A stretch of 35,962 nucleotides of DNA, taken from positions 4,335 through 40,296 of the forward strand of contig JBBTYK010000009.1 in assembly GCA_038061815.1 (NCBI GenBank), in the 5' to 3' direction. Below the pieces are notes generated by a model. That model saw nothing but the letters and a program-made list of their open reading frames with translations. It did not search any database and was not told the origin of the DNA. Source of the stretch: Patescibacteria group bacterium (GTDB lineage Bacteria; Patescibacteriota; Patescibacteriia; Magasanikbacterales; JBBTXJ01). Shown in pieces: positions 1 to 35,962 of the stretch (positions are counted from its first letter, which is position 1; every line of letters starts with the position of its first letter). The translations under genes were made by a program, and so were the position numbers.

Positions 1-1091
1 GCGGTAGCACGTGGTGCAACTGGGATAGCAACGGCTGTCCAACGGGTTGTCAGACTAGCACCACAACCGGTTACTGCGGCGACAAGACCTGCGTTACACC
101 GGAAACCGCTGCCTCGTGTCCTTCGGATTGCGGCACGAGTACCGGTGGCACGTGTACCGGTAACATTTACAGCGGCAACACCACAGCAACATGGTCGTGT
201 GACTGGACGTACTGCAAGAATGGGTGTGACTTTAATTCCAGCGGGTGTGCAAGCACATGCAAGCCAGCCTCAACAACCGCAGCTTGCGGCAACTACGTCT
301 GTGAGAGCGGTGAGACTTCTACCTCGTGCCCTTCAGATTGCGGCACGGGCGGTGGCACGAGCGGCGCTTGTACTCCCAACATCTACAACGCCAACACGAG
401 TGTGTCAGGCTCCTGTGACTGGACGTATTGTACGAGCGGATGTATGTGGAGCGGCAGTTGCGCGACCAGTTGTCAGACGAGCTCATCGCCCGCATCATGC
501 GGCAACCATGTTTGCGACAGCGGCGAGACCACCAGTTCGTGTCCGGCAGATTGCAGTAGCGTGTCTACGACATGCCCATCAACGACGGCAAATGGCAACA
601 CCACATCCTACACTTGCAGTTACACCGCCTGTCCAAGCGGATGCACATGGGACAGTCAAGGATGTCCGAATGGCTGCTACACGGCACCGGCGTCCTCTTG
701 CAACAGCAACGGCGTGTGTGATGGGAGCGAAACAGCATCATCCTGTCCCGCCGATTGCTCCACTCCCACTCCCACCTGTCCCAGCAATGGGTATAATAGC
801 GGTACGGGGAGTTACAGTTGCAACTACACCACCTGTCCGGCTGGATGCACCTGGGATAGTGCAGGATGCCCATCAGGCTGTCAGCCGAATCTCTGCAGCG
901 ACAATACGTTTAACGTGCCCGGCACCACGCAGTGCAATTTCACCACCTGTCCGAGCGGATGCACGTGGGGCGCCAATGCATGTCCGACCGGTTGCTACAC
1001 GGCGCCGCCAACGGCAAGCGGTTTCTTCCGCCGCCTCGGGAGCATTCTCTACGCGCTGATTACGCTTCCTGCGCGCGCGTTCGGCCTGTAG
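1..1091 (+). CDS. Cys/Ser/Thr-rich tandem-repeat secreted or surface protein (5' end outside window)
   Basis: Frame +3 is open from nt 3 to TAG 1089-1091. The ORF-track entry 402..1091 only starts at the first in-frame GTG. At least five ~70-aa modules repeat: CG(N/D)xxCxxGE(T)xxSCPxDC, then xCxYTxCxSGC(T/M)WxxxGCxxxC, joined by S/T-rich linkers. It ends in a hydrophobic tail GFFRRLGSILYALITLPARAFGL. No enzyme motif recognised. Confidence 0.75.
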   Translation, partial: GSTWCNWDSNGCPTGCQTSTTTGYCGDKTCVTPETAASCPSDCGTSTGGTCTGNIYSGNTTATWSCDWTYCKNGCDFNSSGCASTCKPASTTAACGNYVCESGETSTSCPSDCGTGGGTSGACTPNIYNANTSVSGSCDWTYCTSGCMWSGSCATSCQTSSSPASCGNHVCDSGETTSSCPADCSSVSTTCPSTTANGNTTSYTCSYTACPSGCTWDSQGCPNGCYTAPASSCNSNGVCDGSETASSCPADCSTPTPTCPSNGYNSGTGSYSCNYTTCPAGCTWDSAGCPSGCQPNLCSDNTFNVPGTTQCNFTTCPSGCTWGANACPTGCYTAPPTASGFFRRLGSILYALITLPARAFGL

Positions 1092-1112
1092 CCATCAAGC
1101 GCGACAAAACCA

Positions 1113-1143
1113 AAAACAGCCGGGTGTCATCCCCGGCTGTTTT
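1113..1143 (+). terminator. Rho-independent terminator after the repeat-protein gene
   Basis: aaaacagccggg (1113-1124) pairs with cccggctgtttt (1132-1143) around a 7-nt loop, about 22 nt after the TAG. The stem runs into a T tract. Confidence 0.7.
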
Positions 1144-1168
1144 GGTGTATAATGAAGCTGTTGATTTT

Positions 1169-1414
1169 ATGAAGCAGTATATTTTAGGCACACTCGGTTT
1201 GTTGTTGGGAATTGCGATGGTGCTCAAAACTGATGTGTTTCTCCGCAGTTTCGGCCGGATTGACTGGTTTGAAGAACATCTGGCGACATCGGGCGGGTCG
1301 CGGGCGGGATATAAAATCATCGGGGTTGTCTTTATCCTCATGGCGCTTCTGGCGCTCACCGGACAGTTCGGCGCTCTTGCCGGCGGCGCGCTGAAAAAGA
1401 TATTTGTGCGGTAA
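1169..1414 (+). CDS. Small membrane protein (81 aa, two predicted TM helices)
   Basis: ATG 1169 lies inside ORF-track entry 932..1414, whose upstream part overlaps the previous CDS and terminator. Hydrophobic segments: ILGTLGLLLGIAMVL and IIGVVFILMALLALTGQFGALAGGAL. TATAAT at 1148-1153. Confidence 0.6.
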   Translation: MKQYILGTLGLLLGIAMVLKTDVFLRSFGRIDWFEEHLATSGGSRAGYKIIGVVFILMALLALTGQFGALAGGALKKIFVR

Positions 1415-1415
1415 T

Positions 1416-1958
1416 ATGTACGACATACATACGGCATTGCATCCGCGGACGTTGAGCGAGGCGGCGAATCTTGCGCTCGGCATGCGCGTTGCGGATGTCG
1501 GCTGCGGCGCGCACGGCGGTTTGGTGTACCATCTGGCGCGCACGGTGGGGCCTGACGGGCGCGTGTACGCGGTGGATGTGCAGCCGCACGTTTTGAATAT
1601 CGTTGAGCGCGGGAATATTTTTGACGTTCCATCCGCGCCCATTGAAACCGTGTGGTCGGATATTGAACATTATGGCGGCGCCGCCATTCCCCACGGCTCA
1701 CTTGACCGTATCTTTCTCGTTAATGTAGTATCGGAACTGCGCGACATTCTTGCGGCGCTCCGCGAGTGCGACCGGCTGCTTGCGGAGGAGGGAGCGATGC
1801 TCGTGGTGGATTGGGGAAGTGAAGCCCATCCGCTCGCGCCGGCGGCCGTGGTGCCGCCGGAGGTGATAGCGAATGCCGCGGCGGAACTCGGCACACTGCG
1901 GCTCGCGGCGTTGCAGCCGTTTGGTGAGCATCATTATGGAATGGTGTTTGAGAAGTAA
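1416..1958 (+). CDS. Class I SAM-dependent methyltransferase
   Basis: Motif I VADVGCGAHGG, acidic residue after beta2 (VYAVD), and LLAEEGAMLVVDW. ATG 1416 lies 1 nt after the upstream TAA. TTG 1404 is the ORF-track alternative start. Confidence 0.8.
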   Translation: MYDIHTALHPRTLSEAANLALGMRVADVGCGAHGGLVYHLARTVGPDGRVYAVDVQPHVLNIVERGNIFDVPSAPIETVWSDIEHYGGAAIPHGSLDRIFLVNVVSELRDILAALRECDRLLAEEGAMLVVDWGSEAHPLAPAAVVPPEVIANAAAELGTLRLAALQPFGEHHYGMVFEK

Positions 1959-1961
1959 CGT

Positions 1962-2369
1962 ATGTCTTTAGGCAACATCTTGACCGCATCCTATTGGTTT
2001 CAATCACCGCTTTCTCCGACTCCGCGCGCGCTTTGGATTATGGGCGTCGTGTGGGGGTTGTTTATTGTTTTTGCCGTGGTCGCCTCCGTACGGTTGCGTA
2101 CGGCGCGCGACGGCGTTGCGCGCGGCGTGTGGCGCCGGTTTGCGGCATGGGCGTGGACGATGGGTATTCTCGGATGGCTGTTATTTTTCGCACGGTTTGA
2201 GCGAGTGCTCATTTTTAATCGGCGCTACTGGTGGATTGTCTGGCTGATTCCCGCCGTCATTTGGTTTTTGTTGGTGCGGCGCCATGCCCGCGAGCGCGCG
2301 CCGGCGCTGTCCGCGGCCGCTCGAGACGCAGCCTATCGTGAACGATATTTACCAAAATCAAAGAAATAA
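1962..2369 (+). CDS. Hypothetical membrane protein (135 aa)
   Basis: ATG 1962 lies 3 nt after the upstream TAA. Three Trp-rich hydrophobic helices: WIMGVVWGLFIVFAVVASV, WTMGILGWLLFFARF, WWIVWLIPAVIWFLLV. No family recognised. Confidence 0.65.
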   Translation: MSLGNILTASYWFQSPLSPTPRALWIMGVVWGLFIVFAVVASVRLRTARDGVARGVWRRFAAWAWTMGILGWLLFFARFERVLIFNRRYWWIVWLIPAVIWFLLVRRHARERAPALSAAARDAAYRERYLPKSKK

Positions 2370-2706
2370 AACCGGCCAATGGGGCGAACGCGTGGCGGTG
2401 AAGTACGCGCTTGCTCACGGGTATCGGATTGTGGCGACGCATGTGTGGTATCGCGACGGTGAGGTGGATGTGGTGGCGGTGAAGGGAGGAGTTTTGTTTT
2501 TTATGGAGGTGAAGACGCGCGCAAACGAGCGGTACGGTACGGTTGAGGCGGTCACGCGCGGCAAACGCGCCCGTCTGATGAGGGCGGCCCAGCGATTTTG
2601 CATGAGCCGCGGCCTCGCCGGAGCGCCCTGCCAGTTTGATTGCCTCGTGGTGCTCGGCCGAGCGGGTGATTCTGCCGTCACAGTGCGGCACTATCGCAAC
2701 ATTTGA
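2338..2706 (+). CDS. yraN: YraN family (UPF0102) endonuclease-like protein
   Basis: QWGERVAVKYALAHGYRIV...GEVDVVAVKGGVLFFMEVKTR...FDCLVVL fits the YraN pattern (GE..A..Y, E-[IV]D-h-h-A, EVKxR). Start is ambiguous: GTG 2338 (32-nt overlap with the upstream gene) or ATG 2284 (86-nt overlap). Confidence 0.8.
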   Translation: MNDIYQNQRNKTGQWGERVAVKYALAHGYRIVATHVWYRDGEVDVVAVKGGVLFFMEVKTRANERYGTVEAVTRGKRARLMRAAQRFCMSRGLAGAPCQFDCLVVLGRAGDSAVTVRHYRNI

Positions 2707-2731
2707 CAACTCTGTACGTCGTTGCTATACT
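2703..2731 (+). promoter_or_regulatory. Sigma70-like promoter upstream of nusA
   Basis: TTGACA (2703-2708, overlapping the YraN TGA), 17-nt spacer, TATACT (2726-2731). Confidence 0.55.
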
Positions 2732-2735
2732 AGGT

Positions 2736-2763
2736 AAAACCAGCCTAGAACGCTGGCTTTTTT
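2736..2763 (+). terminator. Terminator-like hairpin plus T tract: nusA leader attenuator or terminator of the yraN operon
   Basis: ccagc (2740-2744) pairs with gctgg (2752-2756), with A/T extension, followed by CTTTTTT. It sits between the promoter-like element and nusA ATG 2776. Confidence 0.4.
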
Positions 2764-2775
2764 CATAAAAATGCT

Positions 2776-3969
2776 ATGTCATCGGAAATAACCAAAGCAA
2801 TCCAGTATATCTGCGAAGACAAAGGCCTCGCTCCCGAGGCCGTGTTAGAGACGATTGAGGTCGCGCTCGCGGCGGCCTTTCGCAAGGATTTTGGAAATAA
2901 ATTGCAGAATATCAAGGTGAAGTTTGACCCGGAAACCGGCGATATGAAGGTGTGGGATGAGAAGGTGGTGGTGGAGGATGCCGACGTTGAGGCGCAGGAG
3001 GCGGCGTTTGCCGCGTATATTGAACGAAAAACGGCGGCGGAGTCGCAGCATGAAGAGCTTGTTGAGGAAGAGCCGCTTCGGTTTAATCCAAAGAATGAAA
3101 TCATGCTGAAGGATGCGGTTGTCGTGAAAGCGGATGCCGCGGTTGGCGACGTTATGGTGACGCCGCTTGATGTGCCGGCGGCGTTTGGGCGCATGGCGGC
3201 GCAAACCGCGAAACAGGTCATCATTCAGAAATTGCGCGAAGCGGAACGCGAAACTATTTTTGGCGATTTCAAAGATAAAGAAGGCGCCATTTTGACGGGA
3301 ACGGTGCAGCGGCGCGAGATGCGCGGAGTGCTGGTTGATTTCGGAAAAATTTCCGGTATCATTCCGCCGGAAGAACAAATGCGCGGCGAGCAGTACATTC
3401 CGGGTCGTCGTATCAAGGTGTATGTGGTGTCGGTTGCGATGGGGAGCCGCGGGCCGGAAATCATTTTGTCGCGCAGCCACACCGGCATGGTTCAGCGTAT
3501 TTTTGAAAAAGAAATTCCGGAAATTGCGGCTGGGGTCGTGGTTATTCGCGGCATTGCCCGCGATGCGGGCGTGCGGAGCAAAGTTGCGGTTGCCACGGAG
3601 GATGAGGGCATTGACCCCATTGGTTCGTGTATCGGCCAGCGCGGCAGCCGCATTCAAGTGGTGATTGACGAACTGGGCGGCGAAAAAATTGACATCATCG
3701 CGTACGATGAGGACCCGCAGACGTACATCGCGCATGCGCTCTCGCCGGCAAAGGTGGGGAAGGTTGAGCTGAACGAAGCCGGGAAGACCGCGGTGGTTTC
3801 AGTGTCGGCTGACCAATTCTCGCTTGCCATCGGCCGCGGCGGACAGAACGTGCGCTTGGCGGCGCAACTGACGGGCTGGAAGATTAATGTGGCGCAGGAA
3901 GGCGGCGAAGGGGAACAACAGTATTCAAGCGAGGAGAACCCTGAAGCCGAAGGCGAAACAGCGCCATAA
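2776..3969 (+). CDS. nusA: Transcription termination/antitermination factor NusA
   Basis: N-terminal NusA domain, S1 domain (GTVQRREMRGVLVDFGKISGIIPPEEQ...RIKVYVVSV), and two KH domains with GxxG loops (IGQRGSRIQ, IGRGGQNVRLA). Acidic C-terminal tail. Confidence 0.95.
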   Translation: MSSEITKAIQYICEDKGLAPEAVLETIEVALAAAFRKDFGNKLQNIKVKFDPETGDMKVWDEKVVVEDADVEAQEAAFAAYIERKTAAESQHEELVEEEPLRFNPKNEIMLKDAVVVKADAAVGDVMVTPLDVPAAFGRMAAQTAKQVIIQKLREAERETIFGDFKDKEGAILTGTVQRREMRGVLVDFGKISGIIPPEEQMRGEQYIPGRRIKVYVVSVAMGSRGPEIILSRSHTGMVQRIFEKEIPEIAAGVVVIRGIARDAGVRSKVAVATEDEGIDPIGSCIGQRGSRIQVVIDELGGEKIDIIAYDEDPQTYIAHALSPAKVGKVELNEAGKTAVVSVSADQFSLAIGRGGQNVRLAAQLTGWKINVAQEGGEGEQQYSSEENPEAEGETAP

Positions 3970-3970
3970 T

Positions 3971-4687
3971 ATGTCATCACTTTTTCAAACGATTCTCTAC
4001 CAGCCGCTTTTTAACGCGCTTGTTGGATTATACAACCTCATCCCCGGCACCGACATCGGCCTCGCCATTATTGCGCTGACCGTTTTCATTAAGGTGTTGC
4101 TGTACCCCTTGATGAACGCGTCCATCAAGGTGCAGAAATCACTGCAGGATTTACAGCCGAAATTGCAGGAATTGAAACAGCGCTACGGGAACAACAAAGA
4201 GGAGATGACGAAGCGGACGCTTGAATTGTACAAGACGCACAAAGTGAATCCGCTTTCTTCATGTTTGCCGATTCTCGTTCAAATTCCCATTTTGCTTGCA
4301 TTGTATTGGGTGTTGCGTGACGGGCTGGCAACAACCGATTTCTCGCGTTTGTATTCATTTGTCACGAATCCGGGCGCGCTTGACCCTGTGATGTTTGGAT
4401 TTGTGAATTTGGCGAAGCCGAATATTGTTCTGGCGATTTTGGCGGGCGCGGCGCAGTTTTGGCAGTCAAAGATGCTCATCGCAAAGCGGCCGCCTGCCGC
4501 TGCGGCGGCTGCGGGGGGCAAGGATGAGGATTTTGCCGCAATCATGAACAAACAGATGACGTACTTCATGCCGATTGTCACTGTGCTCGTGGGATTCCAG
4601 CTTCCGGGCGGACTGACGCTGTATTGGCTTGCGAGCACGGTGCTCACGGCGTTGCAGCAGTTGGTGGTGTTTCGGAAGGTCGCCTAG
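3971..4687 (+). CDS. yidC: Membrane protein insertase YidC (short form, 238 aa)
   Basis: ATG 3971 lies 1 nt after the nusA TAA. YidC/Oxa1 core blocks: NPLSSCLPILVQIPILLALYWVL and GGLTLYWLASTVLTALQQ. No large periplasmic domain. Confidence 0.9.
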   Translation: MSSLFQTILYQPLFNALVGLYNLIPGTDIGLAIIALTVFIKVLLYPLMNASIKVQKSLQDLQPKLQELKQRYGNNKEEMTKRTLELYKTHKVNPLSSCLPILVQIPILLALYWVLRDGLATTDFSRLYSFVTNPGALDPVMFGFVNLAKPNIVLAILAGAAQFWQSKMLIAKRPPAAAAAAGGKDEDFAAIMNKQMTYFMPIVTVLVGFQLPGGLTLYWLASTVLTALQQLVVFRKVA

Positions 4688-4883
4688 CTTGCGAATATAT
4701 TTCGGGCTCGGGAGCGGATTTTTCTCGGCTTCAGAAACTCGCCTTCCCCGATGCGGAGCATCGGGGAACCGGCCTCGGCCGCCTCGCAGCGACCGCAATA
4801 CACCATCTGTCGGCGGCCTCGGCCTGGCTCAAACACTTCGCCTGCGAAAAATTCGCATCCCTCCGCCCTAATCGGATTAATTA

Positions 4884-4912
4884 TTGACAAAACACATACC
4901 TTTCGATAGTGT
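4884..4912 (+). promoter_or_regulatory. Sigma70-like promoter upstream of the SemiSWEET gene
   Basis: TTGACA (4884-4889), 17-nt spacer, TAGTGT (4907-4912). Confidence 0.5.
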
Positions 4913-4938
4913 GTGAGGAACGTACAGAAAGGAGACAC

Positions 4939-5223
4939 GTGATTACGTATCTCGGTTTGCTCGCCGCGGCGATTACCTCGGCTGGGCCGTTCTTGCAGAT
5001 GGTGAAAACCATGCGGACGCGCGAGACCGACCATCTGTCGTGGGGCATGTGGATTTCCTTTTGCATCGGGATTACGCTCTGGATTATCTACGGCATCGTG
5101 CGGCGCGATGTTCCGGTAATCGTTGCGAACGTGGTGACGCTTCTCTTTTCGGCGGTCATCGTGGGCGTGATGGTGCAGAACCGTCGCGCGCGCGTCACTC
5201 GCAAACCGAGCGGGCGCTTTTAG
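4939..5223 (+). CDS. SemiSWEET / PQ-loop family sugar transporter half-unit (94 aa)
   Basis: GTG 4939 is preceded by AAAGGAG (4928-4934). Three TM helices and a PQ-loop-like GPFLQMVKTMRTRETDHLS followed by WISFCIGITLWIIYG. The ORF-track start (GTG 4909) lies inside the -10 box. Confidence 0.75.
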   Translation: MITYLGLLAAAITSAGPFLQMVKTMRTRETDHLSWGMWISFCIGITLWIIYGIVRRDVPVIVANVVTLLFSAVIVGVMVQNRRARVTRKPSGRF

Positions 5224-5242
5224 GCGCCGCCGCATCATGAAC

Positions 5243-5275
5243 AACCGCGCCGATGTGTACTGGCGCGGTTTTTTT
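5243..5275 (+). terminator. Rho-independent terminator
   Basis: aaccgcgcc (5243-5251) pairs with ggcgcggtt (5262-5270), then a T tract, 20 nt after TAG 5221-5223. Confidence 0.75.
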
Positions 5276-5305
5276 ATACCGTACCGTATGGTAGAGTAGA
5301 GAGGT

Positions 5306-6196
5306 ATGTTGCGCACGCTCGCTTTTTTTGACGTTTTTGACCACCCGCTCTCGTTGTATGAGTGGTACGCATGGTCGTTGCGCGATGCGTGGCGTTCATG
5401 GGGCGCATTTCGCGACGCAGTGGATGCCCTTGAATGCGAGGGCCGCATTCGCGTGATTGACGGAATGGCGGCGCTGGCGGGACGGGAGCGGTTGATTGAG
5501 GCGCGTCGCGCGCGACAGGCGGTGATTGCACGCAACATGAAACGCGCCATGGGCGTGGCGCGGCTGCTTCAATGGGTGCCGTTCGTGGAGTTCGCGGCGG
5601 TGTGCAACCGATTGTCTGTTGGGCATCCTCACGAGGAGAGCGATATTGACGTGGTGATTATGATTCGCGATGGGCGGCTGTGGTTCGGACGATTGCTCGT
5701 GACGGCGTTTCTTCATCTCGCCGGTTTGCGGCGCCACGGGAACCGCATCGCGCGGCGCGTGTGTTTGAGTTTTTATCTGACACCGCGCGCCGCGGATTTG
5801 CAAACGATTGCGCTTCGCGATTGCGATGATGTCTATCTGCGATATTGGGTCGCGCATATTATTCCGCTTTTTGCGCGCGCGGGAGCGTTGGAAGATTTTT
5901 GGCGCGCGAACGAATGGGCGCATCATGCGTTGCATCAGGCGCCGCGGCCGGCGCCGCTGTTGCGCCGCCGTGCGCCGATTGCGGTTTTTGTGGCGGAGTG
6001 GCTGTTGGGCGGATGGGTGGGCAACGTGTGCGAGCGCGCGAGCCGCGCAGTGCAGTTGCGGCGCATGGGCAACGCGGCGGCGGGTCGCGGCACGGCCGTG
6101 GTGATTTCAGATGCCATGCTGAAGTTTCATGAAAATGACCGGAGACAATGGTACGCTGAACAATGGGAAGAGCGCGTTCGCGCCGTGGGCGCATAG
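5306..6196 (+). CDS. Hypothetical protein with a nucleotidyltransferase-like signature
   Basis: 296-aa ORF starting at ATG 5306, after GAGAGG. VGHPHEESDIDVVIMI resembles the G-x..D-x-D strand of Pol-beta-type nucleotidyltransferases. The rest is unassigned. Its 3' end overlaps the next ORF by 68 nt. Confidence 0.65.
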   Translation: MLRTLAFFDVFDHPLSLYEWYAWSLRDAWRSWGAFRDAVDALECEGRIRVIDGMAALAGRERLIEARRARQAVIARNMKRAMGVARLLQWVPFVEFAAVCNRLSVGHPHEESDIDVVIMIRDGRLWFGRLLVTAFLHLAGLRRHGNRIARRVCLSFYLTPRAADLQTIALRDCDDVYLRYWVAHIIPLFARAGALEDFWRANEWAHHALHQAPRPAPLLRRRAPIAVFVAEWLLGGWVGNVCERASRAVQLRRMGNAAAGRGTAVVISDAMLKFHENDRRQWYAEQWEERVRAVGA

Positions 6197-7553
6197 GGCG
6201 CGTTTCGCGCTTACCGCGCTTTTTTTTGTGGCGCTCCCGTGGCAGACACGGTGGATTTATCGCACATCTCCGATTCACCCTGATGCGGAATGGGGGCGTT
6301 TATCATGGTATGCGAGCGAGATGCTCCTTGGCGTGTTGCTCCTGTGGGCTATTGCGCATGCAATATGGTTGTGGCGCACGGGACGGTTCGCACGCCAGCC
6401 GTTTACACGCGAACGATGGTGGCTTGTCGGCGCGCTGGCAGTTCTGGCGTACGGTGTTTTGCGTTCCGTTTTAAACGATGCTCCGGCTGCCGGTCTTCAG
6501 CATTCATGGTGGCTTCTTGAGGCGGTTTTGACGATTGTTTTTTTACAAAGCGGCTGGTTTCCGTGGCGCGCGGCAGTATATGGATTTTTAATAGGCATGA
6601 CGATAGCCGCGTTGCTTGGAATAGGGCAGGTTGTTTTTCAATACGCGCCTGCGCAAAAATGGCTGGGGCTTGCCGAGCACATTCCCGCGCAAGGCGGCGC
6701 TTCGGTTGTTGAGTATGGCAGCACGCGATTTCTTCGCGCGTATGGCCCTTTTCCGCATCCCAATATATTTGGCGGTTATTTGGTGGCGGCGTTTTTATTT
6801 GTCATCCTGAGGCCCCGACAAATCGGGGCCGAAGGATCACGTACGAATGATGGTAACCCACCGGGATTCTTCAACTCCTACGCCGGGCTTCGGAGTTTCA
6901 GAATGACTCATCGGGTACTTACCATTCTTTTTACAGTCGCGCTCGCCCTCACCTTTTCGCGCGGCGCGTGGATTGCGTGGATTGCCGTGCTGTTGGCAGC
7001 GCTGTTTGTGCAAAAAAATCGCGCGTTCTCATCGGTGGCGTTATCTGTGCTCACCATGGGTGTCGTGCTCGGTGCTCTGTGGCCGGTGACTATCACGCGG
7101 TTTGACCGGACCGCGCGATTGGAAGCGCGTGCCATTGAGGAGCGGACAACGAGTGTCGCCGATGGCATCGCGTTATGGAAGCGCACGCCATGGTTCGGCG
7201 TCGGGCCGTCGCAATATGTGAACACGTTTTTTGTTCAACATCCTCCGTCAGAGGCGGATTTCGCGTGGTGGCAGCTCGCGCCGCCGCACCATACCGGTGT
7301 TGCGTTGCTCGTTGAGTATGGCGCGGTGGGCGCAACACTCGTCATACTCACGGCGTTGTTATTCCTCCGGTCTCTCATAAAAGGGGGAGAGTATCGCCCG
7401 TTGTTGTGGTTTTTGCCGCTCGTCGCACTCATGCAATTTGACCATTATCCATGGTCGCTGTATAGCGGTGTCATGCTTGTTGCTTTGTTTGCTGGATTTC
7501 GTACACATTCCATCCACACCATTTCCACCGTTGATACACAAATACGCTCTTGA
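6129..7553 (+). CDS. O-antigen ligase / Wzy_C family polytopic membrane protein
   Basis: 474 aa with many TM helices. Blocks HPNIFGGYL, LTFSRGAWIAWIAVLL and WFGVGPSQY parallel GNP(L/I)Y, ETR(G/A) and GWGxxNF in the paralog-like genes at 20829 and 23114. Start is ATG 6129 or 6135. Carries an in-frame repeat element (6801-6908). Confidence 0.85.
   Translation: MKMTGDNGTLNNGKSAFAPWAHRARFALTALFFVALPWQTRWIYRTSPIHPDAEWGRLSWYASEMLLGVLLLWAIAHAIWLWRTGRFARQPFTRERWWLVGALAVLAYGVLRSVLNDAPAAGLQHSWWLLEAVLTIVFLQSGWFPWRAAVYGFLIGMTIAALLGIGQVVFQYAPAQKWLGLAEHIPAQGGASVVEYGSTRFLRAYGPFPHPNIFGGYLVAAFLFVILRPRQIGAEGSRTNDGNPPGFFNSYAGLRSFRMTHRVLTILFTVALALTFSRGAWIAWIAVLLAALFVQKNRAFSSVALSVLTMGVVLGALWPVTITRFDRTARLEARAIEERTTSVADGIALWKRTPWFGVGPSQYVNTFFVQHPPSEADFAWWQLAPPHHTGVALLVEYGAVGATLVILTALLFLRSLIKGGEYRPLLWFLPLVALMQFDHYPWSLYSGVMLVALFAGFRTHSIHTISTVDTQIRS
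6801..6908. repeat. Hairpin-module doublet (ATCCT + ATTCT boxes) inserted in frame in the O-antigen-ligase gene
   Basis: gtcATCCTgag-gccccga/tcggggc-cgaAGGATc ... gggATTCTtca-actcc/ggagt-ttcAGAATgac. It translates as VILRPRQIGAEGSRTNDGNPPGFFNSYAGLRSFRMT. Confidence 0.8.
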
Positions 7554-7648
7554 CAGGTTTCGTTCCTCGTGAAACGATACTAATAGAGATACAAGGCCCA
7601 TCCGAGCCATGCAGAGGGACGGGCAGTTGTTCAGAAAGAGGAGAGCGC

Positions 7649-7712
7649 AAAAAGGCCTCGAGTGGGCTTCGCCCGTTGACAAGCACGGTCGTAGTTTCCT
7701 TGAGGCTTTTTT
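7649..7712 (+). terminator. Candidate terminator ~100 nt after the O-antigen-ligase gene
   Basis: An A tract (7649-7653), then gcctcgag (7655-7662) pairing with cttgaggc (7699-7706, one G-U), enclosing two small hairpins (gggc/gccc, gac/gtc), followed by TTTTTT (7707-7712). Confidence 0.5.
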
Positions 7713-7761
7713 GATCCCATACTTAAACGGACGTAACGGTCCACAGGGTATCAAAAAAGCC
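7704..7761. repeat. 15-bp inverted repeat (long hairpin) overlapping the preceding T tract
   Basis: ggcttttttgatccc (7704-7718) pairs with gggtatcaaaaaagcc (7746-7761) with one bulged base. The 27-nt loop contains ggac/gtcc. Confidence 0.6.
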
Positions 7762-7805
7762 AGAAGGAGGTTATAACCACTCACCGCTTAATTCATAACA
7801 TACCT

Positions 7806-7913
7806 ATGAGTGCGTTATCCTCCAATTATTCGGAGCGGTGTCCCCTCGGTGTGCGCGTGCGTTACCCCCTTACTGCACCCACCCATTTGGGAACTACCGA
7901 GAACGGCGACTGA
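7806..7913 (+). CDS. Candidate small ORF (35 aa), very uncertain
   Basis: Its ATG sits in the 9-mer ATACCTATG, which also carries the rpsB and groEL start codons. The peptide MSALSSNYSERCPLGVRVRYPLTAPTHLGTTENGD has no recognisable features. Confidence 0.15.
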   Translation: MSALSSNYSERCPLGVRVRYPLTAPTHLGTTENGD

Positions 7914-8064
7914 TAGTCACGAATTGCGCAAGAACCGGCTGCTGGCGAACGATGAGAAGCGCTGCGTGTCCGCAAGGCCGCATCTTCCGCTTGCGTACTA
8001 TCGAACCGTTGGCCGCTGGGACGCCTTCTTCCGAGCGTGTTAAATAAATGAGAGGAGAGGCCCT

Positions 8065-8235
8065 ATGGTGATATATGATACACGGCTCGGCACATCACCA
8101 TCTATGGGACGCTGGCTCACCGTGCATGGATTTAGAACGCGACGGATTGACCGGCAGAGTGACCAGATGATTCGGTTGTCGCTGTTGACACATCAGGAGG
8201 CGCATGGGCGTTACGAGGGATTGGGAGCGAGCTAG
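8065..8235 (+). CDS. Candidate small ORF (56 aa)
   Basis: GAGAGGAGAGG lies 5-7 nt upstream of ATG 8065 (context CCTATG). TAG at 8233-8235 is followed 19 nt later by a strong + strand terminator. It is below the ORF-track size cut-off. No family recognised. Confidence 0.35.
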   Translation: MVIYDTRLGTSPSMGRWLTVHGFRTRRIDRQSDQMIRLSLLTHQEAHGRYEGLGAS

Positions 8236-8253
8236 CAGGCAGTAAGGGGCGAT

Positions 8254-8285
8254 AACGCAGCGCAACCGCGCTGCGTTTGGTTTTT
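8254..8285 (+). terminator. Rho-independent terminator for a + strand transcript, abutting the convergent GT-C gene
   Basis: aacgcagcgc (8254-8263) pairs with gcgctgcgtt (8268-8277) around loop aacc, followed by TGGTTTTT. There is no T tract on the minus-strand side. Confidence 0.7.
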
Positions 8286-9687
8286 ATTTCTCGTACCGCT
8301 CAATCATTACCGACCCCATGCCGTCAAAGTTTTTTGTTTCCTCATAGTTCCACCCATGCTCCTCAAGCCACTCGCGGACGCCAAGCACGTACGGGTCGCT
8401 CTGTACAACGAGAAGTTCGCCGTTTTTTGGGACAAGCGCCGCGAGTTGTTCGCGGAGATAGTCTGGTTTCAGCTCCCAGCGCCAGTTGTGAGCGAGGAGC
8501 GTTTGAATTGACGTATCGGCGGTGCCGGGCGCAGGGATAACGAGCGCTGGTACGGCGTCGCGATAGTAATGGCGAAATGGTAGCGCATTGACAGTCCACG
8601 GTATGAGTGTAATGGCGTCTTGTTGCGTTTCCGCAAATGCCGCAGCGCGGTCCCAACTGAAACGGAAGGTGCGCGTGAGTTGTGCGGTGCTCACTATGGC
8701 TATAACTATCAAAAATGCGGCCATCGCGGCGCGCCAGCGCGCGGTTACGGCGCCAATGATAATGGCGATGACCGGAAGCAAAAACAAAAAGTACTTGATT
8801 TTCGGCGGGCCGACGAGCAGAGCCACTATAAATCCGAGACCGAGAACGGTTATAGGAAGGAGCAGTGCGGTTTGTTTGGCGCGGATGCCGCGATAGAGGG
8901 CATATGCAACAAAGCCGAGCATCGCAGTAAACACGAGCCAATAGACATACCATGGCACAGTGCCAGCCACCATCGTGAGCGAACTCAACATACTGAACGG
9001 CCAGCCGCGGCGCGCTTCCGCGTGCGCGAACCAGCTGTTTGACGCAATGGCTCCCACTTTCGGCAAAAATGACCATGCAAACCAGAGGCCCCAAACGGTG
9101 ATGAGTACAAAATGTGTACAGTGCCACCGTCGCCTATTTTGTTTTTCATGCGTCAGCGCGCCCCACAAATAATAGGCGAACGCAGGGATGATGGCATACA
9201 AATGGCTGGCGAGCAGCAAGGGCAAACTTACATAATACGCGCGATGGCGATGCGTGATGAGAAAAAAGCAGGTGAGCAGTGTCAAAAACACAAACAGCGC
9301 ATACATACGCGCTTCGGTGGAGAAATAGATAAGGGTGGGCGAGACCGCAACGAGCGCGGCGGCGATGAGGCCAGCAGCAGGATTGGCGAGTTTTTTTCCA
9401 ATCAATCCAACCAATGGAATGGCTGCAACGCCAAGCGCAAGAGCCGGCAACCGCACAATCCATTCGGCGTGCGGCAGCAGATGCGCCCATGGCCACATGA
9501 TGATGGTCCAGAGTGGCGGGTTGGTGTCTTGGCTCGCAAGGCGCAGCATCTCAAGAAACGGCAGTTTCGCGAGTTCCAGCGTGAACAGTTCGTCAAACCA
9601 AAAACTTCCGCGCGTGATGAGAAAAACGCCGCGCGGAATCGCGCCGAGGATGGTTATGATAAATAGCCAACGAGAGAAATGTGACAT
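8284..9687 (-). CDS. GT-C fold glycosyltransferase (ArnT/PMT-like, GT39/GT83-type)
   Basis: 467 aa with 11 or more TM helices. The first loop, FWFDELFTLELA, carries the acidic DE motif typical of GT-C enzymes. Soluble C-terminal ~100 aa. Confidence 0.85.
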   Translation of the reverse strand: MSHFSRWLFIITILGAIPRGVFLITRGSFWFDELFTLELAKLPFLEMLRLASQDTNPPLWTIIMWPWAHLLPHAEWIVRLPALALGVAAIPLVGLIGKKLANPAAGLIAAALVAVSPTLIYFSTEARMYALFVFLTLLTCFFLITHRHRAYYVSLPLLLASHLYAIIPAFAYYLWGALTHEKQNRRRWHCTHFVLITVWGLWFAWSFLPKVGAIASNSWFAHAEARRGWPFSMLSSLTMVAGTVPWYVYWLVFTAMLGFVAYALYRGIRAKQTALLLPITVLGLGFIVALLVGPPKIKYFLFLLPVIAIIIGAVTARWRAAMAAFLIVIAIVSTAQLTRTFRFSWDRAAAFAETQQDAITLIPWTVNALPFRHYYRDAVPALVIPAPGTADTSIQTLLAHNWRWELKPDYLREQLAALVPKNGELLVVQSDPYVLGVREWLEEHGWNYEETKNFDGMGSVMIERYEK

Positions 9688-9688
9688 A

Positions 9689-9736
9689 CTAATTAGATTG
9701 CTTCGTCGCTCGCTACGTTCGCTCCTCGCAATGACA
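9689..9736. repeat. Hairpin-module singlet (ATTGC box), minus orientation
   Basis: The reverse complement reads tgtcATTGCgagg...gacgaaGCAATctaattag. It fills the whole prfA / GT-C gene spacer. Confidence 0.8.
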
Positions 9737-10777
9737 TCAACTTCGTGCCGCTTTTCTCAACTCCGCAATCATGCCGTCCAAATCTCCGTCTAAAATACTC
9801 GCGATGTTGCTCCAGCTTTCTTTAATGCGGTGGTCGGTGATGCGGTCTTGGGGGAAATTATACGTGCGGATTTTTTCGCTGCGCTCGCCAGTGCCGATTT
9901 GTTTTCGGCGTTCGGACACTTCGGTGGAATGGCGCCTTTCTTCTTCAATGTCCATGAGCCGCGCGCGCAAAATGGCCATCGCCTGTTCGCGATTTTGGTT
10001 CTGGTAGCGTTCATTTTGGCACTGCACTACGATGCCGGACGGGATATGCGTGATGCGCACTGCGGTTTCCACTTTATTTACATTCTGGCCGCCCTTGCCG
10101 CCGGAGCGATAGGTGTCCAGTCTCAAATCTTTGGGGTCAATGCGGATTTCGGTTTCTTCAATCTTCGGCAATACTGCCACCGTTGCGGTTGAGGTGTGAA
10201 TGCGCCCTTGTTTCTCCGTTTCCGGCACGCGCTGAACGCGGTGCACGCCCTGTTCATACTTGAGCGCGCGGTACACATGGTCTCCGGTGATTTCCGCGGT
10301 AATTTCTTTATAGCCGCCGATGCCGATGCGATTTTCATCCAGCACGCGCACGCGCCAGCCTTTGCGTTCCGCAAAGCGTGAATACATGCGATACAAATCC
10401 GCGGCAAACAGCGCGGATTCATCGCCGCCGGTTCCAGCGCGGATTTCAACGATGACGTCTTTTGCGTCGCGCTGGTCCTTGGGCGAGAGCGCTTCCTCAA
10501 GTTGCGCTTCAATCTCTCCGCGCTCTTTGGCCAGTCCGGCCAATTCAAAATCCGCCAGCTCTTTCATTTCATGGTTTTCTTCCGTACCCGCAAGCAGTTC
10601 CGTCTCTTTTATTTTCGCCTGTACACCCTCAAGGCGCGTGATAAGGTCCGCGGTCTTTTTGAGGTCGCTGTATTCCTTTGACAGTTTCGCGAGTTTTTTT
10701 GGGTCGCTCGCGGCGTGTTGGAGCTCCGTTTCTATCTCTGCAAGGCGGGTTTTGATGGTTTGGTAGTTAGTGGGCAT
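9737..10777 (-). CDS. prfA: Peptide chain release factor 1
   Basis: [17 protein letters not shown] (PxT-type motif) and [24 protein letters not shown] (GGQ). ATG 10777 ([12 protein letters not shown]...) is preferred over the ORF-track TTG 10825. Confidence 0.93.
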
Positions 10778-10783
10778 AGACGT

Positions 10784-10817
10784 AGTATATAACAAAACAG
10801 ACTGAACGTCTGTTTTG
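10784..10817 (-). promoter_or_regulatory. Perfect 10-bp palindromic hairpin plus extended -10-like TGtTATATA between rpmE and prfA
   Basis: caaaacagac (10793-10802) pairs with gtctgttttg (10808-10817). On the minus strand this is followed by TGTTATATACT, ending about 6-8 nt before the prfA ATG. Confidence 0.35.
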
Positions 10818-10825
10818 TTGAGCAA

Positions 10826-11113
10826 CTATTTTTTGTCTGTTTTTGCTTTCCGCGTGGCCCGCGCCGTTGTGCGTTTCACGGTCTTGCCGCGCTTGCCTTT
10901 GGCCGCCGCTTCGCGCTTCGCGGTGCGCTCCTGGAATTTCTCCACGCGCCGCGCGGTGTCCACGAACTTCTGTTTGCCGGTGTAAAACGGATGGCACTTG
11001 TTGCACAATTCAACCTCTATTTGTTCAAGGGTGGAACCCACGGTGAACGTGTGTCCGCAGGCGCATTTCACGGCCGCTTCTTTATAATAGGTGGGGTGGA
11101 TGTCAGTTTTCAT
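10826..11113 (-). CDS. rpmE: 50S ribosomal protein L31
   Basis: [10 protein letters not shown]...KCACGHTF...[14 protein letters not shown], with a Lys/Arg-rich C-terminal extension. Confidence 0.93.
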
Positions 11114-11119
11114 GTGGAT

Positions 11120-11148
11120 AGTGTAGCAGTGGGCTGTTTGCCCGTCAA
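11120..11148 (-). promoter_or_regulatory. Promoter for rpmE; geometry predicts a leaderless mRNA
   Basis: Minus strand: TTGACG (11148-11143), 17-nt spacer with TGc, TACACT (11125-11120), then only 6 nt (atccac) before ATG 11113. Confidence 0.6.
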
Positions 11149-11152
11149 GCCC

Positions 11153-11181
11153 TTGACGCCTTTCGGCTGTTCCGCTATACT
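11153..11181 (+). promoter_or_regulatory. Promoter for rpsB-tsf, divergent and back-to-back with the rpmE promoter
   Basis: TTGACG (11153-11158), 17-nt spacer, TATACT (11176-11181). The ~65-nt leader contains ccgcgc/gcgcgg and cccca/tgggg pairings. Confidence 0.6.
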
Positions 11182-11251
11182 CTACCCATCTTACCAGCCG
11201 CGCTTTTCATTCTCCCCAATGGGGTCGCGCGGTGAAGCTAAAAGAATACCT

Positions 11252-12016
11252 ATGGTAACCATTCCAACACTGGAGGACATGCTCAAGGCTGGGGTGCATT
11301 TTGGGCACAAAGTCAGCAACTGGCATCCCAGCATGGAACCCTACATTTTTACGGAGCGAAGCGGGGTTCACATTATCAATCTTGAGCTCACGCGGAAGAA
11401 ACTGGAAGAAGCGCTTGAGGCCGCGCGCCGGATGGCGGCGGAAGGCAAAACGATTGTTTTCGTAGGCACGAAAAAACAGGCGCAGGACATCGTGCGGCAG
11501 TATGCGGAACAATGCGGCATGCCGTACGCCAACGAACGCTGGATCGGCGGGCTCATCACGAATTTCGGTGAAATCCACAAGCTCATCAAAAAGTATCTGA
11601 CGCTGAAAGAACAAAAAGTGAACGGCGAACTTGAAAAGTACACAAAAAAAGAACAACTGGAGTTTGAGCGCGAGATTGAACGTTTGAGTCACATGGTGGG
11701 CGGTATTGCTACGCTTGAACGGCTGCCGGACGCGCTGTTCGTGCTTGACATGCGCGGCGAGAAAACCGCGCTCACGGAAGCGACGCGAAAAAATGTGACG
11801 GTGTTCGGCCTCTGCGACACCAACGCCAATCCGGCACGCGCCACGTACGTGATTCCGGCCAACGATGATGCCGTGAATTCCATCACGATGGTTGCATCGC
11901 TCATGGCCGAGGCCATCGCCGAGGGCCGTGCGGAATGGAAAGAAAAGCAGGCGACGCTGGCGGTGAAAAAAGACGAAAAAGTGGGACGCGTATTCACCAA
12001 GGAACAATCGGAGTAG
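11252..12016 (+). CDS. rpsB: 30S ribosomal protein S2
   Basis: MVTIPTLEDMLKAGVHFGHKVSNWHP... ATG 11252 sits in the context ATACCTATG. The ORF-track start 10991 would overlap rpmE and both promoters. Confidence 0.95.
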   Translation: MVTIPTLEDMLKAGVHFGHKVSNWHPSMEPYIFTERSGVHIINLELTRKKLEEALEAARRMAAEGKTIVFVGTKKQAQDIVRQYAEQCGMPYANERWIGGLITNFGEIHKLIKKYLTLKEQKVNGELEKYTKKEQLEFEREIERLSHMVGGIATLERLPDALFVLDMRGEKTALTEATRKNVTVFGLCDTNANPARATYVIPANDDAVNSITMVASLMAEAIAEGRAEWKEKQATLAVKKDEKVGRVFTKEQSE

Positions 12017-12022
12017 CAATGT

Positions 12023-12062
12023 GTCATCCTGGAGGCCTTGCGAAGCGAGGCCGATAGGATCC
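12023..12062. repeat. Hairpin-module singlet (ATCCT box) in the rpsB-tsf spacer
   Basis: gtcATCCTggag-ggcct/aggcc-gatAGGATcc. Confidence 0.75.
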
Positions 12063-12072
12063 AGACCTTATT

Positions 12073-12687
12073 ATGACGATAGACATAACCATCATTCAAA
12101 CGCTCCGCGCCAAGACGGGCGCAGGAGTTGCGGATTGCAAAATCGTGCTTGAAGAAACGAACGGCGACCTTGTTGCTGCGGAAAAATTGCTCCGCGAGCG
12201 CGGCGCCATCAAAGCGTCCAAGCGCACGGATAAGGAAACCAATGAAGGTGTGATTACTTCCTACATTCACCCGGGTGGAAGAGTGGGAGTACTTTTGATG
12301 CTCACCTGCGAAACGGATTTTGTGGCGCGGAACGAAAAGTTTCAACAGCTGGCGCGTGAACTGGCCATGCAAGTGGCGGCGGCAGACCCGCTCTATATTC
12401 GCGCGGAAGATATCCCGGCCGCGGATTTGGAGCGCGAGAAAGACATCATGCGCACGCAATTGGCGAACGAAGGCAAGCCAGCCGCGATGATTGATAAAAT
12501 CATTGAGGGCAAACTCAACGCATGGTACGAGGAAGTGTGCTTCTTGAATCAAAAGTATCTGAAAAACGAGGAAATCACGGTGGGCGAACTCATTAACCAG
12601 GAAATTGCATCGCTCGGCGAACGAATTGCAGTGAAACGGTTTGTGAAGTTTGGGCTGACCGGCGGCAACCGCGGTTGCGGGCTCTAA
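12073..12687 (+). CDS. tsf: Elongation factor Ts (short form, 204 aa)
   Basis: LRAKTGAGVADCKIVLEETNGDLVAAEKLLRERG (UBA-like N-terminus) and CETDFVARNEKF. Confidence 0.95.
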   Translation: MTIDITIIQTLRAKTGAGVADCKIVLEETNGDLVAAEKLLRERGAIKASKRTDKETNEGVITSYIHPGGRVGVLLMLTCETDFVARNEKFQQLARELAMQVAAADPLYIRAEDIPAADLEREKDIMRTQLANEGKPAAMIDKIIEGKLNAWYEEVCFLNQKYLKNEEITVGELINQEIASLGERIAVKRFVKFGLTGGNRGCGL

Positions 12688-12690
12688 CAT

Positions 12691-12714
12691 AAAACCACCC
12701 TAGGGTGGTTTTAT
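12691..12714 (+). terminator. Rho-independent terminator after tsf
   Basis: aaaaccaccctagggtggtttt is a palindrome ending in a T tract, 4 nt after the TAA. Confidence 0.75.
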
Positions 12715-12721
12715 GATTGTG

Positions 12722-12730
12722 TGATATACT
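12722..12730 (+). promoter_or_regulatory. Extended -10 promoter element upstream of gap
   Basis: TGaTATACT. No convincing -35. Confidence 0.4.
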
Positions 12731-12734
12731 ATAT

Positions 12735-12811
12735 GTCATTGCGAGGAGGGCCGATAGCCATCGGCCCGACGAAGCAATCTAATTAGATTGCTTCGCTCCG
12801 CTCGCAATGAC
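12735..12811. repeat. Hairpin-module doublet (ATTGC + ATTGC boxes) forming the gap 5' leader
   Basis: gtcATTGCgagg-gggccgat/atcggccc-gacgaaGCAATc TAATTA gATTGCttcgctccgctcGCAATgac. Its termini are GTCAT...ATGAC. Confidence 0.85.
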
Positions 12812-12813
12812 CC

Positions 12814-13818
12814 ATGAACACCATTCGTCTCGCTATCAACGGATTCGGACGCATTGGACGCAATGCGTTTAAGGTTGCGTTTGAACGCAAGGATGTTGTT
12901 GTAGTTGCGTTGAACGATTTAACGGATACGCGCACGCTCGCGCATTTGTTGAAATACGATACGATGTACGGCATCTACGGAAGGGAAGTTGGGTATGATG
13001 AGGAGCATCTGATAGTTGATGGTAAAAAGATTCCCGTGTATGCAAGCCCGGAGCCGGCAAAACTGCCGTGGAAGGAATTGCAGATTGATGTGGTGGTTGA
13101 ATCCACCGGACGATTTACGTCCGAGGAGGGCGCGCGGCAGCATTTGAAGGCCGGCGCGCGGCGGGTGGTTATTTCCGCGCCCGCAAAAGGCGGCAATGTG
13201 CCAACATTTGTGCGCGGCGTGAATGACGCATCGTACGCGGGGCAGGAGATTGTGAATAACGCATCGTGCACCACGAATTGCATTTCGCCCGTGATGGCGA
13301 TTATGGACGCGCGGTTCGGCGTGGAAAAAGCGTTTATGACCACGGCGCACGGCTATACCGCGGACCAGAATCTGCAGGACGGGCCGCATCGCGATTTGCG
13401 CCGTGCGCGGGCGGCGGCGTTGAATATCGTACCCACCACTACCGGCGCCGCGATTGCCACTACGGAAACTCTGCCGCAACTGAAAGGGAAATTTGACGGC
13501 ATCGCGCTTCGGATTCCGGTTGCGGTTGGTTCGCTGTCGGATTTTTCCATTCTTATCAAAAGAGCAACCAGCGTGGAGGAAGTGAAAAAAGTGTTTCGCG
13601 CGGCGGCAAAAAATCCGTTGTACAAAGATGTGCTGCAAGTGACGGAGGACCCGATTGTATCCAGCGACATCATCGGCAATCCCGCAAGCGCCATTGTGGA
13701 TTTGGAATTGGTGAAAGTGCTTGACGGCAATTTTGTCAAAATTCTCGCGTGGTACGACAATGAGTACGGCTACTCGCACCGGCTGGTGGAGATGGCGGTG
13801 ATGGTGGGACGGGGATAA
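12814..13818 (+). CDS. gap: Type I glyceraldehyde-3-phosphate dehydrogenase
   Basis: INGFGRIGRN NAD-binding motif, catalytic SCTTNC, WYDNEYGYS. 334 aa. Confidence 0.95.
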   Translation: MNTIRLAINGFGRIGRNAFKVAFERKDVVVVALNDLTDTRTLAHLLKYDTMYGIYGREVGYDEEHLIVDGKKIPVYASPEPAKLPWKELQIDVVVESTGRFTSEEGARQHLKAGARRVVISAPAKGGNVPTFVRGVNDASYAGQEIVNNASCTTNCISPVMAIMDARFGVEKAFMTTAHGYTADQNLQDGPHRDLRRARAAALNIVPTTTGAAIATTETLPQLKGKFDGIALRIPVAVGSLSDFSILIKRATSVEEVKKVFRAAAKNPLYKDVLQVTEDPIVSSDIIGNPASAIVDLELVKVLDGNFVKILAWYDNEYGYSHRLVEMAVMVGRG

Positions 13819-13824
13819 TAGGTA

Positions 13825-13853
13825 TTGACAAGTCATTATAAATACAATACACT
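13825..13853 (+). promoter_or_regulatory. Promoter of the dinJ-yafQ operon
   Basis: TTGACA (13825-13830), 17-nt spacer, TACACT (13848-13853). Short gtaca/tgtac inverted repeats between the -10 and ATG 13880 could be operator sites. Confidence 0.6.
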
Positions 13854-13879
13854 GACAGTACAGGTATTATTGTACGTCT

Positions 13880-14158
13880 ATGTCTCGCTATCAAAGTTAC
13901 ATTCAAGTGCGTATTGAAGAGCGCACGAAGAAGCAAGCCCAAAAAGTATTGGAAGATTTGGGGCTTGATTTAACGACGGCGGTCAAAATGCTCTGCAAAC
14001 AAATTGTCCACACGGGCGCACTACCGCTTGAGTTGCGTGATGCCAATGGTTTTACGGCCCAAAAGGCGGCCGAGTTGCGTTTGGCGCAATATGAGGCCAT
14101 GGCGTCTGCCAAAACATTTAAATCAGCCAAACATCTGCTGGATGACGCGCTCGCTTAA
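13880..14158 (+). CDS. dinJ: Type II antitoxin, RelB/DinJ family
   Basis: IQVRIEERTKKQAQKVLEDLGLDLTTAVKMLCKQIV is a ribbon-helix-helix N-terminus resembling DinJ. It lies 3 nt upstream of the toxin gene. Confidence 0.85.
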   Translation: MSRYQSYIQVRIEERTKKQAQKVLEDLGLDLTTAVKMLCKQIVHTGALPLELRDANGFTAQKAAELRLAQYEAMASAKTFKSAKHLLDDALA

Positions 14159-14161
14159 CGT

Positions 14162-14440
14162 ATGCTTCAACTGAAGTACAGCGGCACGTTTAAGAAGGAT
14201 TTAAAGAAAGTCAGCGGATTGCCGCAGTTTAATCGCTCACACGTTGAGCGCATACTTGCGCGACTTGCTGGGGGAGAACGGTTGGAACCACGTTATCGGA
14301 ATCATGTGTTGAAGGGACGGTTTCAAGGATGCTTTGAGTGTCATTTACGGCCTGATTTACTGTTGATTTATCAAATAGACCGTCAAGCGCATTTGCTTCT
14401 TTTGCTTCGGATAGGTTCACATTCAGAATTGTTTGGGTAA
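14162..14440 (+). CDS. yafQ: Type II toxin, RelE/YafQ family mRNA interferase
   Basis: YSGTFKKDLKK...HVLKGRFQGCFECHLRPDLLLIYQI...RIGSHSELF parallels YafQ (H..L.G....H..PD.L.IY...R.G.H..LF). Confidence 0.85.
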   Translation: MLQLKYSGTFKKDLKKVSGLPQFNRSHVERILARLAGGERLEPRYRNHVLKGRFQGCFECHLRPDLLLIYQIDRQAHLLLLLRIGSHSELFG

Positions 14441-14467
14441 ATTTTCATAGAAAAAAAGAAGCCGCGC

Positions 14468-14496
14468 AAAAAATCGCTATAAATAAGCGATTTTTT
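14468..14496 (+). terminator. Rho-independent terminator after yafQ
   Basis: aaaaaatcgct pairs with agcgatttttt around a 7-nt loop. Confidence 0.75.
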
Positions 14497-14502
14497 GGTC
14501 TC

Positions 14503-14531
14503 TTGACACACTTCGGCGGTTTTGTTACCAT
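14503..14531 (+). promoter_or_regulatory. groESL promoter
   Basis: TTGACA (14503-14508), 17-nt spacer, TACCAT (14526-14531). Confidence 0.65.
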
Positions 14532-14546
14532 TTGTTTCCGAGCCGT

Positions 14547-14573
14547 TTAGCACTCTTTTTAGGTGAGTGCTAA
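14547..14573 (+). promoter_or_regulatory. CIRCE operator (HrcA binding site)
   Basis: TTAGCACTC-tttttaggt-GAGTGCTAA is a perfect match to the consensus TTAGCACTC-N9-GAGTGCTAA, 16 nt downstream of the -10. Confidence 0.95.
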
Positions 14574-14579
14574 TCCCGT

Positions 14580-14666
14580 GTCATTCCGAGCGAGCGAAGC
14601 GAGCCGAGGAATCTAATCGTGAGATTTCTCCATTCACTCACGAGGCGTTCGTTCAGTCGAAATGAC
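14580..14666. repeat. Hairpin-module doublet (ATTCC + ATTTC boxes) in the groESL leader
   Basis: gtcATTCCgagcgagcgaagcgagccgagGGAATc taatcgtga gATTTCtcc...gtcGAAATgac. Confidence 0.8.
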
Positions 14667-14696
14667 CAGCTGAAAACTATTTAATCACCTATATCT

Positions 14697-14972
14697 ATGA
14701 CCATCCGACCACTCGGAAACAGGGCGCTTGTGCGTCCGCTTGAGGAGGAGAAAGTGACTGCATCAGGCATCGTAATGCCGGACACGGTTGACCGCGAAAA
14801 GAAAATTGAGGCCGAGGTTGTCGCGCTCGGCGATGGCGAAAAACTCGCGAAATTGAATTTAAAAGTCGGCGACCGCGTCATTGTTGAAAAATGGGGCGGG
14901 GAAGAAGTGAAACTGAATGAAAAAGAGCACAAAATCGTCAGTTTTCTGAAAATTTTAGCGGTTATTGAATAG
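14697..14972 (+). CDS. groES: Co-chaperonin GroES
   Basis: IRPLGNRALVRPLEEEKVTASGIVMPDT...VGDRVIVEKWGG. Confidence 0.97.
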   Translation: MTIRPLGNRALVRPLEEEKVTASGIVMPDTVDREKKIEAEVVALGDGEKLAKLNLKVGDRVIVEKWGGEEVKLNEKEHKIVSFLKILAVIE

Positions 14973-16619
<1,647 letters not shown>

Positions 16620-16634
16620 GATGTGTGTAACGTG

Positions 16635-16665
16635 CAACAGGCCCCACCCGGGGCCTGTTGTTTTT
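16635..16665 (+). terminator. Rho-independent terminator after groEL
   Basis: caacaggcccc pairs with ggggcctgttg around loop accc, then TTTTT. Confidence 0.85.
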
Positions 16666-16709
16666 GAGGATTGATTTACCGGCTCGGGGCACGCCTTTCT
16701 CCCGCGCTA

Positions 16710-16739
16710 TTGACAAACACCGGGCTTTTGTTTTAATAG
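16710..16739 (+). promoter_or_regulatory. Promoter of the orphan 84-aa gene
   Basis: TTGACA (16710-16715), 18-nt spacer, TAATAG (16734-16739). Confidence 0.5.
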
Positions 16740-16808
16740 TAAGTCCAAGCCCAGTCTGGTTTGGATGGTGCTTTGCACCGTTATCAACCTACACAAGGAG
16801 AGCCAGTC

Positions 16809-17063
16809 ATGGCAGACGTGAAGTTCGCTGATAGTGGACATGTGGAGTCCTTGGAAAGATTCGGGTACTGCGCCTTTCGACTGACAAAGGAAGAGCGCGA
16901 ATGCTTTCATCCAGAGATCGGGCGGGTCATCCATCTTCTGCTCGACGACTCGACGCGCGGACGACGTGTCGCAGTCCGACTGGTCGCAGACCAGGAGGAG
17001 CAGGATGGTGGGTGTACATCCATCTACGCGGCCGCGGTTTCCGTCTTCAAGTACAACGAGTAG
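16809..17063 (+). CDS. Hypothetical protein (84 aa), orphan
   Basis: AAGGAGAG lies 6 nt before ATG 16809 and TAG is at 17061-17063. It has its own promoter and terminator. No family recognised. Confidence 0.55.
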   Translation: MADVKFADSGHVESLERFGYCAFRLTKEERECFHPEIGRVIHLLLDDSTRGRRVAVRLVADQEEQDGGCTSIYAAAVSVFKYNE

Positions 17064-17092
17064 TGGGGCGAACAACCGCCACAGTTCATCAT

Positions 17093-17127
17093 GCGCCATT
17101 CGAGATTTCTCGGATGGCGCGTTTTTT
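17093..17127 (+). terminator. Rho-independent terminator
   Basis: gcgccattcgag pairs with ctcggatggcgc (12 bp, one G-U) around loop attt, then GTTTTTT. Confidence 0.85.
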
Positions 17128-17137
17128 GTCCCGATAC

Positions 17138-17166
17138 ATGACAAATCACGCGAGTTCGTGTAGTGT
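17138..17166 (+). promoter_or_regulatory. Possible prfB promoter
   Basis: ATGACA, 17-nt spacer, TAGTGT. The predicted start falls at the left arm of the inverted repeat. Confidence 0.35.
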
Positions 17167-17169
17167 AGT

Positions 17170-17333
17170 AGGGGGCTGTCGCCGAATGCCATTTCAACTG
17201 CAATCGCATAATTTCGGCCATAATTGCCTCAAAACTTTTCGGCTTATCGCCTATAAGCCTCAAAATTTATTCGGCAATTCTGTCTCGAAATTCTGCGATT
17301 TCGTTATGAAAGCGCATTCGGCGACAGCCCCCT
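17170..17333. repeat. 164-nt rod-like inverted repeat (MITE-like element or structured prfB leader)
   Basis: The 20-nt arm agggggctgtcgccgaatgc (17170-17189) is the perfect complement of gcattcggcgacagccccct (17314-17333). The AT-richer interior is again an imperfect palindrome (aatcgcaTaatttcg.../...cgaaattCtgcgatt) with apical hairpin ggcttat/ataagcc. Confidence 0.8.
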
Positions 17334-17335
17334 GT

Positions 17336-18430
17336 ATGACTCCCAAAGAACTGACAACCGAACTTGAGGCGTTGCAAAAAGCGGTTCGCGAGAACCGCGC
17401 TTTGGTGCGTCCGGATGAAAAGGAGCGCGAGATAGCGGAACTGGAGCGTGAGATGCAGAAACCGGATTTTTGGAAACATAATGAGCAGGCGCAGAGCGTA
17501 TCACAGCGTCATGCGCATCTTCGCGCGGAACTGTCGCTCTGGGAAACGCTTGAGAAAGAAGTGGGCGACCTTTTGGCGCTCGCCATAGAAGCGGGCGATG
17601 ATGCCGCGCTTGCATCAGATATTGAAAAACAAACCGCGGAACTCCGCGCGCGTTTTGAGCGCATGTCCGTAACACTGCTTTTGAACGGCCCGCACGATGA
17701 GCGGAACGCCATTATCGCGATTCACGCTGGCGCGGGCGGCACGGAAGCGCAGGATTGGGTGGGTATGCTGTATCGCATGCTGATGCGATACGCCGAACGC
17801 CGCGGATGGAAAACCACGGTAGTGGATGAGCACGAGGGCGCGGAGGCGGGATATAAATCCGTGGTGTTTGAGGTGCAGGGCGCGTCTGCGTACGGGTATT
17901 TGAAATCCGAAAACGGTGTACATCGGCTGGTGCGCATTTCGCCGTTTGACGCGGAAAAAATGCGGCATACGTCGTTTGCGATGGTGGAGGTTTTGCCGGA
18001 ATTGGATGACGCGGCGGAGGTGAAGATTGACGAGAAGGATTTACAGGTTGATACGTTCCGTTCCGGCGGCAAAGGCGGGCAGAATGTAAACAAAGTGGAG
18101 ACCGCAGTGCGCATTACGCATGCGCCGAGCGGCATTGTTGTGTCATGCCAGACCCAGCGTTCGCAGTTGCAGAACCGTGAAAGCGCTATGAAAGTTTTGC
18201 GCGCGAAATTATACGCGGCGGAACAGGAGAAAAAGGCAAAAGAAAAAGCGGATGTGCGCGGCGAGTTTCAGAGCGCGGAATGGGGAAGCCAGATTCGTTC
18301 CTACGTGCTCCATCCGTACCAGATGGTAAAAGACCATCGCACCGAGCACGAAACGCAGGACACCGCGGGCGTGCTGGACGGGGATTTAGACGCATTTACC
18401 GAGGCGTATTTGCGGTGGAGGAGAGGATAA
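17336..18430 (+). CDS. prfB: Peptide chain release factor 2 (single uninterrupted frame)
   Basis: RISPFDAEKMRHTSF (SPF motif) and [24 protein letters not shown] (GGQ). ATG 17336 gives an N-terminus of normal length (PDFW at residues ~43-46). The ORF-track start 16901 is an upstream open-frame artefact. Confidence 0.93.
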   Translation: MTPKELTTELEALQKAVRENRALVRPDEKEREIAELEREMQKPDFWKHNEQAQSVSQRHAHLRAELSLWETLEKEVGDLLALAIEAGDDAALASDIEKQTAELRARFERMSVTLLLNGPHDERNAIIAIHAGAGGTEAQDWVGMLYRMLMRYAERRGWKTTVVDEHEGAEAGYKSVVFEVQGASAYGYLKSENGVHRLVRISPFDAEKMRHTSFAMVEVLPELDDAAEVKIDEKDLQVDTFRSGGKGGQNVNKVETAVRITHAPSGIVVSCQTQRSQLQNRESAMKVLRAKLYAAEQEKKAKEKADVRGEFQSAEWGSQIRSYVLHPYQMVKDHRTEHETQDTAGVLDGDLDAFTEAYLRWRRG

Positions 18431-18440
18431 GGGAGTAGAT

Positions 18441-18469
18441 TTGACGTCCAAAATAGGGTGTGCTATAAA
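18441..18469 (+). promoter_or_regulatory. Strong promoter of the orphan 240-aa gene
   Basis: TTGACG (18441-18446), 17-nt spacer ending in TGc, TATAAA (18464-18469). Confidence 0.65.
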
Positions 18470-18490
18470 TACCCCCTTGCTCTTTATATT

Positions 18491-18542
18491 GAAGTAAGGG
18501 GAAGAAAGCGCGTCAACGAGCGTGTTTTCTCCCCCTTACTTC
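18491..18542 (+). other. ~52-nt near-perfect hairpin in the 5' leader of the 240-aa gene
   Basis: gaagtaagggg (18491-18501) pairs with ccccttacttc (18532-18542). The stem continues as agaaagc/gttttct after one mismatch. No T tract follows. Confidence 0.6.
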
Positions 18543-18597
18543 ACCAACAGTTCGTCACTGCCAGAGGGGGCGCGGGTAGGGACGAAGGGGAGGGCAC

Positions 18598-19320
18598 ATG
18601 CCCGCCATCTACCAGCCGCTCAAGCCCCCCAAGCTCTTGGGGCGCTTGGGCTACGTCTGTGGCCGGGTCATTCTGGAGAATGGCCATGCCTTCGTCGCCT
18701 ACACGTTGGACTGGATCGAGAGCGAACTTCGGAAGGCGATGGAGAAGAAGGACGAGGACAGTGAGCCGCTCGGGAGCCACGCCGAAGCCAAGGATGTGCT
18801 GGCGGCGGCGTGTAGCGCCGGTATGGCGGCGTCCATCGCCGTGATCCGGGAACGGGTTTCCCGGCTCGCGACGGACCTGCCACCGCATGTGGATATGGAT
18901 GATTGGGGTTTTGAGATGTGCAAGGATTCAGGGTGCCGTCTTCCGGTTTTGCACGGCAGGTTTCTGAAGGGGGAGAAGATCCAGCCGATGGCAACCTTTG
19001 GGGAGGCGTTTGCCTTCTGCTGGCAGGTCACGGAGGATGGGTTGATGACCACGGATCAGGCCGTGCGTCTGCTCAACCAGGCCGGCGAGTTGCCGCTGGA
19101 CAGGGCGGATCTCGCGCAGCGGTGGGATGCCCTGCCAGAGGAGGATTTCAAGCGGATCGTGCGTGAGCGGACGGCGCAGTTTGCGGAGCGGCTCGGTGGC
19201 ATGGTCCTCCTGGATCGGGAGGATTCCAAGGGGCATCGTCTGACCGCGATCGGCCTCGGTCTGCCGCCCGAAGTCGCCCGTGTGCTCGGGGAGCTGGTTC
19301 GCGAGCCCAGTGACGACTAG
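18598..19320 (+). CDS. Hypothetical protein (240 aa), orphan
   Basis: AAGGGGAGGG precedes ATG 18598. The sequence is protein-like and acidic, with no motif I recognise. By eye it prefers ATC/TTC/AAG codons more than neighbouring housekeeping genes do. Confidence 0.7.
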   Translation: MPAIYQPLKPPKLLGRLGYVCGRVILENGHAFVAYTLDWIESELRKAMEKKDEDSEPLGSHAEAKDVLAAACSAGMAASIAVIRERVSRLATDLPPHVDMDDWGFEMCKDSGCRLPVLHGRFLKGEKIQPMATFGEAFAFCWQVTEDGLMTTDQAVRLLNQAGELPLDRADLAQRWDALPEEDFKRIVRERTAQFAERLGGMVLLDREDSKGHRLTAIGLGLPPEVARVLGELVREPSDD

Positions 19321-19342
19321 CCCGCAACGAGGGTAAAAGTGT

Positions 19343-19386
19343 ACGGAGTCATGACGCGATACAAACGCACCGTGACTCCGTTTTTT
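19343..19386 (+). terminator. Rho-independent terminator
   Basis: acggagtcatg pairs with cgtgactccgt (about 10 bp) around a 17-nt loop, then TTTTTT. Confidence 0.8.
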
Positions 19387-19411
19387 GTTTATGGTACTGT
19401 TGATAGTGCCT

Positions 19412-20002
19412 ATGATTCTGGTTTCGCCTACAGAAATTCCACGCGCCATTTCACACCTGCAAAACGGCGGCGTGGTGGTGTACCCTACTGAAAGTTCCTA
19501 CGGCATCGGATGCATGGCGAGCAATGTGGCGGCGGTGGCGCGGGTGTTTGCGTTGAAACAGCGTCCGTTTGAGAAAATTTTGCCGTTGATTATTGGTTCG
19601 GTTGATGAAGCGAAGCGTTTGATTGTGTGGTCGCCGGTTGCGGAGAAGCTGGCAACGGAATACTGGCCCGGGCCGCTCACGATTGTGGCGCCGGCAACCG
19701 CGGTTGGGAGAGGGCTTGCGCCGGGTATCCTGGCGCCGGACGGCACGATTGCGCTGCGCATTTCGCCGCATCCGGTGGCGCGCGCGCTGGTTGATGCCGT
19801 CGGGCCGATTATTTCAACGAGCGCAAATTTGAGCGGCGCGCCGGCGTGTTTTGATGTGTCGTCCGTGAAGTCATGGATTGGCAACGCCGAGGATGTCATG
19901 GCGATTGACGCCGGCGCATTGCCGCGCGATTTGCCGTCAACCATCGTGCGTATCACCGATACGGGTTATGAAATACTCCGAAAAGGTCAGGCAGTTGTGT
20001 AA
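19412..20002 (+). CDS. tsaC: L-threonylcarbamoyladenylate synthase, YrdC-domain only (TsaC)
   Basis: VVYPTESSYGIGC, KQRPFEKILPLII, WPGPLTIV, ISTSANLSGAP. ATG 19412 (context CCTATG) is preferred, because TTG 19385 and ATG 19391 lie in the upstream terminator's T tract. Confidence 0.9.
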   Translation: MILVSPTEIPRAISHLQNGGVVVYPTESSYGIGCMASNVAAVARVFALKQRPFEKILPLIIGSVDEAKRLIVWSPVAEKLATEYWPGPLTIVAPATAVGRGLAPGILAPDGTIALRISPHPVARALVDAVGPIISTSANLSGAPACFDVSSVKSWIGNAEDVMAIDAGALPRDLPSTIVRITDTGYEILRKGQAVV

Positions 20003-20789
20003 GGATTATCGCGTGTATCCGGAAAAAACGCGCGGGCAGCATTTTTTGATTGACGACCAGTATGTGAAACGGATGGCGGACGCTTCAGGTATTACGAACA
20101 ATGATGTGGTGGTTGAAGTGGGGCCTGGATGGGGCATCTTGACCGAGGAATTGGCAAAACGCGCGGGGAAGGTGATTGCGATTGAGATTGAGGAGAAGAT
20201 GACATCGTATTTATACGATGTCATCCTGAGGGCCGCAGACCCGAAGGATCCCGCGTCGGTGCAGCGACCAGACGGGATTCTTCGCTTCGCTCAGAATGAC
20301 CGTTTAGAACTCCGGCACGGGGATGTGCGGCGGTTTTGGGACCAGATGCCCACGGAGCCGTATCACGTCATTGCCAACATTCCGTACCACATTACATCAC
20401 AGATTATTCGCGGTTTTTTGGAAAAAACGCCGCGAGCGCCGGAGCAAATGGTGCTCATGCTGCAAAACGAAGTGGCGGACAGAATTATCGCCAAGCCGGG
20501 CGACATGACCATGCTTTCGCTTTCGGTGCAGTGGTACGGCAAACCCAAAAAAATATTTCGCGTGCCGCGCGGCGCGTTTTGGCCGTCGCCGGAAGTGGAT
20601 TCCGCGGTGATTCAGATTACGGATATCAAGCGGCCGCCACCTGAAGAAACGAAGGCGGTACTCGCGCTTGCCAAGCGCGCGTTCGCGCAAAAACGCAAAC
20701 AGTTATCTTCTTCACTTGGTATTGCCTCCACTGCACGTCCGCAGGAATTGAGCATTGCGGATTGGCGCCGCCTTGCCGGCCGTGCTTGA
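19968..20789 (+). CDS. rsmA: 16S rRNA (adenine1518/1519-N6)-dimethyltransferase RsmA/KsgA, carrying a 27-codon repeat-element insertion
   Basis: GQHFLIDDQYV, VVEVGPGWGILTEEL (motif I), ANIPYHITSQII. ATG 19968 overlaps the tsaC 3' end by 35 nt. Confidence 0.9.
   Translation: MKYSEKVRQLCKDYRVYPEKTRGQHFLIDDQYVKRMADASGITNNDVVVEVGPGWGILTEELAKRAGKVIAIEIEEKMTSYLYDVILRAADPKDPASVQRPDGILRFAQNDRLELRHGDVRRFWDQMPTEPYHVIANIPYHITSQIIRGFLEKTPRAPEQMVLMLQNEVADRIIAKPGDMTMLSLSVQWYGKPKKIFRVPRGAFWPSPEVDSAVIQITDIKRPPPEETKAVLALAKRAFAQKRKQLSSSLGIASTARPQELSIADWRRLAGRA
20220..20300. repeat. Hairpin-module doublet (ATCCT + ATTCT boxes) inserted in frame in rsmA
   Basis: gtcATCCTgag-ggg..ccc-gaAGGATc ... gggATTCTtcgcttcgctcAGAATgac. 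81 nt, exactly 27 codons, translating as VILRAADPKDPASVQRPDGILRFAQND. Confidence 0.85.
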
Positions 20790-20828
20790 TTTTCTGCGTC
20801 GGTACCAGTACCATACGTACACTTTGCT

Positions 20829-23111
20829 ATGCCTACCTCGGCACCCTTTGCCGCATACTATAAATCCGCGTTGCTGTGGCTCGCGCGCACCGCGGTTATT
20901 TTTTCGCTTACCACGCCGCTCATCGTGCTGTCGGATTCGGCCATTTTTCCTTTTGTGACGGGAAAGGCGTGGTTTTTTCAGAGCACGATGGTTGTTGCCG
21001 CCGTAGCGTGGGGCCTGCTGATGCTCGTTGATGCCGCGTATCGGCCGCGTAGGCATCCGCTGCATTTCGTTGTGCTCGCGTTTATGCTCGCGGCGCTCAT
21101 CAGCACGGTTGCCGGCGTTGACGCGCATCGTTCATTTTGGGCGAACCACGAACGCATGATAGGTTCCTTTTTTGTGTTGAATCTCGGAGCGCTCTACTTT
21201 GTGGCGACGAGCGTGTTCGCCGCGAAAGAGTCGTGGCGACGTGTATGGAAATATTTTTTGGCCGCCGGCGCGCTCATTATCGCAAGCGCGATTATTCAGC
21301 ACTGGCGTCCTGATTTTCTCTACGGCGGCGAGCGCGCCGCGAGCACGCTGGGCAATCCGCTGTACATGGGATTGCATGCGGTGTATGTGGCGGCGATTGC
21401 GGCGCTCGTGTGGCTGGAGTCGCGCGCGACGGTTGCATCGCGATGGAAGCGATGGGGTACCGTTGGCGTTGCGTTGCTCATTGCGTTGTCCTTGGTCGCG
21501 TTTATTTTCGCGGAAACGCGCGGCGTGGCGCTCGGATTGGCGGCGGCATTCGTGTGGGCGCTTGCGTGGATTGCGGCGGCGGGAGCGCGGCGATGGCAGC
21601 GCTGGAGCGCGCTTGGGATATTGATTGTCATTGCAGCCGGTATTGCGGCGGTGGTGTTGTTTAACACGCATCCGGCGCTCAATAACATTCCCATCGTGCG
21701 GCGGTTTGGCGGATTTACGCTTGGCGGCACGAACGCAAACCGTTTGTTTGCATGGAAGGTGGCGATACAGGCGTGGCAGGACCATCCGCTCTTTGGGTGG
21801 GGGCCGTTTAATTATGTGTACGCGTTTAACGAAAAATTGCAGGGAACGCAACTGGTGCACAATCAGTTTGGCGAAACGTGGTTTGACAACGCGCACAATT
21901 TTTTTCTGAATACGCTCGCCGAGCAGGGAATCGCGGGACTGCTTGCGTATGTGCTACTGCTTGTTACGCCGATTTTGCTGCTGGTGCGCGGGTGGTGGCG
22001 CGGCACGCTCGGATTTCCGCACATGGTGCTCATCACCGGATTGCTCGTCACGCACGCAGTGCAGAATATATTTGCGTTTGAACAGATTAGTTCATACGTC
22101 AGCTTGTTTGTCGTGCTGGGATACGTATCGGTATTGACCGCTCAACCGGCGGTGGCCGCAAACGGGCGGTCATTTTCGCGGTGGTCAATCGCGATGGTGT
22201 CGGTTTTGCTGGTGGCCGGCGGCGCGGTGGTGATGTATCGCGGGAGCATCGTTCCGTTTCGCGCGAACGTGCTGATGTTCAAGGGGCTTGAAGCGCTGGA
22301 GTATCAGAAAGACGCGAGTATTTGGTTTGTGACTGAACGACAGGCGATTGACCTCGGCGGCCCGTATTCGGACAACATCACGGAGGAATTGGCGCGGACG
22401 CTGTTGCGGATTCGGGTGCCGGATGAAAAATATCGCAATGATGTGGTTCAGATTTTTAAATACACGATTGCCCGCCTTGAGGACGCAACGCGCCGCCATC
22501 CGCGCGACCCGGTGTATCACATGCTTTTGGGCGAGGTGTGGTACGGCGCGTACGGGTTTTTTAAGGATGAGTTCCCGCACGGGCTGGAGCTCGGCGATAA
22601 GGCGTTTGAAGAATCAATCCGGCAATCGCCGGAGCGGCAGCAGCTCTACTTCATTTGGGCGCAGCATGCCGCGCAAGGCGGTAATCTGGTTAAAGGCCTT
22701 CAGTTGATGTTGAAAGCGCGCAGTTTTGCGCCGCATTCCGCGTTTGTGTTGCGCATGTACGCGGATTATTTGCAGAACGGGAATATCAATCAGCGCGATG
22801 CCGCATGGGCGCGGTTGCTCGCGATTAGATTATCGCCGGAGCTGTTTACGCCTTTTAACGATGAGGAAATTTCTTTCAACGCCATACGATGGGTGAGCGC
22901 GCAGTTGGGCGTTGAACGACTCCGCGGGCTCTTGGCTTGCATGGGCCACGCGACGGATGCATCCTGTCCGCCGTATCAGCTTGGTTCGTATGTGCCGAGC
23001 GATAAAATGTTTCAGGTGCTGGTCGGATATGCGAAAGAGCAGAAGGATGCGGCGCGTGTTGCGGAGTACCGCGCAATCGCGAAACAATATTATCCGGATA
23101 AAACATTTTAA
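20829..23111 (+). CDS. O-antigen ligase (Wzy_C)-like polytopic membrane domain fused to a C-terminal TPR-like helical-repeat domain (760 aa)
   Basis: The N-terminal ~440 aa has many TM helices with GNPLYMGLHAVYV, AETRGVALGLAAAF and LFGWGPFNY. The C-terminal ~300 aa is soluble, helical and repeat-like. Confidence 0.85.
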   Translation: MPTSAPFAAYYKSALLWLARTAVIFSLTTPLIVLSDSAIFPFVTGKAWFFQSTMVVAAVAWGLLMLVDAAYRPRRHPLHFVVLAFMLAALISTVAGVDAHRSFWANHERMIGSFFVLNLGALYFVATSVFAAKESWRRVWKYFLAAGALIIASAIIQHWRPDFLYGGERAASTLGNPLYMGLHAVYVAAIAALVWLESRATVASRWKRWGTVGVALLIALSLVAFIFAETRGVALGLAAAFVWALAWIAAAGARRWQRWSALGILIVIAAGIAAVVLFNTHPALNNIPIVRRFGGFTLGGTNANRLFAWKVAIQAWQDHPLFGWGPFNYVYAFNEKLQGTQLVHNQFGETWFDNAHNFFLNTLAEQGIAGLLAYVLLLVTPILLLVRGWWRGTLGFPHMVLITGLLVTHAVQNIFAFEQISSYVSLFVVLGYVSVLTAQPAVAANGRSFSRWSIAMVSVLLVAGGAVVMYRGSIVPFRANVLMFKGLEALEYQKDASIWFVTERQAIDLGGPYSDNITEELARTLLRIRVPDEKYRNDVVQIFKYTIARLEDATRRHPRDPVYHMLLGEVWYGAYGFFKDEFPHGLELGDKAFEESIRQSPERQQLYFIWAQHAAQGGNLVKGLQLMLKARSFAPHSAFVLRMYADYLQNGNINQRDAAWARLLAIRLSPELFTPFNDEEISFNAIRWVSAQLGVERLRGLLACMGHATDASCPPYQLGSYVPSDKMFQVLVGYAKEQKDAARVAEYRAIAKQYYPDKTF

Positions 23112-23113
23112 AT

Positions 23114-25447
23114 ATGCTGGCATTCGGCCGTTATGAACAACCGATACTCCGCATAACGCAGGGGCTGCTCTTGCTCGCTCTGGCGACTCCGCTGGTTTAC
23201 TCATGGGGTTTTGTTTTTCCGTTCGTCACGCCGCGCGTGTTTTTCTTTCGTTCGGTCATTCTGCTCGCGCTTGCCGGCTATGTTGCGCTGATTGCAATGG
23301 CGCCGGAGCGTTATCTGCCGCGCCGAAACGCGCTCATGCTGGTCACGGGCGCATGGTTTGCGTGGCTTATCGTGAGCGCGATACTGGGCGTTGATTCGTC
23401 GTTTTCTTGGTGGGGAAATTATGAACGGATGGGCGGATTGTTTACCCTCCTACACTACGGCGCATTGTTTGTAATGATGAGCGCCCTGTTTCGCGATGCG
23501 CGCTCATGGCGCGCCGTGTGGTGGGTAGTGGTCGGTGTTGGATTTTTTGTCGCCGCGGGCGCCGTCATTCAGCAGTTTAAACCGGATTTTTTGTTAGGCG
23601 GCGCGCGCGCGGCGAGTACGCTCGGAAACCCTATTTATCTTGCGGTGCATGCGGGTTATGTGATGGTAATCGGCGCGTATCTTTTGGGTACGATGCGCGA
23701 ACCCGGCATCATAGTCCCGCGCGGATGGTGGATGCGCGTGGCGCAGCTGTTTATTGTGGTGACGGTGGTTGGCATGGCGCTGGCGCTCGTGTGGTCTGAA
23801 ACGCGCGCGGCCTTGCTGGGCGTCGGCGCGGCATTCGTGTGGGTTGCCGCGTGGCTTGCGGTGGTTCATCAAAACCGGCGTGTGCGGATGGGCGCGCTTG
23901 GCGTGTTGGTGCTCATCCTCATTGGCGCTGCGGTGTTTACATGGGGCGGTTCCGTGTTGGAACGCGTGCCGGCGTTGCGTCGCGTGGCGCAGTTTTCGCT
24001 TGGCGATACGGTTGACACGCGTCTCCGGATTTGGCGCGTTGGGGTTGCGGCGTGGAAAGACAGGCCGGTTGCGGGATGGGGATGGATGAATTTCGCGCCG
24101 GCGTTTGACCGCCACTATGACCCGGCGCAACTCAAGCACGGCATGCAGGAAACGTGGATTGACCAAGCGCACAATGTGCTGGTTGATACGTTGACGACAA
24201 CCGGCATCGTGGGGCTGCTGATATATCTGGCGTGGTGGGGGGTGTTGTGGCGGGCTCTTTGGGTCGCGCATCGGCGCGGACGCGTGAGCAACACGCAATG
24301 GTTGCTGGTGTCCGGATTGTTCGTGTTTCATTTCGTGCAGAACCTGTTTAGTTTTGACCAGCCCACATCGTACATCATGCTGTTTACGGTTGCGGCGTGG
24401 GTTGCTGCGCACGGCGGCGCTGAAGAGCCTTCGCTCGTGCGCATGACGGCGTCTTCGCCGCGCCGCGCGCTGGCCGTAGCGGGACTGGCGGCGGTAGTTG
24501 CGCTTGGCGCCGCGTATTATACGAATGTGATTCCTGCAAAGGCGAATCGTTTGCAGATAGAGGCGCAGCGAGCGCTCATGCGCGGCGATGTCGGGCTTTG
24601 GTTCGGGTTTTATGAGCAGGCGCTGTCGCTCCGCACGCCGCATAAGAGCGATATGAGGAATCAGATGACCGCTGAATTTTTGGCGCGTAAAAATGAGATT
24701 CTTCCGCTTGATAAACGGTCCGTTGACGCGGTCATTACGGCGATTGTCCGCTATGCGGAGGAAGACGTTAATGAACATCCAAATCGGATAGGGCGCTGGT
24801 TGACGTACGGAAAAATATTGTCGGTGCAGCACGAGACGTTCCGCGTGGAACATCCCGATGCGGGGCCGACGGCGGTGCGGGCGTACGAACGCGCGCTTTC
24901 ATTGTCGCCGCGTCGTCAACAGGCGGCCATCCTCCTCGGGAGCGCCATTATGGCCGTAGAAGATTTCCAGCGCGCGCGGCAGGTATTACTTGCGGCGCGT
25001 TCGTGGTCGCCGAGCATTGCCGAGATTCACACGACGCTCGCCGCCATCTTTTTGCGCGCCAGCCAGTTTACAGACGCGCTTGCCAGTTACGAGGCGGGGA
25101 TGAGCATCGTTTCGCCGCAATCGGCGCTTTTGGATTTGCGTGCATGGCAGGAGGTCGGGATTTTGCACATGGAACACGGCGACCCGCTTCGCGGCGCGTG
25201 GTTTTTGGACACCGTCATGTCGTGCGCAACGCGAAAGGTGTCGTGGCGCGCGTGCGTTGAAGACGGCGACCCTGACATGCTTTCTACGTTCCGTCCGTCG
25301 CGCAAGGCGTTTGGCATGCTCGTGGTGTATTATCGGAAGAAGGGCGACCTGGAAAAGAGCCGTTTTTACGATGCTCTCGCGCGGTCTTATTACGCTGATT
25401 TTCAGGTATTTGAAGGCGGTTTAAAAGTCACTCTGCCGCCAGCTTGA
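23114..25447 (+). CDS. Paralogous O-antigen ligase (Wzy_C)-like + TPR-like protein (777 aa)
   Basis: Same architecture and blocks (GNPIYLAVHAGYV, SETRAALLGVGAAF, VAGWGWMNF). Starts 2 nt after the previous stop codon. Confidence 0.85.
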   Translation: MLAFGRYEQPILRITQGLLLLALATPLVYSWGFVFPFVTPRVFFFRSVILLALAGYVALIAMAPERYLPRRNALMLVTGAWFAWLIVSAILGVDSSFSWWGNYERMGGLFTLLHYGALFVMMSALFRDARSWRAVWWVVVGVGFFVAAGAVIQQFKPDFLLGGARAASTLGNPIYLAVHAGYVMVIGAYLLGTMREPGIIVPRGWWMRVAQLFIVVTVVGMALALVWSETRAALLGVGAAFVWVAAWLAVVHQNRRVRMGALGVLVLILIGAAVFTWGGSVLERVPALRRVAQFSLGDTVDTRLRIWRVGVAAWKDRPVAGWGWMNFAPAFDRHYDPAQLKHGMQETWIDQAHNVLVDTLTTTGIVGLLIYLAWWGVLWRALWVAHRRGRVSNTQWLLVSGLFVFHFVQNLFSFDQPTSYIMLFTVAAWVAAHGGAEEPSLVRMTASSPRRALAVAGLAAVVALGAAYYTNVIPAKANRLQIEAQRALMRGDVGLWFGFYEQALSLRTPHKSDMRNQMTAEFLARKNEILPLDKRSVDAVITAIVRYAEEDVNEHPNRIGRWLTYGKILSVQHETFRVEHPDAGPTAVRAYERALSLSPRRQQAAILLGSAIMAVEDFQRARQVLLAARSWSPSIAEIHTTLAAIFLRASQFTDALASYEAGMSIVSPQSALLDLRAWQEVGILHMEHGDPLRGAWFLDTVMSCATRKVSWRACVEDGDPDMLSTFRPSRKAFGMLVVYYRKKGDLEKSRFYDALARSYYADFQVFEGGLKVTLPPA

Positions 25448-25484
25448 CGCTCGGAAGGCGCCGTGATACGGTCCACCTTGTTCT

Positions 25485-27536
25485 ATGACGCCTCGTTTTG
25501 TTATTGCGATTCCCTCATATAATCGTCCTGCTGCGTTGGGGACGTTGCTTGCGCAATTGGATGCGCAGACTGACGCGCCTCCGTTTGAGGCGTACGTTCT
25601 GAACGACGGAAACCATGCCGAGAGCGCGCGGTTTCTTGAGATGTTTGCGCCGCGCCGGTACCGGCTGCGGGCGCGTTCAACGGCGGCGCCGAGCGGCCTG
25701 CCGAGCGCGCGAAATCGCATTCTTGATTGGATTGCGGAAACGCCGATGGCCGGGCCGACGTTTGTGTGCTTTTTAGACGATGATTGCGAGGTGAACACAT
25801 TTTTTGTTCAAGAGGTTGCGCGCGCGGCGCAGCGGTTTGATGCGTTCACGTTTCGGATTGAAACGATTGGACAGAGCGGCATCGTGAACACCCGCAATAA
25901 CCGCGCGCTTTCGTGGCTGCTCCGGCCGTTGCGCGGGCGGGTATGGCTGTCGCTTGGCATCATCCGCGGCGGGTATTATGAGTGGACGCCGCGGCCGGTG
26001 CGCGTTGACCAGCTCCCGGGCGGCTGTTTAATATATCGGTTTGATAAGTATCCGCGATTGCGTTTTGACGAGGCGTTGAACGACGGCAACGCGATTCTTG
26101 AAGACACCGAATTCTCCTGCGCGCTCCGCGCGGCCGGTGCGCGGTTGTGGTATATCGGCTCTTACGGCATCGTCCATCGGCCCGGCAGCGTGGGCGGGGT
26201 GCGCGTGGCCGTCAGCGAAGAAAAATACGAGTGCTATTGGCGGCATAAATGTTTTTTGGTGCGCAAATGGCGCGGCCGGTGGGCGCTTTTTACCGCTTTT
26301 CCGTTTTCTTTTCTGGAGAGCGTGGCGCTTTCATTATTGCAACGGCGATGGCTCGCAGGCGTCTGTATGCGCGCGTGGTTCAGCGAGCAAACGCCGCGCG
26401 GCGCGCACCGCGGTTTGCGTATTGCAGCGCCGCAGTCGGGCATCAATCCCGCTTCAACGCTGGGAGGAGAAGTGTATGACGCGTCTGTTTTGAAAGAGAT
26501 TGCCCGACAAGCGGATGTTGAGATTATTTTGCCGCGGAATAAACCGTTCAGCGACAATGGCGCGCGGTGGCGTGTGAGCGTCATGCCGGCCATCACGAAC
26601 GCCATCGGCTATTACGTAGGCATCTATCGGGCGCTGTGCGCAAACTACCGCGCGCGCCCCTTTTCAATCGTGCGCGTCCATTCGCCGTACCTGACGGCGC
26701 TCCCCGTTTTGTTTTTTGCGCGCCGGCACAAAACCGTGAAAACGTTCGCCAGTTATTTGCACGCGGAAGAGGATACGGTGTCGCGCGCGATTTCTCGTCT
26801 GGTCGTCAAACGATGGGATGCCATCGGCGCAATCAGTGAGGCGTCAAAAAATGAGTTGGTTTCTTTATACGGCGCCGATGCGGCGAAGATTGTGGTGACG
26901 TATCCGGGCGTGGACGAAGCGTATTTTGCGCCGATGTCGCACGAGCGTTTGCAGGAGTTTAAAACGGCGCACGGGCTTGCGGGTAGATTTGTGATACTCC
27001 ACCTCGGCAGTTTGATTGCGCGGAAAAATGTCTCGTTTCTCATTGACGTTATCGCGGCATTGCCTCCGCGCGCGGTGCTGGTGATTGCCGGCCAGGGGCC
27101 GGAGCGGAGCCGGTTAGAACGGCAGGCGGCGCAGGTTGGATGCGCCGACCGCGTGTGTTTTGCGGGAAGAGTATCGGAGGAGGAGAAGATGCTGTGGATG
27201 CATGCCACCGATGTTTTCGTGTTGGCATCGCACAAAGAAGGATTTGGCATGGGCGTGGCGCAAGCCGCCGCGTGCGGGACGCCTGGCATCGTATCGGACG
27301 TATATTCGTTGCCCGAGGTGGTGGCGGACGGTTACACAGGCGCGGTGCGGCCGCTGAATGTTGACGCGTGGCGCGCGACGTTGCAGACGTGGATGGACGA
27401 CCCAACGCCGGTGCAGCGTCTGGGAGCGCAGGCGCGTGTGCGGGCGCGCGAACGTTTCAGTTGGAAAGAGGCGGCGGCCGCGCAGTTGCGGCATATGCGC
27501 GCCATGGCGCATGAGGACAATAACGCACGCACATGA
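25485..27536 (+). CDS. Bifunctional glycosyltransferase: GT2 domain fused to GT4 domain (683 aa)
   Basis: N-terminal domain: FVIAIPSYNRPAALGTLLAQL and FLDDDCEV (DxD), GT-A/GT2. From about nt 26415: (L)RIAAPQ...HKEGFGMGVAQAAACGTPGIVSD (E-x7-E-type GT4 C-terminal domain). Confidence 0.85.
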   Translation: MTPRFVIAIPSYNRPAALGTLLAQLDAQTDAPPFEAYVLNDGNHAESARFLEMFAPRRYRLRARSTAAPSGLPSARNRILDWIAETPMAGPTFVCFLDDDCEVNTFFVQEVARAAQRFDAFTFRIETIGQSGIVNTRNNRALSWLLRPLRGRVWLSLGIIRGGYYEWTPRPVRVDQLPGGCLIYRFDKYPRLRFDEALNDGNAILEDTEFSCALRAAGARLWYIGSYGIVHRPGSVGGVRVAVSEEKYECYWRHKCFLVRKWRGRWALFTAFPFSFLESVALSLLQRRWLAGVCMRAWFSEQTPRGAHRGLRIAAPQSGINPASTLGGEVYDASVLKEIARQADVEIILPRNKPFSDNGARWRVSVMPAITNAIGYYVGIYRALCANYRARPFSIVRVHSPYLTALPVLFFARRHKTVKTFASYLHAEEDTVSRAISRLVVKRWDAIGAISEASKNELVSLYGADAAKIVVTYPGVDEAYFAPMSHERLQEFKTAHGLAGRFVILHLGSLIARKNVSFLIDVIAALPPRAVLVIAGQGPERSRLERQAAQVGCADRVCFAGRVSEEEKMLWMHATDVFVLASHKEGFGMGVAQAAACGTPGIVSDVYSLPEVVADGYTGAVRPLNVDAWRATLQTWMDDPTPVQRLGAQARVRARERFSWKEAAAAQLRHMRAMAHEDNNART

Positions 27537-30500
27537 ACATACTGTTTCTCAATGAATACGCGCATCCATTTGTGGCCGGCGGCGCTGAAGAATCAACCAT
27601 GCAGCTGGCGCGGGTTCTCGTAGCGCGAGGACACGCGGTAAGCATCCTGACTCCCAATTACGGCGCCGCGCCGGTGGAGATGATTGACGGAGTGCGTATT
27701 GAGCGCTACGCGTTTCCCAAACGCGGAAACAAAGAGCGAAAAACCATCGGCGGATGGTGGCACACCTCTCTTTTTTGGTGGTGTTACAGTTCGTTGCGTA
27801 CCGTGATGGCCGTGCGCCGTCTCGCGCCGGACCTCATTCATATTCATGGAAAATTCAGCATTCCTGCCGGCGTGATTGCCGGACGCATGTTTGGCGTGCC
27901 AACCTTGTTCACGGCGCGGGATTATCGCGCGCTGTGCAATTATGGACGATGTATCAGTGAGCATCCGACCAGTCGGCGATGCACATTTAGGGAGTATTGG
28001 CGGTGGGAGTTTCCTGCGTATGTACGTGCGTATACGGACGGCGGCGCGAAGGCGTGGTTCGTGAATGCGCTGTACGCGCTGCGCGGCCGCGCGTGGGCGC
28101 GCGTGCTGTACGCCGCGCTCAAACGAGTGGATGTCGTGGTGTGCGTGAGCCGCGCCGTGGCGCGGATTTACGAGGCGAACGGCATTTGGCAGACCCAGCC
28201 GATTTATAATATCCAGCAGCCGCTTTCTGAACCGGCGCGTCCGATGAGCGATGCGGAGGCGCCGGAGGCGCTCTACATCGGCAAATTGTCGCCCGGCAAG
28301 GGCGCTGGGTTGCTTCCGGAGGTTATTGGACAAACGCTTAAAGGGCATCCAACGCTCGTGTGGACGATTTATACGAATGGCGGCGTGCTTGAACGAACGG
28401 TGCGCGCGGCATTGGATGCGCATCTGTACGCCGGACGCGTGCGGATTTTACCCTATGTGCCGCACGAAGAACTCATGGCGCGCATCGCAGGCGCTGCAGT
28501 GGTGTGCATTCCATCAGTGTGGCAGGAGCCGCTCACGCGGCTTGCGCTGGAGGCGCTTCAATCCGGCACGCCGGTGGTGATTACGGACCGCGGCGGTTCG
28601 CGGGAGATAGTGGAGGATATGGTAACGGGGCGATTGGTGCCGGCTGATGCGCTTTCCATTGCAGAGGCGGTGCTTGACGTGGTGAATAATGGAGCACACT
28701 ATCGGGAACGCATCCGGGAAAAGCGGGAATCACTTACGAACACATTTTGTGTTCAACCCATTGCCGACCACGAACGGCTCTATGAACGATTGGCGCGCCG
28801 CGTTCTTTTTCAAACGCTCGGCGTCATTTTGCCGCCGGGCGGTTCGTTGACAGTGCTTGACCGTCATGGGCAGAAATCGCGGTATCTGACCTATCTGACG
28901 CGGTATGCGCAGGCGTTTGACCGTGTGTTGGTATTTACGTTTGCAGATGAAACAGAAGCAAGACTCCCCGCCAACGTGAAGCTGGTACCTCCATGCGCCC
29001 GTTCAAAACGGCTCTACACGTTTTTGCTGCCGTTCGCGCATCGGCGAGCGCTGCGCGCTTGCGGCGTACTCCGCGTCATGCAAATGGACGGATGCATTCC
29101 GGCGGTGCTTGCTCATTGGTTGTATGGCGTGCCGTTTGCCGTGACGTTCGGCTATAAATATGCCGAGTTCGCGCTGTTAAAGAACCGGCAGGCGTTTTCT
29201 AAAATCATGCGATGGATTGAGGCGCTGGGAGTGCGGACGGCAACCACGATTATTTTCACCACTGAAGAGCTGCGCGCGTATCTGCTCAAGCGATTCGGGC
29301 CGCGCATTGAGCAAAAATTGCTGTTGATTCCCAACGGCGTTGATACGCGGCAATTTTCGGAAGGCCGCGACCGCGACCCGCACACGCTGTTGTTCGTCGG
29401 GCGTTTGGAAGAACAGAAAAATTTGTTTGCGCTGCTTGAGGCCGTCGCTCAATTGCCGGAACGCGCAGCGTTGCGTTTGGTGTGGATAGGACGCGGCAAT
29501 TTGGAAGGCGCGTTGCGTCAGCGCGCGCGTGAGTTGGGCGTGTCTCTTGAAATTATTCCGCGCGTTGATAACGCGGCGTTGCCGCCGTACTATCAAAAGG
29601 CCGGCGTGTTCACGCTCGTGTCCCTGATTGAGGGCATGCCGAAAGCGCTCATTGAGGCGATGAGCGCCGGTTGTCCGTGCGTGGTGTCGGATTGCGACGG
29701 CAATCGAGTGCTTGTTGAGGATGGCGTGACAGGCTATGTCACGGGAACGGACGCGCCGTCCATCGCGACTGGTCTGGCGCGTGCGCTGGGGGATGCGGAG
29801 TTCCGCAGTCGTGTGGGCAGCGCGGCGCGGGCAAAGGTCGTAGCGCAGTATGATTTACGTCAGTTGCTTGAAAAGGAAATAAAGCAGCTTCTGGTTGCAA
29901 AAAAAGCGGTTATCGGGTACGATATGACGTCCGTATCTCACATGGAACACCCCATTAAAAAAGCGCTCATAACAGGTATCGGCGGGCAGGACGGCTTTTA
30001 TATGGCCGAGTTGCTGTTGGAAAAAGGTTATGAAGTGCACGGCATCATTAGACACGCGACCAGCACCGGCACGGACCGCATGGAACAGTTGCGCGCCGAG
30101 TTGCCGCACGGGTCAAGCAGCTTATTGCATTTGCATTACGCCGATTTGTCCGATTCCGGCAGTATCGGTATGCTGTTGGAACGCATCAAACCGGACGAGC
30201 TGTATAATTTTGCGGCGCACAGTCAGGTTCGCGTGAGTTTTGACATCCCCGAGTATACCTGCGATATTACCGGACTGGGGGCGGTGCGGGTTTTTGAGGC
30301 CGTCCGCCAGTCAGGTCTCCCGACGCGGGTGTATCAAGCGGGGTCGTCGGAGATGTTTGGCAAGGCGCGCGTCACGCCGCAAACGGAAGAAACGCCGTTT
30401 TATCCGCGTTCGCCCTACGCGTATGCCAAGGCCCTCGCGCATTTTGCGGCGGTGAATTATCGCGAAAGCTACGGCATGTTCATTTGCAACGGCATTTTGT

Positions 30501-30994
30501 ACAACCACGAATCGCCGCGGCGCGGGGAAATGTTCGTCACGAGAAAAATCACCAAAACGCTGGCGCGCATTGCGGCCGGCGAAGACCTGGCGTTGTCTCT
30601 GGGGAACTTGGATGCGGAACGCGATTGGGGATACGCGCCGGATTATGTGGAGGCCGTTTGGCGCATGCTGCAGCAGGATGCGCCGGACGATTATCTGCTG
30701 GCCACCGGCGTGGCGCACCGCATACGGGATTTTGTTGAAGCGGCCGGCCGCGCGTTGCATTTTGATATACGGTGGGAGGGACACGGCGCCGAAGAGCGCG
30801 GCAGTGATGCCGGCACCGGCCGCGTGCTCGTGCGCGTTGACCCGAAGTTTTTCCGTCCGGTTGAACCGGAAAAGCTCACGGGCGACTCCCGTAAGGCGCG
30901 CGCGAAGCTGGGCTGGGAGCCGCGCACCTCGTTTGATGATTTGGTGAGAATGATGGTGGAAGCCGATGTGGCGAGATTGAAAAATTCTTTATGA
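27533..30994 (+). CDS. Tri-domain fusion: GT4 + GT4 + GDP-mannose 4,6-dehydratase (1153 aa)
   Basis: GT4-1 ([20 protein letters not shown]...[23 protein letters not shown]). GT4-2 from about nt 28800 (...[23 protein letters not shown]). Gmd domain from about nt 29942 ([38 protein letters not shown]). No stop codon between domains. ATGA overlaps at both ends (27533-27536, 30991-30994). Confidence 0.85.
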
Positions 30995-33024
30995 AAAAAG
31001 CGCTCATCACGGGTATCACCGGCCAAGACGGGTCCTATCTCGCCGAATTTTTGCTGGCAAAAGGATACGAGGTGCACGGTTTGATGCGCCGTTCTTCCAG
31101 TTTCAACACCGAACGCATTGAGCACATTTATCAGGACCCGCACGAGGCGAATCGCCGGCTGTTTTTGCATTACGGCGATTTGTCGGACGCGAGCAACTTG
31201 AGTCGTCTCATAGAAAAAGTTGCGCCGGACGAGATTTACAATCTCGGAGCGCAGAGCCACGTGCGCGTGAGTTTTGACATGCCGGAATACACCGGCGACA
31301 TCACCGGCCTCGGAACGCTGCGCCTCTTGGACACCATCCGCCTGTCCGGACTCAAAACGAAATTCTATCAGGCGAGTTCGTCTGAAATGTACGGCAAGGT
31401 GCGCGAGACGCCGCAATGCGAGACCACGCCGTTTTACCCGCGCTCGCCGTACGCTTGCGCAAAAGTGTTCGCTCATTTCACCGCCATCAACTATCGCGAG
31501 AGTTATGGCATGTTTATTTGCAACGGCATTTTGTTTAATCACGAGTCGCCGCGCCGCGGTGAGACGTTCGTGACCCGTAAAATTACGCGCGGACTGGCGC
31601 GCATCAAAGCCGGACTTGAGTCAACGCTGTTTTTGGGCAATCTGGACGCAAAACGCGACTGGGGCTACGCCAAAGAATATGTGGAGGCGATGTGGCTCAT
31701 GCTGCAGCAGGAACAGCCGGACGATTACGTCATCGCAACCGGAGAAAATCACACCATCCGCGAATTTGTGGAACGCGCGGCCGGCATGATAGGATACGAT
31801 ATTGTGTGGGTGGGAACGGGAACCGAGGAGCGCGGCGTTGACCGCGCCACGGGCAACACGCTCATCAGGATTGAGCCGCGCTATTATCGGCCGGCGGAAG
31901 TGGATGCGTTGCAGGGCGATGCCGGCAAAGCAAAACGCGTACTTGGTTTTGAACCGAAAACATCGTTTGAGGAGCTGACGCGTCTAATGATGGCGCACGA
32001 CCTTAAAAAGTACGGTTTGTCATTGTCGCCGCTTCCGGTTTCCTCTCAATTAGGCGCCGCGCAATCTGACGCCGCTTCCGTTCAGGGCGGCATGGCCAAA
32101 AACGCCAAAATCTACGTGGCGGGCCATCGCGGATTGGTGGGCTCCGCCATCGTGCGGAATTTGGAAAGCAGGGGCTACACCAACATCGTAAAACGCACGC
32201 ACGACGAGCTCAATCTCCGCGATGAACGCGCCGTCGCAGCGTTTTTTGAGCAGGAAAAACCGGAGTACGTTTTTCTCGCGGCGGCGAAAGTGGGCGGCAT
32301 CGTGGCGAACCAAGAGGCGAAGGCGGAAATGTTCTATGACAACACGGCGATTGAATTGAACGTCATTCATCACGCGTGGAAGAACGGTGTGAAGAAGCTG
32401 GTGTTCTTGGGGTCAAGCTGCATTTATCCGAAACTGGCGCCCCAGCCGATTAAGGAAGAGTATCTGATGACCGGCCATTTGGAAACCACGAACGACGCCT
32501 ACGCGGTCGCAAAAATCGCCGGCATTCAGATGTGCCGCGCGTATCACGAACAGTACGGCTTCAAATTCGTCGCCGTTATGCCATGCAATTTGTTCGGGCC
32601 GGGCGACAATTTTGATTTGAAGACCTCGCACGTCCTTCCCGGACTGTTGCGCAAAGCGGTGGAGGCGAGAGAGCGCGGCGACCGGCAGATGGTTATGTGG
32701 GGAACCGGCACGCCGCGGCGCGAGTTTTTGTATGTTGATGATATGGCTGACGCGTGCGTGTTTTTGATGAACAGCGCGGCGGAAAACGAGATTTTTAACG
32801 TGGGAATGGGGGAGGATATCGCGATTAAAGACCTCGTGCGGTTGATTTGCGAGGTGGTGGGGTATCGTGGCGAAATTGTCAATGATACTGCGAAACCGGA
32901 CGGCACGCCGCGCAAGCTACTTGACGTGAGTCGCCTTCATGCGCTTGGATGGAAGCATCGGGTGCCGCTCCGCGAGGGCATTGAGAAGACGTACTCGTGG
33001 TTTCTGGCGAATCGGCCGTCGTAA
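30991..33024 (+). CDS. gmd-fcl: Fusion: GDP-mannose 4,6-dehydratase + GDP-L-fucose synthase (677 aa)
   Basis: Gmd: [39 protein letters not shown] ~25-aa S/P/A linker follows. The Fcl domain starts at the internal Met at nt 32092: [30 protein letters not shown]. Confidence 0.9.
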
Positions 33025-33032
33025 CATTTTAT

Positions 33033-35156
33033 ATGCCAAACCAATTATCACCATTCATCCCGCCCACGAAAGTTTTCTTCCCTCCAGAAGACATTGTCGC
33101 CATCCAAGAGGGGGTTGCGAAGATTTTGGAAAGCGGACGGTTGACGCTCGGCGAGCACACGAAGGCGTTTGAAGATGACTTCGCCCGTCTCACCGGAACG
33201 GACCATGCGATTGCGGTTTCCAGCGGCACGTCAGCCATTGAAATGGCGTTGCGCGCGTTGCGCATCGGCGCCGGCGATTCGGTGATTGTGCCGACGAACA
33301 CCTTTTTTGCGACCGCGGCGGCCGTGGTGCACGCGGGCGCGACACCGATTTTCGTTGATTGCGACGAGACGCTTTCGCTGGATATCGCGGCGGTCCGCGC
33401 GGCCGTTCGGCCGGACACCAAGGCGGTTATCGCGGTGCATATCGGCGGTTTTGTGTCTCCGCGCATGCATGAGCTTGTTTCATTCTGCCGCGAGCGCGAC
33501 CTGTATCTCATTGAAGATGCGGCTCACGCGCAGGGGAGCATGTTCGCGGGCCGTCCGGCCGGCGCGTTCGGCCATGCGGCGACGTTTTCGTTTTATCCGA
33601 CCAAAGTGATGACCTCGGGCGAAGGCGGAATGATTGTGACGAACGACGCCACGCTCGCCGAACGTTGCCGCATCTTCCGCGACCAGGGCAAGAAAGATTT
33701 TTCATCAAACATCCATGTGGAGCTCGGAGCAAACTGGCGCTTGAGTGAAATCCATGCGTTTATCGGCCGCGTTCAGTTCAAGCGGCTCCATGAATTTATT
33801 GCCGCTCGGCGGCAGGTGGCCGCGCAGTACGACGCGCAACTCGCGAATATGCAAGGTCTCGCGCCGCTCCGCGAGGCGCCGGGCGTGTTTTCAAATTATT
33901 ATAAGTACATCGTGTTTCTGGACGAAGGCATTGACCGCGCGCTGCTCAAAAAAACCATGAAAGAGCAGTACGGCGTCGGCCTCGCCGGCGAAGTGTATGA
34001 GGTGCCGCTTCACAAACAGCCGGTGTTCGCGCCGTACACAATTGGTGTTCATCTGCCGGAGGCGGAGCGGCGCACCGCGCATCACATCTGTCTGCCGATG
34101 TCTGCGGTGCAGACGCGCGAGGAAACCGACAGGGTGATTTCTTCGCTGGATGAGGCGCTCCGCACGATGCGTCGCGCGCCGGTTGCGGCGGTAACGCCGA
34201 CAGTATCGCCAACGCGCCAGGTGAATACGCCGCCGCTCAAGGTGGCGGTGGTCGGCGGCTCCGGATTCATCGGTTCGCACATCGTGGACGCTTTGGTGGA
34301 AGCCCGCCATAAAGTGACGGTGTTTGACCTCATGCCGCCGCGCCGCAGCGATGTGCGGTTTATCACGCTGGATATTCTGAATCAGTCCAGCGTCAATGTG
34401 ATGTTGACTGGCGGATTTGACGCGGTGTACATGCTGGCAGCCATCGCGAACGTGAACGACGTATTCAATAATCCGGTTGAGACGTGCGACGTGAACATTC
34501 GCGCGGTGGTGAACGTGCTTGAGGCGGCGCGCAAAAATAAAATTCCACGCGTTTTGCTTTCAAGCACGGTTTGGTTGTATGAAATGGTGGGCGCGCAACA
34601 TGCGGACGCCGTGACGGAGGATACGGCTCTGGAGCCGGCGCGCGTGAATCACGTGTACACGGCAACCAAACTGGCGGCCGAACAGTATTGTGTGGCGTAT
34701 CAGAAATTGTATGGGCAGAACTACACTATACTGCGCTACGGTATTCCGTATGGGCCACAGGGGAGACTGGGCACCGTCATTTATAATTTCGTGAACAACG
34801 CGCTGGCCGGCAAGCCGATTGTGATACAGGGCGACGGTTCGCAGGCCCGCAATTTTGTCTATGTGAAGGACTTGGCGGAGGGGAATGTGGCGGCCCTGAA
34901 TCCCGCGGCGGCAAACCAGACGTACAATCTGGATGGCATACGGCCGGTTTCCATTAAGGAAGTCGCCGAGATTGTGCAGTCATTTATTCTGGGCACGGAG
35001 ATTCAGTACGTTGAGGCGCGCCCGGGGGATTTCAAGGGATTCGCCGCCTCATCGGAAAAAGCGTGGCGCGAACTCGGCTGGCGCGCGCATACGGATATCC
35101 GCGAGGGCATCCGGCAGTACATTGAATGGGCGCGCAATGAGGTCATTTTGCAGTAA
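33033..35156 (+). CDS. Fusion: DegT/DnrJ/EryC1-type PLP sugar aminotransferase + NAD-dependent SDR epimerase/dehydratase (707 aa)
   Basis: Aminotransferase: AIAVSSGTSAIEMAL, EDAAHAQG, FSFYPTKVMTSGEGG (PLP lysine). The SDR domain starts at about nt 34236: VAVVGGSGFIGSHIVDAL and YTATKLAAE (YxxxK). ATG 33033 lies 8 nt after the upstream TAA. Confidence 0.88.
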   Translation: MPNQLSPFIPPTKVFFPPEDIVAIQEGVAKILESGRLTLGEHTKAFEDDFARLTGTDHAIAVSSGTSAIEMALRALRIGAGDSVIVPTNTFFATAAAVVHAGATPIFVDCDETLSLDIAAVRAAVRPDTKAVIAVHIGGFVSPRMHELVSFCRERDLYLIEDAAHAQGSMFAGRPAGAFGHAATFSFYPTKVMTSGEGGMIVTNDATLAERCRIFRDQGKKDFSSNIHVELGANWRLSEIHAFIGRVQFKRLHEFIAARRQVAAQYDAQLANMQGLAPLREAPGVFSNYYKYIVFLDEGIDRALLKKTMKEQYGVGLAGEVYEVPLHKQPVFAPYTIGVHLPEAERRTAHHICLPMSAVQTREETDRVISSLDEALRTMRRAPVAAVTPTVSPTRQVNTPPLKVAVVGGSGFIGSHIVDALVEARHKVTVFDLMPPRRSDVRFITLDILNQSSVNVMLTGGFDAVYMLAAIANVNDVFNNPVETCDVNIRAVVNVLEAARKNKIPRVLLSSTVWLYEMVGAQHADAVTEDTALEPARVNHVYTATKLAAEQYCVAYQKLYGQNYTILRYGIPYGPQGRLGTVIYNFVNNALAGKPIVIQGDGSQARNFVYVKDLAEGNVAALNPAAANQTYNLDGIRPVSIKEVAEIVQSFILGTEIQYVEARPGDFKGFAASSEKAWRELGWRAHTDIREGIRQYIEWARNEVILQ

Positions 35157-35159
35157 TTT

Positions 35160-35239
35160 GTCATTGCGAGCTCCGCCCCTGGCGGAGCGAAGCAATCTAA
35201 TTAGATTGCTTCGTCGTGCTCCGCACTCCTCGCAATGAC
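35160..35239. repeat. Hairpin-module doublet (ATTGC + ATTGC boxes) between the aminotransferase-SDR gene and the next GT
   Basis: gtcATTGCgag-ctccgcc/ggcggag-cgaaGCAATc TAATTA gATTGCttcgtc-gtgc/gcac-tcctcGCAATgac. Confidence 0.85.
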
Positions 35240-35246
35240 TGGTGGT

Positions 35247-35962
35247 ATGATGAACCTAAAAAGTTTTTTCAAAATCTACCTTCGCAAACTCCTTCGTCTC
35301 AAACCGACGCGCAAACCGTTGTACGATTTTTTTTATTACGATGGCGTGCCGCACAAAAAACGCGCGCTTCTTGCGTATCGGGTGTTTGGCGTTTGGGCGC
35401 AGGCGCGCACAACGTGGAGCGCCATTGGCGATGTGCACGACGTACTCCGCGTTTTATCTGAAATGGGCTATCGCACGGATGTCATTGATTATGATGATAC
35501 GACCTTTATCCCAAAGCGAAAATACGACCTCTATATCGGTCATTACGGAAGCAATTTTGAACATATTGCCCCATTGTTGCTGAAGGAAACCGTGACCGTT
35601 TTTTATCCCATGTACGCGTATTGGAAGTTCCAGAACACGGAGGAGGAGCAGCGTCTCGCGGAAATACGGCAACGTTACGGCGTCACGCTTGCCGCCGAGC
35701 GCACCATTCGCGCAAGCGATGATTACGCGCTTGCGCATGCGGACGGCGTGATTGTGATGAGTAACTTACGCGGCATGAAGACGTATCCGCGCGACACCGC
35801 GATATTCCGCATCAACAATGCGGGATACGGCGGTGAAAAATGCATGGACCTCGCAACCAAAGATTTTGCGGCTGCGCAAAGTTTTTTGTTTATTGCCGGT
35901 TCCGGCAACGCGCACAAACGGCTGGATGTGATTCTTGAAGCGTTTGCCGGCATGCCGGATAA
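35247..35962 (+). CDS. Putative glycosyltransferase (GT-B / group 1-like), 3' end outside window
   Basis: This frame is open from 35205 to the window end, so it is absent from the ORF track. MMNLKSFFKIYLRKLL...FLFIAGSGNAHKRLDVILEAF resembles the start of a GT-B C-terminal domain. Alternative in-frame ATGs at 35235 (inside the repeat) and 35250. Confidence 0.65.
   Translation, partial: MMNLKSFFKIYLRKLLRLKPTRKPLYDFFYYDGVPHKKRALLAYRVFGVWAQARTTWSAIGDVHDVLRVLSEMGYRTDVIDYDDTTFIPKRKYDLYIGHYGSNFEHIAPLLLKETVTVFYPMYAYWKFQNTEEEQRLAEIRQRYGVTLAAERTIRASDDYALAHADGVIVMSNLRGMKTYPRDTAIFRINNAGYGGEKCMDLATKDFAAAQSFLFIAGSGNAHKRLDVILEAFAGMPD

Follow-up and report, generated by a model that had tools for sequence, protein, structure and literature searches.

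The twelve hairpin modules dispersed through this window (by which we mean the whole 35,962-nt stretch of Patescibacteria DNA that was analysed) are very probably GTC-tagged palindromic repeats of the kind that includes the CGTC-REPs, the Neisseria dRS3/NTS repeats and the Ssn-related motifs, with a putative role as targets of an Ssn-type nuclease and a putative origin as offshoots of a module-ssn-module unit. The element belongs to a known system; it is new as an example from a bacterial group that has received little study, not as a kind of element. What is new lies in the detail: the groundwater Patescibacteria (CPR) host, the composite GA-loop hairpins that published patterns miss, the coexistence of five box types, and the doublets that lie in frame within ksgA and within a Wzy-like gene. 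The GA-loop, variable-apex form has no explicit description as far as the searchable literature text shows, and is treated here as a member of the same system.

Reading of the loci, together with a scan of both strands (GTC plus 5 nt, with the reverse complement within 60 nt), gave seven loci and twelve modules at the same positions as in an earlier note on this DNA, and with the same box counts (ATTGC five, ATCCT three, ATTCT two, ATTCC one and ATTTC one). As described there, the distal box is the exact reverse complement of the proximal box in 12/12 modules. The core pattern outlined in that note is present, but the conserved unit extends further, to the Y before GTC, the C after the stem and a tail. 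The general form of the 12 modules can be written as (Y)GTC-AT-N3-GA...GA(A)-N3'-AT-C. In all 12 the GTC tag is unpaired and lies 5' of the palindrome; the base before it is T in seven, G in three and A in two, so that CGTC never occurs in the window. A-T makes up the first two stem pairs throughout, and only three box positions vary. Each proximal box is followed by a GA (or GG/GAA) step and each distal box is preceded by a GA or GAA step. C stands directly 3' of the stem in 12/12 modules, the next base is Y in 11/12, and the short tail following the post-stem C is mostly CTA. Modules are 25-45 nt long in all; in the predicted ssDNA fold of each, the box pairs over 5 bp and is separated by a GA internal loop (2x2 or 2x3) from an inner helix that runs for 2-8 bp.

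At five of the seven loci two modules stand head to head as a doublet with GTCAT...ATGAC ends; the other two loci are singlets. The first doublet (6801-6907) lies in frame inside a Wzy_C (O-antigen-ligase-like) ORF (6129-7553); its left half, module 1 (6801..6838, + strand, ATCCT/AGGAT), has the inner helix GGCCCCGA/TCGGGGCC and a predicted fold of -14 kcal/mol (z -5.2), and its right half, module 2 (6865..6907, - strand, ATTCT/AGAAT), has the inner helix AACTCC/GGAGTT. Module 3, a singlet (9696..9735, - strand, ATTGC/GCAAT, tail CTAATTAG), is found one base past the TGA stop of a release-factor gene (9737-10825, - strand) and upstream of a PMT_2-like gene (8284-9687, - strand). The other singlet, module 4 (12023..12061, + strand, ATCCT/AGGAT, inner helix GGCCT(TGCGAAGCG)AGGCC, tail CCAG), occupies the rpsB-tsf spacer. 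The tsf-gap doublet has as its left half module 5 (12735..12779, + strand, ATTGC/GCAAT, inner helix GGGCCGAT/ATCGGCCC) and as its right half module 6 (12786..12811, - strand), the minimal form GTCATTGCGAGCGGAGCGAAGCAATC. In the groES leader, module 7 (14580..14613, + strand, ATTCC/GGAAT) starts the doublet 4 nt after the CIRCE operator and module 8 (14623..14666, - strand, ATTTC/GAAAT) completes it. An 81-nt in-frame doublet inside ksgA/rsmA joins module 9 (20220..20250, + strand, ATCCT/AGGAT) on the left to module 10 (20276..20300, - strand), the minimal form GTCATTCTGAGCGAAGCGAAGAATC, on the right. Downstream of a DegT-epimerase fusion gene, module 11 (35160..35197, + strand, ATTGC/GCAAT, inner helix CTCCGCC/GGCGGAG, -13.3 kcal/mol, z -4.6) and module 12 (35204..35239, - strand, ATTGC/GCAAT, inner helix GTGC/GCAC) form the left and right halves of the last doublet. 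The two ATTGC doublets have a common centre, AATCTAATTAGATT, and the inner palindromes described before were all found, in agreement with the predicted folds.

The genes of the window are those of a housekeeping region: nusA, yidC, rpsB, tsf, gap, groES/groEL behind CIRCE, sua5 and ksgA. Also encoded are a RelB/YafQ toxin-antitoxin pair, two release factors and a large glycosyltransferase/Wzy cluster. The window contains no tRNA genes; a domain search of its ORFs returned no transposase, as had been stated, and there is no GIY-YIG domain among them.

The number of modules in the window is far above chance: the pattern 'GTCAT-N3-(8..48)-revcomp(N3)-ATC' occurs 11-12 times, against a mean of 0.54 and a maximum of 4 in 500 dinucleotide-preserving shuffles. 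When the arms were sought with a pattern that does not force complementarity, hits were complementary in 11/12 cases in the window, 11/14 in related CPR contigs and 218/247 in repeat-bearing viral contigs, against 1/20 in control DNA; genome loci seeded on the two distal arms alone carried the complementary TGC in 162 of 172 upstream GTCAT arms. Box complementarity exceeds that of shuffles and control DNA, as the earlier note had expected. A permissive scan of viral contigs (GTCAT-N3-GAG...GAAG-N3-ATC) produced chance hits alone, with 0/121 complementary. The description of this pattern as compensatory covariation in 12 of 12 modules goes too far; complementarity is indeed perfect, but it amounts to five haplotypes and not to twelve independent compensatory events. 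These five box haplotypes are old subfamilies spread over many phyla, which bears out the idea of several sublineages within the family. Structure is conserved, as had been proposed, but not in place of primary sequence, which is conserved too. When 32 modules were aligned with MAFFT, the ATTGC type had its bulged A out of register, and direct counts were used instead.

Predicted folds show that modules with a long inner helix are very stable (z -3 to -5), and that minimal modules, e.g. GTCATTCTGAGCGAAGCGAAGAATC, are as stable as shuffled sequence by nearest-neighbour rules. In identical-box doublets, pairing of one module with the other gives the fold of lowest energy (about -32 kcal/mol, z about -9). 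This alternative between-module fold, a long hairpin or cruciform, is mismatched in the ATCCT+ATTCT and ATTCC+ATTTC doublets, and because of that mismatch we regard pairing within the module as the conserved feature, a point that only the mixed doublets show.

Stable hairpins of this sort, several of them in 5' leaders or in short spacers between co-directional genes, might be thought to act chiefly at the RNA level (stabilising mRNA, terminating transcription or modulating translation, with RNA structure the conserved property), and many REPs have been argued to be transcribed (Di Nocera et al., PMC3733652). We consider this quite improbable. The short modules are no stabler than shuffles, no Rfam family matches anywhere in the window at gathering thresholds, and none of relevance appears at E<=1 over 11900-14800. 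Singlets between co-directional ORFs have no sense/antisense bias (the counts, made with crude ORF calls, are 38:38 for viral contigs and 10:7 for genomes), and two of the doublets are translated in frame. The invariant GTC tag and 3' C are, moreover, unpaired bases important to a DNA-binding protein, and that protein, Ssn, is reported not to bind RNA (PMC11893778). The earlier note left the choice between a mobile and a protein-recognised hairpin, of DNA or RNA, undivided; the modules are best read as a DNA hairpin recognised by a protein, and the Rfam search and strand counts leave the RNA role unsupported.

The protein in question was characterized by Chenal et al. 2025 (Nat Commun 16:2388, PMC11893778) as a GIY-YIG nuclease of 94 aa with a single domain. 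The sequence of NTS is CGTCATTCCCGCGMAVGCGGGAATCYRG, that of NTSvar CGTCATACTCGGG-N5-CCCGAGTATC; Ssn binds and cuts the NTS hairpin as ssDNA only and on the tagged strand only, not as dsDNA or RNA (PMC11893778). For binding, the most critical base is the C after the palindrome; for cleavage, which nicks a few nucleotides upstream, it is the three bases before the palindrome that matter most (PMC11893778). The identity of the loop does not matter and its extension is tolerated, the activity of SsnA depends on stem sequence, and ssn genes typically lie between repeats in an IS-like module-ssn-module arrangement, accompanied by hundreds of dispersed copies (PMC11893778).

The window modules resemble NTS and the published SRM consensus in the (H)GTC tag followed by A-T, the hairpin, the post-stem C, the strand polarity and the tolerance of any loop; moreover, the module-ssn-module layout is reproduced for the ATTGC type of the window, at the 71/80 loci described below. 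The tolerance of loop extensions by Ssn explains the variable self-complementary insert. Since the stem matters for SsnA, the coexistence of five box types speaks against the assignment, and points to several nucleases or to many relic copies. Where SRM has a perfect GC-rich stem of 8-9 bp, the helix of a window module is broken up: 5 bp of box, then a GA/GA(A) loop, then an inner helix that varies and reaches ~30 nt. The host also differs, CPR/Patescibacteria being a group unmentioned in that paper (PMC11893778), as does the share of intragenic loci, 2/7 in the window versus 2% in N. meningitidis. The SRM pattern HGTCWYN(0-2)YYVSBRHN(0-5)WNVSBRGN(0-2)RNCYNB matched 0/12 window modules, a further point against the assignment. 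At 80 ssn loci holding 266 GTCAT-box modules it matched 2 sites, and the NTS and NTSvar test sequences were matched; given those 2 sites against 266 modules, the pattern is too narrow, and failing it does not disprove membership.

A second catalogue to which the modules correspond is that of the CGTC-tagged REPs (Di Nocera et al. 2013, PMC3733652), whose families CGTC-1 to -4 include Neisseria dRS3 and Rickettsia RPE-4/RPE-6. In these repeats the CGTC/TGTC tag is unpaired, the stem nearly always begins with A-T and a short tail follows; they occur mostly as head-to-head dimers, include intragenic copies, and lack any association with a transposase (PMC3733652). The window modules share with them a GTC-containing tag that is often TGTC, A-T stems, a short unpaired tail, head-to-head dimers (5/7 loci), in-frame intragenic copies (2 loci) and the lack of an associated transposase. 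They differ in that the published stems are of 8-9 bp with loops of 4-5 nt, a criterion that the window modules fail; in the tag, which is never CGTC here (TGTC 7, GGTC 3, AGTC 2); in the tail, mostly CTA and not CCA; and in their peptides, since the supplementary lists give intragenic peptides of the perfect-stem type only (e.g. VIAGLDPAI...), with no GA-type example. With matches to both the CGTC-REPs (PMC3733652) and the NTS/SRM hairpins (PMC11893778), the repeat family cannot be called novel; the earlier note had itself named such a match as removing the novelty. We take the unit to be a strand-specific ssDNA hairpin, made up of an unpaired (Y)GTC tag, an A-T stem start, a tolerated GA loop, a freely variable apex and a post-stem C; a head-to-head doublet would place a target on each strand.

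Evidence on the partner nuclease came from loci outside the window. One contig (L366) carries a 98-aa GIY-YIG ORF bracketed by inverted GTCATTGCGAG...CGAAGCAATC modules; it is one of three ATTGC-core loci with ssn-like ORFs (L366, L266, L269), which all show such bracketing, and on viral contig L206 a frameshifted ssn-like gene lies between CGTC hairpins. We examined 80 metagenomic loci encoding relatives of the L366-type GIY-YIG protein (~95 aa). An inward-facing GTC-tagged hairpin lies within 250 nt of the GIY-YIG gene on at least one side in 71/80, and on both sides in 53/80. The box is ATTGC in 51/59 upstream and 56/65 downstream cases, and the majority of the hairpins are GTCATTGCGAG...CGAAGCAATC. 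The usual layout is: module, 15-30 nt, ssn-like gene, 4-12 nt, inverted module. Copies that match module 6 of the window exactly stand beside ssn-like genes in L378, L389 and L428, and ATTCT-type modules also flank such genes (L408, L449). Searching with two query proteins, we found the GIY-YIG family to have at least 8000 members, all of ~95-99 aa and all matching PF01541. Their residues Y9, Y20 and E67 stand at a constant offset of +3 from the catalytic Y6, Y17 and E64 of SsnA, and are presumably the counterparts of these. The bracketed GIY-YIG clade is provisionally treated as the Ssn family (CDD cd10448); PDB and NCBIfam gave nothing of use on the nuclease. The E. coli YhbQ-type GIY-YIG protein had also been considered as the partner, but is not enriched near the repeats; the true partner belongs to another GIY-YIG clade.

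Most likely the dispersed copies arose as non-autonomous offshoots of this IS-like module-ssn-module unit; they would have landed in spacers and 5' leaders of the CPR genome, perhaps spread by the nuclease itself. Several observations count against this reading. Searches by motif regex, phmmer and HMM over the window, the relatives and CPR loci, and walking outward from the window, brought up no ssn or GIY-YIG ORF in the 36 kb of the window or in the ~50 kb of syntenic DNA of its relatives L241, L243 and L244. No named Patescibacteria/CPR protein was among the best 120 Ssn-like matches listed in two protein-database searches. Finally, we know of no demonstration that Ssn drives transposition of anything.

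The geometry of the modules is that of the REP/REPIN elements mobilised by RAYT, an IS200/IS605-like Y1 transposase; these systems are said to have been described by Nunvar in 2010 and by Bertels and Rainey in 2011. The parallel is close: palindromic units with an unpaired 5' tag, single or as inverted doublets that can fold into one long hairpin, no target-site duplication, and a presumed single-copy cognate enzyme that acts on ssDNA. The earlier note was right about this likeness of head-to-head doublets of individually palindromic units, but its further link to a RAYT (Y1) transposase fails, as the tag is GTC and not GTAG or GTGG, and the gene flanked by the modules encodes a ~95-aa GIY-YIG nuclease, bracketed by this module type in the 71/80 loci. 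The GTAG tag and HUH/Y1 transposase of REP/REPIN-RAYT systems are both absent here, Y1_Tnp being missing from the window, and GTC-tagged repeats are known without transposase association (PMC3733652). We hold mobilisation by RAYT to be very unlikely.

Taken as whole units, the doublets resemble elements of 77-108 bp with terminal inverted repeats of at least 11 bp, and could be read as ordinary MITEs, that is, deleted copies of a DDE-type IS with terminal inverted repeats GTCATTGCGAG...CTCGCAATGAC. The flanks argue otherwise: in the surroundings of 173 doublets, drawn from all data sets, direct repeats are at chance level for each length between 1 and 8 nt, so that there is no sign of target-site duplication, which fits a single-strand mechanism. 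The sole conserved flank base around these 173 doublets is the base before GTC (T 96, C 62); counted across genomes, this base is T in 97, C in 62, A in 10 and G in 3. Complete single modules are common, each half of a doublet is itself a hairpin with conserved unpaired bases, and the same ends bracket a 95-aa nuclease gene and not a transposase. A MITE origin is therefore extremely unlikely, and we retain the reading of the modules as Ssn-type targets.

Both intragenic doublets are in frame, at 81 nt in ksgA and 108 nt in the Wzy-like gene, and both are absent from homologous proteins. The ksgA doublet encodes the peptide VILRAADPKDPASVQRPDGILRFAQND, placed between the IAIEIE and HGD motifs; in an AlphaFold model its pLDDT is 51-56, compared with >90 for the core. 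It is kept, with a diverged interior, in the four closest orthologues, and is missing in the next one (P0004) and in most others. The doublet in the Wzy-like gene yields a 36-residue segment, which is an extra loop in the alignment of homologues; in an exhaustive HMMER search many homologues match in two stretches, with the break at residues 226/262. A relative of 60% identity (P0362) has a doublet of another type in the same place (VIAR...LLAMT, i.e. ATTGC). The two doublets would have landed in frame in tolerant surface loops of KsgA and of the Wzy-like protein, and would be clean cases of selfish palindromes tolerated in the proteins of a reduced genome. A parallel exists in the Rickettsia palindromic elements (RPE), reportedly found by Ogata et al. 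in 2000 to be inserted in protein-coding genes. There too, palindromes lie in frame in housekeeping genes and are tolerated as an extra surface peptide, and RPE-4 and RPE-6 are GTC-tagged like the window modules (PMC3733652); the host group and the sequence subtypes differ, and the RPE-1 type is much longer.

Comparison with syntenic contigs of ~80% protein identity to the window (L241-L245) shows that occupancy differs between these relatives at the ksgA, rpsB-tsf, tsf-gap and groES-leader sites, which speaks for mobility or turnover. At ksgA, the empty site of L241 bears GTCATGA, a possible footprint. The rpsB-tsf spacer, filled by module 4 in the window, is 1 nt long in L242 and L244. The tsf-gap spacer has the doublet in the window, a different singlet in L242 and nothing in L244. 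In the groES leader, where the window has ATTCC+ATTTC, L244 has ATCCT+ATCCC, and L241 and L242 are empty. Module 8 is 91% identical to a module of L244 (15067-15110) at a non-orthologous locus, upstream of mraZ. Module density in the relatives ranges from 0.7 to 5.9 per 10 kb, with 0.33 in control DNA, and the close relative L241/L242 has almost no modules. The exact boundaries of insertion could not be read from filled and empty sites, since the flanks are too diverged at ~80% relatedness. Contigs of the same species (99-99.9% identity) have no indels and no insertion polymorphism; there is therefore no evidence of current activity, which counts against our reading of the modules as offshoots of a mobile unit.

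Perhaps, then, the modules are relics, decaying remnants of a past invasion whose cognate protein and function are gone from the genome. Such decay would account for the missing ssn gene in the window and the ~50 kb of relatives' sequence, the lack of same-species polymorphism, the five box types side by side, and the nearly module-free L241/L242. We nonetheless think it unlikely: tag, box complementarity and 3' C are perfect in all 12 copies, and box type differs at orthologous sites (the groES leader versus L244, and the Wzy-like gene versus P0362) yet remains complementary, which argues for continuing selection or turnover. Occupancy differences between related CPR genomes are useful material on how hairpins multiply and on the possible role of the GIY-YIG protein as mobiliser.

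Further copies exist outside the window, as the earlier note had anticipated, in >120 IMG/VR contigs and >90 genomes. The scan with GTCATTGCGAG-N(4-34)-CGAAGCAATC gave >120 IMG/VR contigs among the matches listed, where about one would be expected by chance (a rough size estimate), and by that comparison the family is very large. A genome scan with the ATTGC doublet core gave >116 loci among the matches listed, in many phyla: Omnitrophota, Desulfobacterota, Alpha- and Gammaproteobacteria, Planctomycetota, Chloroflexota, cyanobacteria, Bacteroidota, Nitrospirota, Elusimicrobiota and others. The 23 ATTGC-core seeds without a nearby GTCAT, in Neobacillus, Streptomyces, Aerococcus and others, seem to be unrelated. 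When ORFs close to the repeats on viral contigs were clustered without bias, shared phage or GTA structural genes alone emerged, a scan aimed at ssn (two modules ~330 bp apart) brought up repeat arrays instead, and a full-text literature search for the repeat sequence gave unrelated primer matches only.

As it stands, the addition of CPR/Patescibacteria to the hosts of Ssn-type hairpin repeats is a modest one. The commonest environmental form, with its ATTGC box, GA loop and variable apex, is invisible to the published SRM and CGTC patterns, and because these patterns miss it, published censuses of the repeats and of their link to ssn are probably undercounts. Joining the separate findings, one can imagine the GA-loop 'GTCAT-box' hairpins as a huge, phylum-spanning subclass of Ssn targets, actively moved in CPR by a GIY-YIG ssDNA transposase and either reshaping proteins and leaders or gating DNA uptake; we put this forward as a doubtful possibility. 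Were it true, this would be a new type of single-strand transposase, with no target duplication, a Y|GTC boundary and sites reoccupied by different box types. Essential proteins and leaders would be reshaped in minimal genomes or, as the alternative effect, recombination that depends on DNA uptake, on which CPR cells are thought to rely, would be gated.

Within CPR, the module type was seen in four lineages, and the genome scan gave several assemblies: one Uhrbacteria and one Saccharibacteria MAG, the Patescibacteria MAG H52-bin078_1 and the L241 assembly. The homologues of the window's KsgA are from Patescibacteria (CPR), near Candidatus Magasanikbacteria, and proteins identical to those of the window are encoded on contigs from the Hainich groundwater site.

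Orthologous sites in related genomes hold doublets of differing box types. At the Wzy site, the in-frame doublet of the window (6801-6907) is of the ATCCT+ATTCT kind, whereas its relative (protein P0362, 60% identical) has the ATTGC type; likewise, the groES leader contains ATTCC+ATTTC in the window (14580-14666) and ATCCT+ATCCC in L244 (5189-5295), a syntenic contig of a relative with ~80% protein identity, where the doublet occupies almost the same position. Such differences suggest that these sites are hot spots of re-insertion, or that gene conversion or compensatory change in situ has taken place. Upstream of groES, the window has a promoter-like sequence, TTGACA-17-TACCAT, and then a perfect CIRCE operator, TTAGCACTC-N9-GAGTGCTAA (14503-14575); the doublet falls after this operator and before the start codon. 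A RelB antitoxin/YafQ toxin pair is encoded between gap and groES (window 13880-14440); the corresponding position of L242, another of the syntenic contigs, has a RelB-like gene only.

Relatives also provided unoccupied sites. The empty ksgA site in syntenic contig L241 (about 3960-4000) reads GTGTCATGAAAC, which resembles a fusion of both doublet termini (GTCAT|GAC), and GTTTCAT is present at two further unoccupied sites, in the gap and groES leaders of L242 and L244. Such sequences may have been left by excision, may be favoured as targets, or may be there by chance.

Module density is 0.7 per 10 kb in L241/L242 vs 3.8-5.9 in L243/L244, a gap of about eight-fold among CPR genomes that are similarly related to the window, suggesting lineage-specific expansion or purge of modules. 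Viral or prophage DNA is also populated by the ATTGC repeats: a phage-like group of IMG/VR contigs (L123, L126, L135, L156 and about 20 related ones), with portal, capsid and tail genes, bears several ATTGC modules per contig, mostly just 5' of ribosome-binding sites, and these modules occur on GTA-like contigs as well. Arrays occur as well: (i) L166 has a tandem run of four identical 25-nt modules with a period of 33 bp (2695-2818). (ii) In L251 and L253, whole doublets are repeated in BIME-like arrays; their tags are CGTC and their tails CCA, and the hosts are seemingly GC-rich.

A mini-palindrome, GTCATTCTGGAGAATGG, lies inside an ORF of the window (18667-18686 within 18598-19320); it has the GTC tag and the ATTCT/AGAAT box, with a loop of 2 nt and a G in place of the 3' C. 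Being a minimal relic or else a chance occurrence, it was left out of the window module count. Some of the genome matches to the doublet core have no GTCAT arm nearby (L254, L259, L271, L277, L284, L339, L350, L365, L369 and similar loci); they come from five strains of Neobacillus niacini and from Streptomyces, Aerococcus, Corynebacterium, Trichococcus and gut Firmicutes. Theirs is a different sequence, in which GAAGCAATC-N6-GATTGCTTC occurs by coincidence.

The same-species contig L246, at 99.9% identity, follows the window colinearly up to 35686, a few hundred bases past the last doublet, and differs over 35686-35962; either the strains differ by a rearrangement here or the break is a join made in assembly.

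In NusA (window 2776-3969), residues 4-159 match the profile of the N-terminal domain, which has 119 positions, and the domain thus contains about 40 extra residues; no GTCAT module was found in the stretch encoding them. The window also bears two class-I peptide-chain release-factor genes with PCRF and RF-1 domains, one on each strand and separated by 6 kb (9737-10825 on the minus strand and about 17186-18430 on the plus strand); in the syntenic stretches of relatives that were covered, only the release-factor gene after groEL is present.

Follow-up and report, generated by a model that had tools for sequence, protein, structure and literature searches.

An in-frame YGTC-tagged REP doublet in the rsmA gene of a Patescibacteria genome

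rsmA, its insert and the repeats of the window

The window analysed here is a stretch of 35,962 nucleotides whose best protein matches are to Candidatus Magasanikbacteria (Candidate Phyla Radiation, CPR; Patescibacteria) from groundwater. It carries rsmA (ksgA), the gene for the 16S rRNA adenine dimethyltransferase (Table 1). The product matches the Pfam family RrnaAD (E=1e-42) and KsgA entries of the PDB (down to 3e-34). It has the RrnaAD domain, SAM motif I, the NxPY motif and the C-terminal domain of RsmA/KsgA proteins, and it keeps all the residues that are invariant across 120 homologues. The first-pass annotation had described an 81-nt repeat doublet that starts on a codon boundary and spans 27 codons of this otherwise canonical RsmA, and the coordinates, the flanking motifs and Pfam bear this out. 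The insert (20220-20300) begins 252 nt (84 codons) past the ATG and reads VILRAADPKDPASVQRPDGILRFAQND; motifs VVEVGPGWGILT and AIEIEEKMTSYLYD lie on its 5' side, RLELRHGDVRRF and ANIPYHITS on its 3' side. Across the doublet a single frame is open on each strand, and the open frame is the one in use. One example of a tryptic peptide crossing the insert junctions is AADPKDPASVQRPDGILR.

Table 1. Position of rsmA, its insert and the other repeat copies in the window
Feature	Position	Strand	Remarks and basis
rsmA/ksgA (16S rRNA adenine dimethyltransferase)	19968..20789	+	Intact, 273 aa, hosts the insert
Left REP unit of the rsmA doublet	20220..20252	+	GTCATCCTGAGGGCCGCAGACCCGAAGGATCCC; sequence, hairpin scan, arm covariation in 132/136 family copies
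Inter-unit spacer, 21 nt	20253..20273	+	Length and sequence vary among orthologues (codon-level comparison)
Right REP unit of the rsmA doublet, inverted	20274..20300	-	Plus strand GGGATTCTTCGCTTCGCTCAGAATGAC, minus strand GTCATTCTGAGCGAAGCGAAGAATCCC; sequence, hairpin scan
Second in-frame doublet, 36 codons (VILRPRQIGAEGSRTNDGNPPGFFNSYAGLRSFRMT)	6801..6908	+	Inside the Wzy_C/O-antigen-ligase-like gene 6129-7553; same subfamily as the rsmA copy
Solo unit, GTCATTGCGAG subfamily, with half a TAATTAG spacer	9696..9735	-	Between genes 8284-9687 and 9737-10825, both on the minus strand
Intergenic doublet, GTCATTGCGAG subfamily, central CTAATTAG spacer	12735..12811	.	Between tsf and gap
Intergenic doublet, ATTCC/ATTTC type	14580..14666	.	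Between the relB/yafQ pair and groES
Intergenic doublet, GTCATTGCGAG subfamily	35160..35239	.	Fold -49.2 kcal/mol, z=-9.8

An AF2 model of the insert-bearing protein, built from 120 sequences, reached a pLDDT of 92.4 and a pTM of 0.90, and its comparison with B. subtilis KsgA (6ift) gave a TM of 0.80. In this model helix aB comprises residues 76-90 and extends into the insert through VILRAA, the first six insert codons; a loop of low pLDDT follows (60 for residues 91-100, 56 for residues 101-110), and then strand b3 (residues 113-117). In class I methyltransferases the aB-b3 turn generally sits at the sheet edge across from the SAM site. The prediction made with the insert, a check put forward in the first-pass annotation, thus returned a confident core fold and a loose loop at 91-110, and in the model the insert leaves the catalytic motifs intact. 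The annotation had also located the insertion in the aB-b3 surface connection and called that connection usually short. Both points agree with the model, which has the insert between aB and b3, and with the length of the segment from K77 to HGD, which is 40 aa in the window and 19 or 21 aa in 89 of 120 CPR homologues (range 15-52).

The left unit of the doublet is made up of a GTC head (with T at -1), an ATCCT arm, GA, a weak apical hairpin (GGGCCGCAGACCC), GA, an AGGAT arm and a CCC tail. The right unit is the basal form, which has a GCGAAGC mini-hairpin, and the same 25-nt unit is present in genomes of many phyla. The whole doublet has a predicted fold of -36.6 kcal/mol (z=-3.2).

Six repeat loci in the 36-kb window follow a common unit plan, and GTCATYCTGAG (with at most one mismatch) occurs five times where 0.59 occurrences are expected. 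In this plan GTC is followed by a 5-nt arm beginning with AT and, after GA, by a mini-hairpin rich in GC, either GCGAAGC or a longer stem-loop; a second GA, the arm that pairs with the first and a tail rich in C complete the unit. Units have a YGTC tag and a 5-bp, AT-initiated stem base (ATYSY/RSRAT) with tandem G.A mismatches. Five of the six loci are inverted dimers with heads outward and tails inward, predicted to fold as four-way junctions or as two hairpins, with z down to -9.8; the doublet between tsf and gap folds at -47.6 kcal/mol (z=-8.0). The tails are CCC, CAC, CTA and CTC. T precedes GTCAT in all five left units. In the right-hand units of the rsmA and wzy copies, GTC is preceded by G or A instead of Y. 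The two intergenic doublets of the GTCATTGCGAG type measure 77 nt (the copy between tsf and gap, with stops in six of six frames) and 80 nt (the copy at 35160, with stops in five of six).

The flanks of the five window doublets share no common direct repeat, and no target-site duplication was found at any of them. A MITE identity was considered in view of the inverted termini and rejected on this absence. Readings as intein, intron or CRISPR were rejected on size, missing motifs and the lack of a tandem arrangement. Rfam, searched at the gathering and at E<=1 thresholds, gave no match at any repeat copy in the window, and a tRNA scan found none. Two other candidates were dismissed: a 37-aa excess in the N-domain of NusA, taken up as a possible further repeat, is an acidic linker, and where L131 seems to part from the window, at 35686, its scaffold simply has a gap of Ns.

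The repeat unit among known palindromic families

REPs tagged with CGTC have been sorted into families CGTC-1 to -4 (Di Nocera, De Gregorio & Rocco 2013, PMC3733652), in a superfamily that includes the Neisseria dRS3 and the RPE-6 and RPE-4 elements of R. conorii (PMC3733652). In these repeats CGTC is often replaced by TGTC, and CCTC variants also occur; the tail has 3 nt (consensus CCA), and most copies are inverted dimers, heterodimers being frequent (PMC3733652). The window units resemble them in the YGTC tag, the stem starting with AT, the short C-rich tail, the inverted dimers and the variable spacers. The tag is present at the left units, the right units of the rsmA and wzy copies being the exception, and the tail and inverted-dimer arrangement are those of the window loci as well. 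For the stems the 2013 paper gives 8-9 bp, with A-T and T-A as the first pairs and a loop of 4-5 nt save for the variable loops of Bradyrhizobium CGTC-1 (PMC3733652). The window units begin and end as AT...AT, and the basal form ATTCT-GA-GCGAAGC-GA-AGAAT has about nine stem positions if the G.A pairs are counted; many apical hairpins exceed the 4-5-nt loop. The window units differ from CGTC-REPs in that G.A mismatches in tandem lie within their stems, to which a further GC-rich apical hairpin is often added, in that the right-hand units of the intragenic copies have no Y before GTC, and in that the host belongs to Patescibacteria/CPR, which is not among the five phyla listed in 2013 (PMC3733652).

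Intragenic copies are also known from that work, which catalogued in-frame CGTC-REP dimers of 20-30 aa in housekeeping genes (PMC3733652). Its supplement gives peptides such as VIPAKAGISL...IPAFAGMT, VVPAKAGTSL...IPASAGMT (in GlyRS) and SFLRKQES...DSRFRGND, and annotates a dimer at residues 1-12 of the R. conorii dimethyladenosine transferase (PMC3733652). The window has in-frame copies of 27 aa in rsmA and 36 aa in wzy, and its repeats share with the catalogued peptides the V-I start and the ...GMT or ...ND ends. By its anatomy, as read from sequence, the window unit fits the CGTC/TGTC-tagged REP superfamily, which has been described under the names Neisseria dRS3/NTS and 'Ssn-related motifs' as well. 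Both the phenomenon and the repeat superfamily are already published, and CPR is the new host phylum. No paper joining REPs and CPR was found in the literature searched, and a text search for the literal strings GTCATTGCGAG and GTCATTCTGAG returned unrelated primers only.

A scan for the basal unit that took one genome per species found it in at least 120 genome loci. Alphaproteobacteria, Acidobacteriota, Nitrospirota, Bacteroidota, Chloroflexota, Planctomycetota, Bacillota, Cyanobacteria, Omnitrophota, Rickettsiales and Patescibacteria (Gracilibacteria, Saccharimonadales) are represented among the matches listed. Bradyrhizobium copies are likewise outward-headed dimers, with CGTC tags and CCA tails. 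The stem arms are complementary in 132 of 136 copies from many phyla and use five pair types, which amounts to strong covariation of the predicted unit hairpin. The base before GTC in 95 metagenomic doublets is T in 75-83% and C in 11-19%.

Two further kinds of palindromic element invite comparison. REPINs are two inverted REP hairpins that act as one non-autonomous unit, with variants within a genome, and they are associated with RAYT tyrosine transposases (Bertels & Rainey 2011, PMC3116915). The window doublets are likewise inverted hairpin pairs that form a within-genome population of variants. The REPIN tag, however, is GTAG and the transposase a Y1 (HUH) enzyme, whereas the window units have a YGTC tag and a GIY-YIG nuclease gene is the sole gene found in association with such units. 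No Y1_Tnp family was found among the window proteins scanned with Pfam, and with this and the YGTC tag we rejected membership in the REPIN/RAYT system.

The other kind is the palindromic element of Rickettsia, which the first-pass annotation had named as the only parallel. The RPE-1 type is reportedly that of Ogata et al. 2000. These Rickettsia palindromic elements are palindromic selfish DNA inserted within the reading frame of essential genes, where their surface location agrees with the protein fold (see also the review PMC10969869). They measure about 100-150 bp and encode a conserved peptide, whereas the window element is a dimer of units of about 27-40 nt whose peptide is not conserved. 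The parallel turned out to be closer than thought, RPE-4 and RPE-6 being in the same superfamily as the window units, and it is not the only precedent (PMC3733652). Given that superfamily and the catalogued dimers, the analogy comes close to homology.

A possible agent of repeat movement is suggested by Neisseria. The NTS hairpins of Neisseria (which extend dRS3 and have a CGTC head) and the related SRM (Ssn-related motifs) flank ssn genes, which encode 94-aa single-domain GIY-YIG proteins (cd10448) (Chenal et al. 2025, PMC11893778). Ssn cuts the hairpin as ssDNA only and modulates transformation (PMC11893778). The window units share with NTS/SRM an HGTC-headed hairpin and a conserved C after the palindrome. 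The SRM pattern HGTCWYN(0-2)YYVSBRHN(0-5)WNVSBRGN(0-2)RNCYNB had no match on either strand of the window, because the window units have longer stems that contain mismatches. Intragenic copies are not discussed by Chenal et al. 2025, in whose text the word 'intragenic' has no occurrence (PMC11893778).

Loci elsewhere that are bracketed by the unit resemble the NTS/SRM-Ssn arrangement, with single-domain GIY-YIG genes of about 90-100 aa, Gracilibacteria included. Neither the window nor 120 loci gave a match to a GIY..YIG peptide regex or to the SRM regex, the peptide regex being too strict; tblastn with a consensus did find GIY-YIG ORFs, and Pfam confirmed them. Small PF01541 genes (90-109 aa) adjoin units in three of the 120 genome loci listed, in Gracilibacteria (L030), Planctomycetota (L040) and Omnitrophota (L097), and PF01541 genes adjoin units in 14 of 120 metagenome loci picked by the doublet pattern alone. 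In these 17 loci outside the window, PF01541 proteins of 90-109 aa are thus bracketed by identical units, most of the genes having inverted units on both sides. Their alignment has invariant Y4/Y15/E62, with the spacing of SsnA Y6/Y17/E64 (SsnA residues from PMC11893778). Gene neighbourhoods thus show an association of identical units with small GIY-YIG genes elsewhere, and by analogy with Ssn it is plausible that the repeat spreads through recognition of its ssDNA hairpin by an Ssn-like GIY-YIG nuclease. Neither a GIY-YIG gene nor another transposase was found in the window or in about 3 kb of sister contig past its end. A GIY-YIG profile search returned at least 7999 candidates, the family being very large, and none among the matches listed was labelled Magasanikbacteria.

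Linker polymorphism and reading frame

The site of the insert was compared in the protein alignment and in the DNA of nine orthologues. Three orthologues of 80-83% identity (P0002, P0003 and P0005) have doublets of 93, 87 and 90 nt at the identical codon, with termini as in the window and with different internal hairpins and spacers. The element is absent from P0004 (78%) and P0009, in which the linker has 7 residues. P0007 has only a 12-nt remnant, CTCCAGAATGAC, which corresponds to the right terminus; P0008 has a single right-hand unit of the GCAATGAC subfamily, and P0006 one decayed unit. This alignment, also proposed in the first-pass annotation, reveals the insert to be lineage-specific, the linker being short in P0004, P0007 and P0009 as well as in the 89 of 120 homologues mentioned above. 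No clean empty site is visible among the compared orthologues, and the 7-residue linker of the 'empty' alleles may itself be a remnant. A neighbour-joining tree with bootstraps gave no order of gain and loss within the window clade and did not separate loss in P0004 from the element never having been present there.

Repeats also occupy this protein in a more distant relative. The RsmA of P0102, from the same aquifer (40% identical, locus L256), has a doublet in each of three loops, among them the same aB-b3 linker, where it is in another reading frame. Wzy orthologues show the rsmA pattern again: the loop that has the doublet in the window is empty in P0242 and P0247, whereas P0243-P0245 have units of the VILS type there and P0246 and P0248 units of the VIARS type.

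The first-pass annotation had stated that removal of the 27 codons leaves a contiguous Rossmann-fold sequence. This needs amending: the deletion would reduce the K77-to-HGD segment to 13 aa, shorter than in any of the 120 homologues, so that by this comparison the insert is not a clean add-on and the ends of the element (VIL... and ...QND) now stand in for native linker residues.

All four orthologous inserts (81, 93, 87 and 90 nt) are stop-free multiples of three. The nucleotides within them are not always read alike, as the common arm GGGATTCTTCG is parsed as GGG-ATT-CTT in the window and as G-GAT-TCT-TCG in L003. The internal frame is shifted by indels of -6, +7 and +11 nt in the side hairpins and the spacer, which add up to a multiple of three. 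Among 97 metagenomic doublets sampled at large, length modulo three is uniform (26/34/37). The frame-restoring indels and the open inserts together indicate that the palindrome is conserved as DNA and the peptide is not, and that the insert is probably translated. Such a frame pattern would be expected under selection for ORF integrity and unexpected under removal at the RNA level. On these sequence grounds the insert is most likely transcribed and translated together with rsmA, and tolerated.

Origin of the insert and its reach

We consider it likely that a selfish REP dimer with YGTC tags came to lie in a permissive linker of rsmA, with the frame kept, the peptide translated as a loose loop and the palindrome maintained or renewed. 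The doublet would have entered the aB-b3 linker in an ancestor of this Magasanikbacteria clade, and would have survived by being in frame, stop-free in that frame and placed in a surface linker that tolerates insertion. Helix aB would have been lengthened by co-option of VILRAA, the first six codons of the doublet, the remainder forming a loose loop, and the palindrome would then have been maintained or renewed as DNA while the internal hairpins and the spacer turned over. With the palindrome maintained in DNA while its interior turns over, the peptide would be a by-product and not a selected domain, and the insert is presumably neutral for RsmA function.

That the insert is instead a module under selection for a function in the protein, such as a CPR-specific RsmA extension that touches the unusual 30S of CPR or a partner and is repeat-derived by chance, seems to us quite improbable. 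It persists in several related lineages and in strains up to 73 SNPs apart, AF2 continues helix aB through its first six residues, and RsmA loops have been struck repeatedly in CPR. However, the peptide is unconserved among orthologues of 80-83% identity, save for the ends dictated by the DNA termini, and the same nucleotides are read in different frames; the close relatives P0004, P0007 and P0009 lack the insert, the loop has a pLDDT of only 56-60, and the same element occurs in unrelated proteins and in intergenic DNA. The first-pass annotation had left open that the element is removed or skipped at the RNA level. Taken to include splicing, processing with religation, and ribosomal bypass during translation, this reading would yield a protein without the 27 residues. 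We regard it as very improbable, since four inserts keep the frame without stops despite their internal frame shifts. Removal would give no cause for these four versions, and for all the intragenic copies in other proteins, to be free of stops and divisible by three in length; the intergenic copies by contrast carry stops and have lengths of 77 and 80 nt. A stable RNA fold (-36.6 kcal/mol) and the preservation of the frame by clean excision would suit such a process, but 81 nt is far under the size of a self-splicing intron, no Rfam family, intron or other, is matched, and the resulting linker would be shorter than in all 120 homologues. Hardly credible at all is an assembly chimera, in which the repeat was mis-joined into rsmA, or a decaying gene. 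Repeats are a classic cause of metagenome misassembly, and misassembly and a disrupted frame were the two flaws that the first-pass annotation had warned of. The identical 81 nt, in the same context, are nevertheless present in three separately assembled samples (L133, L134 and L135, with 73, 14 and 27 mismatches to the window; 99.0-99.6% identity), which excludes the former, and orthologous inserts are found in NCBI, ENA, JGI and Logan assemblies; the ORF is intact and all invariant residues are kept, against a pseudogene.

The number of insertions is a separate matter. It is possible, though in our view doubtful, that this site reflects repeated re-targeting or gene conversion and not one ancient insertion, the loop being favoured for landing or conversion. 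The versions in the orthologues would then have been inserted independently or copied in from elsewhere in the genome as templated replacements, perhaps once a nuclease had cut the hairpin. Different subfamilies do occupy the one site, since the window clade has the AGAATGAC type and P0008 the GCAATGAC type; the wzy loop has VILS- or VIARS-type units in different orthologues; the doublet of P0102 sits in the same linker in another frame; and both arms have changed together, being CTGAG:CTCAG in the window and L003 and CTGGAG:CTCCAG in L004 and L006. Yet the four doublets of the window clade share the exact codon position and both termini, for which one ancestral event is the simplest explanation, and no nuclease gene was found in the window or in the flanking contig pieces. 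More specifically, and unlikely on present evidence, the YGTC doublets of CPR might undergo re-targeting or gene conversion at the same protein loops time and again, with an Ssn-like GIY-YIG nuclease cutting the ssDNA hairpin and templated repair from other copies following. If re-targeting does take place, surface loops of essential proteins (RsmA, Wzy, aminoacyl-tRNA synthetases) would be swappable, fast-evolving cassettes, and the doublets could also mark self DNA against transformation, as the Neisseria NTS does.

As a probable selfish REP dimer tolerated in a linker, the rsmA insert extends what is known of such elements. REP palindromes translated within essential genes have so far come mainly from Rickettsia, Opitutus and some Alphaproteobacteria, and the present case adds the ultra-small genomes of CPR, which have little intergenic space and in which the repeats seem to land in protein loops. 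Besides the RsmA with three doublets, seven further housekeeping proteins have one each. The rsmA case joins two literatures, that on CGTC-REPs and RPEs and that on the NTS-Ssn nuclease system, and the site offers natural filled, empty and remnant alleles for the study of repeat movement. Through inserts of this kind CPR protein sequences become longer and more diverse, alignments and gene calls can go astray, and spurious 'hypothetical protein' families arise around peptides such as VILSEAKDP, CHSERSEES, ILRFAQND and SLRMT.

In-frame copies are found in other proteins as well. An ORF with at least 60 codons on each side reads through 16 of the 109 metagenomic doublets that could be tested. 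Six Pfam-confirmed proteins are split by a doublet, namely MiaA, CysRS, GuaA, an ATP-citrate-lyase-like protein, TatD and a GT2 glycosyltransferase. In locus L237, a 1233-aa ORF that resembles a class I aminoacyl-tRNA synthetase, a candidate by appearance, is also read through a doublet.

Further in-frame REP doublets

Besides the copy in rsmA, the window holds another in-frame doublet from that subfamily. It lengthens an O-antigen-ligase-like membrane protein by 36 amino acids, immediately N-terminal to its Wzy_C domain. At this Wzy loop some orthologues lack any element, while others contain a single unit or a different subfamily; one of them, P0245, carries an additional doublet at a different loop. 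P0102, a 376-aa RsmA from a different CPR organism of the aquifer shared with the window organism, contains three in-frame REP doublets, each occupying a separate loop. On the low-GC CPR-like contig L241, a doublet lies in frame within GuaA, and the same contig carries a GIY-YIG gene with REP units on both sides. Because a stop codon interrupts its reading frame, this GIY-YIG gene is likely a pseudogene.

Coordinates of the features described (in the window unless a locus is named)
Feature	Coordinates	Size
Wzy-like ORF	6129-7553	
Doublet in the Wzy-like ORF	6801-6908	
Doublets in P0102 RsmA	L256 3275-3360, 3414-3515, 3810-3918	
GIY-YIG gene	L241 5951-6217	
Doublet in GuaA	L241 about 11376-11421	
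Cys-rich repeat ORF	145-1059	
Interval between Wzy-like and PMT_2-like genes	7553-8284	~730 nt
relB/yafQ-type pair	13880-14440	
Listed release-factor ORF	16901-18430	
Inverted-arm element	17170-17333	164 nt
Fused sugar-metabolism genes	27533-35156	
Two GT4 modules + GDP-mannose dehydratase	within 27533-35156	1153 aa
Double epimerase/dehydratase	within 27533-35156	677 aa
DegT + epimerase	within 27533-35156	719 aa
Internal duplication	30191-30490, 31225-31524	

An rsmA allele without the element

The 'empty' rsmA allele of P0004 (locus L001) has the codons GGC TTG TGT CAT GAA ACA and includes TGTCATGAAACAC. Since 10 of its 12 positions agree with the head-to-tail junction GTCAT|GAATGAC, TGTCATGAAACAC may be an excision footprint, or the match may be due to chance.

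Other features of the window

Directly upstream of the release-factor gene lies an element that has no relation to the YGTC units. Inverted arms of 27 nt (AGGGGGCTGTCGCCGAATGC...), 93% complementary to each other, form its ends. The listed ORF runs through this element, and the true start of the gene is probably 17337. A toxin-antitoxin pair, identified from the Pfam families in the gene table of the sister contig L133, is found immediately upstream of an intergenic REP doublet and groES-groEL. The interval between the Wzy-like and PMT_2-like genes has no tRNA, no Rfam hit and no ORF that is convincing; it may represent an undescribed RNA or the remains of a gene.

The fused sugar-metabolism genes are very large, and their region includes an internal duplication (73% identity, spacing 1034 nt). 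The Cys-rich ORF, for which a Pfam match is absent, is made of repeats (75-81 nt at the DNA level, at spacings of 114-216 nt) whose translation gives motifs similar to C.(Y/F)T(A/T)CP.GC(T/Q)W.
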